Assembly (NCBI RefSeq): GCF_037042905.1
Contig: NC_087250.1
Location: 25,360,001-25,424,000, forward strand
DNA from: Lytechinus pictus
Taxonomy: Eukaryota
Length of the DNA stretch: 64,000 nucleotides
Direction of reading: 5' to 3'
The notes under the pieces are model-generated. The model saw only the letters and a list, made by a program, of their open reading frames with translations, had not been told where the DNA came from and ran no database searches. Of this stretch, positions 1 through 64,000 are shown piece by piece. The translations under genes and the position numbers were made by a program. How positions within the stretch are numbered: the stretch's first letter is position 1; each line of letters opens with the position of its first letter.

Positions 1-300
1 CGGACAAACATTACACTGAATATTTCATCAAAATAACAAGAAACATATAATTATGTGATTTAAAAAAATTAAAAAATAAAGTAAAAACGGACAAACATTA
101 CACTGAATATTTCATCAAAATAACACTGGCTGAAAATTATGTGATTTGAAAAATGTGAAATAAACTGAAAACGGACAAACATTACACTGAATATTTCATC
201 AAAATAACACTGGCTGAAAATTATGTGATTTGAAAAATTAAAAATAAACTAAAAACGGACAAACATTACACTGAATATTTCAACAAAATAACGCAAGAAA
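1..300. repeat. About 84-87 bp tandem repeat resembling the subterminal region of the Kolobok-type MITE
   Basis: cggacaaacattacactgaatatttc at 1, 88, 172, 256; similar to ataacactgaaaatttcatcaaaat in the TTAA MITE. Confidence 0.85.
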
Positions 301-904
301 TAAAAAAAAGTTATGACATGTAAAAGCGCTCCCCTGGAACGGTTATGCATGTCTTCATGAATATGCAATGAAGAAGCTGTTGATGCCATATCCCTATCTA
401 TTATTTGTATTTTATGAAATGAGTTAACAAATTTTGTTATCAGAGAAGAAAATTAAAAATAAAACTTACTGTGTGATGCTGCAAGCTATTTTTATATCCA
501 TGACGGTGTACGTACTTACAGTGTTTTCACAAAATTGCTTAACCTCGTACATATTTGTTGTGAAATTATCAGCATTTTGCTCTGATTATCTAAACATGAT
601 TATTTTCAGCGCGGAGTCCATTACCCATTGAGGGGGAAGAAAGACTGTTTGAATTAATCTCTAACAGATTCATATTTTCCAGCAATCGCCTTCGAAGAAT
701 AACATAGGCCTACCCAGTATAAAGAGAGATTCATGGCGCAGATCCCCTACGGCGAGTAAAAATCCAGCCGTTTTAACATTTTTGTATCAGCTATATGTAG
801 GTATAGTTTGATTAAAAATTAATAAAACGACAGTTTTCGACTGGTACGGCCGCCGAAGCGGAACTGTGACTGCTAAGCAGAAGAAACAAATGGAGGTTAA
901 CTGT

Positions 905-1215
905 AGATTCGTCTATTACCAACTCCTCCACTCATCACAAGGTCTACCTTCATTTGGTCTAATGCCATTGCATCAATCAAAATTTCGTCTAACAACCATT
1001 TGGTCCAATAATCACTTCGTCTAATAACCAGTTTGTCTATTACCATTTCGTCTAATAACCACTTAATCTAATACTTACTTTCTTTTCATTTATTTCGCCC
1101 AATTAACACTTATCCTATCATAGATCAAATGGTTTATGGACTTAATTGTTATTGGACCAACTGGATATTATTAGACGAAGTGGCAATTAGACCATGTGAA
1201 TAATGAACGAATCGT
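905..1215. mobile_element. Non-autonomous DNA element with tandem TTCGTCTAAT-type subterminal repeats (second copy about 17580-17968)
   Basis: Repeated ccatttcgtctaat units and their inverse attagacgaa; clear similarity to 17580-17968. Confidence 0.6.
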
Positions 1216-1654
1216 TGATAGAAAAATGAATGAATGAATTGAAAAATAATGAAAAGAAAGAAATTTAAGAAAAAATACATTAATTCTTTTAAAAAAATTG
1301 CGTTATAATCAAAACTAGAAGACCAGAACGAATGATTCGCTGTCACAGATTAAAGTGGGATGATGTCACTATATTTAAAAATGTATTTAATTGACAAATA
1401 CCTTCTCTCTCTCCCTTTTTTGTATTCTGATACTGAAATAGGAAAAGTACCTATTCGAGAAAACATGAATGCCCCTCTATCTGAATAAACATTATAGTTT
1501 ATCAGTTGAACAAATCACATTTTGCTATATATTTAAACATGCATTATCTTCGTAATTTATTAGATTTTGACAAATTTTTCAGCATCGTGCTTGGTGAATT
1601 TTAGACTATTTATTTAGATACGAGGAGGCACAATAACTAAGTCGGTACAACGGG

Positions 1655-2250
1655 GGTACGTTTCAGATTCCGTTGACCCGGGTTCGATTCCAACTTGGTA
1701 AAGCCCCCATCACACTTATTCCGAATCAAGCAGAATTGGCCTGAATGAAAGGACTATTGTTTGACCACCAGTTGGTCATTTAAATCTACTTCGAACACCG
1801 TTCGAAAATATCCCTCGAATGTTTTGAACATGACCAAAACCTTTGGGACGGCCAAATGAAATTACAAAAATATTTCGAATGCACTCAGAATGCAGTCAAT
1901 TTAGAATGCGCCTAGAATGTTCAAGAATGTAGCACGAATTATCAATCTGACTCCATTGCGGTTCATTTTGACTAGTGTATGATGATACACCTGGTCAATT
2001 TACTGAATTTCAACTCCAGTTTGGTGAATTCATAAGTTCCTCTCAAAAATTTCTAGATTTTTGGAATATTTTTTTCTTTCCAGCTTCTGCTTGATTCCTG
2101 CTGATTCCGAATAAGTGTGATGGGGCTTTAAGCTAGATCCCTTTGGAAATGCATCAATCCTCATTACCAGGTCCCTTGGAGAGGGACCGTCAGTCCCCTG
2201 GTTGCTTGCTTATACATGCAAGCATTCATGCTTTCTTAGCAATCAGGTAA
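1655..2250 (+). mobile_element. tRNA-derived SINE interrupted by a Harbinger-type MITE
   Basis: B-box gggttcgattcc at about 1680; body ccctttgg...aatcctcattaccaggtcc resumes after 2130 and resembles the SINE at 57522-57825. Confidence 0.6.
1702..2127. mobile_element. PIF/Harbinger-type MITE
   Basis: TIRs agcccccatcacacttattccgaatc / gattccgaataagtgtgatggggct; TAA/TTA flanks; AGCCCC terminus shared with the autonomous element at 22788. Confidence 0.8.
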
Positions 2251-2701
2251 AAAAATCATCACCAATTAACACCATATAAATATTTTCAGCCCGGAGTATC
2301 CCTTAAACTAGACAGGTCACTCTCTCAATACGCCATTATTCTTTTCATCCAGGGCAAAAAAAAATATACACACATATTATTCTGGGGGCTACTTGTTGAA
2401 AGCTCACAAGCCAAAATTGGCTATAAAGAGAATTACGTTCACAGTGGACCCTATAGGTCGGAAATCAGGGGCTTTTTAATGGAGGAGGGGGGGGGGGTTG
2501 AATTCGTCCCGAGCCCTCGTATTTCTTTCACTGCTTTCGTGTTAATTCCTTTTCTCTTCTATTCTGTCCAACATCCTTTATTACTCCTGCTTCATAAAGT
2601 CTCATCATAATAACAAATGCACGATTCTTATAAAAATGTTACTATCAGCCAATCAAATCCAATGATTTCAGTGATCTATACTGTTATTGCAAATATGTTA
2701 A

Positions 2702-3272
2702 AGGACAAGTCCATCCCAACGAAAAGTTGATTCGAATTAAAAGAGAACATTCCAAAGAGCATAACACTGAAAATTTCATCAAAATCGGATATAAAATAAG
2801 AAAGTTATGACATTTCAAAGTTTCGCTCAAAAACGGTTATCCTGGTCGGTATGCAAATGAGAGGACTGATGTCATCCACTCACTATTTCTTTTGTAATTT
2901 ATTACATGAAATATTCTAATTTTCTCCTCATTGGCAAGTGAAACAAAGATGAATTCCTCCCTGAGCAGTGGAATTAGCAGTGTTTTAACATTTTGTGGTT
3001 CAAATTGGTCCTTATTGTCAAATCTGTAAAAAATGAAATATTGTATAATTAAAAAAAAAAAAAAAAAAAATACAGTAGTGAGTGGGGGACATCATTGACT
3101 GTCATTTGCATGCCACTGAGTTGTGCATATAACTGTTATGTGAAAAATAAGCGAAACTTTAAAATGTCATACCTTTCTTATTTTACATCCAATTTTGAAA
3201 TTGTCAGCATTATGCTAGTTTGATTTTTCTCTGCTTATTCAAATGAATATTTTTCTAGGGTGGACTTGACCT
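2702..3272. mobile_element. Kolobok-type non-autonomous element, family A (TTAA TSD)
   Basis: TTAA-AGGACAAGTCCA...TGGACTTGACCT-TTAA with long imperfect TIRs; many copies in the window. Confidence 0.8.
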
Positions 3273-3565
3273 TTAATATAACAAGTTTTATGGAATGGGG
3301 CCCTGCTCTTGTACTCATTTCCACTCTCATTCAGCTATTTCAATTTTCTTCTTATCTTTCTTTATCACTTATAAGCCAGTTTCCACTTCTATTCTATTTG
3401 TCCCCGGACCCTGTTTCACAAACCCAAGAATGAGATTAGTCTTGATCTTGGCCAGTCAAACAGCAGGCTGTAGTAGCTTATAACAGTGTCTTGTAACATC
3501 TCTCGCTGACAATGTGGGTCATGAGACTGACTAGGAACCAATGGAAATTTTTTATTCTTTCAAAT

Positions 3566-4108
3566 TAGAGAATGAAACCTTTGGAACAAGAAAGCTTATA
3601 TGAAAACAGAAAAATCAAAGAAACAGATCAACGAAAGTTTGAGAAATATCAGACAATATTGCGATCACTAATGCTATGGAGATCATTCCATTGGCAATGC
3701 GATAAAGATGTGTGATGTCACTTGTGAACAACTCTCCCCATTACTTTAGTATATATTTCACTTTAAATTGCCTCTTTTATCACATCAGTAGATCATGTGT
3801 TCTTTTTATATAGGAGGGCATGTAATACAGATTTTTAAAGAATACATCATGGATGAAGAGTTTGTATTACCATAAGAAAAAGCAAAAAGATACATTTTGG
3901 CGGTATTTTTTAGGCCATCAAAGGGAAAGTTGTTCACATGTGACATCACACATCCTTGTCGCATTGCCAATGGGAGGATCTCCATAGCATTAGTGATTGC
4001 AATATTAAAATGCTCATAACTTTCTCATTATTTGTTTGATTTTTCTCAAACTTTCTTTGATTTTTCTGTTTCGACACAAGCCAACTTGTCCAAAGGTTTC
4101 GTTCTCAT
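3566..4108. mobile_element. Kolobok-type non-autonomous element, family B
   Basis: gagaatgaaacctttggaacaag / cttgtccaaaggtttcgttctc-ttaa; palindromic body; similar to 18693-19276. Confidence 0.7.
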
Positions 4109-4452
4109 TTAAGAGGTTAATTGCTAACCTTTGTATAACGGGGCCCTGGTGGGCATATTGTAAATCTGTTTGTAAGTTACAAATGACTTCACTGCAAGAT
4201 TGGTTATCATTTTTACACTAAACAGGGAATAATTTTTGTGGTATAGCATCGCAAATTGCTCAACATTTTTGAAAGACTGCTATGTAAAAGGTCTTTTGTA
4301 TAGCATGTTTTTACATAGGACTGTACATTATTTAGTTGAGAGCTTTTCTCCTATGACCAAAAATGCTATTAAAGTTTGTAAAGCAAAATTATTCCCTGCT
4401 AAATAATATGTCTGGGATATGTCCCACACAGACGTAGCAACAGAGAACATGC

Positions 4453-4711
4453 TCCAGTCATTACAAAGAGTTGCGATTGATCAGTTCAACCACAACTATG
4501 GAAAGCCAGCAATGTCAACATTTAAAATACATGTTTGTTCAAAATATTTTGATGTATATTCAATCATTCATTGTTTTCTTGAAAATTCAGTGTGCTTCAC
4601 ATTGTTTACAAAGGATATTGTGCCAAATCCTGTAGGAAGAAATTATGATATTGATGGATCTCCAAATAGTTGAGGTTGATTGGATCAATCGTAACTCTTT
4701 GCAAGACGGGA
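4453..4711. mobile_element. Harbinger-type (CWG) MITE, same family as 49170-49440
   Basis: caaagagttgcgattgatc / gatcaatcgtaactctttgc inverted ends and shared internal sequence. Confidence 0.7.
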
Positions 4712-4744
4712 CCAGAGGGGCAGTTACATAAAGATTTAACAGTT

Positions 4745-4960
4745 GATCATAGGGCTTACTGTTATGATCGTCTCATTTCACTGTATTCTTGGGCATGAAC
4801 GCATCGGGTACTTGACCTGAATTTTGCCGGGACCGGCAGGTGCAATACACCGGGTGAACATCCTACTCTTTGACGAATAGTGTATTGGTTTTAACGTGCC
4901 TAGGTTGTGACTCTCCTATGCACGGGACCAACATTTGCGTCCTTTCAGATGGACGGAGTT
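4745..4960 (-). mobile_element. Deu/Nin-domain SINE fragment
   Basis: Reverse complement reads ...ggtcccgtgca...gcacgttaaaacc...cactattcgtcaaagagtaggatgttcacccggtgt..., resembling the Deu domain as recalled. Confidence 0.55.
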
Positions 4961-5220
4961 TTTTTTCCAACTGCATTTACCATGATCATTATTGATCACT
5001 TGGAAGAAAAAAAAATCATCTATTATCAATTGAGCATGCTATGCATGTAACAAGCCTTTGAAAATTCTGCATATCAAATATTCTGCGCGCTTAGGTATTT
5101 CAGCATGACTCGATCAATTACAGGCCCCATAAGACAACGGAACAAGCGATAGAAACTAATCAACAACCATCTCACATCACAAAATTCAATAGACAAAAGT
5201 AATAGTTTTTGTGACTGATT

Positions 5221-5226
5221 TTTAAT
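5221..5226 (-). terminator. RPL12 polyadenylation signal (ATTAAA)
   Basis: tttaat on + strand, about 100 nt after the stop codon. Confidence 0.6.
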
Positions 5227-5327
5227 CACACCTTCACAACAATAGATGTCAAATGCTGGATAGAAATGAAAGAATCGTGTCTCCTTGAATCCTGTGTGTC
5301 ACCTCCTCATGACCTTTGACCTGACGA

Positions 5328-5333
5328 TCATTC
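5328..5333 (-). CDS. RPL12: RPL12 terminal coding exon (Glu-stop); 3' UTR runs to about 5200
   Basis: tctttcatgcag|GAA TGA, followed by non-repetitive sequence and ATTAAA about 100 nt downstream. Confidence 0.8.
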   Translation of the reverse strand, partial: E

Positions 5334-8300
5334 CTGCATGAAAGATTAAAGGGAGAATATGAAGAGAAATTAGGGGACCTAACATTTTGAACATTTGTTG
5401 TAAAATTTTGTATGTGATTTTTATATGTAACTTTTTGATGTCATCACGTTAATTATAATGAAAAATTGTGTGACAAGACATCATCAGCTCCTTTATTAAG
5501 GTCAAGTCCACCCCAGAAAAATTTTGATTTTTATAAAAAGAGAAAAATCAAATAGGCATAATGCAGAAAATTTGATAAAAACCGGATGTAAAATAAGAAA
5601 GTTATGACATTTTAAAGTTTCGCTAATTTTTCACAAAACAGTTATGCACAACTCAGTGGCATGCAAATGAGAGAGTCGATTATGTCCATCACTCACTATT
5701 TCTTTTGTTTTTTATTGTTTGAATTATACAATATTTCATTTTTTACCTATTTGACATCAAGGACCAACTTAACTGAACCATAAAATGTTATAACAATGGA
5801 AATGCCACATGTTCAGGGGGGAATAAAACTTTGTTTCACAGGACAATGAGGAGAAAAATTAAAATATTTCATATTTCATATTATACAAATATACAATGAC
5901 ACTCGAGGATCTGGCTAAAACTATTCGCATCGAAGGAACATCACATAGTACTATTCTCCCGAGGGCCATCGGCCCGAGGGAGAATAGTACCTATGTGATG
6001 TTCCTGAGTGCGAATAGTTTTAGCCTGTTCCGAGAATGGGTCACTGTATATTTGTTTTATATCCCTTCCACTCATACCATTTTACAGCGAAACGATTTTT
6101 AATAAGTCGATATAGAACAATCGTTGAGAAGTTGAGAAAATTATAAGTCTTGCCGTATGGATCGTCTGTTCAGCGAGCGCACCTGGTTAGTGCAGCTCGC
6201 CGAAAGTTTCCCGTGGCATGCAGTGGAGAGTACCGTTTGGCTGAGCAGCGCTCTGCTCGCATCGCGCCGCACAGCTCGCGAATCGCGAGGTAGGGGGGGG
6301 TCAAAAAAACGTATAGTTCACTTTTTCCCTAGGGAAAAAATGGACTATGCGTGATGTCAGCAAGGAAAATGAACTATTTCACGGCAAACGTTTTTCGTAG
6401 TAAAACTATTCCTTTTCTCCTTGTGTACACTCTCAATACAACAATCTTAAGTAAGGGATATAAAATGAAATATAAAAGAAATAGTGAGTGAGTGATGTCA
6501 TCAGTCCCCTCATTTGCATATCGACCATGATGTGCATATAAATGTTTTGTGATATTAAGCGAAACTTTAAAATGTCAAAACTTTCTTATTTTACATCTCC
6601 AATTTTGATTAAATTTTCAGTGTTATGCTTGTTCGATTTTTCTCTTTTTATTCAAATCAACTTTTTGTTGGGGTGGACTTGTCCTTTAACTTACATGTAC
6701 ATACAGCTATTTCGAAAAAATACAAACATTTCACACAACCTGTTTTTCAGTGAAGAACTTTCCTCTCTTTTTTTTAAATGAACCATACTATTTTGGTGAA
6801 ATTGGTATTTTGACCCTAAAAAATGGTGGGGGGGGGGGGGATGGGGGAATGATTTAGCCCCCCTTATGATCTCGGCCATAGATCGTGCGATAACGAAGAA
6901 AAATTGGCAGGCGCGTTACCCATGACATAATCTGCAAAACAGTAAGATTAAATTCAAATCTCATTGCTAATTAATTATGCTAATTTATGCATAAAATCAA
7001 AAGTTTGCTTTACTTAACTAAACTGCTAATTTTGGGTTCAGTCTCTTCATAGGATTCTGGTCAAATGTACCTTAAAAAACTTAAATATCACATTTATTTC
7101 CTTATGCATTTTTATTGTTTTCAAATTTTTCATGAATTTCCGTTTTTCAACATTGTTTTATTTATTGTTTTTTCAATGGAAATCTCCGGATACTTTATTT
7201 TGGCCATTTAAACAAGATGAAATTAATTGATTTTAATAAGATTAAGGAAAAATAATGCATCATTCACAAATTTTGGCGATTCAGTCCCCCTCGACATTTT
7301 TCGCAATAAATCCGCCGCACAAATTTTTTTGATCGCGTCGCTCGCTGACTTTGTACTTTCAAGTCTCATGCAACTTTTGAGACCAAAATTGCAACCCCCG
7401 GGTACGAAATTCTGAAATAAGGCAACATTTCGTAACTGCATGCAGACCCAAAATTACTCAAAAACATGAATTTGTGTACAAATCCAATTCAATTGGTGTT
7501 TTAGCCAAAGTTCATAAATGTATAATTATTTTTCCTTTTACTGATCAAAACCAATTAATTTTGTCTTGTTCAAAGTTAAAATTAAAGTCCCCGACAATTT
7601 CCTTTGAAAAAAATGAATAAAAATGTAAAAAACATAGAAATGCATAAGAAATTTAGAAAACAATAAAATACGTAAGAAAATACATGGGACTTTGACATTT
7701 TTTACTTTAGTACTTTTGATCAGATTTCTTTAAAGAGTCTGCAAACCAAAAATTAGCAATTTAGGGGCAATGTTTAGTTAATTAGAGCAATTTTTTATTG
7801 TACGCATAATTAATTAGAAATGAGATTTTGCGCAGAAATTGAACCCATAATTTTGTAGATTATGCCATGGGTAACGAGAGCGCCAAGTAACATGAGATCG
7901 ACGGCTGAGATCATGGGGGGGGGGGGGGGTCTGATTCAGCCCCCCCCTCCAGTCTATAGGGTTAATAGGTAATGAAGACAAAGGACTTTGACAGTTCAGA
8001 ATGACCAAACCGCCAATGTATCAACTCACCGCTGGGATTTCAATGTCTCCATCGTTGATCTGTTCAATGATATCATGAGGGTTCTGTCCTTCCACGGTGC
8101 ATCCTACAGACTGAGCCGTTCCCAAGACTTCCTTGACTGTTCCCTTGAGCTCACGAGCCATGGAACGCTCCCTCATCGTCCTGGCGATGTCAATGACGGC
8201 GTCGATGGGGATGTTCCCGCTGTGTGAGACTGTACAAAATCAGAAAAACAAAGATTAAATCTTTCATTCAAATCTCATATTTATCTGAATTGCATGAAAT

Positions 8301-11300
8301 TCAAGTTTGAAAATGTGAATGATACGTTTTCCATATTCAGGTCTGAAAAGATATTTCTGCTGTGGTGATTATTCGAAAAGGTTAAGAAGAGAGCAAACGT
8401 TCTTCTTGGGGGGGGGGGGTGCTGCTTCAAGATGCTGAAAATGAACAAACTGGTTATAATGTGCGTTCTTGACGGTCAGTGGGAAGGGACGTTCAACCCC
8501 CTCCTCCACCACCTACAGTAGTTTAACTTTCTGTATCTGACCTTCCTTAGCACTTTATACCACTGACTTTAGTCTGATGGGTTCTGAATGGTCAGTTAAA
8601 GAATGACCACCCCCATCTCTTAGTTGCACTTACTGTTCTTGACCTTCTTTCTATCACGAGGAGGTTCCTTGAGAGCTCTTATGAGGGACGTCTGGGACGA
8701 AGCACTTGGGACCATACTGACCTTGACCTGACAGTTCTAAATGGTCAAGCAGAGAATGACCCACCCCCACCTATCCCCCTCTCTTATTTTAACTTACTGT
8801 TCTTGACCTTCTTTCTATCACGAGGAGGTTCCTTGAGAGCTCTGATGATGAGAGATGAAGCGCTTGGGACCACACTGGCCCTGACCTGACGGTTCTGAAT
8901 GGTTAAGTTAAGAATGCCCCCCATCCCCCTCTCTTATTTTAACTTACTGTTCTTGACCTTCTTTCTACCACGAGGAGGTTCCTTGAGAGCTCTGATGATG
9001 AGACGCAGGACTGATGAGACGAAGTGCTTGGGACCACACTGGCCCAGACCTGACGGTTCTGAATGGTTAAGTTAAGAATGCCCCCCATCCCCCTCTCTTA
9101 TTTTAACTTACTGTTCTTGACCTTCTTTCTACCACGAGGAGGTTCCTTGAGAGCTCTGATGATGAGACGCAGGACTGATGAGACGAAGTGCTTGGGACCA
9201 CACTGGCCTTGACCTGACGGTTCTGAATGGTTAAGTTAAGAATGCCTCCCATCACCCTCTCTTATTTTAACTTACTGTTCTTGACCTTCTTTCTATCACG
9301 AGGAGGTTCCTTCAGAGCTCTGATGATGAGGGACGAAGCACTTGGGACCACACTGACCTTGGCCTGACGGTTCTGAATGGTCAACATGACGGTGATCTTC
9401 AGACCCTTCCATTCCTGGGTTGCCTTGGCGATGTCATCACCAACCTTCTTGGGGGACTGCAGAAAAGAGACAAATCAAAAGGGAAAACCATGACACAGTT
9501 TAGCTTTAGATAGATCCCACAGATCACAAAAATATGAATTTGTTTAAAAGGCGAGCTGCCGAGCTTAGATACAGGAAGGTTCGTCATAGTCAATTGAACA
9601 ACCAGATTGACAATGCGAATACTTCTCTACGCCTCATGCATCTTCATGGCATTCAGACAAAATGAGTTTAGTTTGGTGACCCAATGTCATTTTATAAACT
9701 GATAGATGCCCTCTCGAAATTACTGCAGTTATTTTAACCACTTAAAAGTCAACTACGAATCTTCGGGGTATGTTTTGAAACCAAAAGCAAGGTACTTAGG
9801 CTAAAGAGAAAACAATTTTCATCAACACTTGTTGTATTTCTTAGCCTCATAGGAAGACCATGATTATAGTTATTGGGGACATATGTGTACTCCTACGGAT
9901 GTCACTGAACTTAGGGTTATGTGTATAAAATCTGCACAAGATCGAGCCTTCAATCATGCGCTGCGTTCTGCGCAACTCACAAACTGTTCTATGGAATAGC
10001 CCCCCCCCCCTGCCATGATGTTCACAGAATCATCACATTTCACATGAAATATTGCAAGATGAAAAACTCACCAGACCTAGAGGACCGATCTTGGGGGCGA
10101 GAGTTGAGGTTGCTCCGACTTCACCACCCACAGCCCTCAGACACACTGAAAAAGAAAAGGAGGAAAATGGAAACCTGTCACAAAGTCTGGTTTTCAATAT
10201 TAAGAAGAACCCATCCTTGGTAATAAAATAAATGTGTGGAAGAAAAAAAAATAAGTGAAACAAAATGGTCAAACTTTGAAAGAAATCAGACTAGGAATAT
10301 TTTTTGACCGTGATTTTTCTTTCTTCTAAGTATTGTGCAACTTTTGAGACCAATATTGCGACCCCTGCACGGTTCATAAAAAACGGAACCTTTTGTAAGT
10401 GCATGCAGACCCAAAATGCTTCGTAAAATTATCATTTTTCTTTTTACTGATTAAAATCGATTAATTTCATCTTGGCTGTTGTCAAAATTAAGTACCCGAC
10501 AATGCCCATTGTAATAACAATAAAAAAAAAACAAGTTGAAAAAGAAAAATACATACAGAATTTAGAAAATACGGAAGAAAATAAAAGTGATGCTGAAATT
10601 ACATTTGATCAGATTTGTATAGTCTGTGAACCAAAAATTAGCATTTTTTAATTTGGGTCATTATTTAGATCTAGACCCTTTTTACTTAACAGAAAACTTT
10701 TTATTTTACACATGTATAAATTAGCATGGTCTACATCTAATTGGCAATGAGATTTTTTTTCAGAATTTGATCAAATAATTTTGTAGATTATGCCATGGGT
10801 AACGCGTGCTCATTTTCGTCGCAATCGATAGCCAGCAATAGCTCCCCCCCCCAAAAAAAAAAAGAAAAGAAAATTGTCTGGGAGCTGGGAATAACTGAAC
10901 CTGATGTATTACAGATTAGGCCTAATAAAGTATTTTTCTTCATTATGAAAGCAAAAAAGGAAAGAAAATAGTATAAGCATAAGAAAATATTTTTTTGGCT
11001 CCCTATAAATTAAAAAAAATTACTCCCTGTACATGGGTCGTAAAGCTACGCACCGCACCACTCATGGGTGGAAATCCCAAAATAGTAGGGAGGGGGACAC
11101 AATATGAAATGTCCCCCTACTATTTTTTGTCTTTTATAAATGATGGAAAAATGAATTATTCACAATCGAAATAAAACATGTTTTTGGACAGGATGACATT
11201 ACTTTTTGGGTGATAACCTAAACAGCTGGCAGTCGTCTGTTTTGAGGAGTTTTTTAACATTTTTATTTTTGTTTTATTGGTGAGTGGAGCCAACGGAGTT

Positions 11301-12792
11301 CAGCGGAACAACCAACATACCAGAGATCAAAGCTTTTGTTCTAGTGATAACCTAGCTTTTTTTTTTGCTTGCCCCAATTTTCAGCTCCCCCCCCTACCTT
11401 TGGGGAGAGATTTCCATCCTTGGCACCACTCATGCAGTTTCAATGGCAAATTGCGCACTCTGCTGCTGTGTGTGAATTTGTGATTGCAGAGTGATGATTC
11501 CTATTCAATTTTTCTGTTCATCTGTTTGCAGTTTGGAATTTTGTGTTCACTTCAATTTCATCATGTTCATATTTTCCTATGAATATGATAACATGAACAT
11601 ATTTTTAGAAATCAATTCAATTAAATTCAATTTGCATTTATTTCATTCTCGATAAAAACAAAATATGAGAAACAATATATTTACAATAGTAAAAAATGAA
11701 AATGAAATGGGGAACTGCATAAATAAAGCCAAGTGGCCTTGATAACATTACATGGTATAGAGAAACAATAAGATACAAAATTAAACATGATATTTATTGC
11801 CCTTCATGAAATACTATTTTTTAATTCTTTGCCTGATGAATTGAGTGCGTAGCTTTACTTTAGCCAGTTTAGGAGTAGGACCCCTTCTATTTCTAACATT
11901 GATCTGTCATCAGGCGGCAAATTATTCAAGCCAGGCAGGGGTGGTCATAAAAATTAAAACATGGCAGGATTTTCTCGTGAAGTGAGTTTTGTGATATTTT
12001 GTGAAGCCCGAAGGATCTTAGTAGTTACGAATATTTTCCATTAGAATTAGTGAAAGACGATTTGTTCAGATATTAAAATGTGCATAGTTTTATTCGTTTG
12101 AATGTGCGTAGCTTTAGCCCCCCTATATTGTTAAGCCTTAAGGTGACCGCACACCTTAACATTGGCATTGCCATTGCATTGGTCTGCGACCCGATTTTGG
12201 AATAAAACGTAGAATTTGATGCTATTGCTAATCGAGATATGGAATATCTTACTGTATAATGTTTTCAATCATCATACGAATAAATATGTTAAAATATGTG
12301 CATATGAATATCATCCTTGTTAGAATAAAAGCGAACTTAATAATATCTCGGCCTAAAAGTAAGTTAGTTGTCGTCATACCCGCCATGCCCACGTCCACGA
12401 TTTGAAACTATTTTTATTATAAATTTGGCCTTGCTTTGGCTTTACTCCAAAAGAAAAGCTTGCAACCTTTCGAAATGGTTATAATATTCTTTCAATTAAT
12501 TTTAACCTCAAATAAAATTATGGTCCATTCACATTTTCAGAAAATTAGCAAACTGCGATTTGTTCCAAAAAGGCAAAATCGGGTTGTGCGGTGTCCTTCA
12601 GAACTTCAGAAGTTTAGTTTAGAACCGCACGGTGGAACAATTACAATTACATCATTCTCTATGAATGGGACCGAAGGTCATGAAGGTACAATCCTAAAAG
12701 TGACCCATTACAAGAATTCTTCAGTAGTCTAGCAAACTGTTTTAATGGCAATTACCGATTTTAATCTCATTGGGATCGAATTTAGCAGGCAT
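5328..12792 (-). CDS. RPL12: 60S ribosomal protein L12 (uL11); join of 12792-12756, 10145-10072, 9456-9276, 8229-8030, 5333-5328
   Basis: Manual splicing of GT-AG exons of 37+74+181+200+6 nt gives 498 nt = 165 aa: [165 protein letters not shown], a clear eukaryotic uL11. Confidence 0.97.
5499..6685. mobile_element. Kolobok family A copy in RPL12 intron 4, with a nested insert at about 5890-6463
   Basis: Same TIRs as 2702-3272; family consensus interrupted by about 570 bp of foreign sequence. Confidence 0.8.
6814..7961. mobile_element. piggyBac-like non-autonomous element in RPL12 intron 4 (related fragment about 10300-10860)
   Basis: TTGA-CCCTA...TAGGG-TTAA termini, G-runs, inverted subterminal blocks. 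Confidence 0.65.
8030..8229 (-). CDS. RPL12: RPL12 coding exon 4
   Basis: tttgtacag|TCTCACACAGC...ATCCCAGCG|gtgagt; encodes ISHSGNI...[16 protein letters not shown]...DIEIPA. Confidence 0.97.
8549..9385 (-). repeat. Tandem array (150-164 bp units) of the 3' half of RPL12 exon 3 plus its 5' splice site
   Basis: cttactgttcttgaccttctttct begins at 8629, 8793, 8943, 9107 and 9271 (the real exon); partial copy at about 8549-8600. Confidence 0.93.
9276..9456 (-). CDS. RPL12: RPL12 coding exon 3
   Basis: ttctgcag|TCCCCCAAG...AAGAACA|gtaagt; encodes [13 protein letters not shown]...[11 protein letters not shown]. Confidence 0.97.
10072..10145 (-). CDS. RPL12: RPL12 coding exon 2
   Basis: ttttcag|TGTGTCTGAGG...CTAGGTCTG|gtgagt; encodes [25 protein letters not shown]. 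Confidence 0.97.
11063..11422. mobile_element. hAT-type MITE with 8-bp TSD, nested in another TIR element (about 11034-12123)
   Basis: TSD GCACCACT at 11055-11062 and 11423-11430; ends catgggtggaaatc / gatttccatccttg; host ends taaagctacgcac / gtgcgtagcttta. Confidence 0.75.
12141..12597. mobile_element. Harbinger-type MITE B copy in RPL12 intron 1
   Basis: aggtgaccgcacacc / gtgcggtgtcct termini; TTA/TCA flanks; homologous to 22463-22787. Confidence 0.75.
12756..12792 (-). CDS. RPL12: RPL12 coding exon 1 ([13 protein letters not shown])
   Basis: ATG CCT GCT AAA TTC GAT CCC AAT GAG ATT AAA ATC G|gtaatt; phase-1 donor. Confidence 0.93.
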
Positions 12793-12903
12793 GATTCTTC
12801 AATTCGAGGTGGATATTAAGTTGAAAATTCGAAGTGGCAGTGTCGGATGAATCCGATTTTGGAAACTACCGAAAAGTTGCACAAACCACTTTTCAACGTT
12901 GAC

Positions 12904-12911
12904 GAAAAGGA
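12904..12911 (-). promoter_or_regulatory. TCT core promoter motif / 5'TOP start of RPL12
   Basis: TCCTTTTC matches YYC(+1)TTTYY, about 117 nt upstream of the ATG; typical of ribosomal protein genes. Confidence 0.65.
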
Positions 12912-14254
12912 CGAGTTTGGATAATACGCCCTCTATCGTTCACATGCAGGTCAGTATCACTGCAGCTAGCGCAGTGGCGTCGATAAAATTGATAAAAGCA
13001 TATTTTTATCAACCTCTATGATCAGTGGTCTGTATTAAATATTTATTTCCGTGGTATTAAAATACCTTATGTTGATGGCCAGCTCCCCCCAAAAATGAAT
13101 AAATCACACAACAAAGTAATAGTAAAGATTTTTCCCCTTCAGTTCAAGAGCTTTTTTCACACACTATCTGCAACATTAAAAGCTTGAGGGTGCTTTTCGT
13201 CAGGGCCCCCTTTTTCAATATTTTGTCCAGGGTTGTTATTTACGAGGGCGAATTCGCCCCGACGATTCCCTTTGTATTATCATAGATTATTAGGCAATAT
13301 GGTTACTTGATAATTTGATTTTTTTTATAAACCTTTTTAATTCATGATCTTCCTTTTTTTCTACTTTTCTACTTTGATCTTACCTTTTTTCTACTTTTCT
13401 ACTCTACTTTGCAGAGTAAGACTCCAGGTAGGGGATCTCCCTTGATATCGCTGGGTGAAGAAAGTAGGCCTATGAGGTACGTGCATGCGTTATGTCTTAT
13501 TGTTACATCTTAACTTTTTGTTATATGAACCAGCAGATAAAAAAATATCAGAGTAGGCCCTACATAAATAAATAATGGAGAGAAAGAGAGAGGGGTCGAG
13601 AGCCGGAATTGGGACCTGCCAAAGTCTGGATGAAACATATCTCACCAAACAAATACAGCCAGAGCGAAGAGCAAACGCTGAAAATTGATTTGATCTTCTG
13701 ACCTGAAAATTGTCATTTGTACCGTAAGTTTACTTTTTTTTTTGTAATTAGTATTTAAAATCATTCAGTTCAAAATCATACAAGTAACAAAACACTGTTC
13801 ACAAAGTTAAATAAATAATTATTCATAATACAAAAAAATAGAGAATATAACATTCAAATCATCTAGAACAAAGTAGATACTTAGTCTGTAGAAAAAAATA
13901 GAGATATGACAAAAAAGAATTTATAGCGACGCAATTGAACTGAATGAGTAACAGAAGTAAAACACCCTCCCATCCCAGCTGCCCCCCCCCCCCACATCCC
14001 ATCCAAGCCCAGGAAGCGCGGCCTGCTTCCCTCCCCTTAATCCCAACTACCCACCATTTCAATCTGCATTCTGTGCGGCAACCAAGATCAAACTTGCGCA
14101 CCTGAATCTTCACTCCAAACGATATTTGTAGGACAAGCCTATTAATCGATCAAAGTAGAGATGTCCGTAACTGCTTCAGAGCAAATTACACAGCAAAAAC
14201 ATCCATGAAAGCACTCGAAAATAGAAAATCACTCAAAATCATTGCCTATCACTC

Positions 14255-17200
14255 AGTAGACAGCCGCTGTCGCTGTGGAGTTGTACATAAATAAATAGTT
14301 TCACAATCTCATTTGAGAGCACGTGCTACATACTGTACCACGAAATAATATAATTCGAACCAAGGTTCCTACGTATACTATTGTGGAATTGGTGCTGGTT
14401 TAGAATAAAATTCATAAAAAATATCAAATAACAATCCTAAAACTTATATATATATATATATATATATATAAATTTGTCATAACTTGACAAAGAAAATACG
14501 TTAAAATAATATAGTCCACGGAGTTTTTTATTTTCTTTGTTTGAACCTACTTATAATCTCCGAGCAGATCATTTGACTTTATTTTATATATATACTTATA
14601 TATATATATTAAGAGTATACATTCCTAGTATAATTTAAAAAAACATTAGAAAGTATTTTCTATGATTCAGGAAATACTCGATGATGTGAGTTTCATTCAT
14701 AGTGAATTAGCTCAATATCAATAACAATTGGCTATAATATATATCAATCTACGACTGCTCAAAGAGCTTCACTATTATTACCCATTAAAAAATAAACGAA
14801 TCCAACAGAATTAGAGAATCGATCATACGAGGTACCGCAATGTATTCGTATTTTTTCCAAATTTAACAAGCAATTACATATCATCTGTTAATCACACAAA
14901 AAACAAAATTAAATAATAAATTTTTTTCTTTTTCAAATTGAATTATGAAAAAATAATTCAATTTTTTGTCAAAAGATGAAATATTTCAATTGTACCTGTT
15001 TTCCTGTTTTTATTAAACGGTTTAATGTGTATAATAATTTATGTCCATTTGTCGCAGCGATGACCGTTATTTGTCTCGGTTACTTCTATGGTGTTTAATA
15101 ATCTTTGGCCTGCATCCCACCCACGTAGTGACGGGATGCCATTTCATAGAGAGAGAATTCATATTTACTCCCGAACCGCTCTCTCAAACGCATCGATATG
15201 AGGTAACCATCCGAAGATTAGCACCGGCCGGACGAAATATTGCAAATGTCGTTCATAATCGCGAGACGATCTACGATGCAGTAGAAATGATAAAGAGACA
15301 TCTCATTCTTCCACTTCTTTAATCCTTTTTCATGGGGGGGGGGGGGGGGGGTTAGTCTGCTATGCAGACTCTGAAAGGCTCGTATGGTGGGATCTCAGCG
15401 CGCTGATGCTGCTTTGAAGCAAACCAGCCTGAAAGGGCGAGCGAAGCCAGCCATTTCATCTGCAGTCATAGTAGACCTAGTCTGCTATGCAGACTCGTTT
15501 AATCAGCTGTGGTACACACACTGCAGATGTGGGTCTACATTTGTAGACTGGGGTGGGGGGGGGGGGGGTGGGGGGGGGTGGGGGGGGGTGGGGGTAGCTC
15601 GACCATGGATACCGAAATTTCACAATCTTCTTGGTCACATGTTCATGTTCACAAACTAGTTATACCACAACAATTATCAACATAAAACATTAAAAAATGC
15701 CCTTTACATCTGTGAGCAAGTATTCTGATAAAAACTGCATCAAAAATCGCTTATTTTCATGGAAGAAGGCAATAAAAGTAAGAATTTCACGGATCTACCA
15801 AAATCATTACAAACCAACCATCCTCTATGAAAAATAAAATATTACAAATTTTCTGTCTATGATACTTTATCATATCAGTTTCGTATTTTCCCCTTAGTCC
15901 CACTGTATAATCTTTATGCCAGATTAGAAAAAAAAAACTGTTCTTATAAGCCAGTTCACGGTTAGCTCATGATCAACTTTTCTCAAATGACCTTTGTGAT
16001 TTTTCATTAGGATAAGCACTATCATTTTCAAATGTAGATGTTGCGTAAGCTTTACCGGTAGAGTATTCAAATTCTAAGAACAAAAGGCATTGTATAGACC
16101 AGGTGACTAGAATAGTACATCAGGGATAAAGTTTGGAAATCTGTGTTATTGTCTGCCTTTGGCACATTTGACTATTGTTTAGGCTACTGTTAAATACCAG
16201 TGATTATGAAGGCTTTATTTATTACTCTTCAGCTTGGATGTGATAAATATTTTGAAAGGAATACATGAATAATCATCAAATCACAAATGACTAAGCCACC
16301 TTCATGGTTGTCTCCAATGACCCTTTTCTGCTCGTGTGCAGTTTACATCCGTGAACAGGCTTATTAGATACATTGATGCATTTGTTCTGTAACTATGTTT
16401 ACATCGAATATGATTTCGACCTTTTTGTTCCTTTTCTTTTTTCTTTCCTGTATATACGCATATATGAATAAGTCGATTATATTTTCCTCATTTCCAAGGG
16501 GGATCCACACGTTACAAGCTTTGCTTTTTAGTGGACCCCCCTCATTTCCATTTATGCTCAATATTATACTGCTTTTTTTTTCTTTACGAAGTAAGAATGC
16601 TCGTCTGTAAAATTGTACTTGATTTGTATTACTTTATATTACTTTGTATTATGTTTTGAATGGAAATGGAATAAAGAATTGAATTGAATTGATGTATGAA
16701 TCATTTTCTATCGGTGACTATGTAGTAGATAGCTGCTGTCGCTGTAGAGTTGTACATAATTCAATACTTTTAGTCCAGCACCGATCTCATTTGAGAACAG
16801 GTACTACATGTACTGCAACACGAAAGTAAGGATATAATTCTAATCAATTTTTTTACGTATTGTGGAAATGTTGTTGGCTTAGAATATAATTCATCTTAAA
16901 ACATTAAATAACAATCTTAAAACTTACATGATATTTCTATTTTCACTCATATATATCAAAAGTATACATTCATGGCATGATGTAAAAGAAATATTAGAAA
17001 GTATTTTTCTATGATTGAGGAAATACTTGATCATATGAGTTTCATTCATGGTGAATTAGCTAAATATTGATGACAATTGGCTTTGATATAGCGCTTTATC
17101 ATTATACGACCGCTCAAAGTGCTTCACTGTTATTAGCCATTACCAAAGTAAACGAATCAAATAGAATTAGAGAATCGATCATAGGAGATACCTCAACGCA

Positions 17201-18350
17201 GTTTTTCTAGATTAAACAAGTTGATTACATATCATCTATTAATCATATAAAAAAAATTGTTTTGTATTTTTTTGAATTGAATAAATAAAAAAAATAATAA
17301 TTCATTATTATGTCAAAAGAGAAAATATTTGAATTTACTATTTTTATGTGTATAAATATTGATGTCCATCGCGACTTAGTGTTCACTCAGACCTTGTCTT
17401 CGATAACTTTTATCAGTTTTAAACTTTGAAAGGCAGCATTCCGTGTTAAGAATAAGTGCCATACATGACTTGACAGAAACTATTAGTCATCTCCAATTCC
17501 TACGGAAAGTTGTGGTGGTTTAGTGTCCTGCACCTCAGCTCAAATGTACAAAAAAGATTAGCGGAGAAACCCGAGTGCGAATTGCCAATTCGTCCACTCA
17601 CCACATGGTCTACCTTCATCTAATCTAATGCCATTCCGTCCATCAACATTTCGTCTAACAACCATTTGGTCCAATAACCATTTAGTCAAATCATCACTTC
17701 GTCTAATCACCAGTTCGTTTATTACCATTCCGTCTAATAACCAGTTGGTCTAATACCCATGTTCTTTTCATTCATTTTGCACAATTAACACTTTCGTTTA
17801 ATTAGACCAAATGATATATGGACTAAATGATTATTGGACCAACTGGTATTAGACGGAATGGCATTAGAAGTAGACCATGTGGTGAGTTGACGAACTGATG
17901 GTAGACCAAATGATAGTAGACGAGTTGGCAATTGGACGAATTGGCATTAGACGAATTGAAAATAAACCTCTGAATCCACTCTCATTTCAAGAGATTTGAT
18001 ATTACGGGGGCTGAAACAATTATTTCGACGATATCTACTGCATTTTTATGAAAGAAATCGACCCAATTTATCTCGTATTCATCTAAAAAACTAAACCAAA
18101 ACAAAAGAAGAAATAATGTCCGGTGAAACTCTTAATCTGAATCCAATTCATTGATAAAGTTAGCAAAAAAAACCCGCACAAGATGATACGATAGAAATAA
18201 TAAAGATACATCCCTTTCCTACAATATACACTACTTCATTTTTTATTGGGGAGGGGGGGGGGGGGGCAGCTTGACCATAGATATCGAACTCTCAAACTCT
18301 TCATAGTCACAAAGGTTTAAAAAAATTGTATCATATCAAATATCAAAATA
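14255..18350. repeat. Diverged local duplication: about 14255-15700 versus 16725-18350
   Basis: Shared colinear blocks (gctgtcgctgt-gagttgtacataa; agaattagagaatcgatcata; agct-gaccat-gata) with copy-specific insertions. Confidence 0.75.
16310..16691 (+). mobile_element. CR1/L2-type LINE 3' end with (TTGAA)n tail (related minus-strand copy about 41320-41650)
   Basis: aataaagaattgaattgaattga tail; tacaagctttgctttttagtgg motif shared with the reverse complement of 41535-41575. Confidence 0.55.
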
Positions 18351-18692
18351 AAGAAAAAAAGACAACATCGAAGAATTAAAATAAATATTATAAATCATTT
18401 AGTTTTGAAGGAGGAAGAAATAATTGAGCATATTAGTTTCGTTTGCCTCCTGAGACACTGTTTCAAATTTGAAGGAAATTAACCGAATACCGGGTAATCA
18501 TTTTCAGGTAATTTTGGGGGAATGAAAAAAAAATCCAGCTTATCAGAAAATTACAATTAAACGTTGGACCTTTTATTATTCATGTTACATGAAGAAAGAA
18601 AATGTTTATCACGATACGCAGCTCAAAATTTTCTACTCGCGCTCCGCGCTCGCATTTCGTAATTTTGTTCCTATTTTCAGAGAAGGAGTTAA

Positions 18693-19276
18693 AGGTGAAT
18701 GAAACTCTTGGAGCAGGTTAGCTTTTGTGAAAGCAGACAAATCAAAGAATAAGATCAACAAAAGTTTGAGTAAAATAGGACTAGCAATAGAAGAGTTATG
18801 AGCATTTGAATATTGAGATCACTAATACTATGGAGATCCTCCCATTGGCAATGCGACCAAGATCTATGATGTCACAGATGAACAACTCTCCCCTTTTGGA
18901 CACTAAAAATATACCCCAAAACATCTCATTTTGCTTATTCTAATCATATGACAAACGATTCATCAATGATATAATGTTGTGAAACCTCTGTACTTGTCCT
19001 CTCATAAAGAGAACACCTCACCTTGTGATAGACTCTATAAAAGTGAGAATATAAGTGAAATAAGTACTAAAGTAATGAGGGAGTTGTACGTGTGTGACAT
19101 CACAGATCTTGGTCGCATTGCCAATTGGAGGATCTACATTGCATTAGTGATCTCAATATTCAAATGCTCATAACTTTCTTATTATTCATTCAATCTTCCT
19201 CAAATTTTCAACAATATGTTTTTTTGATTTTTCTCTTTGATATGGATTCAGCTGGTTTCAAGGGTTTCATTCTCCT
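18693..19276. mobile_element. Kolobok family B copy
   Basis: TTAA-AGGTGAATGAAAC...GTTTCATTCTCCT-TTAA. Confidence 0.8.
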
Positions 19277-20315
19277 TTAACAATACAATTGTTGAATTCC
19301 TTGATTTTGGTCATTAGGATCAAATTTAGGCTCGTTGTATTATCACCCGATTTCTGTTAAAAATCAAATTGGAAAATTCTGGGAAAATCGATGAATTTCG
19401 GGGAATTTTTTATTCAGTTTCTGGAAATTTGGTTTGGAATCACTGCCCTGAGACTGTCTGTAACTCAATAAAAAAGTAAACGAATAAAACAGAATTAGAG
19501 GATCGATTATGAAAAATTACCAATATCCATTTTTTTCTTAAAATTTAACAAGAGTTAACATATGAATTACATGATTTTAAACTTCTTTTTTTTAGTGATT
19601 TTTATTTTTAATTTAAGCTAGTTTTTAAAGTTACTTTATCATAATGGTAAAAGAAATAATATTGGGAACAACTAATTTTTTTAATACTTAAATGAGTATA
19701 TTAATACCGCTGACTTGCAAACCGTAAGTTCTCGTTCGAAGAAAAGTTTCTTCAATTAATGGTAGGCGCCATTCAACGTCGAGAATGAGCGCTATTTCTA
19801 GCAACTCGGGAATCAAATCCACCTCTAAGTCTTGATTTACATTATAGAGAAAACGTATCAAGTTTAACAATGAAAATTTCATCAAATGCGGATGTAAAAT
19901 AAAGTTATATTTTAAGATTTCGCTTAATTTCACAAAATAATTAGATAAGTAAATAAATAAATTAATAGATTAATAAGTAGATAAATAAATAAATAAATAG
20001 ATAAGTAAATAAATAAATAATAATTAAATACATAAAAAGAAACACTCCAACAAGCAATACAATGAAAATATCATAAAAATCGGACCTAAATAAGAAAATC
20101 ATGACAATTTAAAGTTTCTCTTAATTTGTCAAAACAGATATCTCCTCAGCTTGATTGGTATGCAAAATTCTCAAGGTTGCGCGAGTGGAAACATTCAGAT
20201 TTGGAACCAGCACCCTCGAACTGACAAGAAACCATAAAGAAATACTATATGAATTGAAAAACAAAGTTTAGTCCATTTTGTATGGTCGACCAATCGACAA
20301 CAATAGCCGGCTAAT

Positions 20316-20451
20316 CAGAAGCGGATCTAGAGGGGGGGTTGGGGGGGTTGCAACCCCCCCCAAAAAAAAAATCCGGGGACCATTTTTTTAAATCTTATCT
20401 TTTTTTTTTAATTTGTAATTTTATTTTATTCTATTTCTTTGTATTTATTTC

Positions 20452-20482
<31 letters not shown>

Positions 20483-20752
20483 TCTTTTTGGGGGAGGGGG
20501 GGTGGAAATGCAACTTAATTTTACAAATTTTCATGGGGGTTAATTTGGCAACGACCTCTATACCAAAAAGAGTGGTGTTTTAGATGCAAGAAAACGCCAT
20601 TTTCACACACAGATTTTCAAAAATTGTCCCTACTGTGGGAGGGGGGACACCCCCCTCCCCCCTCGCTCGCTCCGCTCGCTTGGACTCGGTCGCTACGCTC
20701 CCTCGCATACCACCCCAACCCCCCCCTTTATAAAAAGCTGGATCCGCCCCTG
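20316..20752. mobile_element. hAT-type MITE
   Basis: cagaagcggatctag / ctggatccgcccctg; degenerate 8-bp TSD; empty site ggcttcat in the paralog at about 47920. Confidence 0.7.
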
Positions 20753-20786
20753 GGCTTTATTGAACGAATGGTAATTACTTGTAGAC

Positions 20787-20953
20787 TCGTGTATGTGTGT
20801 GTTTGAGTTTTATCAGACGTGTATCAATCAGAAAAGATTTACGTCTGAGACCGACCTTTAACGTCACCATCCGAAAGACGTGAACCTCGAATCTCTGCAT
20901 CAATTTGTAACTTCCCCACAGCTTGGGTTACAGGCGCACGCCACAACGTCCAG
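20787..20953 (-). mobile_element. Short retroposon with a 7SL-RNA-like (Alu domain) head
   Basis: Minus strand CTGGACGTTGTGGCGTGCGCCTGTAACCCAAGCTGTGGGGAAG...GTCTTTCGGATGGTGACGTTAAAGG...(CA)-rich tail; 8-bp TSD TTGTAGAC at 20779-20786 and 20954-20961. Confidence 0.7.
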
Positions 20954-21110
20954 TTGTAGACATTTTAAGTTAGATGTACATGTATATCATTGTTTCAGAT
21001 GACAACGGGGAGAAAGTTATTAGTTTCATATTTCACAAAAGGAAACACAAAGCACATAGTGAGTGTGTGACGTCACCAGTCCCTTCATTTACATATTTCT
21101 GTTGGACAAG

Positions 21111-21270
21111 AGGTGCGTTGCAGAAAGAGTTGCGTTTAAACGCAAGCCCCCCCCAAAAAAAAAAAAATCAATCGCAAGTCCCAAATGCGCGCTGTTGATT
21201 GGTCGAAAATCAAGTTACGCATGATTTGTATAGAGTTGCGATCGATTACAACTCTTTCTGCAACGGGCCC
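21111..21270. mobile_element. Harbinger-type (CWG) MITE
   Basis: cgttgcagaaagagttg / caactctttctgcaacg; empty site gaccaggat in the paralog at about 48085. Confidence 0.7.
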
Positions 21271-23228
21271 CAGGATGTGGAAACTTACAAATGTCCTAAC
21301 TTTCTTATTTTACAGCCAGTTCTTCCGAAATAATCAGTCTATGTTTGCTAGATTTTTTTCTATTATTCAATTCAGCTTTTTTTTAAGGGGGGATGGACTT
21401 GTCCTTTAATTTATATCTAAAGATCTTACAAAAGACTTCACTAATTCCCTGAATAGAATACTGGCATTTCAGTTGAATCCCTATTACTAGTTTTAGATGG
21501 AAATGTAATAATCGATTACAATTTAGCTGTCCCCAAATATTTACAAAATATTCCACAAGAAAACAATGCCTATTTTTTGTTTAGTATTTAGAAAGAAATA
21601 TTTGAGTTTTATTATCATTTATAAAATATGTTTCTTGAAGCATTTATTGTGCTAATAAAATACTTTTACATATTGTATTGTATTGTAAGTGGATTAACGA
21701 TTTTTTAAAAGTCTTTATCAAGTATTTATCATTTTTAAATCTATATTCGTAGTCTTTTTCGAGCTTTTCTAAGCAGTTACTCAATGTTTGACCGGCCTGA
21801 ACACTCGATAGTCTGGGCCTTAAAACAATATTGGAATTTTATTGACAGTCAATATCATTGCATTGTATTCTTAAGCATATTGTTTTAACAGAACAGTTAT
21901 GAAAATCTCAAGCAAATGACAATCGTTTATCTCCCTCACTATTTATTTGGTATTTAATGTTTGAATTATACAACATTTCCTTTTTTATAGATTTGACATT
22001 ATTGACCAACATGACCGAAGCTCGAAATGTTAAAATAAGATGATTTCATATGATGGGGGGGGGGGGGGGGATATGAAACATTGTTTCTCATAAAAATGAG
22101 GAGAACAATTACATATTCAATATTTTACAAAAAATAGTGAGTTATGTCATCAGTTCCCTCATTTGCATAGGCCTACTGCCCAGGATGGTCGTTATCAATA
22201 AAAGTTTTGTGAAATTAAGCTTTTTCAGAATTTTGTTAAAGAATACAAATGTGCAAATTATAGGAAATATTTGTGAATTTATGAATGAAAATTCAGTTTT
22301 GGGAAATTTGTTTTGGATCTGTGGAAACACGTAAACAACTGATATTTAATACAAACTTTCATACGCAATTTGTGATCGTCCTGAATATTGCTTGTGGGTG
22401 CTTCACAAAGCTGTTCGTAAGTTAAGAGCGACTTTATAAGAACGACTGATGATCCTATCTTAGGGCGACCGCACACCTTACGAGTGATCTGCGACCCGAT
22501 TTCAGAATAAAATGTTGTAGAATCTGTGACTATGCTATCATCCTTCTTAGAATAAAAGCGAATTTAATATCTAGTCGCAATGACGTCATAGCAGTCGTAA
22601 GATTGGCTACGATTTGAAACTAATTTGGCCTTTACTCCAAAATAAAGGTTTCCAATCTTTCAAAATGGTTATGTTAGTATTCTTTCAATTAATCTTAACC
22701 TCAAATAAAATGTTGTGTTCCATTCACATTTTCAGAAAAATGAGCAAAGTGCGATTTGTTCTAAAATCGGATCGCAAACAGTCGTAAAGCCCCTTTCACA
22801 ATTGTTGCCAAACAGACTACAACGGCTTGCGACTCGAAATTTTTCCCGTTGTACGACTCGTTGTAGCCGTTGTACCACTTATTGTACGATCCAGATGCGA
22901 CAAAATGGTCGCATCTCGGTCGGGAAAAAAAACCGTGCTGCTCCGATATTTTGAGCGACTGACGCGATGAAAAATAATTGCACGACAGGCAGTACGAGTG
23001 TTGTGCGACTTTGCACGCACTCGTAAGACCCCGAACGAGTGTTGCACGAGTATTTTCATGTCGTACGATGATGCATCCTGTTGTACGAGTCCGTTGTACC
23101 ACCCTAAGACTATTGGAAGACCTGTCTTGCCCCCTTTGCAACGTTGTACGATTTTTTTTCACCCCCAATATAAGCTCGAGAACTCCTGAGCTTTCATCCC
23201 AAATGTCTGGACCATCCATACTGTAAAC

Positions 23229-24530
23229 ATGGCTGCTGCTCGGCCAATAGCTCCTGGGAGGCTCTTGCATTTGCTAAGTCTGAGAAGGCAAATCCAAAAC
23301 GTTCAAGACAGACATGTCATATTGATGGCCTTACTCATCCGTAGACGTCAAAGACATGCAAGGCAAAGAAGAAGGTGGTGGGTCAAACCCTGGATTGAGA
23401 GACGTGTGCTGTTTGGACAGTATGATAATCTGATGACGGAGTTGCAGAGAGAATATCAGGGTGACTTCCTGAACTACATGAGGATGCCACCAGAAACGTT
23501 CCTTGAACTGTTGCAGCGCATCACTCCGAGGATAGAGAAGTCCTATCGCTACCGGCAGCCACTGGATCCTGGGCTCAAACTGGCCATCACCTTGAGATAT
23601 CTTGCGACCGGCAACAGCTACAAAACCATGCAGTATGCCTTCCGTGTTGCCCATAATACCATCTCTCTGTTTATACCAGAGGTGTGCCAGGCCATCATCA
23701 GTGAATACCAAGATGAAGTATTTTCCTGTCCAACTACCCCAGATGAATGGAGAGAAGTGGCACGGACTTACGCTGACAGATGGAACTTTCATCATGTCTG
23801 CGGAGCCTTGGACGGAAAACACGTGGCCATCATAAATCCACCAGGCTCTGGTACGATCTACTACAACTACAAGGGTTTCTACAGCCTCATCCTCTTGGCC
23901 CTAGTTGATGGCAATTACAAGTTCCTCTGGGCTGACGTTGGTAATCCCGGTTCATCATCGGATGCCCAGGTCTTCAACCACAGCCCGCTGAGACGTGGAC
24001 TGGAGAATGGTACTCTTGGCCTGCCAGATCCAGAGCCCCTGCCAGATGATGACCGAGACACCCCTTACTTCTTAATTGGGGACGACGCCCTCACTCTCAG
24101 GACATGGATGCAGAAGCCGTACTCCAACCGTGAGCAGACCGACGAGGAGAGAATCTTCAACTACCGTCTCTCGAGGGCTCTCCGTGTGGTGGAGAACAGC
24201 TTTGGCATCCTTGCCCATCGCTGGAGATGCTTGTTGAGTACCCTACAGCTTGATCCAGAAAAGGCCAGGACAGTCATTATGGCCTGCATGTGCCTCCACA
24301 ACCTAATGAGAGATCGTTTTCCTGGGCTTCAGAACATTGACGTTGACCATGAAGATGAGTTGGGCAACCACATCCCTGGGGCATGGAGAAACGCAGCAGT
24401 TCTGCAGGATGTTGAACGAGTTGGCGGAGGCTACCAGGCAAACAAAGAGGGCAAGAAGCTGAGAACTTACCTGAAGCACTACTACAACAGTCCAGTTGGA
24501 AGCCTGCCCTGGCAACAACACATGATATAG
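23229..24530 (+). CDS. PIF/Harbinger transposase (DDE_Tnp_4, HARBI1/ALP1-like), 433 aa
   Basis: Motifs WVKPWI, RMPPETF, KLAITLRYLATG (HTH), GALDGKH, YYNYKGFYS, GSSSDAQVF, LIGDDA, FNYRLSRA..VVENSFGILAHRW, CMCLHN. Confidence 0.95.
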   Translation: MAAARPIAPGRLLHLLSLRRQIQNVQDRHVILMALLIRRRQRHARQRRRWWVKPWIERRVLFGQYDNLMTELQREYQGDFLNYMRMPPETFLELLQRITPRIEKSYRYRQPLDPGLKLAITLRYLATGNSYKTMQYAFRVAHNTISLFIPEVCQAIISEYQDEVFSCPTTPDEWREVARTYADRWNFHHVCGALDGKHVAIINPPGSGTIYYNYKGFYSLILLALVDGNYKFLWADVGNPGSSSDAQVFNHSPLRRGLENGTLGLPDPEPLPDDDRDTPYFLIGDDALTLRTWMQKPYSNREQTDEERIFNYRLSRALRVVENSFGILAHRWRCLLSTLQLDPEKARTVIMACMCLHNLMRDRFPGLQNIDVDHEDELGNHIPGAWRNAAVLQDVERVGGGYQANKEGKKLRTYLKHYYNSPVGSLPWQQHMI

Positions 24531-25040
24531 ACTGCCACTTGGCGCACTACTTGGGATACAGCACAGACTCTGCCATAAAAATGGCATGTAAACTTCGATC
24601 ATGATTTTGTGGAATGAATCATTTCAAAGTAGAAATGAATGACCATGTCAACAGTTATTTTAAACATACATTACTTTTACATCGAAAGGTAGTTTGAAAT
24701 TTAAAAAGTTAACTCTCCTTAATAACATGTGTTTGAAATAAAATAATGAAGGAGAACATGTTTGAAAAAATGTGATTTATGAGAATAAAAAAGATGTACA
24801 GATATAACATATTTTCTTTTGTCATTAATCATGTTGTTTTAAACATGATATATATTTTTCAAAGACATTTTATTAACGATAATTAATTGTATTGACTATG
24901 TTAATGTTTAAAATAAAGTTTGAAATAAATGTTCCAAAATGGGTCAGTTGTAAATTAAATTGAGAGAGTTCATCAAGTAACAATAACAATCCAAACAAAA
25001 GTTCACTGTTCATTTTCTTTATTTGACAAGTCTGACAAGT

Positions 25041-26256
25041 TCAAATGGATGATGATTGATGTGACGGCGCTGTTGCTGCCTCCTTGATTTAGTGGAATGG
25101 ATCATTTCAAAGAAGAAATGAATGATCATGTCAACATTTATTTAAAAAAAAAATTTCTTTGACAATGAAATGTTTGAAATAATAAACGTTGATTCTCCTT
25201 TAATAGCATTTATTTGAAAGGTGGTCCGCCCGATCCTGGTAGCGGCTCACCAAGTTGAAAGTGTCCCTGGTGAACTCTCGCCAGAGGGGTCTTGGGAGTG
25301 GGCGGGCGGCCTGAAGCATCCATTCTAGCCAGGCCTGCCTCTCGTCAGCGCCTTGGGTGCGTGCCGCATCCACCTGGCTCCGGATGGCCGTCTGCTCGGT
25401 GGATGTTCTGATGAATTCCAGGAGGGCCTTGTCCTCATCGGTTGGCGGCCCCCTCTTCTGCCTCTTTTTGGGAGGTGCAGCCCCCTGGCTGGAGACTTGG
25501 TTGGAGCTGGGTGCTTGGCTGGCATCTGGACCCTCCTCATCTAAACCCTCTTCGTCGGAGGCGGCTTCAGTAATTCGGCCACTGAGGTGGCCCAGTTGGC
25601 AGCCCTGGGACCGATGGACTATGTGCTTCGTCAGAAAACCAAGGTTGTTATTGACCCATCTCTGCCTGGGGTAAGGACGATGGCCTTCTGACCATTCTTC
25701 TTTCCAGCGGTCTTCATCTTCCCCAGGATGGTCCTCTGGCTTTTATACCATGTCGGCCACTGAAAATATACAAAATGTAGAAGCAAGAAATTAGTCAACA
25801 TCCAAAAAATTGGCATGTTTAACTAATAAACATCATCAATAAATCGGAATGTGCATATTTTTCAGCTACTACTTACCGGTGACTCCCAGCTTTTCCGCCA
25901 TCTCCATGTACTTGCGCTCCTTCTTCTTAGAGTTTTTGAAGTCCACCTTGCTCTTGTCGTAGATGAACTCATTGTCAGCGAAAAACTCGGCCAGCTCCTG
26001 CTCCATGGCTTTGGTGATACCGCAGGTAGCATGGCCACCTGTCACGTTGTTCTCATCACTGGCGGCGGCTGGTGGATCTTGGCCCCCTTCCTGCTGCATT
26101 TCATCATCCTCGGTCTGGGCTTCACCAAATTCATCACCCTCATCACCAGCTATGACAGAAGCAGTAGCTTTCTCCTCGGCCACGGGTATAGGCTGGGGCC
26201 CTTCCTCCTCATCAGGCTGATTTTTCCTCTTTTTCCTTGACTTCTTTGGGGGCCAT
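25041..26256 (-). pseudogene. Harbinger second gene (MADF/Myb-like DNA-binding protein), two exons, frameshifted
   Basis: Reconstructed MAPKKSRKKRK...EQELAEFFADNEFIYDKSKVDFKNSKKKERKYMEMAEKLGVT | intron 25876-25760 | TWYKSQRTILGK...RQRWVNNNLGFLTKHI...ERQAWLEWM..LPRPLWREFTRDTFNLVSRY; needs three frameshifts. Confidence 0.8.
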
Positions 26257-26966
26257 GCCGATGTTTGTATTTTGGTTGTGTCTTGTTCACTGTAGCAGCG
26301 TCTCGTCAGGCATCAGCGGTTGTAATGAAGAAAGTCGCATCGCGTGTCGTATTTATAGGCCAACACCTCGCGCGACAGGTGGTGCGGTGTGTCGCACAAT
26401 GGGTCGTAGCCTTGTACGATCGGTTGTAGTAGTCGTACAACGGGTCGCTAGGTCGCGCGACATATGGCGCTACAAAACGTATATGTCGTGCGACTTGGTC
26501 GCATCATCGTTCAACCGTTGCAGCCGTTGTACGACTGTTGCACCCGGAAACATGAAAATAATCGCACGATTACGTCTCACGACTGTTGTATCCTGGTGCA
26601 GTGGTCGTTCACCTCTCGCACGATTTTATATATTGCTTGCGACTCAAAGACAACACTTCTACAACAGGACGGAAAAAATATTTTCGAAAAAAAAATTATC
26701 GCACTAGTGAGGCGCCAATTGTGAAAGGGGCTTTAGGTGTGCGGTGGTCTTAACGTGCTTAACCCTCGCCAATAATTATAAAATTTGCAACAAGAAAGGA
26801 TCACCAGTCATTCTTACAGTCGCTCTTAACTTACGAAAAGCTTTATGAAACGGCCCCCAGGGTCCCGTTGCTATCAAATGGTAACTACCGAGGTAACGCT
26901 GATCAACAGCCAGTCAAGGATTTCATACAAGTTACCTTTGGTTGGCAAAATTACCATAATGGTAAC

Positions 26967-27345
26967 TTGATTGATTGATTGATTTTATTCGTCTAAAATA
27001 TCACAGGAGATTACAATGAAATTGAAGAATACCTTGACAGGATAGCCCATGAAAGCCGAAAGGCTTATTTCCAATGGGATAGTTAAATACAAAAAGTATA
27101 AACTGCGACAAATACTGGAATAAGGTACAAACAAAATAAATAAATACATATTCATCAGTGAAATACTTTTTTTGCAAAACATCTGAAGCACCCAATAATC
27201 TTCCTAATATATAAAACAAGATTATATTTTAACATACCCTGTATTATCTACAATACTAGAAACCAACTGTAGAAAATGTGTGAATTTTACTGGTAATACT
27301 GTTCTCAAGTAGCTTCCAGTTTGGGGTGCTTCTTTAATTCACTCT
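26967..27345 (-). mobile_element. LINE 3' end (CR1/L2-like) with AATAAA-(ATCA)n tail
   Basis: Minus strand ends aataaaatcaatcaatcaatcaa; FKSELKKH-like C-terminal remnant near 27350; interrupts a MITE that is intact in the paralog at about 49560-49680. Confidence 0.55.
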
Positions 27346-28586
27346 TAAATAGTAATTTCTCCGTTAACCTTAACTAATTGTGTTATAGTACTTTTCTTCT
27401 TGTTAGATTGTAATAGTTGACTAAAATACCTTGTATCCCTTTCTCCACTTTCGTACCATGTCGCACGAGACCGAATTTTAATACCTTCATTAATGTAATC
27501 GTAACTGTCTGCAAGTTCTTTTCTTTTCTTTTCTATCTTTTTAATCAATTCTTCATCTACTGAATTTACGAAACTACCTTCTAAACATTCCAATTCCTTT
27601 TCGAGAGATTCTTTTTTCATTTTTTTTTCCTTAGCCAGTTTTTTCGAAAAAGTTCTTGTGAAAGACATTATTTTCATTTTCAAATAATCCCATACAACTC
27701 TTCTATCTTTAACTTCTGTCTTTATTTTCTCCTTTAATGTAAGTATTTCTGTTTTCCTCTTTTTCACATATTCTACATTACCACAAAGGCTATTATTAAA
27801 TTTCCAATAAGAACCATTCTTTTTACGCATTTCCTTATCAGTTTTATCATACAGGAACAAAAAAATAGCTGAATGGTCAGGAGCTATAGATGGTAAAATT
27901 TTGCACCTGATAACAACATTTACAAATTCGTCTGATATTAGCCAATGATCTAATCTGCTTTGCATAAACGGATTATTTTTAGTGAAGGTAAATTGTCTTT
28001 TCAATGGATTTCTCTCTCTCCATATGTCTATTAATTGTAGTTCCTCCATGAAATTTTCTACTTCTTTACTAACGTTGTCATGTATTTTTTGTTTCACTGT
28101 TCCATTATAATCTAATTCAGAATTCATAATATTATTAAAATCTCCTCCCATTAAAACAGGTTTATTACAACTATTAATTTTATTCAATTTTATAAGCATA
28201 TCCTTTAAAAATTTTATTTGATGATTTTCTTTATCCCTCGTCGGTAAGTAAACATTACAAAGGACCATTCTATGTCCTTGGATTTCACAATCAATGAGTA
28301 TGTATCGCCCTTCGTCATCTTGTTTTATATTTATAAGTTTAAAGTCTATTGAGGTTTTGATAAGAATGAGTACTCCTCTGCTATGATTTGATCCATGACT
28401 ATAGTAACATGACCCATCCCACCCAGAACTCCATCTATCCTCTACATCTTTTGTACTATACGTCTCCTGTAAAAAAATTACATCCCCTTTTTCTTTGCAC
28501 CATAAAAATATTCGTCCCCTTTTCGCGCATTCTCTTATTCCTCTAACATTTAAGGAAACAAAATTACAATTTAAACATCTATTCAT
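27345..28586 (-). CDS. Tx1/L1-clade LINE ORF2 N-terminus (APE endonuclease), truncated before RT
   Basis: SLNVRGI, DVIFLQETY, HSRGV, NVYLP, MGGDFN, LIDIWR, SRLDHWLIS, DHSAI, then YWKFNNSL, WDYLK, IRSRATWYESGERDTRYF. Confidence 0.9.
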   Translation of the reverse strand: MNRCLNCNFVSLNVRGIRECAKRGRIFLWCKEKGDVIFLQETYSTKDVEDRWSSGWDGSCYYSHGSNHSRGVLILIKTSIDFKLINIKQDDEGRYILIDCEIQGHRMVLCNVYLPTRDKENHQIKFLKDMLIKLNKINSCNKPVLMGGDFNNIMNSELDYNGTVKQKIHDNVSKEVENFMEELQLIDIWRERNPLKRQFTFTKNNPFMQSRLDHWLISDEFVNVVIRCKILPSIAPDHSAIFLFLYDKTDKEMRKKNGSYWKFNNSLCGNVEYVKKRKTEILTLKEKIKTEVKDRRVVWDYLKMKIMSFTRTFSKKLAKEKKMKKESLEKELECLEGSFVNSVDEELIKKIEKKRKELADSYDYINEGIKIRSRATWYESGERDTRYFSQLLQSNKKKSTITQLVKVNGEITI

Positions 28587-29899
28587 AAAGAAAATCTAAA
28601 AAGATCATTCTACCATTTTTATTGTATAAAAACTTTAAGATTTTCACTACGTTATTTATAGGGAGAGTGAGGAATAGACATACCAACATATTTCCTAGTG
28701 TAACTGCAGTACATAGTCCAATGGTAAACTCTAATTTATTGCGCCATTGTTCAAAACAAAAATAAATGTCTATCAATTCGAGTATTACTATCCCTTCCAT
28801 GTAGAACATTATCTCTAAGAATCCTAAAAAAGGTGCTCGTAATACCTGCAAGTAAAAAAAGAAGGGAAGGAATCCCATCTCTACGACCTTCTCCAAAGCA
28901 ACACTCCCTCACAGCTCACCGTTCTTTACAGGTTGCTGTAGTATTTCCAAGAATAATAATCTACCCCTAATTGTTGTCTTTTTTCTTTGTTATAATCTCA
29001 TTGAATTTAAACGAAATAGCTGTAAATAAAATCAATAATGAAAAAAAGAAAAACTGACATGCATTCAATCAGCATATACAGCATTAATAAGTTAAGTTTT
29101 AAACTTACACATACTAAGCAAGTAATTTTTTATGTTAATAATAACCTATCCCCCACAAAACAATACAAGTTAAATAATGGTACATGTTTAAATGAAACAC
29201 AACCAAACAAAGTCCCAAAGCATTCCAAATCCCCTTGTTTCTATAACTAAAAAAACAACTTTCAAACAGTCCTGAGATTCACATTTTGGTAACCAAACAC
29301 CTAATCCCTATATAACAATATACCAAAGTCATGATATTGGATTCCATATGAGCATATTAAAGGTGTTACACTTTAAGGAATTAAATCACACTATTCCCAT
29401 CATTAATGCCAGGAATAAAGAACGAAATACTTATGTAACAATAATTTCCACTGAAGGTAATGCATTTATGTACCTAATCATTGGTTCAAAACAACAAACC
29501 TTGCATTTTGGGACATTGTATTGAGAATAACTTCCTTTTGAATATTTAGTTCTATCTTGTACAAAAGGAACACCTGGTATTCTTTTCTTTCTTAAAATCT
29601 AAGCAAACAAACACTTGGAGCAAACTATTACAATAATAGGCACGTTCCACAAGTAAGCATTTGTAACATATAAGTATTCAAGTACCATATTATCACATGA
29701 CAAAATCCTAGCCTAAGGTTGTTGAACCGTCGTCAGAATTATGATTTTTCAAATTCCATTATACTCAATACATATATTGCAGAATTGCAGTAATCAAGAT
29801 GTTGTCCTTAAATTCTAAGAAAATCTCAAGAATTGTGATTTTTTCATATTACTGCATATACAAAAAAAAAATAAAGATCCAAAATGTTACTTCTTTGTT

Positions 29900-31190
29900 T
29901 GAATTCGCTTTGGTTTCCCCAATTAATGCAAGAATGAACAAGAGATGCGACCATGCGCAACCCCCTAATGCAAGTCACCATATACCTCAATCAGTGCCTC
30001 ATGTTTCAAATAATCAAAGAAAAAACTGAACATCGTGCCTCTCCTTTGGTATTTGTGCAACATTCCTCAAGCCTGTGAGCATACTGGTGGTCTTGTTCTT
30101 TTCTCTAATTCTATAGGCCTAATTTGTGTAATGAATGAAGACCAAAAAAAAAGCTTTAAAAGCAAGCAGTACAATACTTTGTGTTCCTAATCACTGCTTC
30201 AAGACAATAAACTTGCATTTCGTAATACATTTCAGGCTGCCCTTTTATTTCAAATTCATCCCTGCATCAATTGGGAAAGAAGAAAAGGCAACACTTTGTT
30301 ATTTTTTTGATATCCAAACAAATAGACACTTAAACATACATACTCCTGCTATTCAAGTATCTAACACATTACAACAGGAAAGTTTCCCCATTTTAAGGAT
30401 TTGCTCTCCTTTTCAAAATTCTCCCTTTTTTAAATTCCACTGTACCGTAGTACAAGAATGACCAGATTGCATTATTCTGGCTTTGCTTCTTTTTTGTAAG
30501 ATACTCTCAAGAGTTATTTCTTTTCATAAGGCATTGAAAATTCAAGGTGTTATTTTGTTTATATAGATTCACCTTGTTAACTTAATTCTTAGAGGATGAA
30601 AACGAGAAGCGATCATGCGCAACTCACCATAACGTTAATGCTATGTTTTGCACACCAATCAATGCCTCGAACACTCCAAATTCCATCTTATGATTCTAAT
30701 TATAAACAAAAACTTCATATTATCCCTCATTGAATATGAGCCACATTCCCGAGCCGGGCAAGCAATATTAATAGTGTTGCTCCTGTATAAATAGGCACTC
30801 CAATTCTATGGGCCTTATTTCTTTCTTCATACATTATAATGTATGAAGAAAGAAATGCTTGTCTAACATTAAATACTACTAACAATCAATACGATGTTTT
30901 ACGTTCCTCATAATCAGTTCTTCAAACAATAAACTTTGCACTTCCTGGGTAAGATATTTCAGGATGTCCCCCATTAAAATGTTCCAGATTTATCCTTGCT
31001 TTGCTTGGGAAAAAAGAAAAGGATACACTTGTTATTCCTTTTGATTTTGAAATCTAACCATATAGGCACTTAATTGCAACTATTCAACAAACATAATAGG
31101 TTTACATTTGCAACAAGGAAATTTGCCATTCTTAAGGATTTGCAACATTTTTTCAAACTTCTCTCTCCTCTCTCTTATTTTCAACTACCA
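29900..31190. repeat. Diverged tandem duplication (about 670 bp offset)
   Basis: gcgaccatgcgcaac at 29947 versus gcgatcatgcgcaac at 30609; ttgggaaa-aagaaaagg and ttaaggatttgc in both copies. Confidence 0.6.
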
Positions 31191-32719
31191 CAATATGCCT
31201 GATACAAAATAAAATAATAAAAATAACGATCGATGATACATGTGTGTGTTGTGGCCAAAGCATGTATTACATTAATAATAGGCGCCCGGATCAGGTCAGA
31301 GCATATTTTTAAAATGTATGTTCGTGCTTCTTGCTCGCAGTTATCATCTAGTTACATTTGCATCTCGTTTTGAAGATCACAAACATATTGCTTATCATAT
31401 TAAAAAAACAAATATAGCTCGCGCTTCGCGCTCGCATTGTTTAAAAAGGTCTTATGATGTATTACATATTTACTTTATTTTATAAGAATACAGCTAATTA
31501 TTGATTGTTAGGACTACCCTTTCAAAGAAACAAACAAAATTCAAGTTTAATCTGCTGATCGGGGAAAATATGGGTGAAAAATATTTCGCCCCCCCCCCCC
31601 TATTGGCGAAAGTTGGATCCGCCGGGGGGGGGGGGGGGGGCATGGGGGACTTGCACCTCAAAAAGAAAAACAAACAGGGAAATGCTATTTTTCCAAAATG
31701 GAAAACCCCTTTTAAAAATGTGCCGTTTTCCGAAATAAAATACTCTTTTAAAGTATAGTACATTTTAGATTAGTTTTCAGGCTGGAATACTACAAATTTT
31801 CAGCTCGCGCTTTGCACTCTCAATTATTCGATTGGTGAAATATGTATCCTAAAGAGGTCACTAAATGCATTCTTTAACAGGTTCCTTTTCTGGTCAGTAT
31901 ATTTAAGCTCGCGCTTTGCGCTCGTGTTAATTCTTTAGTTAGATTCACATCTTTTTAATGACAGCAGAAACCTGCTCGGATTTTTTTATTTTCATTTCTT
32001 ATCGAAATGCTCTTAAGTTTTAGCTTGTGATTCACGCTCGCAACACCCCGCAATAATGCCATTTTAAGAATAATTGAACCCAAAAAACGAATTTTACAAC
32101 TTCAGCCTTGAAATGTTTTTCCAAGCCGCTCGCTCTTTATAGTCTCTCGCGAAAAATAAAGTCTAAATATACATTTTCCATAATCAGAAGTCACTTCAAA
32201 AAGGCTTTACTCTACTTATAAAACACACAATGATTTCACGCAACAACGAAAAGTTGTTCGACCGCCCTTGCCTTCCCATTCTCATAACAATTGAACAGCA
32301 ACGGTGAATCGTTCAAATTCTATGAAAATTGTTGCAATGTAATGATTTATTTCTATTCTGAAAGAATTAAGTTTGAATGATATCATTTATAGTTCATGAT
32401 AATAATAATAATCAGTTTTATATAGCAATAAAAACAAATAATAAATATGTTTCTATGCGCTAACCTCTTCAATTTCAATTTTTCTTTAAATATACCGAGA
32501 AAGTGAAAATGTACTGATGAAGAGATACAATAAAGTTCATTGTAAGCACAGGAGAAAAGATTGCCATAGAGCGAAAAACAAATCAAGACACCACGACGTA
32601 AAGTAGAAACCCAAAGTTATAAACGGGAGGTGGAAAATAAGCTTATTTTCTCTACCTCTATAAGGAGGGGAGGGTGGGTTCGTGTAGGGTGTGCGCATGT
32701 GCGGGGTTGACCAAGCTTT

Positions 32720-33130
32720 ACCATTGTAGACTGCCCTTATACTTTCTTTTCCTTCTTTTTTTCTTTAGATTTAACTGCTTTCTCTCTTACTTTCTTTCTA
32801 TCTTTCCCTTTTTTCTGTCTTTCCTTCTTTCTTTTTGTCTCGCTCGCTCTTTCTTTCTTTTCATTTCGTTCTTTCTCTCTTTATTTCTTTCTTTCTTTCC
32901 TTCTTTCTTTCTTTCTTTCTTTTTTTTTTCTTTCTTCCTTCCTTCTTTCCTTCCTTCCTATCTTTCTTTCTTTCTTTCTTCCTTCCTTCCTATCCTTCCT
33001 TCTTTCTTCCTATCTTTCTCTTTTTTTCTTTCTATTCTTTCTTTCAGTTTTTCTTTCTCCTTTTCTTTTTTATACTTTCTTTCTTTCTATTCACCTTGCT
33101 GTCTTAATGTTTTCCGTTTCTTTCTTTTTT
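32720..33130. repeat. Polypyrimidine (TTTC/TTCC)n microsatellite
   Basis: Direct reading. Confidence 0.95.
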
Positions 33131-33264
33131 GCAGTAGGCCTATAACTATCTTTATGTATGTCTGTATGTATCTTTCCTTCCTTCATTTCTTATGATATCG
33201 TGTGTGCGTGTGTATTTTTTTGCCTGTGTTCAGGTATTCTGAAGTGCAAAATGTTGTTTTGTAT

Positions 33265-33780
33265 CGCATACATTCGTAATTCCGAAGCTTCGTTATTCCG
33301 AAGGTTCGGATATTCCAAAGGTTCGTTATTCCGAATGTTCGTAATTCCGAAGGTTCGTTAGTCCGAAAACGAAATAAGGTTCATAATTCCGAAGGTTCGT
33401 TAGTCCGAAAACGAAATGAAGTTCGTAATTCCGAAGGTTCGTTAATCCGAAAAAGAAATGAGGTTCGTAATTCCGAAGGTTCGTTAGTCCGAAAATTAAA
33501 TGATTAACTAACCTTATTTCGTTTTCGGATTAACGAACCTTCGGAACAACAAACCATATTTCGTTTTCGGACTAACGAACCTTCGGAACAACAAACCTTA
33601 TTTCGTTTTCGGATTAACGAACCTTCGGAATAACGAACCTTCGGAATAAGGCCACAAATGTTCGGATTAACGAACCCTTTTACGTTTTCGGATTAACGAA
33701 CATCGAAGTATAGGCAATTTGCGTGTTTCGGAATTACGAACCTTCGGAATAAAGAACCTTCGGAATTACGAAGTGTAACC
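33265..33780. mobile_element. Palindromic MITE built of TTCGTAATTCCGAAGG units (copies 55529-55958 and partial 49744-49992)
   Basis: Ends cgcatacattcg / cgaagtgtaacc; TSD gttttgtat/gttttgtaa; empty site at about 36317. Confidence 0.85.
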
Positions 33781-33876
33781 GTTTTGTAAAGTGTCTATTT
33801 TCGTTCTTTTATTTTGTGTGCATGTGGATGGAGCACTCGATTCCCTTTTTATAATTACTCTTTCATTGTAATTTCA

Positions 33877-34115
33877 CACTGTAAAAACTGTGGTGTTAAA
33901 ACTGGCACCAATAGGTGCTACCAGAGGACCACACCCTGAGGTGTTAAAATAACACCCTAGAGATTGAACATAACACCAAAGAGTGTAAATGTAACAACCA
34001 TGTGTGTTGTAATAACACATATAGGTGTAAAACTAACACCACCAATTTAACACCAGTGTAAAATAACTGGTGTGGTCTTCTATGTACACCGGTTAACACC
34101 ACAGTTTTTGCTGTG
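33877..34115. mobile_element. CACTA/EnSpm-like MITE with 2-bp TSD
   Basis: CA-cactgtaaaaactgtggtgttaa / ttaacaccacagtttttgctgtg-CA; empty site atttcattga at about 36407. Confidence 0.75.
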
Positions 34116-34795
34116 CATTGATTATAGTGTATCTGGTAATCATTTTCTACAAACTTCTTTATATTTGACATGACTACCCAATATGTTAATTGATATTGAA
34201 ATTGTTTGGCATATTATAAATACTTTATTACTTTGTACCTTTATGCATTTGTTCATAATTGTAACGTTTTGCAATGTAGGATATGAACTGAATGAATTTA
34301 ATTAATGTTATTAAAAACAGAATTCTTCATAATTTCAAACAATGTTGATCGAAGGTTCATAAATATATAAGTAAATGAACTTCATGAAGCACGAGTTTTT
34401 CCCCCTTTTATTTTTTTGGCATCAGTTTCTGATTATGATTTCATAAAAACATTATTGATAATATTTTAGATTGTTCAACAGGTACTAAATGAGAGGAAGA
34501 AGAAAAACAAGAAGAAGAAGAGGAAGAAGAAAAAGAAGGATATGATGACGAAGAAGGAGAAGAAGAAGAAAAAGGAGACCTTTGTGTCATTGTGACCAGC
34601 AGATATTACCGGCATCATAATACTAAATGGCTAATTACCTGTTATTACCTTTAATATAATTAACTGAGACATGTGAGAAGAGCCCTGATTTTGAACGGCA
34701 ATTAAACCTCCATCCTCTTATTTACTTGAGGGTACACTGTATGTTTTATGCGACAATTAAAAGGTGTCTGATTTCGTGGAAATAATCTTTATCAA

Positions 34796-35394
34796 AGGAC
34801 AAGTCTACCCCAACAACAAGTTGATTTGAATAAAAAGAGAAGAATCCGACAAGCATAACACAGAAAATTTCATCAAAATGGGATGTAAAATAAGAAAGTT
34901 ATGGCATTTTAAACTTTTGCTTAATTTCACAAAGCAGTTATATGCACATCCTGGTCAGTATGCAAATGAGGAGACTGATGACATCGTCCACTAATGTTTT
35001 TTTTATTATATGAAATATGAAATTTTCTATTTTTATTCTCATTGTCAAGTGAAACAATGATTAATTCCTCCTGAACATGTGGAATTAGCACTGTTTAATA
35101 CACTATGGTTCAGTCAAGTTGGTCCTAATTGTCAAATCTGTAAAAATGAAATACATGTATTGTATAATTCAAACAATAAAAAACAAAAGAAATAGTGAGT
35201 GACATCATCGACTCTCTCATTTGCATGTCACTGAGTTGTGCATATCCCTGTTTTATGAAAAATGATAAGCGAAAATTAAAAATGCCACAACTTTCTTATT
35301 TTACATTCGATTTTGATGAAATTTTCAGTGCTCTGCTAGATTGATTTTTCTCTATTCATTCAAATCAACATTATTCTTGGGGTGGACTTGACCT
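34796..35394. mobile_element. Kolobok family A copy (duplicated at 37111-37715)
   Basis: aggacaagtc...ggacttgacct-TTAA. Confidence 0.8.
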
Positions 35395-38300
35395 TTAACA
35401 GAGATGCACCGAGGTCACAGCAAAGGGGACGAACAAAAACTTTGAGTAAAAGTCAATAGATGGGTATACTATTTCCCAAAGGATATACATTTTAAGGACT
35501 GTTTCTATTTTTTTATTCGATAGTGTTTTTTTAACAGATCAAGATTAAGATTTGAATGTGGGAGGCGTATGAGATATGGGTGAGGGTGATCTTGCCCCCT
35601 CCCTCTCTAGATGGACCAAAACCTCGTTGGCGCCTATGCATCGTAGGGTCAGTATTAGGGTATAGTAAGTTAGCCACCTTTCGCAAATGCTTTCCTTGGT
35701 TTACATTGTCTATTGTATATATTTCTCTAACATTTTGGTTTGATTTTATTGACTTTGTATCTTTATGAATTTGTTCTTCTTGTTACGTTTTGCAATGTAA
35801 GATTTAAAGTGAATGAATTTGACGAATGCTATGTACAATAAATAATACTTGATAATTTTAAACAAAGTTGATCAAATGGTCGTAAATGGATGCAGCACGA
35901 GTTTGATCCCCTTTTGTAATGTTTGGCACCAGTTTCTGATAACGATTTCTTAAATTATTCATCGTATTATCAATATACATGTATAGATATAGTTAATTCA
36001 GCAGGAACAAAAAGGAGAGAAAGAAAAAGTAAAAGGCAGACGAAGAAAATAAATGGAGGAGGAGGAGGAGGAAGAAGAAGACCTATGTGTGATTGCAACC
36101 ATCATATTGCCAGCATCTTTATACTAAACAGGGGCTGCGGAAACGGAAGGGGGGCTTCAGCCCCCCCCCCTCCCCCCACACCTTTTCCCAAACCATGTAA
36201 AACACGTAAAATAACGTTTTGTATGTTAGTATGTATTTTTCCTTCCTTCATTTCTCATGATGTCGTGTGTGCGTGCGTATTGTTTTGTGTTCAGGTATTC
36301 TGAAGTGCAAAATGTTGTTTTGTATAGTGTCTATGTTCGTTGTTTTCTTTTGTGTGCATGTGGATGGAGCCCTCGATTCCCGTTTTATAATTACTCTTTT
36401 ATTGTAATTTCATTGATTAGTGTATATGAAAATCATTTTACTACAAAGTTCTTTATACTTGAATATATATAATATGACATGACCTCCCAATATGTTAATT
36501 GATATGATTTTTTTTGGGCATATTATGAATACTTTATCACTTTGTACCTTTATGCATTTGTTCATATTGTAACGTTTTGCAATGTAGGATATGAACTGAA
36601 TGAATTTAATGAATGTTATTAAAAACAGAATTCTTCATAATTTCAAACAATGTTGATCAAAGGGTCGTAAATATATAAGTAGATGAACTTCATGAAGCAC
36701 GAGTTTTTCCCCCTTTTATTTTTTTGGCATCAGTTGCTGATGATGATTTCATAAAAACATTATTGATAATATTTTAGATTGTTCAACAGGTACTAAATGA
36801 GAGAAAGAAGAAAAAACAAGAAGAAGAAGAGGAAGAAGAAAAAGTAAAAGAAGAAGATGATGACGAAGAAGGAGAAGAAGAAGAAAAAGGAGACCTTTGT
36901 GTCATTGTGACCAGCAGATATTACCGGCATCATAATACTGAATGGCTAATTACCTGTTATTACCTTTAATATAATTAACTGAGACATGTGAGAAGAGCCC
37001 TGATTTTGAACGGCAATTAAACCTCCATCCTCTTATTTACTTGAGGGTACACTGTATGTTTTATGCGACAATTAAAAGGTGTCTGATTTCGTGGAAATAA
37101 TCTTTATCAAAGGACAAGTCTACCCCAACAACAAGTTGATTTGAATAAAAAGAGAAGAATCCGACAAGCATAACACAGAAAATTTCATCAAAATGGGATG
37201 TAAAATAAGAAAGTTATGGCATTTTAAACTTTTGCTTAATTTCACAAAGCAGTTGTATGCACATCCTGGTCAGTATGCAAATGAGGAGACTGATGACATC
37301 GTCCACTCATGTTTTTTTTTTATTATATGAAATATGAAATTTTCTATTTTTATCCTCATTGTCAAGTGAAACAATGATTAATTCCTCCTGAACATGTGGA
37401 ATTAGCACTGTTTAATACACTATGGTTCAGTCAAGTTGGTCCTAATTGTCAAATCTGTAAAAATGAAATACATGTATTGTATAATTCAAACAATAAAAAA
37501 CAAAAGAAATAGTGAGTGAGTGACATCATCGACTTTCTCATTTGCATGTCACTGAGTTGTGCATATCACTGTTTTATGAAAAATAATAAGTGAAAATTTA
37601 AAATGCCACAACTGTCTTATTTTACATTCGATTTTGATGAAAATTTCAGTGCTCTGCTAGATTGATTTTTCTCTATTCATTCAAATCAACATTATTCTTG
37701 GGGTGGACTTGACCTTTAACAGAGATGCACCGTGGTCACAGCAAAGGGGACGAACAAAAACTTTGAGTAAACGTCAATAGATGGGTATACTGTTTCCCAA
37801 AGGATATATATTTTAAGGATTTTCAAATTTTTTTATTTGATAGTGTTTTTTAACAGATCAAGATTAAGATTTGAATGTGGGAGGCGTATGAGATATGGGT
37901 GAGGGTGATCTTGCCCCCCTCCCTCCCTAGATGGACCAAAACCTCGTTGGCGCCTATGCATCGTAGGGTCAGTATTAGGGTATAGTAAGTTAGCCACCTT
38001 TCGAAAATGCTTTCCTTTACATTGGCTATTGTATATATTTCTCTGACATTTTGGTTTGGTTTTATTTACTTTGTATCTTTATGAATTTGCTCTTGTTACA
38101 TTTTGCAATGTAAGATTTGAAGTGAATGAATTTGACGAATGATATGTACAATATATTATACTTAATAATTTTAAACAAAGTTTATCAAAATGGTCGTAAA
38201 TAGTTGAAGCACGAGTTTGGCCCCCTTTGGTAATGTTCAGCACCAGTTTCTGATAGCGATTTCTTAAAAATATTAGTAATAATATTATTCATTATGTATA

Positions 38301-38557
38301 GAGATAGTTAATTCAGCAAGTACAAAAAGGAGAAAAAGAAAAGTAAAAGGCAGAAGAAGAAGAAAATAAAAGGAGGAAAAAGAAGACATATGTGTGATCG
38401 TAACAAGCATATTGCCAGCATCATTATACTAAACAGGGGCCACGGAAACGCCCCTCGCCGCCCCACACTTTTTTCCATTTCTATGCAAAAAATACACGTA
38501 AAATGACAATATGATTGTATTTTTTGCATGGTCAGCCGCTACATTGGACTCAGACCC

Positions 38558-41500
38558 TGTTACACCCACAAATGTAATAATCGCCCACAAATGTAATAAC
38601 GCCCACAAATGTAATAACACTTTACCCACAAATGTAATAACGCCCACAAATGTAATAACACTTTACCCACAAATGTAATGATTTCACCCACAAATGTAAT
38701 AATGCACTTTACCCACAAATGTAATAATTTTTGATCGCCCACAAATGTAATAATGACTTTACCCACAAATGTAATAAATTTGAAGGGATTTTTGGCAAAT
38801 CTGTTCTAAACTAAAATCCTATAGTAATTCGTTCATATAGCACAAAAGTGCAAAGTCTTTTTTCCAGACCCGGTTAATAAAACATTATAGTACAATTCCA
38901 AAGTCTTTTTCCAGACCCGGTTGTTTCAAAATTATAATATACGTCCAAAGTTTTTTTTCCAGACCCGGTTAATTAACAAATTATAATGCAAGTCCAAAGT
39001 CTTTTTTCCAGACCCGGTTGTTTCAAAAATTATGATATACGTCCAAAGTCTTTTTTCCAGACCCGGTTGTTTCAAAAATTATAATATACGTCCAAAGTCT
39101 TTTTTCCAGACCCGGTTAATTCAAAAATATAATATACGTCCAAAGTCTTTTTTCTAGACCCGGTTGTTTAAAAAATTATGATATACGTCCAAAGTCTTTT
39201 TTCCAGACCCGGTTGTTTCAAAAATTGTAATATACATCCAAAGTCTTTTTTCCAGACCCGGTTGTTTCAAAAATTGTAATATACGTCCAAAGTCTTTTTT
39301 CCAGACCTGGTTAATTCAAAAATTATAATGCAAGTCCAAAGTCTTTTTTCCAGACCCGGTTGTTTCAAAAATTATAATATAAGTCCAAAGTCTTTTTTCC
39401 AGACCCGGTTAATTAAAAAATTAGAATATAAATCCAAAGTCTTTTTTCCAGACCTGGTTGTTTCAAAAATTATAATATACGTCCAAAGTCTTTTTTCCAG
39501 ACCCGGTTAATTAAAAAGTATAATGCAAGTCCAAAGTCTCTTTTCCAGACCCGGTTGTTTCAAAAATTATAATGTAAGTCCAAAGTCTTTTTTCCAGACC
39601 CGGTTAATAAAACATTATAGTACAATTCCAAAGTCTTTTTTTCCAGACCCGGTTGTTTCAAACATTAGAATATAAGTCCAAAGTCTTTTTTCCAGACCCG
39701 GTTGTTTCAATAATTATACTATACGTCCAAAGTCTTTTTTCCAGACCTGGTAGTTTCAAAATTATTATAAGTCCAAACTAAGATAATGATATTCTAGTTG
39801 AATAAAATGAGAATCGAGCTCAGTCTTTTCTCCAGACCCAGTCAATTAAAACTGGTGGAAATGTAACAAAGACCCCAACTCTTTTGTAAATGTTAAATAA
39901 CATGGAAATATAGCGTAGTCTTTCATCCAGACCCAGATCTTTCAAATAACAAATGAATAATAATAATAATAAATTATTAATAATAAAAAAGCAAACAACG
40001 ACCCACGATCCTATTTATGTTGAATAACATGGAAATATAGCGTAGTCTTTCCTCCAGACCAAGATCTTTCAAATATCAAATGAATAATAATAATAATAAA
40101 TTAGTAATAATAATAAATTAATAATAATAAAAAAAGCAAACAAAGACCCACGATCCTATTTATGTTGAATATCATGGAAATATAGCGTAGTCTTTCCTCC
40201 AGACCCAGACCTTTCAAATAAGAAATGATGAATAATGATAATAAATTAGTAATAATAAAAAAGCAAACAAAGACCCACGATCCTCTTTATATTGAAAACA
40301 TGGAAATATAGCGTAGTCTTTCCTCCAGACCCAGTTATAAAAGTCATTTAAAACACAACAACAACAAAACAAAGACCCTGCAATCTTATCATCATTGAAT
40401 AACATGGAAATATGGTGTAGTCTTTCCTCCAGACCCAATTATTTCAAAATAATCAAAATCATTAGAAAAGAATAACAGAATCTAAGGCCCAACTATCCTT
40501 CAAACTAAGAACCTTCAATAAATAAAAGTTTAGAGAGTTTTCTTTATTCCAGACCTTGTCATTTAAAAAATAAGATAAATGAAATCCTCATGACTAAGAC
40601 TCAATCATATTCTTGTGCCTGTTCAACATGAATAAGATGATTGGGGGAGTATTTCATCAACATTTATGTCCGACAAGTTGTCAGATCTGACAACTGTTCT
40701 TGATGTTGATTAGCTAAGAAGCAGTGCTACCAGTGTCGGATAAAACGTCAGACAACTCCTTTCATGAAATGCTCCCCGGGCTCTAAGTTTTGATGTTGTT
40801 TTTATTATAAATTTCTTTGCCTGGAAGAAAAAATGAATGTTTAATTGCATCATTTATTATAGGATGTTAGGCTGGAAGAGGGTTAAATATTTTTTGTTCT
40901 GTTTTTTTTTTAATAAACTGGTCTGGTCAAATTAAGTATGCGTTATCACAAGGGTTTTATAGTTTGGAAGATGCTGGGGTCTAAGTTTTAAGATTAATGT
41001 TTTGCTTAATTTGTATTTTAAAGAGAACTGGGTGAGGGGTAAAGACAACACTCTAAGCCCAAGCATTTTAAGTTGGTTTAATTTTGAAGATTGGTCTTAG
41101 CTGTGATTTTTTTTCAATATTTGATTATATTTTAAATAACCGGGTCTAGACGAAAGACTAAGCATAATACTCGTGTTATTCCACAAGAATAAGAATATGA
41201 CAAAGTCATATTCTTACTCTATTTTAAGATTGTTTAAATCATTTTTAAATTACTGGGTCTGGAATAAAGACAACGCTCTAAACATGTGCTTTTCTACATG
41301 CATGGTCTTAATTTGGAGGATTCAAATTCAAATTCAAAATTTATTTATTTCACTTCCATCAAACAAAAACAAATTGTATACCATATATAAACATAAATAT
41401 TTGTATCCGTTGCAAACAAAATTAATGATACATATGTTTTGAAAAAAACACTTAAACAATTTCGGCAACACATTGTAGGTTTTAAATATGTATACTAATT

Positions 41501-42958
41501 TTTCAATAGAAATTAAATTAAGATGGAAATGGGGGGACCCACTAAAAAGCAATGCTTGTACAACGTGGGCCCCTCAAAAAATAGATAACACAACAAATAA
41601 CAAAATAACAAAGTATAAATACAGATAATCAAATGAGAAAAAATAAATACATGAGAGGGATTGTTGGTTCTAAGATTCGTTTTGGGGGTTGGGTTTTATT
41701 GATTTTTTATTTCTTGAAATAATTGTGTCTGGAGGAAAGTCGATCTTCGACAATCGGTCTTCATGTTATATCACAGTAATTAGATTATTGGGTATTCGTT
41801 TTAGAATATTTGTAAAAACTACTTTATTTTTTCAAATAATAACCAAGTCTGGAGAAAGGATGTTTGCTTTACCCATGCATTATTACAATGTTTTGTAGGG
41901 GTCGTAGTATTATTTTTTTAAAATGGGTGTGGGGTAAAGACATATTTTTTTACTGGGTGAAACTTTGGAAAATTGGTCTTAGATTTGAAGTTTTTTAATT
42001 CATTTTTTAATAGCCGGGTCTGGAGGAAAGACTTTGGACTTATATTGTAATTGTTTAATTATCCGGGTCTGGAAAAAAGACTTTGTACTTTGGTGCTATA
42101 TGAACGCATTGCTATAGGGTTTATTTTTTAGTTTTAAGTAACCGGGTCTGGAGAAAAGACTACGCTTGATTCTCAATTTACTCTTAGTGCATATATTCAC
42201 AATATACGCCGTATAAGTTGAAACAACAACAAAGACATTAATTCCGCCAGTTTTAATTAACTGGGTCTGGAGAAAAGACTAAGCTCGATTCTCTTTTTTT
42301 TTCCACTGAAATATCATTATCATATCTTAGTTTTGACTTATATTATAATTTTTGAAATAACCGGGTCTGGAAAAAGACTTTGGACTTATATTATAATCTT
42401 TTAAACAACCGGGTCTGGAAAAAAGACTGGACTTATATTATAATTTTTTAAACAACCATGTCTGAAAAAAAGACTTTGGACTTGCATTATAATTTTTGAA
42501 TCAACCGGGTCTGGAAAAAAGACTTTGGACTTATATTATAATTTTTTAAACAACCGGGTCTGAAAAAAAGACTTTGGACTTGCATTATAATTTTTGAATT
42601 AACCGGGTCTGGAAAAAAGACTTCGGACGTATATTATAATTTTGAAACAACCGGGTCTGGAAAACGTCTGGTAAAAACACTTTGCACTTTTGTGCTATAT
42701 GAACGAATTACTATAGGATTTTATTTTAGAACGGATTCGCCAAAAATCCCTTCAAATTTATTACATTTGTGGGTAAAGTCATTATTACATTTGTGGGCGA
42801 TCAAAAATTATTACATTTGTGGGTAAAGTGCATTTTTACATTTGTGGGTGAAATCATTACATTTGTGGGTAAAGTGTTATTACATTTGTGGGCGTTATTA
42901 CATTTGTGGGTAAAGTGTTATTACATTTGTGGGCGTTATTACATTTGTGGGTGCAACA
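38558..42958. mobile_element. 4.4-kb foldback element with modular tandem-repeat TIRs, TGT..ACA ends and 5-bp TSD
   Basis: GACCC-TGTTACACCC...GGGTGCAACA-GACCC; outer CCCACAAATGTAAT repeats, unique inverted spacer and inner about 42-bp TCCAGACCCGG repeats, mirrored at both ends. Confidence 0.88.
40643..40777. mobile_element. Small MITE (second copy about 54696-54863)
   Basis: gggg..tttcatcaa..tccgacaagttgtcagatctgacaac...ctttcatgaaa-gctcccc present in both copies. Confidence 0.7.
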
Positions 42959-44564
42959 GACCCCCCCCCCCTTTAAAAACCGTTCTGCGGCCCCTGCCTT
43001 GATCTTCATGTTACCGGCGGGTACCCTTATACATAGTTCATATATCATTTCTGATAACGTGGATATAGTCATTGATAACATTGGGGTACAGTGGTCACGG
43101 ATGGGGGGGGGGGGGGGGGGTGGCACGAGCAAAAATAATTAGTCTCTGTCAATAGATAGGTATACTTTCGTGAAAAGATTCATTTTAAGGACTGTACAAT
43201 TTTAAGATATGTATCTTTCCTCTCGAATAATGCGAGCGCGAATCGCGAGCTGAAAAGAAGAGAAAAAATTGATTTCAGACCAAAAAAAAAAATGAAAATC
43301 AATACAGTTTACCTCTTCTTGATTTAATGTTTTTTTTAACAGATCAAGAATTAAGATTTGCATGAGGGAGGCGTATGAGATATGGGAGAGGGTCGTCTCC
43401 CCCCCCCCGATGGACCAAAAATATCATTGCCGCCAATGCCTCGTAGGGTCAGTATTAATATTTAGGGTACTGAGTTAGTCTCCTTTCGAAAATACCTTCT
43501 TAATTTACATTGTTCTCGAACGTTTTTATTTTATTTTATTCCACATTTCAATAACAAAAGTAAATACAATGCAAAATAATTCAGCCTGACACAATGATAA
43601 ACAATAATCAACATTGTATTGTTATAAGGCACTCATAAATCTATATACTTGGAAAATTTTCTTTAAAAAATGTTGAAACATGTATATAAACCAAATAAAT
43701 ACATATAATATGAATATACAATTGAGAAAAAATAGCATTAGCTTTTATTGCACAAAATAATATCAAAGTAGCAAAAGTAAATGAAAGAAGGAAAGACAAA
43801 TCAAACAGAGGTATTGTATTGTTGATGAAGGTGAAAAGTGCAAGTGTGCGAGTGCGCACGTGCGGCAGGGGGGGGGGGGGGTGTCATAGGTTGGCTGTAT
43901 ATTAGAGCTCTTAACAGCGTATTGTTCTTTAAAACAGCTTTGAATGAATAAAGCGATGTACATAACTTAATGTCATGTAATAAGTTATTCCGTAAATATG
44001 CATATACCCAAAGCTATAATAAATATTTTTTTATAATAAATAAGTTGATAACACGTAATATTATCGCAATATTGTGACGAAATGTCGCCTTAAGCTAGGT
44101 AAAAACCCGCAATGCAGCTTTAAGGTAAAGAGCCCTCTCGCGGGAAGAGAGGGACAGGCAAAATTCTCTCTTGTTTAACCTTTTCACTCCCAGGCGACCA
44201 ATAAATACATGCAGTATCCCTGATTGACCATCACCCAGGAGTGGAATAGGCTTAAACTACCTTTTTTCAAATGACCAAAATCTCCAGACAATGGAAGCTT
44301 GTGAAAACCTAGCACTAAACCATCCAATACCGCACAGCCCTACTTCCAGCTGCACTCCAGTAGTTAAGACAAAGTTCGGGAGGTATTGACTTAAGTGATT
44401 TATTGTAACTCTTAGGAGTAAAGAACAAGGGAGGCTATGATCTAGACCGGATATGATTACCCTGGCCGGGCTATTTCCAGCCCCTGTGTTTAGAGTGGGG
44501 AGAAATAGCTGAATTTTAAGTACATGCAGCTCCCTATGGGTAAAACTATCTTCCGGGGTTTACA

Positions 44565-44662
44565 TAGCCTCTTGTCGAGGCCCTGGCTGCTTCCTGAGCG
44601 AAGCGAGGGATATCCTAATTCGCGAAGCGAATTAGCCTGGCGTGAGCCAGGGCCTCTTGACA
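44565..44662 (+). other. Branched hairpin starting TAG; putative transposon left end
   Basis: tgtcgaggccctggct pairs with agccagggcctcttgaca and encloses two GCGAAGC mini-hairpins. Confidence 0.6.
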
Positions 44663-45416
44663 TCTGTACCGAATTATATATTCATGAGGCACGTCTTCCT
44701 AATGAATATAGATGAGCTCATGAATATTTAACGTTCACCTCGTAAATTGACCAATGAAATGTCAAAGCTGTTTCGTCCGTGGTTCGGAATAGTCCACTAT
44801 TTTGCAGGGGATCGATTTAATTGTGGAAGATTTTTTTTTTTTTAATGCATTGAAAAATCATTTTCTGACAAAAACAGTATTTTAATTACTTTTAAAAAAT
44901 CTAGCATTAAAGAAATTAAAGTTGAATTGTATTGAATATCTATTTTGAAGAATAATATGAAACGTATCCCTATTTTCACCCCCGTCTCTTTGCTCAATTG
45001 TGGACGAGTCTTTCCCTCCGTCTTGGAAGTTTTGTTTAGTCTTTGATAAAGTCACTCTCTAGAAGAAAACAGAGTGAAATCATGGACTAGATGCTAAAAA
45101 GTACTGTATGTTGTTCGGGTATCAAATATTAGACGGAAATACGTACAGAGATAAAGACTAAGACAAATGTATTTCCAAAACACAGCTGATTTTGCGAACA
45201 CGTGTGTGAACACTTTCGATTGAGTTGGAGCTTTCATGTTTCACTTTCAATATCGATTTTCCACTGAATTATAGAAAGTTTTGGATGTATATATATGTGT
45301 GTTGGATGGGCCACGCTTTTTTCAAGACGATCTGATAAATTATTGGACATTAGTTAGCTGAGACAGTATGATTTATCTTCGCATTCCATGTCAACAAGTT
45401 TCGAGTCCATGTCACG

Positions 45417-46596
45417 ATGCTGCTTGCTGGTAAGGTCAACGTACCTAACGTTACCCCTACAAAACCCGTCGTGATACGGCCGGGAAGAGGACGTCCCAGA
45501 GCAACTGACCGTGTGTGTTGTGTGTGCAATAGAAACGTAATTTTGTTTAAGAAATATTGCATTGTTGACGATGAAATCTCCTCAAAGTTAAATGAGTTAT
45601 CTGAAAGAAACACAGATTTTTTGTGCAAGAAGATTTGTGGTGTATGCAAAAATAAAGTAAACAAAATAACATCAAATGATGATCCATCAGCACTTGAGCT
45701 GAAAACTATGATTGCAAAGCCAAAGAATCAAGATGAAGATCTACCGGAAGGACGAGTTAAGCGGATGATCACTGAAAGCCCATCCAGATTGATGAGGCAG
45801 CAGAAACGGTCTGGAACTGGAAAGTCCACAGCAGCAACAAGCCCTTTGAGTTTGACTTTGTCAGTTAATCCGATCATATGTGCCCCAACAGTCAAGAGAA
45901 AGCAGCTCCAATTCAAAGAAAAAACAAGAGAAGAGGTACGTGTAACTTTAAGAATTTTTGTTCATTAATTTTCTTTTCTGCTAATTGAGAATCCATTTCC
46001 TTACAGACAAATTAATCATCTTAAATAACTGTCACCATAACCCCTTGCTAAATTAAATTTACCTCATAGAATTGCGTAATATCTCATACTTTAACACCAT
46101 GTGCTTAAACCTATGACATCATGCTATAAGTGGGGGGGGGGGGGGGGGGGGGGGGAGGTGCAACAATAGATCACCCCCGTTCCATGAATAGCCTAGGTGT
46201 GACGCAAGGATTTACGTCTTTGATGGACACAAATAAAACTGAGATTGTCATAAAATATTTCCATGTTTTTTTTTATAAATCATAGTCATGAATGAAATAG
46301 TGCTACCCTAATGGTTAAAGTAATTCTGAAACTTTTAATTACATATCCATGCATTGCTCACATTACAGGACTTGGCAAAACCCACTCCGCCAACTTCTGT
46401 AATGATAAATGAACTTCATACGGCTTTGGATCGAGGTGATCTCCACACTGTCGTTCACCATGTGACATCATCACCACTTCTACGTAGTGAATTCAACGAG
46501 TGTCTGTCAAAGGAGATCAGTGCAGAATGTTCCTACCTGTGTGGCATACAGAACAACCAATCAACTTTCCGAAACAAAAGCAAGGAAGCTTTACAA
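45417..46596 (+). CDS. Spliced orphan gene fragment (exons 45417-45935 and 46369-46596): AT-hook + Cys4 zinc finger; probable DNA-transposon protein N-terminus
   Basis: RPGRGRPR, CCVC...CGVC; phase-0 GAG|gtacgt ... ttacag|GAC ... CAA|gtaagt; exon 2 EISAECSYLC...STFRNKSKEAL; no clear downstream exons. Confidence 0.6.
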
Positions 46597-46903
46597 GTAA
46601 GTATATTGTTGTTTTTTTAAGCATATTTGAGGCGTTCACTCCAAAAGAATATTTACGTCGTAAAGTGTTTTAAGAAATGAGAATATAATATTTATTGATT
46701 ATTAGTAATATCATTTGTATGAGCGTCTTATACATATACACTCAGATGCAACATAAAGACAGTCGCACCATGATTTTTAAACGGGGGGGGGGGGGGGGGG
46801 TTGCAAATGGAGGGCAATGGATCATTTATGCTTATTTCATATAACAAGCACAAGCTAAAATTTCTAATATAGGCCCTACTGACTTGAAAAAGGGACTTGT
46901 TAA

Positions 46904-47475
46904 AAGACAAGTCCACCCCAACAAAAAGTTGATCTGAGTAAAAAGAGAAAAATCCAACAACCATATCACTGAAAATTTCATCAAAATCGGATGTAAAACA
47001 AGAAAGTTATGACATGTTAAAATTTTGCTTAATTTACAAAATAGTTTCAAGCACATCCTGGTCGGTTTGCAAATGAGGAGACTATCATCCACTCGTTTCT
47101 TCTTTTCATTTTATTATATGAAATAATCATATTTTTTTTCCTTATTGTCAAGTAAAACAATTAATTCCTCCATGAACATGTGGAATTAGCATTGTTTAAT
47201 ACTATTTGGTCTTTATTGTCAAATCTTTAAAAAAATCAAATATTGTTTAACTCAAACAATAAAAAACAAAAGATACAGAGAGGACATCATCAACTGTCTC
47301 ATTTTCATGTCATTGAATTATGAATATGAATATCACTGTTTTATGAAAAATAAGCAAAATGTTAACATCTCATAACTTTATTATTGATCTGATTTTTGAT
47401 GAATTTTTAAGCATTTTGCTAGTTTGATATTCTCTATTTATTCAAATCAACATTATTCTGGGGTGGACTCTACCT
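46904..47475. mobile_element. Kolobok family A copy
   Basis: TTAA-aagacaagtccacccc ... gggtggactctacct-TTAA. Confidence 0.8.
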
Positions 47476-47859
47476 TTAAGGAATGTTTGCAAGGAATCAT
47501 AACACCTCATCAAATAAATAATTTTATGGTGATTCGTGAGTTGTAATTGTAAAAGATATTCTGAGATGATAGTTGGCCGCTGTTTGTAAACACATTTTGT
47601 AGCCATGAACAGGATGGGTATCTGACTTAACAATTGATGTGAGCGCAAAGTGCAAGCTGAATAGCACTTTTTAAAATTATGAACATGCAGGATGCATACC
47701 GGTACCTTGCTAAAACAAAAAATGACAACTTGAATCACAAGAAGAATAATTTGTGCATATTGACTTGAACACTGGATTTTTAAAGTGGGATTGAAGAGCC
47801 CCCGTGAAGCACATCTCTTCTCCCCCATCCCTCCATTTTCGCCACAATATTGTATGAAT

Positions 47860-49680
47860 TGAAAAAAACAGGCTTTGGTCTATTTTGTATGGGGTATAGC
47901 CTGGTCGATCAATACAGCCGGCTTCATTGAACGAATTGTAATTAGACATTTTCAGTTAGATGTAAATCATTGTTTCACATGACAACGGGGAGCACGTTAT
48001 ATGTTTCATATTTCACAAAATGAAACACAAAGCACATAGTGAGTGTGTGACGTCATCAGTCCCCTCATTTACATATTTCTGTTGGACCAGGATGTGCATT
48101 TAAAGCGAAACTTACAAATAACTTTCTTATTTTACAGCCAGCTCTTCTGAAATGTTCAGTCTATGTTTGCTGGATTTTTTTCCTATTATTCAAATCAGAT
48201 TTTTGTTGGGATGGACTTGTCCTTTAAGTTATATCCAAAGATCTTACAAAAGACTTCACAAATTCCCTGAATAGAATACTGACATTTAACTTGGATCCCC
48301 TATTATTAGTATTAGATGAAAATGTATTAATCGATTACAGCGGAATTGTTCCCAAATATTACAAAATATTTAGCAAGAAAATAATGCCTGTATCTTGTTT
48401 AGTTTTTTTTGGAAAAAACTATTTTTTTAATTTTAATAAAATATGTTGTTTGAAGTATTTATTGTGTTGATAAAATACTGTTACGGATTGTATGCTATTG
48501 TAAGTGCGTAAACGATATTTTTAAAGTCTTTATTATGTATTTATAATCTTTACACTTTAAGATGTCCTTTTTCCTGATTTTCTTGATAGTTAATCAATAT
48601 TTGGCAGGCCTAAACAATCGTTAGTCTGGGCCTTATAATATTAAAATTCTAAGCAAATAAAAACCGGTGATCTCCCTCATTAAATAAAATACCTTGGTAT
48701 TAAATGTTTGAAGTATAAAATATTTCAATTTCTATAGATTTTACATTGACCAACTTGACCGAAGCTTGAAATGTTGAAATAATGATTATTCATATGATTG
48801 GGGGTAGATATAAAACCTTGTTTCTCATGACAATGAGGAGAAAAATTACATATTCCATAATTCATAAAAGTAGTGAGTTATGTCATCAGTTTCCTCATTT
48901 GCATACTGCCTCGGATGGTCGTAATCAATAAAAGTTTTTTGAAATTAAGCTTTTTCAGATATTTGTTAAAGAATAAAAATGTGAAAATTCCAGGAAATAT
49001 TTATGAATTTATGAATGAAAATTCAGTTTTGGGAAATTTGTTTTGGATCTGTGGAAACACGATTTAATACAAACTTTCATACGCAATTTGTGATCGTCCT
49101 GAATATTCCTGGTGGGTGCTTCATAAAGCTGTTCGTAAGTTAAGAGCGACTTTATATTAAGAACAACTGGGCCCCGTTGTACAAAGAGTTACGATTGATC
49201 CAATTAATCACAACTATGGAAAGCCAGGAAAGTCAACATATGAAATGCATGTTTGTTCAAAAAAAATTATAGATATGAATCCATATCCATAAATTCATTA
49301 ATTTCTTGACAATTTGGAGTGTTCTCCTTTGATTACAGAGGACATTTTGCAAATTTCCTGTAGAAAAAATTATGACACTGATGGATTTCCATAGAGTTAC
49401 GATTGATCGGATCAATGGTAACTCTTTGTACAACGGGGCCCTGGTGACCCTTTCTTACGCGCTTAACCCTCGCCAATGAATTTACCACAAGAAAGGATCA
49501 CCATTCGTTCTTCAAGTCGCTCTTAACTTACGAAAAGCTTTATGAAACGGCCCCCAGGGCCCCGTTGCTATCAAATGGTAACTACCGAGGTAACGCTGAT
49601 CAACAGCCAGTCAAGGATTTCATACAAGTTACCTTTGGATGACAACATTACCATAATGGTAACTATTATGCAACATGGCC
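47860..49680. repeat. Dispersed segmental duplicate of about 20250-22460 + 26750-26967
   Basis: Colinear identity blocks such as aagatcttacaaaagacttcac, tgggaaatttgttttggatctgtggaaacacg, cccgttgctatcaaatggtaactaccgagg. Confidence 0.9.
49170..49440. mobile_element. Harbinger-type MITE with CTG TSD
   Basis: CTG-ggccccgttgtacaaagagttac / gtaactctttgtacaacggggcc-CTG; empty site in the paralog at about 22446. Confidence 0.88.
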
Positions 49681-51539
49681 CTGAATAGGCAATTCCATAA
49701 AATGTGTTCCTCCAACCCCATGTATGTGAGACCATGTAAGTTTCGCATACATTCATACAATTCCGAAGCTTCGTTATTCCGAAGGTTCGGATATTCTGAA
49801 GCTTCGTTATTCCAAAGGTTCGTATTTCCGAAGGTTCGTAATTCCGAAAGTTCGTTAGTTTGAAAACGAAATGAGGTTCGTAATCCCGAAGGTTTGTTAA
49901 TCCGAAAACGAAATGAGGTTCGTTAATCCGAAGGTTCGTTAGTCCGAAAACGAAATAAGGTTCGTTAATCCGAAAATTAAATAAGGTTCGTATTTGTGTC
50001 TGTGTCTTATTTATGTTTCTTACGACAGTCTGTAATGCTCTCAAATGACCATGACTTCGTCAATTTATGAAGTGACGTAACAATGAGAAAAAAATGGGAG
50101 CCGGACGTACAAAAGGGTTGAATATTCTATGGAATAGCCCATTTAAAAGTTTCGCTTATTTCTTCACAAAACAATTATCATGCACATCTCTGTGATATAT
50201 GCAAATGAGAGAGTCGAAGATGTCCCTCACTCACTATATCTTTGGCTGTTAATTGTTTGAATCACACAATATGTCATTTTTGTTATTACTTCACATGTTC
50301 AGAGGGAGGAACAAAACCTTGTTTCTCATGGGAATGAGGAGAAAAATGAAATATTCAACATTTCATGTAACGAAATAAGAAAAGAAATAGCGTTTTATGT
50401 AATCCTTCCCCTCATTCGCATTCTGTCCAGGATATGTGTAATAATTGTTTTGTGAGGTGAAGCGAAACTTAAAAATGTCATAGCTTTATAATCTTACATA
50501 ATTATTGTACATCAAAATTTGATGAAACTTTCCATTTTTCTCCCATTTTTTGGATATGGTGAACAAAATAGGTCTTGAATATATTTACTAAACCTACTTT
50601 CTGATAATCATTTGAAAGACCAGTTCTGATTGGCTCCCTGCACTGAGCAAAATGCACATGTAACGATGGTCATGATGGGGCCATTTAATTTAGCGATGAA
50701 TGGCTTATCTTTATAACGGACCGATAAAGTCTGATTTTGAAATAAAGTTAGAAGATTCTAGAAATAAATGCTAGGATACCAAACTAATCGCATAATTTCA
50801 TTCATATACGTACAATTGGGTGGTCATTTTATTGTATTTATGTACGAAACCAATTTTTGAAATCATTATTATAACTGTTATTTACCTTTAATCCCTTACT
50901 ATTGGATAGGTACCCGCTGTAAGTAATACAAACGAAATATAATAATCGATTATAATTTCAAGCCTAACCATAATATTACAAATATTAAGCAGGAAAATAA
51001 TAAATTTTTCTGATCTAAGATTGCGAAAACAATTCAAATATTCAATTAAATTTAATGAATTAAAAGTATGCAATATCATTTTTAATTTTTTTTTATTGAT
51101 TTAAAAATGCTATTACGGTTTGTACATTATTCCAATTGCGTAAACTGTTTTTAAAAACTTTATATTAGAAATCAATACTCTCAAATATTTATGTCATTCT
51201 TCCATGATTTTCTTATTTACAAATCTTTGGAAGGCCTGAAAATTAGTTTTTTTAGGCCTTGTAGTATTCGAACATCATTTCAGTCGCATTTATTATTTTA
51301 ATTACCAACAATTATTATATTACGCACATCTCAGTGATGTGCAACAAAGAATCGTTGATTTCCCTTACATTCCTTTTGTTATCATTGTTTGAATCATACA
51401 GTGTTTCATTTTTTACAGATTTTATCCAAACTAATCCAAAGGTAATTTGACGTAGGGTCTTTTCCTTTCGGTAACAAAGGGCTGTGCAAAACAATGGTCA
51501 GCTTACTCCATGCAATTCACTGTCCTTTTATGCAAATAG

Positions 51540-51982
51540 ATTGACTTAATGGCTTTCTTGAAATAGTCTGAATATAGACTGAAAAGCCTTTAAGCATAAA
51601 AAAAACTTAACTGAGGAGGCTGTCTTCACAGTTAGCAGGGAGGTGATTCCAAAGCGTTGCAGCAAGCTCTTAAAAAGGTGCTAGATGAGCCAGATTGATG
51701 AAGAAGAACGAGTAGTACGAACTTGAGAGCGACGAATTAGGATGTTATCAATGTATTCCAGACTTCAGTGATTTAGAGACATGAAAACTAGAAGCAAAAT
51801 GTTGAAGGCTATCCTCTGTCTCACAGGCAGCCAATGTAGTTGCAGTCGGCCCGGGAGGTTCTGTGCGAGTATGAAGGGGAGCAGAGAAGACAAGCCTAAC
51901 AGCTGAATGCTGTAGTCTCTGAAATCGGTTCAAGTCTGGTTGAGAACCCTGAAGAGACTATTGCAGTAGCCCAGTCGGGAAT
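51540..51982 (-). pseudogene. Degenerate L2/CR1 LINE ORF2 C-terminal fragment
   Basis: Across frames: SRLGYCNSL, NRFQRLQHSAVRLV, LHWLPVRQRIAFNILLLVF. Confidence 0.75.
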
Positions 51983-52333
51983 CTTACCTTACTGACTAAC
52001 TTGACCGAAGTTCAAAGTGTAAAAATAATGATAATTTCACATGATCGGAGCGGTATAAAACCTTGTTTCCCATGACAGTGAAGAGAAAAATTACATATTC
52101 AATATTTCATTAAAAATAATAGTGACACTGTTATGTCATCAGTCCCCTCATTTGCGTACTGATAAAGATGTTCATGATCAACAAACGGTTTGTGAAATTA
52201 AGCTTTTTCAGATTTTTGTTAAAGTATAAAAGTGTGAAAATTCCAGGAATGTCTATGAATTTCAGAAAATTTGAGACTCAGTTTCGAGAATTTTTTTTTG
52301 ATCTGTGAAAATACTGAAGACATCTGATATTTA

Positions 52334-53147
52334 AACAAGTGGAGTGCCTCAGGCAGTCTCACCTGCATCACGCGATTCAATATAGCAGCAGTGCTGACTT
52401 TGAAAACTACTATAAAATAATCATTCACAAAAAACACCATTCATATAATGATACAATACTACGTTCATTGACAAAGAATGACATTTGACCTTGATCATGC
52501 GACCTAAGACTTGTCAGTGATACTTGATTACCCCTATATCTACACTTTATAAACTATATCTATAAACTTTTAAAGTTATGACAGGAATCTAATAATTACA
52601 TCAAAAATGTCAAAAGTTCAGTGACCTTAAATGACCTTTTACTTTGGTCATGTGACCTGAAACTCGCATGAGATGTTCAGTGATACTTGATTACTCTATG
52701 TCCAAGTTTTATGAACTAGATCCATACACTTTCAGAGTTATGATGGTTATTCAACAAATACCCCAACATGGCCAAAGTCCATTGACATTTGACTTTGGTC
52801 AAGTAACCTTAAACTCGCACATGATGTTCAGTGATACTTGATTACTCTTATGTCCAAGTTTTATGAACTAGACCAATACACTTACAGAGTTATGATAGCA
52901 ATTCAACAGATACCCCAACATGGTGTAAGATTATTGACCCTAAATGACCTTTGACCTTGGTCATGTGACCTGAAACTCAGGCAGGATGTTTAGTAATACT
53001 TGAATAATCTTATGTCCAAGTTTCAAGAACTAGGTCCATATACTTTATAAGTTATGCTGTCATTTCAAAAACTTAACCTTCTGTTAATAATTGATGTTGA
53101 CGCCACTGGCGCCTATAGTCTCGCTCTGCTGTGCAGGTGAGAAAAAA
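52334..53147. mobile_element. Helentron-associated (HINE/DINE-1-like) non-autonomous element with internal tandem repeats
   Basis: aacaag start, subterminal inverted repeat gtctcacctgca / tgcaggtgaga, internal tgacctttgacc repeats, A-run at the end. Confidence 0.6.
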
Positions 53148-55528
53148 ATGCAATTATCGATTACAATATTACACGTTTACACAAAATATTACAAAATGTC
53201 GAGCAGGAAGTCACTTATTCCTTTTTTTTCGAATTTTTATATAATTTATACTTGTCTTTCAAGTTATTAAAGAGGTGTGTTTTCAAATATTTTTTGTTAA
53301 AAACATACTTATGTTGACTCTATATTATTCCAACTATTTATATTATTTCTTTTTAGTTACAAATATATACTTGTTTCTGATATTTGATTGATCGATGTTT
53401 ATTCTGATGGTAAAGGATTAATATTGGGCCGGCCTCATCTTTCGTTAGTTCGGGCCTGTTACGACCGATAATGTCGCACTTACGCCTAATGTCGCAGGGA
53501 ATGACATCTATGTAATGACAATCCAACGCAGAATGTCGTAGCATGAGCTTCTAACGCATAGTGTCGGAAAGGTAGTTTCTTCGGACCTAGAGTTACAGAT
53601 AAAGATAGGTTTTTACCCAGTTCAAGCTCTGTCTTCTAAAGTATGATTGGTGGGGCAGGCGCAGATGCAGGGGGAGGGGGAGCATTCAATTGATTATGAG
53701 GAAGAGGGGTCACTTAAATATGCATCGATATATCATCGTTTTCTTGGCATTTTAATAAAGAAATAATATTTCATATTGTCACTCGGTATGTATCGTGGGA
53801 ACAATAATTTCAAAACGATACCCCTATACAAATTTCCCTTGGGGGAACACGTGATGAATTAATAACGTGGTCGTAACTAGCGGGGGGGGGGGGGGTAGAG
53901 TTGCTGTTGCCCCCCAAATAATAATAATAATAATGTTAAAAAATTAAATATAAAAATATAAAAACTACCCCTCCGAGATTTTCACATAATTCACTAAACG
54001 AGGGCACAAAGTTATTAGATTTTACTTAATAATCGTTTTTCACATCCCCTCCCCCTAGAAAAATAAAATGTTTGTACGTATTTTCCTTTCAAAATTACCA
54101 GGCATGTCAAATTTTGTTTGATTTGCATTGACAACCTATTTCCGTTTCTCTCCTTAACAACGGGAGCCCTCGACTACTGGCGGCATCAGGATTTAAAAAA
54201 ATTGGTGGGTGGAAAAAGAAAAGTTTTGGGGCAGAGGTTTAACAAAATTCGAGGATGAAGCGCAACCACCTTTTGGGTCCCTGCTTGAGTCCACGGGAGA
54301 GCACGCATGTAAATGTGACTATTTCAATATATTGATGGTACGTTCCGAGTATCAATACGAACAATATTATCTTTATTAAAATATCACGAATAACAATGAA
54401 ATCAAATTAAATCTGAATTTTAAATTATCTTTAGAAGACCGATGAAGTATGATTTTGAAATAAAATTGATTCCAGACAATAAATGTTAGGATACCGAAGT
54501 TATCATTCATACATACACCTTGGTGGTTATTTTATTGTATTGTGTATGAAACCCATTTTTGAACTGATTACCCTGTAAAATTTCACCTGGCCTGAACGAG
54601 CAGCCACTGTAATAAATAAAAAAATTGATCGGTAAGAAAAAGAAAGATAATGGGTATGCTGCATAGGTACAGACACGTGGCCAGCCGTACATCCGGGGGG
54701 GGGGGGGGGGCGTTTCATCAATATTTTCGTCCGACAAGTTGTCAGATCTGACAACTTTCCTGGATTCTGATTGGTTGAGAAGCACTTTTACTATAGTAAC
54801 TGTCGGATAAAACAGGACTTGTCGGATAAAACGTCCGACAAGTCCTTTCATGAAACGCTCCCCCGGTGAATTTACCATGCCTCTATTTATTACTTATGCA
54901 TGGTAAATTTACCGGATGTTTGGATGAACATGCGTCGGTAATTACTTACGCATGGTAATGTTGTAGAAACATTGATTTTTAGCCCCCAAACGCCATTCTA
55001 TAAAAAAAAAAATGATGCACAAGCATCTTTAGGACTCGTGAGCATGCGGTAACTTTGGAAACTAGTCTATGATATAAGTTCAGGGTCGAGTACAATAAAA
55101 CTTGAAAAATAAGTGAAATATAATAATCGATTACAATAAACAGTTAAAATGCCATTTCATTACAGCTGGAAAATTTAGAGCTGGAAAATTAGGTTTGTTT
55201 TATTTTTAATATTATGTTTTCGCTTTTCATAATGTTGAAATATACTTTTGGGGGCTATATGATGTAAAATTGCAGAAAACAATACTTAAAATGGATAATT
55301 CATTATTATTAACAGTGTAAATTATAATATTTATATTTTATAATTATATGTCAAAATTGTGCATTGTCAGACCAAACGAATTTATACATATTTCAAATTT
55401 TGAATACCCTCAACCGTGAAGGTTCCGGTTGGGGCTACGTGTGTGCCTGTCCATAAATATTCTGGCTTGGTAATTGTAATGGCTGACGCGAAGCATTTCA
55501 ATGAGTCTGCAAGGTACTGAGTTAATTT

Positions 55529-55958
55529 CGCATACATTCGTAATTCCGAAGGTTCGGATATTCCGAAGTTCGTTATTCCGAAGGTTCGTATTTCCGAAGG
55601 TTCGTAATTCCGAAAGTTCGTAAGTCCAAAAACGAAATGAGTTTCGTAATTTCGAAGGTTCGTTAGTCCGAAAACAAAGTGAGGTTCTTAATTCCGAAAA
55701 CAAAATGAGGTTCGTAATTCCGAAGGTTCGTTAGGATTTCGGATTATCGAACCTTCGGAATAACGAACCTTCGGAATAACGCCACAAATGTTCGGATTAA
55801 CGAACCCTTTCACGATTTTGGATTAAAGAACATCGAGGTATAGGCAATTTACGTGTTTCGGAATTACGAACCTTCGGAATAAAGAACCTTCGGAATTACG
55901 AACCTTCGGAATAAAGAACCTTCGGAATTACGAACCTTCGGAATTACAAAGTGTAACC
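55529..55958. mobile_element. Palindromic TTCGTAATTCCGAAGG MITE copy
   Basis: Same ends as 33265-33780; 8-bp TSD GTTAATTT. Confidence 0.85.
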
Positions 55959-57521
55959 GTTAATTTAGGAGCAAGATCTATCCAAGTCCTCTCGTGGCTG
56001 AATTCATGTCACTGCAAAATCTCGTGAATTGTGAGACTTTGATTCTCAAAGAATTTAACCACTTTCTCCTAGAGTCAAGTTGATTATTTTTTAGCCATAT
56101 GAAAGAGTAAACGTTACTCTTTTATACTGATTATTTCTTTTGAATAAGATATTTTGATAATTAAGTGAATTTTAGGCATGTAAAGATGCCTCAAATTGAA
56201 TTTTCTTCCTCTTTTTTTCTCTTGGAAATTGTGGAAAATTTTATGTTTTAGGCACAAACATTATTTATATCATCAGACAGCTAAAACTCTATATACTTTC
56301 TTACAATGTCACTCTTGATATGTGGTACCTTGTAGATGGGTCAGCAGCCAGCTTTTTCCACCAAAATTCAAGACGAGGTTTCTGAAATTTCTGAGTAGCA
56401 TAAAATCCAGAGTTCTGATTGGTTGAATAGTGTTTTCAAAATAACAGGCGCGGGTAATTTGAAGAATTACCACATGGTGTGTGTGACCTTGCAGAGGCCC
56501 AGTGTAGGGAACATTGGAATTTGTGTGGGTGTGTGGTCTCTATGACCAATCAGAGCACAGTATTCTTGTTTTAAATTGGTAAATGTACTTGGCCTATGGA
56601 AAGCTGGCTGCTGACCCATCTAAAAAACCTCTTCTTATAAAGATTATTTTATATTAAGGCTTAGATCTTCAGCTTTATCATAATTCAAAAATTATTTCGG
56701 CCCAACCAGAAATTAAGTGTAAAAACACCAAGATTTGTTACATGAAAGTGATTACTTTGGTTCATGTTTACTATCAAAAGTTTCACCTATGTCACAAAAT
56801 CTCTTTTAAAATCCAGACACATGACCTCAAAGAATGATTCTTGTTCTTTATAAAAATACCAAAAACATGAAATTTGGTCAATTTTTAGAGCAGCAATGGC
56901 CGAATAAAAAGAGGTGTTTTCGTCCGCACCAAGCTCATTAACGATGCGAAAACCCTCTAGTCATGCATATCACTTGGATAAAAGAAGCTACTTACAGGGC
57001 TTGCCGACTGACTGGTAATCATAACGGATACAGCGGACAAGCTCGTGGTGGCTCCATCATTTTTATCCACTCCAGACAATGGACAAAATGGGCGAACGAC
57101 GAAATCACAGTAGACGCATGCTCGATGGATGTAGGGCGTACAAAACCATGGTTAAGTTATAAAAATTCTGGAAAATATAAACTCTATCTCTTGGATCGTT
57201 TGGGGCGTAAATATTACAAACTCGAAATGAAAAATTATTGGTTGAACAAAGGACTGATGCAAACCGCCATTCATGATCGATACGGACTTTTCATCCGCTC
57301 AAGACAATGGACAAAATGGGCGAACAATGAAATCACAGTGAGGCAGGGACGGATGCTCGATGGATGTAGAGCGTATGAAACACGTAAATGGAAAGAGTAG
57401 GCATGCACAACTGATACATAACGTTTTCCAACGGATGGCAAGGGTTTTATTTTCAGTTTTACATCCTCTCTGCATCTGTAAGTGCAGTGGGACCAGATCT
57501 TAAGATAAATACCAGTTGTGG

Positions 57522-57825
57522 TAATAATAATAATAATAATTGGCATTTATATAGCGCTTTATCAATATACGACTGTTCAAAGCGCTTTACAATTATTATT
57601 ACCCGGTCACTGGATTCATAGCATTTCAAGCAGCCTGTTAGGCGCACACTTGCTAAACCAACCACAATGACGGTTGTTTCCTACCGGTACCCAATTAGCA
57701 CCTGGGTGAGAGTGGCAAAGTGTGGATTGACGCCTTGCCAAAGGGCGCTAGGCCATGGTGGGATTCGAACACACGACCCTCTGATTACAAGGCGAGAGTC
57801 AGAACTGCTACACCACGGCGCTTCC
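57522..57825 (-). mobile_element. tRNA-derived SINE, full length
   Basis: Head ggaagcgccgtggtgtagcagtt...gtgttcgaatccc (A and B boxes); tail aaagcgctatataaatgccaa(tta)n. Confidence 0.85.
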
Positions 57826-59078
57826 ATGGCGATTTCAAAATGAGTTTGAACAGAATCCAATAAAATGATCACCCAGTCAAAAGCGTATGTAGGAACAAAA
57901 ATCATGTACCGAAAGGTTCTGGGAAAAAAACTTTGTAATTTCTGAGAAATTAGCAAAATAAGCACGGTTTTCCAGTAGATGTCGAGTATTTTTCCAAGCT
58001 TTATTAATACACTGTCCCACACCTGCTCTTCTGTGTTAGAGATCGTCAGAATTATCATTTTTTAGCTAAGATATATTAATGGCACCAAGATATTATATCA
58101 ATGTAGAAGATCTCCCAAGATCTAGATCTAATATGGTGGCAGTTAACCTTGATTTGAAAGACTTTTTCATGAAATAAATTTGCACTGCAACTACCTTCCT
58201 TCTACGATTACCAAGAATCCTGTAGAAGAGAATCGGTAGCTAATGAAAGCAGGTAGACAACGATCGCTTTTTAAAAATGTTGGACCCCCAATTTGGGGGC
58301 GATCATAAAAGGGAAATTCTATAATCGATTATATAATGGCCTTGGCTTACCTTATAATTATAATGCTTTGTTTTCCCTGATTTCATCTTATCTTGCATTT
58401 TCTAAAAATGACACCTACTTATCTACTTTTTTTTTATATTTTCGTATTTTGAAATAAAACAAAATCAACACAAAAATAACTTTGCAATATAAGAATTCAT
58501 AAATGGAGAACTAACTTGTTAAAAGAATATTTGTTGAAATATATATTTTTTACATCTCACGGGATTATGCACAAACTATTTTAATCTTTATTTATTTTGA
58601 CTAGCACCTACATTCTATATGTGGTGCTCAATCCACATCATAAATGGGCCGTAGTGCTCTCGCTCGCGTATTTCCGCGGGTCGTCCAAGACAAGTTGTAA
58701 AATCAAAATGGTTTCGGCACTCACAAAGGGCAAAACACGAGTCTGAGGCGCGAGCGTCTGCGGTAAAATCACCCAAGATAAGCCAGTACGACAATAGCGT
58801 AATCCACCGACTGTTTGAGAGTAGATCTCATTGGCTCTGGTGAGTCGACAACACACACTCATATTTGACACTTAAACTCATAACAGGTCTTAGAGTAAAG
58901 ACTAGAGGCAAAGACTTTCTGTGCCAAGCCATAGTACACTTAGCCTATAATAATAAGTAATAATAATGTACATTTACATAGCGCTTATTACAGTTGTTTC
59001 TAAGCGCTTAACATTTATAACTTAACGTAATACATGTATACGGATTATGAAGAGCATAATAAATTATATTGCATAATC

Positions 59079-59291
59079 TAGGCGGAGGCTGCAGTTATTG
59101 TCTTTGCTGTTAAGCTAACGCAGCCTCAACGCGTACGTAGTCTTTGCCAGATCAGACGTATCTCTTGCGTTCAGCTTAACAGCAAAGACAAATAACTGCA
59201 GCCTCCGCCTAAAGTGTGTAGTCTTTGCCAGATCAGACGTATCGCTTGCGTTCAGCTTAACAGCAAAGACAATAACTACAGCCTCCGCCTA
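59079..59291. mobile_element. TAG..CTA palindromic MITE with duplicated right half
   Basis: taggcggaggctgcagttattgtctttgctgttaagct, inverted copies ending at 59211 and again at 59291. Confidence 0.75.
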
Positions 59292-59574
59292 AATTATAGG
59301 CTACAGTACACTCTGCATTATGCATCATGCGAATAGAAAACAAAAAAACAAAGGGTCTGTGCCTTCAGACTAGGCGGAACTCATCTCGGTGAAGCGCTAG
59401 ATGGCTACAACAAAAAATACCCAAATATAATAGGAGAAGAAATAATAATTGAAAAGAATGTTAGATGAAATGTACTATGTTTATTTAATATTTACGAAAC
59501 AAAAAAAAGGTTGGTACACGTGTTGTAATGATTGATTAAACAATTCTCTGTATTGGTCATAAAGCACTGCTTAA

Positions 59575-60095
59575 AGGACAAGTCCACCCCAACAAAAAGT
59601 TGATTTGAATAAAAAGAGAATAATCCAACGGTGGATGTAAAATAAGAAAGTTATGACATTTTGAAGTCTCGCTTGATTTCACATAATAGTTATATGCTCA
59701 TCCCGATCGGTATGCAAATGAGGGAACTGATGACATCACTCACTTTTTCTTTTGTATTTTGTTATTTGAAATATGAAATATTCTCATTTTCTCCTTATTG
59801 TCCTGTGAAACAAAGTCTTATTTCTCACTGGGGTTACCATTGCTTAACATTATATGGTTCAGTTAAGTTGGTCCTTATTGTCAATCCTGTAAAAATTGAA
59901 ATATTGTATAATTCAAACAATAAAAAACTAAATAATTAGTGAGGGACATCATCGATTCTTTCATATGCATGTGGGTAAATAGTGCATATAGTTATTTTGT
60001 GAAAAATAAGCCAAATTTCAAAATGTCATAACTTTCTTATTTTACAAACGATTTTGATAACATTTTCAGCATTATGCTTGTCTGATTTTCCTCTG
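59575..60095. mobile_element. Kolobok family A copy, right end truncated
   Basis: TTAA-aggacaagtccaccccaac; ends in (TAA)n. Confidence 0.75.
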
Positions 60096-60896
60096 TAGAT
60101 TATTATAATTACAATAATTATAATAACAATAACAATAATGATAATAATGATTATGATAATAGTAATACTAATATGATAATAATAATAACAATAATAAATG
60201 AATAAATAAATAATGAGTGTGATGAATGCAGTGTGCAGACGAGAGTTGGAAATGACATGCTTCTTTACTCATATATTTATAACGAGAACAATTTTGTGAC
60301 AATGCTAAAAACAATGTATAAGACCTTTCCCCTGCCCCCCCAAAAAAAAAATCTCCCCCAAACCGTGCACATTTGCAGGCAGAAAAAAGCCTTGACACAA
60401 GAATACTACCATACCGGCCTGCAAAAGCCCGATCGATAGCTCATGAATATTCATGTAAAATAGCGAATGGGCGAGTAGTGTTGGGTGAAGAACATCGTAC
60501 CGCTCGGTCATTGGTCAATTCCGAGATGAATGTCTTCGCACATTCGCCTTTGCTCTGCCCATAGAAGTACGTGTATTGCTACACACAACCGTTATATCAC
60601 ACGTGTCTATAGGGGAAATCTTGATTCAGATCGCAGCAATATCCGAAATCAACTCTTGAAAATAATGATGCAAAAATACAATTTTACTAACAAAAATTCT
60701 ATGTAAACCACTATTTTTTATATGATAAAATGAATTGTGAATTCCTTGCTAGTATAACAACATAAAAAAACAGAAAATATGGTGTTGATTTTCTGGCTGT
60801 AAAATTAGTTTTAAAAATTATTTGGGGACGTATACGTGCCAATTGCATTAGAGCGCTAAGGTCACGCATAGCTGCCAATGGCTCTTAAAGAGTTAA

Positions 60897-61597
60897 TGAG
60901 TTTCGAAATTCTGTGTAGATGTTTTTAATCCCCCACGTAGTGCTATCATATAAAGCAAACAGAATTGAAATCAGACTTGAAGTGACGAAGAAGAAGCATT
61001 TTGAAATTCAGTCAACATATAAAGAAGAGGCATTTTCTGTGATGTATGAATTTCGTATAAATAATCATAAATATTTTTTACTCCAAATGTAAACATTCTG
61101 TGTAGATGTTTGGTGAACCTCGTGAAGCTCTACCAGATGCAAGAAAAACAAATCAAAATCGGTCAACAAATAAAGAAAAAGCATTTTATGTGAATTTTTA
61201 AAAATATGCATAAATTAATTTCGCATAAATTAGCATAAGAATTGTTCTAGTCTAAATTTCAAAATTCTGTGTAGAAGTTTGGTGAACCTCATGAAGCTCT
61301 ACCAAATGGAAACAAAAAATCCAAAATCTTTCCACAAATAAAGGAAAGCATTTTTTGTGAATTTTGAAAAATGCGCATAAATTAGCATATTTAATGAATT
61401 TCAAAATTCTGTGAAGAAGTTTTGAATCCCCCACCTAGTGCTATCATATAAAGAAAACAGTATTGAATTTGGACTTGAAATGGCGAAGAAGAAGCATTTT
61501 GAAATTGTGGACGGCGACAGACGACAGACACCAGAGGACGGACGCCACGTCACGGCATATGCTCATCTTGCGCCCTTCGGGCAGGATGAGCTAAAAA
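60897..61597. mobile_element. Helentron-associated element fragment with internal repeats
   Basis: Repeated aaattctgtgtaga blocks; terminal hairpin gctcatcttgcgcccttcgggcaggatgagc followed by taaaaa. Confidence 0.55.
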
Positions 61598-63379
61598 TTA
61601 TTAAATTCCTTGTTAGGCCAGCTGCATAATTGCCAGATTCTTGTTAAAAATCAAGCTTGAAAATTACAGGAAATTTCTATGATTTGGGGGGAATTTGTGA
61701 TTCAGTTTCTGGAAATTTGTGTTTGGAAACACTGCCCTGAGGACCAGTGTATCAGCATACAAAAAAAGTAAAACGAATAAAACAGAATTAGAGAATCGAT
61801 TATAAAGATTATCCCTAATTCTTAATAAAAAAAAAAACCTAGACATTATTTTTTTTCCAAATTAAAAAAAACGTAACATATCTCATAAATTTTTTAAATT
61901 TTCTTTTTGGTTTGCTTGCATTTATGAAATTACATTTTAATTACTTAAATCTTCCGGTAAACAAGAAAATATTTTTATCAACTATTAAAAAAAACCATTT
62001 TATTGTGTATATAATTTTAACTCACTCTCATAATCTGGCGATGAATTCGCGCAACTATTTTTCAAATATTGCTCCTTTTTGGCCAGCTCCGTTCTACCTC
62101 GAGAATGAGAGCTTAAATGTAAATGCTAGTTTTGGTAACGATATCAAAATGAGTTAGTACAGAATCCATCGAAATTACCACCAAAGTGTCTGTTTGTATA
62201 AATAAAACGTATGTGCCAAAGGATTCTGGAAGAAATTGTGTAATTGCGGAGAAATCAGCAAATAAGCACAGGATTCGGGTAGAGCGTCGGGCCCGACATT
62301 CAAAGCAATAATTATACACTGTCCCACGTGCGCTTATCTGTGTTAGGGATCTTCAGTCTGAACATTTTTCAGCGTAGATTTCAAGATTTCACAAAGTTAA
62401 GTTTATATAACTGTACCAGATCTAGACCCTCGATGATATACTGACAATTAAGCCTTGTTTTACAGACTTTCTCATGATATCAGTGTTTACTGCAAATACT
62501 GGAATTTCTCTTTAACAGACAATTACATTTTGACGGAAAAACAAGTGTCGGTTTGATATTCTACACGCCGCGCGCTGGCGTCCCGCATGAAGAAACTTGG
62601 GGTTATTATTTTGTCCGTGTTTGTTTTCGGAAGTTTTGAGTTCTACTTTGAATTTGAAATAATTTCTTGACTCATTGATTCATCTACGATTTAATCTTTC
62701 AATATATAAAAAAATAATAATCGAAAAACAATACCCTGGGTCCCTTTTGGCGGGAAGCCGACAACCTTATAAGTCTCAAATATCAATTCTAAACAGTCTG
62801 TTCTTTTAATGGATCACTCCACCATATCGAAAAGAATAATAATAATAATAATAAATAATACTTGAGTAATACCAATTCCTTTTGTCATGTTAAGCGAATA
62901 CAGTAGTGTTGTGATGTAGAGGGATTAACGTTTTTATGCTGTTTTTATTGTTTGCATTGCTTGAATTATTTTTGATCAGTATGAACGCATCGAGTTCCTT
63001 CAATATAAAGAGGTTTTGTTCAAATGAATAAATGAATGAATAAGTGGATAAATAATTGAAATTGAAATTGAAATTGAAATGGTTTATTAAGAAAACTTCA
63101 TCGCAGCCGAAGGCTGAATTGCGAAATTCTGTACAAGGTAAAATACAAAATATATACAATAACAGTGACTATAACACAATTACATGTAAAAGTAATAAAA
63201 TAAATGTTATATGTTGAAAGTTAAGAAGGGAGAAGAGTAGAATAATTCAATGAGATAGGTGTATTTCACCTGGCTTACAAGGAAATAAACGATATCATAA
63301 ATCTAATGATTGATTAAATAATTTCTGGTTGTACATGTATAAACATGGAATTAGCATATTAAACGTTTATACCAAGATG

Positions 63380-63590
63380 GGATAAATAGATAAATAAAAG
63401 TAATCAAATAAATATATAAATAAATAAAATAATCAAATTCATGAGAAAATGAATGAATAAATGAAATATAAATCTGTACATAAATAAATGAAAAAAATAA
63501 TTAACAATTTAATAAATGATTAACTAAATGAATGAATAAATAGATAATAAAATAATAATAAATAAATAAATAAATAAATAAATAAACAAA

Positions 63591-63661
<71 letters not shown>

Positions 63662-63672
63662 ATGAATAAATA

Positions 63673-63703
<31 letters not shown>

Positions 63704-63716
63704 AAATAAATAAATA
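63380..63716. repeat. (TAAA)n/(TCAA)n microsatellite
   Basis: Direct reading. Confidence 0.95.
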
Positions 63717-64000
63717 AGAACACTCCGACTGAAAATTCCATCAAAATCAAATGTAAAATAAGGCAATTATGCCATCTCTTAATTTGACAAAACATATAAT
63801 CTGCACGTTCTAATTGGTATGCAGGTTTCTCTAGGTTATGTGAGCGGCAACATTCAGATTTGGAATCAGTATCTTAGATTCTATTTCTGTTTCTAAATTG
63901 ACAAGAAACCATCAAGAAATGAATAAAAAACAAAGTTTGTTCCATTTTGTATGGGGTCTATCCTGGACTGATCGACAATAATGGGCAGCTTCATTGAACC

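Follow-up and report, generated by a model that had tools for sequence, protein, structure and literature searches.

Tandem copies of the end of exon 3 and its 5′ splice site in intron 3 of an RPL12 gene, probably a tolerated donor-spanning minisatellite

Intron 3 of the RPL12 (uL11) gene in the window, the 64,000-nt stretch of DNA analyzed here, starts with a head-to-tail array that repeats the end of exon 3 together with its 5′ splice site. The first unit crosses the exon 3–intron 3 boundary, and a unit is made up of 109 nt from the end of exon 3, the donor, and 41 to 50 nt more of G-rich intron head. We consider it probable that the array is a tolerated, donor-spanning minisatellite like those of human F7, CBS, and LMNB2, and that the first donor is the one used. 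The host gene lies on the minus strand and was identified through Pfam (Ribosomal_L11_N and Ribosomal_L11) and PDB L12 (E 2e-28). Its five coding exons total 498 nt and give an open frame of 165 codons plus stop. The landmarks of the gene, with splice junctions marked by a slash, are as follows.

12756..12792, minus strand: coding part of RPL12 exon 1, 37 nt, donor TCG/GTAATT
10072..10145, minus strand: RPL12 exon 2, 74 nt
9276..9456, minus strand: RPL12 exon 3, 181 nt, the last 109 nt of which (9384–9276) are the source of the repeat
9270..9275, minus strand: authentic intron 3 donor GTAAGT (intron 3 spans 9275–8230, 1046 nt)
9262..9264, minus strand: in-frame TAA for any transcript reading past the authentic donor
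8030..8229, minus strand: RPL12 exon 4, 200 nt, for which contig run X1 has a spliced loose end joining exon 3-type sequence to exon 4
5328..5333, minus strand: last RPL12 coding exon (GAA TGA)

Near the head of intron 1 (12655–12598, minus strand) there are also box C/D-like words (ATGATG ... CTGA), which have no Rfam match (E up to 5).

The presence of an exon 3-end array with repeated AAGAACA/GTAAGT donors, reported in a preliminary description of this DNA, was confirmed by TRF, by blastn, and by the donor positions themselves. TRF places the array at 8580–9368 with a period of 164, 5.0 copies, and a score of 820. Copies were located by blastn of exon 3 against the window, with copies 1 to 4 matching exon nucleotides 73 to 181 at E values from 2e-42 to 2e-30. 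Position +1 of the AAGAACA/GTAAGT donors falls at 9275 (authentic), 9111, 8947, 8797, and 8633, so that the spacings in gene order are 164, 164, 150, and 164 nt, and G runs lie behind every donor of the array. The copies in the intron are listed here.

9112..9234, minus strand: copy 1 of the exon 3 end (blastn), 14-nt insertion, identical donor at 9111
8948..9070, minus strand: copy 2 (blastn), 14-nt insertion, two exon-derived differences from copy 1, identical donor at 8947
8798..8906, minus strand: copy 3 (blastn), insertion-free, 150-nt period, identical donor at 8797
8634..8748, minus strand: copy 4 (blastn), older, 6-nt insertion, CAG>TAG in the exon frame, identical donor at 8633
8496..8594, minus strand: copy 5, the most decayed, with its 5′ part at 8594–8549, an internal deletion, a dead donor, and a G-rich head to about 8496

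The array had been counted as four full copies and one partial copy. The four stand as counted; the fifth is not just partial, as it resumes after its deletion and carries a mutated donor. The donor 9-mer ACA/GTAAGT is unchanged in four of the five intronic copies, and in copy 5, where the blastn match covers 8594–8561, it has become ACA/GAAAGT at 8531. In two tests of 1000 shuffles each, no shuffle reached the local scores of copy 5 (39 and 43). No further decayed copies were found in 8232–8490 or in intron 2. Two candidates were rejected on their scores: a unit-junction-like motif at the head of intron 4 (score 24, shuffle maximum 28) and, in the 3′ UTR, a word like it (score 24, shuffle maximum 30). 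Rfam gave no matches at gathering score in the window and two weak, unrelated matches (E 4.5) in 5200–13000, none of them inside the array; an intronic snoRNA duplicated with its exon flank was rejected because the unit has no Rfam snoRNA match. The stretch from the authentic to the first distal donor has no unusual or stable fold (z +1.06).

The window as a whole is rich in minisatellites, with 69 TRF rows. It also holds a large inverted repeat (38584–42951), with arms at 38584–38869 and 42666–42951 that are 98% complementary and inner 49-bp tandem arrays; it looks like a foldback-type element. An open frame at 23190–24530 on the plus strand matches DDE_Tnp_4 (E 4e-28), which we take to be Harbinger-type, and another at 27345–28595 on the minus strand matches Exo_endo_phos (E 2e-14), presumably a LINE-type endonuclease.

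Within the array, the young units (copies 1–3) adjoin the real exon, copy 4 is older, and copy 5 is a ruin without a GT. Between copies 1 and 2, which have the 14-nt insertion in common, 2 of 73 columns of the 5′ part are different. From these two, copy 4 differs at 15 to 17 of 65 columns, a few of which are misaligned columns at the copy 4 insertion. The copies carry distinct, nested mutations. Six changes relative to the real exon are common to copies 1–3 (9234–8798), four of them synonymous in the exon frame, and the ancestor of copies 1–3 may derive from a functional allele or paralog of exon 3.

Of 24 contig runs considered, four were compared, on 7945–8805 only, where the real exon and copies 1–3 are seen via contigs fitting copy 4. 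Run X1 comes from organism A, and 11 of its 15 contigs are at least 99% alike to the window. A 153-nt X1 contig is identical to 8650–8802, across the intron-to-copy-4 junction, which indicates that this junction is real, though X1 may be the source of the assembly. Runs X2 and X12 have differences from the window in common at ten listed places and thus represent a relative, organism B. One X12 contig (record 15) contains the real exon 3 with its donor, after which come the intron head found behind copy 3 in the window and the beginning of an exon copy that has copy 4's TTGACCATTT. Another (record 14) links exon 4, by way of the intron, to an exon-like unit. Since this unit lacks the letter of the B real exon at 8680 and its fit ends at 8684, it is not the real exon of B. 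An exon–intron–copy junction is thus common to the window and organism B, so that B has at least one copy and the first duplication predates the split. That the real exon of B is followed by the head found after copy 3 in the window suggests that B has fewer units, and copies 1–3 look like additions after the first duplication. At row 8671, all four window copies read CTC, whereas both the real exon and the copy of B read CTG, a pattern that points to exchange or homogenization among the copies after the split.

A unit variant that the window does not have is also present in run X1, in a 435-nt contig (record 4, at 8632–8805) with a variant intron head, an insertion-free copy, and 17 other differing letters. 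Beyond the donor GT, it continues for about 259 unrelated letters, from which an 18-mer is absent from the window at up to three mismatches; another allele and a dispersed unit are candidate explanations. Cover gaps, in X1 at 8148–8611 and in X2 over most of copy 4, are uninformative. In X1, a loose end of 13 letters is spliced into exon 4 but does not allow donor assignment; the contig of real-exon type has a depth of 36.6. The 28 contigs of an RNA run (X3), none of them at least 95% alike to the window, come from other organisms and bear no evidence on splicing. In organism B (X2 and X12), contigs of depth 130 to 250, mostly above that of the exon 4 contig (86 in X12, 148 in X2), carry pieces of exon 4 (8036–8087 and 8071–8122) in other flanks, perhaps a fragment of the exon that a repeat has picked up. 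X2 and X12 both contain a second version of the intron 3 3′ end (8237), and X1 contains a second version of the intron 4 start (8023); a second RPL12 locus and deeply diverged haplotypes are candidate readings.

We compared copy 4 with its counterpart, the unit adjoining the unique part of the intron, in one contig of this one relative, for which orthology is inferred from position. The two units differ at 7 of 75 letters, six of the seven without an assigned place; for plain intron the figure is 25 of about 317 (Fisher p 0.64, with an estimated denominator). Exon 4 differs at 3 of 196 letters (p 0.006 against the 7 of 75 of the unit). Thus, where a regulated intron should be more conserved than an ordinary one, the copy diverges like plain intron. 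Among the window units themselves, variation is uneven: the last 50 exon nucleotides plus the donor vary at 3 of 56 columns and the upstream part at 15 of 59 (Fisher p 0.004), with boundaries set post hoc, three of the 15 being misaligned columns, and a scan-corrected p of 0.043 to 0.061. Conversion among the copies, bounded by the insertions, can give such a quiet donor block; selection could do so as well. A metagenome scan for the same donor 20-mer gave 20 loci, of which 11 were RPL12 by tblastn (three of these may be one species) and nine were dropped as chance 20-mer matches. None of the 11 distant RPL12 loci had an exon copy in the 150 to 1495 nt examined downstream. In four of the RPL12 loci (L004, L009, L011, and L020), an extra intron lies about 100 nt into the stretch that is a single exon 3 in the window.

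Read-through at any of the distal donors had been predicted to run A/GT AAG TTA AAA TAA into a premature stop, and this proved correct for all four, each giving a stop after residue 101. The TAA lies 150 to 628 nt ahead of the exon 3/exon 4 junction and 350 to 828 nt ahead of the last junction, and exons extended to the distal donors would measure 345 to 823 nt. By the usual junction rule, such transcripts are NMD targets. With the stop this far before the next junction and intron 4 lying 3′ of it, NMD of distal-donor transcripts is plausible.

We propose that the array goes back to an old tandem duplication, in which the G-rich head of intron 3, some 50–60 nt long, became linked to exon 3 at a point 109 nt before the end of the exon. 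Each unit carries the exon end and a 5′ splice site and is without a real acceptor. Unequal exchange would then have added units beside the real exon, where the gradient of ages is observed. By analogy with the F7 experiments, the spliceosome would take the first donor through 5′-to-3′ precedence and exon definition of the 181-nt exon; a leak to a later donor meets the TAA and would be cleared by NMD. If leaks are removed in this way, the array costs little and drifts, and old donors decay. The array is thus most likely a by-product, with steps observed in its sequence and predicted in its splicing. The suggestion of a tolerated exon-derived minisatellite, made in the preliminary description, agrees with the age gradient, the indels, the nonsense change in copy 4, the dead oldest donor, the divergence at intron rate, and the existence of a known class whose repeated donors, in the accessible part of PMC1557585, are mostly silent. 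Several observations argue against a silent array: the donor is still perfect in four of the five copies, at least one copy has persisted from a time before organism B split off, the donor block is quiet (3/56 versus 15/59 columns), and in CBS and the 6-16 gene splicing also uses the two donors that follow the first (PMC1557585, accessible part). In addition, the units are longer than any case in that part of the article and carry most of an exon, so that first-donor precedence may be weaker here.

The same perfect donors and G runs could instead serve a selected AS-NMD switch, in which splicing would move to a distal donor when RPL12 is in excess or when the G runs are bound in the manner of hnRNP H, and the TAA would then lead to NMD, the repeat having supplied or amplified the unproductive site. 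Such a switch, tunable by copy number as previously suggested, is geometrically possible given the sequence, in that all four distal donors would lead to a stop well upstream of the junctions. C. elegans rpl-12 autoregulates and human RPL12 has an AS-NMD form (PMC4937301, PMC8047918, and PMC3177206, accessible parts); G runs, found here behind every donor, act in the control of human RPL3 according to the excerpts available; and the duplication common to organism B and the quiet donor block (scan p about 0.05) are likewise as expected of a switch. We nevertheless regard it as unlikely. The excerpts describe the AS-NMD introns of ribosomal protein genes as unusually conserved between species, in contrast to the intron-like divergence of the copy; the oldest donor is dead, one alternative donor would be enough, the quiet block can be explained by conversion, and there is no conserved fold. 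Unlikely to the same degree is a copy-number-tunable AS-NMD rheostat acting on a dosage-sensitive ribosomal protein, for which the exon-end duplication would have provided a ready-made unproductive donor. Distal donors might also be used without any feedback, the first one or two taking a few percent, so that copy number would act as a splicing or expression QTL. The identical donor 9-mers favor such an unselected leak, as do the use of the next two donors in the CBS and 6-16 minisatellites (PMC1557585), the frequent association of human tandem repeats with splicing levels (PMC10078293; accessible part in both cases), and the hint of polymorphism in the X1 unit variant. It would require extended exons of 345 to 823 nt, and a large leak should be purged, since ribosomal protein genes are often dosage-sensitive (PMC4937301, accessible part); we consider it quite unlikely.

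A very unlikely reading is that the array, or its near-identical copies 1 and 2, is an assembly artifact of mis-joined haplotypes. Copies 1 and 2 differ at only two exon-derived columns, no contig spans 7945–8805, copies 1–3 lie outside that stretch, and no run has half of the words. An artifact is nonetheless hard to reconcile with the X1 contig identical to 8650–8802 (with the proviso on its source made above), with DNA of organism B that independently has the same junction, or with the distinct nested mutations in the copies. Extremely improbable, in our estimate, is the inclusion of pseudo-exons through CATTCAG/CATTTAG, as poison exons (copies 3 and 4) or as a 37-residue in-frame insertion (copies 1 and 2). 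An AG and a TTAAC or TTGAC word do occur at each junction, and the pseudo-exons of copies 1 and 2 would give an open frame of 202 codons. The junction motif CTTAAC followed by CATTCAG, previously assigned to every copy, is not that of copy 4, which reads TTGACCATTTAG, and the pseudo-exons, described as out of frame, are so for copy 3 (97 nt) and copy 4 (103 nt) and are in frame and stop-free for copies 1 and 2 (111 nt). The branch-like A lies 8 to 13 nt from the AG, compared with a typical 19 to 37 nt (PMC10078293, accessible part), and the tracts contain 13 to 15 pyrimidines in 20, compared with 16 to 19 at the real acceptors of the gene (the exon 4 row being read 2 nt off). The same CATTCAG AG, with 13 of 20 pyrimidines, stands unused inside the real exon 3; the intron from the preceding donor would be only 53 nt (61 nt for copy 4); and an insertion between the two uL11 domains would be unlikely to be tolerated. 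The poison-exon variant of the earlier proposal is therefore not supported, given the closeness of branch A and AG, the poor pyrimidine tract, the unused AG, and the frame of copies 1 and 2.

Read as a tolerated donor-spanning minisatellite, the array belongs with the repeated-donor arrays already known from several human genes, to which RPL12 most likely adds an invertebrate-type example; what it contributes beyond these is its host gene, a long unit rich in exon sequence, and donors that range from young through old to dead. The literature searched, in its accessible parts, contained no publication on an RPL12 intron 3 array. Five identical donors 150 to 164 nt apart in a highly expressed gene form a natural test of first-donor precedence, and single-letter marks (CTG/CTC, GAT/GGT) let short reads distinguish the donors. 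These marks lie 22 to 38 nt before the junction, with CTG and GAT in the real exon, CTC and GGT in copies 1 and 2, and CTC and GAT in copies 3 and 4. Were the distal donors used and feedback-controlled, the array would illustrate a route by which AS-NMD of ribosomal protein genes can originate from simple duplication; were the rheostat true, it would be a record of the birth of ribosomal protein autoregulation, in which young donors stand beside old and dead ones.

Known systems resemble the array in part, the sources being taken in their accessible portions. In potato RdRp, an intron was gained by tandem duplication across an intron–exon boundary (PMC4974935). The RPL12 duplication likewise crosses an exon–intron boundary and copies splice signals; unlike in potato, where the acceptor side was copied and a new intron arose, it is the donor side that is copied, and no new intron appears. 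AS-NMD of rpl-12/RPL12 in C. elegans and human is established, as had been stated, and the ribosomal protein genes autoregulated by AS-NMD comprise C. elegans rpl-12 and rpl-1/L10a (with the L10ARE between two 5′ splice sites) and human RPL3, RPL12, and RPL10A (PMC4937301, PMC8047918, and PMC3177206, citing Mitrovich and Anderson 2000 and Cuccurese 2005). As in these genes, use of an alternative donor farther downstream would introduce a premature stop and make the transcript an NMD target, and the gene family is the same; their unproductive intron part, however, is unique, conserved sequence, whereas in the RPL12 array a decaying copy of an exon takes its place. Human minisatellites with a first monomer lying across an exon–intron boundary include the 37-bp VNTR of F7 IVS7 and those of 6-16 gene intron 2, CBS IVS13, LAMIN B2 (100 bp), and PDGF intron 4 (81 bp) (Borensztajn et al. 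2006, PMC1557585). In F7, identical pseudo-donors work once the first donor is mutated and otherwise do not compete with it (PMC1557585). The RPL12 array has the structural features of this class, and its likeness to it is one of structure: its first unit takes in the end of the real exon together with the donor, and identical donors are reiterated without a reiterated acceptor. It differs from the F7 kind in its unit of 150 to 164 nt, longer than any length in the accessible part of PMC1557585 and about two thirds exon-derived, in its few units with a clear age gradient that includes a dead donor, and in its host, a ribosomal protein gene with AS-NMD in other animals.

Follow-up and report, generated by a model that had tools for sequence, protein, structure and literature searches.

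An abundant sea-urchin SINE with an apparently 7SL RNA-derived head and a body shared with tRNA-headed relatives

SINEs headed by a piece of 7SL RNA have been described as limited to Euarchontoglires, hagfish and the shrew mole (PMC7245038, PMC10886601, PMC13023118). An insert in a 64,000-nucleotide stretch of Lytechinus pictus DNA (the window), whose 5′ end an earlier note had likened to the start of the 7SL Alu domain, raises the question of whether a sea urchin carries such an element and, if so, how it came about. Our answer is that the insert is very probably a worn copy of an abundant SINE, in which a 7SL piece is likely to have replaced, within a sea-urchin lineage, the front part of a SINE that had a tRNA head and a Deu-like body. 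The features on which this reading rests are collected in Table 1.

The earlier note had described a minus-strand insert bounded by an exact 8-bp target-site duplication (TSD), and this was borne out, TTGTAGAC being present on both sides and enclosing 167 bases; among 3,000 random 167-bp intervals of the window, 28 had a flanking repeat of at least 8 bp when 5 bases of slack were allowed on each side. The size of the element itself was refined from 167 to 168 bp. Its 5′ end is most likely 20954 rather than 20953, because position 1 of the Rfam model described below falls there and two foreign contigs (record 6 of run X1 and record 32 of run X9) stop matching at the same base, with the consequence that one base is common to the element and the TSD. 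The right flank of the interrupted host repeat matched about eight places in the window, and the SINE was missing from all five of the other host-repeat copies that were aligned across the site. The paralogue at 47935-47950, cited earlier as lacking the insert, does lack it, yet does not represent a precise pre-insertion site: the segment is shorter by 181 nt, which corresponds to the insert, one TSD and a further 6 nt of target, and of the 8 TSD letters it retains just the final 4-5. Short (168 bp), interspersed, flanked by an 8-bp TSD and ended by a simple repeat, (AC)n, the element is in these respects built like a SINE. Directly to the left of the host segment, at 20680-20752, lies another high-copy repeat, present in all four of the public runs compared below.

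Table 1. Features of the insert and its surroundings, in window coordinates
Feature	Position	Strand	Basis or remark
SINE copy, 168 bp	20787..20954	-	boundaries, paralogue comparison and family letters from run contigs
Target-site duplication, tail-side copy	20779..20786	+	repeat TTGTAGAC
Target-site duplication, head-side copy	20954..20961	+	20954 common to element and TSD
Older dispersed repeat interrupted by the SINE	20753..21119		88% to 47943-48100
7SL-derived head, corresponding to the Alu-domain 5′ part (closing helix, two hairpins, UGUAA linker)	20910..20954	-	RF00017
A-box-like stretch within the 7SL head	20941..20950	-	7 of 10 letters as in the human 7SL A box (PMC7245038), by eye
Linker between head and B box	20894..20909	-	further 7SL or tRNA-SINE sequence
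Pol III B box	20883..20893	-	family form GGTTCGA..CC is canonical; this copy has a damaged box
Body block resembling the start of the Deu/Nin domain, also present in the tRNA-headed sisters	20848..20880	-	alignment by eye
Predicted 3′ stem-loop, candidate LINE recognition signal	20813..20848	-	folding compared with shuffles
(AC)n-type tail	20787..20802	-	read from the sequence

Within the 64-kb window, neither blastn nor nhmmer found a second copy of the insert (the four other nhmmer rows had E values of 4-8). We also compared the window with public runs X1, X6, X9 and X14, from organisms A, B, C and D, respectively. Part of the region 20500-21300 was present in 20 of the 24 runs listed, none of which contained half of it; as none of the listed pieces covers the locus from end to end, the runs may derive from other individuals or species. 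In X1, the summed contig depth, which is not equivalent to copy number, ranged from 2.1 × 10^5 to 9.6 × 10^5 over 20792-20945 and was 25,609 in the bin at the 5′ end and 26-79 in the flank at 20960-21015, and the majority letter at each of positions 20848, 20892 and 20927 was carried by 103-105 distinct contigs. Dividing about 40,000 per base at the 5′ end by the 20-52 found for long flanked contigs gave a rough estimate of 800-2,000 copies. Body and head were spanned by four of the eight X1 records shown (records 4-7), three of them in contigs of 568-1,176 nt, and the joined form was present in X9 as well (record 29). Thus, neither of two outcomes that had been named in advance as refuting the proposal, a single copy or a 7SL part and a body that never co-occur, was observed. 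None of the listed runs is recorded as RNA; assembled contigs carry no information on the start or strand of an RNA, and X9, which is only guessed to be RNA, has no bearing on pol III transcripts because its contigs run on into the flanks. We consider it highly probable that the element belongs to a genuine SINE family whose head derives from 7SL. A chimeric retrocopy that arose only once or rarely, by template switching between a 7SL fragment and a SINE body, would suit the lone copy in the 64-kb window but is scarcely credible: the majority letter is found at positions in the head, the B box and the body in no fewer than 103-105 different X1 contigs, and head and body are spanned by several long ones.

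The head (20954-20910) aligned with positions 1-44 of the Rfam Metazoa_SRP model (RF00017), scoring 20.6 bits with an E value of 0.00047 when 96 nt were searched and 0.0037 when 2,001 bases were searched. On the whole window the E value was 0.12, and the match ranked twelfth by bit score among 15 rows, behind clearly spurious ones; scores of 20.6-22 bits are far below the cut-off of the model (70 bits), and Rfam at the gathering score returned no rows within the window. Modest when taken alone, the match is convincing because model position 1 coincides with a 5′ end that is defined independently by the TSD and by the two foreign contigs. Counted by eye, 32 of the 44 consensus letters (73%) and 11 of the 14 model pairs are kept, as is the UGUAA linker, and the 3-bp closing helix is still paired though two of its three pairs are altered on both sides. 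Two pairs of the first hairpin are mismatched at places with no listed family difference, and one of the three broken model pairs, in the second hairpin, is mended by the family majority letter at 20927 (492,460 of a depth of 493,187, in 103 X1 contigs). RNAfold gave the head no Alu shape (z = +1.15; 181 of 200 shuffles folded equally well), and the whole element folded no better than its shuffles (z = +0.55). SINEBase asks of a head that it be at least 60% identical to tRNA, 5S or 7SL across 60 nt or more; here the identity is 73% over 44 positions, and loose contig ends suggest that comparison with the host gene might extend the match to about 60 nt. Metazoa_SRP was the best of the three Rfam rows on the 96-nt head region, and the second was mir-1268, which is itself Alu-derived. 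A scan with the head pattern returned no hits in viral genomes and none in prokaryote genomes.

If the head were instead a diverged tRNA 5′ half, or an unrelated sequence that resembles 7SL by chance, the low bit score and the rank of the match behind spurious rows at the whole-window E value would be as expected. We regard this as very unlikely, however, since the match starts at model position 1 exactly at the end of the element and includes a closing helix with paired changes, no tRNA or 5S row appeared on the 96-nt head region up to an E value of 10, ARAGORN found no tRNA genes in the window, and two metagenome contigs that carry the same body behind a tRNA-like head (L001 and L002, described below) yielded no SRP row. 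The likeness to the start of the 7SL Alu domain that had first been noticed by eye is therefore supported, and a head closer to tRNA or 5S than to 7SL, which would have spoken against it, was not what we found. We concluded that the 5′ head is, as judged from its sequence, derived from 7SL RNA in the manner that defines SINE1, with a score below the gathering threshold.

The linker did not match L001 or L002 above shuffles, and 11 of its 16 letters resembled, by eye, the loose end of three X1 contigs that share the head (agreement, 0.65). If the head-sharing contigs are native 7SL genes, the 7SL part might extend to the B box, which we offer as a lead only. The B-box-like GATTCGAG reported in the earlier note is placed as it was described, with the qualification that the box is of the tRNA type and is damaged in this copy. 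The majority letter at 20892 (T>C; 365,632 of a depth of 368,213, in 104 X1 contigs, with a loose end behind 20883), together with those at four further places, yields the canonical box. Relative to the family majority, this copy also lacks about 7 nt, 4 near 20884 and 3 near 20836. Because the family majority letters improve the element in its head pair, B box and stem-loop, the copy in the window has probably decayed, is silent and no longer serves as a source.

Behind the B box, the block GTCTTTCGGATG..GACGTTAAA, which had been compared with the start of the Deu domain, was located as claimed, but the likeness is confined to roughly the first 33 nt of a domain of some 140 nt. Over 20880-20848, 25 of 33 columns were alike by eye in a comparison with AmnSINE1_HS (Fig. 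S4 of PMC7245038), and a GACGT.AAA block may follow. As read from its letters, the body does not contain the central domain of about 130-140 nt that defines DeuSINEs and fits a short, Nin/Inv-like 5′ part. The predicted 3′ stem-loop folded better than its shuffles in this copy (z = −3.54), in L001 (z = −4.52) and in L002 (z = −3.77), with 0 of 200 shuffles equaling it in each case. Its outer helix is invariant among the three sequences, with no covariation, and three majority letters near 20836 extend its inner part. The 5′ strand of the stem-loop may itself be Deu-like, and a LINE origin of the structure is a candidate only. At 305-345 of L002, a 9-nt duplication lies in the loop and the stem is kept. 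Rfam also proposed a 7SL 3′-end alignment at 20823-20850, which we rejected as 7SL sequence, since it lies in the body shared with the tRNA-headed L001 and L002.

The CA-rich tail was found where the earlier note had put it. It is an (AC)n repeat behind a stem-loop rather than the poly(A) that characterizes elements mobilized by L1, and no partner LINE with a like 3′ tail was found within the 64-kb window. The three Strongylocentrotus purpuratus SINE-LINE pairs tabulated in PMC3747384 all name CR1 or L2 partners, which is our sole ground for guessing at a CR1/L2-type LINE; by this analogy, we would give such a partner an even chance. A 416-codon frame at 27345-28595 on the minus strand is, by eye, L1/Tx1-type endonuclease-like and shows no tail likeness to the SINE in the window.

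The same body also occurs behind heads of the tRNA type. In X6 and X14 it was present at high depth, while the depth was 0 at 20890-20903, and the loose ends read as a tRNA T-arm. A scan with the body pattern gave two hits in metagenomes, both tRNA-headed, and none in viral or prokaryote genomes. These two contigs, L001 and L002, contain complete sister elements with the same body and tail type behind a tRNA-like head: the body scored 143 and 99, respectively (shuffle maxima, 28 and 29), whereas the head scored 14 and 12, within the shuffle maxima of 26 and 22. The tail is (AC)n in L001 and (AACC)n in L002, and no TSD was seen by eye at either. Because two other organisms and two metagenome contigs thus carry this body behind a tRNA-type head, the simplest reading of a comparison that is neither rooted nor dated is that the 7SL head likely replaced a tRNA head in the lineage of organisms A and C. 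In X1 the 7SL form seems to be dominant, since the depth of the linker is as high as that of the body.

Some contigs carry the head without the SINE body. Fifteen in X6 cover the head alone and have no listed difference except at 20927, and three in X1 part from the head at 20920 and then run, by eye, like the 7SL consensus. We infer that both groups are likely to be native 7SL genes, in which case the mismatched pairs of the first hairpin would be features of the host 7SL RNA and not decay. In X14, one low-depth contig over 20904-20927 parts from the head as a native 7SL gene would. The summed depth in the same run was 55,000-65,000 on the head alone (20928-20957), with almost none at 20890-20917, and organism D possibly holds numerous fragments of the 7SL 5′ part, or else another, independent repeat with a 7SL head.

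In its construction, the element resembles SINE1-1_EBu of the hagfish Eptatretus burgeri (PMC7245038), which arose as a chimera when an older, tRNA-headed SINE acquired a 7SL head and whose tail is likewise a short repeat rather than poly(A); 26 of the first 30 head letters are equal by eye. However, the head of SINE1-1_EBu comprises 96 nt from the 5′ part of 7SL, including a B box of its own, together with the Alu-domain 3′ strand, and the element has an RTE-derived body and TSDs of about 17 bp, whereas the sea-urchin element has 45 nt of 7SL (perhaps about 60), no 3′ strand, a tRNA-type B box, a Deu-like body and an 8-bp TSD. Alu, B1 and the shrew-mole Urop (PMC13023118) are similar in carrying the 5′ Alu domain at the 5′ end, with internal pol III boxes, but a central deletion has left them with both Alu-domain strands, and they carry a poly(A) tail for L1; here there are a foreign body, a stem-loop, an (AC)n tail and an invertebrate host. 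The one stretch that might be taken for the 3′ strand of the Alu, B1, Urop and SINE1-1_EBu type is body shared with the tRNA-headed sisters. A hybrid 7SL/tRNA head has a precedent, in that a tRNA origin or a dual 7SL and tRNA origin has been reported for the leftmost unit of tree-shrew Tu types II and III (PMC13023118), although Tu units, compared here by description only, sit in dimeric and trimeric SINEs of the Euarchontoglires lineage. DeuSINEs (SINE2-3_SP, AmnSINE1; PMC3747384, PMC4758252, PMC7245038) begin their body alike and are known to have swapped a 5S head onto a tRNA-headed element, but the present element has only about the first 33 nt of their domain and a 7SL head (SINE2-3_SP, which is characterized by a CR1-derived tail, being compared by description only).

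In the open literature searched, we found no invertebrate 7SL-derived SINE, and as far as that literature goes the element is a variant of SINE1 and the first invertebrate case. The family could be real and yet already catalogued in Repbase or Dfam, as SINE1 or as a tRNA-SINE; S. purpuratus does have a known DeuSINE, SINE2-3_SP (PMC3747384), considered here by its description. We hold this to be improbable, as PMC10886601 (2024) and PMC13023118 (2026) limit 7SL-derived SINEs to vertebrates and we found no literature linking Lytechinus variegatus with an Alu SINE. The three known vertebrate origins all keep both Alu-domain strands, and this element has only the 5′ part, which raises the question of whether the 5′ 46-nt domain, sufficient for one round of Alu retrotransposition, is also what evolution keeps.

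How such an element might spread can be sketched from established SINE biology. Intact copies would be transcribed by pol III from the A box in the 7SL piece and the tRNA-type B box about 48 nt downstream. A LINE reverse transcriptase, by analogy most likely of the CR1/L2 group, would recognize the 3′ stem-loop and (AC)n tail and copy the SINE into new sites by target-primed reverse transcription. To these steps we add a proposed one, in which the first 45 nt would take up the fold of the Alu 5′ domain and bind SRP9/14, bringing the transcript to ribosomes. In PMC11760393, a 46-nt 5′ Alu domain is reported to bind SRP9/14 and to support one round of retrotransposition in HeLa cells but to be unable to spread for want of a B box. 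The engineered minimal Alu domains SA46 and AY46 of that work contain about the same 5′ piece of 7SL and, lacking a B box, need an outside promoter, whereas in the natural element the piece is followed by a B box. On this model, the use of SRP9/14 by the sea-urchin SINE could go either way.

The strongest competitor is that the 7SL piece serves as a promoter only, an A box having been acquired in a chance head swap with no role for SRP9/14, and that the LINE uses the 3′ stem-loop, just as it would in the tRNA-headed sisters. We put this at just short of even, about as likely as docking through SRP9/14. The sisters in X6 and X14 are abundant without a 7SL head, both forms share the stem-loop, no stable fold is predicted for the head, and the 5S-for-tRNA head swaps of Deu-SINEs took over a promoter function (PMC4758252). 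Against it, what has been retained is not just the A box but the entire 5′ domain, and a pair that lies outside the A box is preserved by the family letter at 20927; simple inheritance from a young 7SL copy, however, accounts equally well for both. The existence of tRNA-headed sisters that share the body and tail makes the head and the tail separately testable. In its fullest form, our reading is that a sea-urchin lineage independently invented an Alu-like element by placing a minimal, SRP9/14-binding 7SL piece on a stem-loop-type SINE, that ribosome docking through SRP9/14, with a LINE other than L1 as partner, let this element supplant the tRNA-headed parent, and that organism D may hold a second 7SL-headed repeat; taken as a whole, we advance it tentatively, as a proposal somewhat more apt to be wrong than right.

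The window contains several other repeats. The SINE is inserted in a relative of a MITE-like family of about 600 bp with inverted halves, members of which lie at 2688-3278, 5491-5889, 34794-35398, 37109-37719, 46902-47479 and 59571-60094. A Harbinger/PIF transposon occupies 22402-26849, with inverted ends at about 22402-22461 and 26792-26849. Its plus-strand transposase frame of 446 codons (23190-24530) has its best match, at 98% identity, in a Lytechinus variegatus protein from a cluster of 81 members, with the next at 74%, a result that points to Lytechinus or a close relative as the likely host; further minus-strand frames lie at 25200-26312, and related ends occur near 49169-49664. A 2-kb tandem duplication with 93% identity spans 34116-38450, and a long array of units of about 49 bp extends over 38836-40442, with an inverted relative at 42000-42950.
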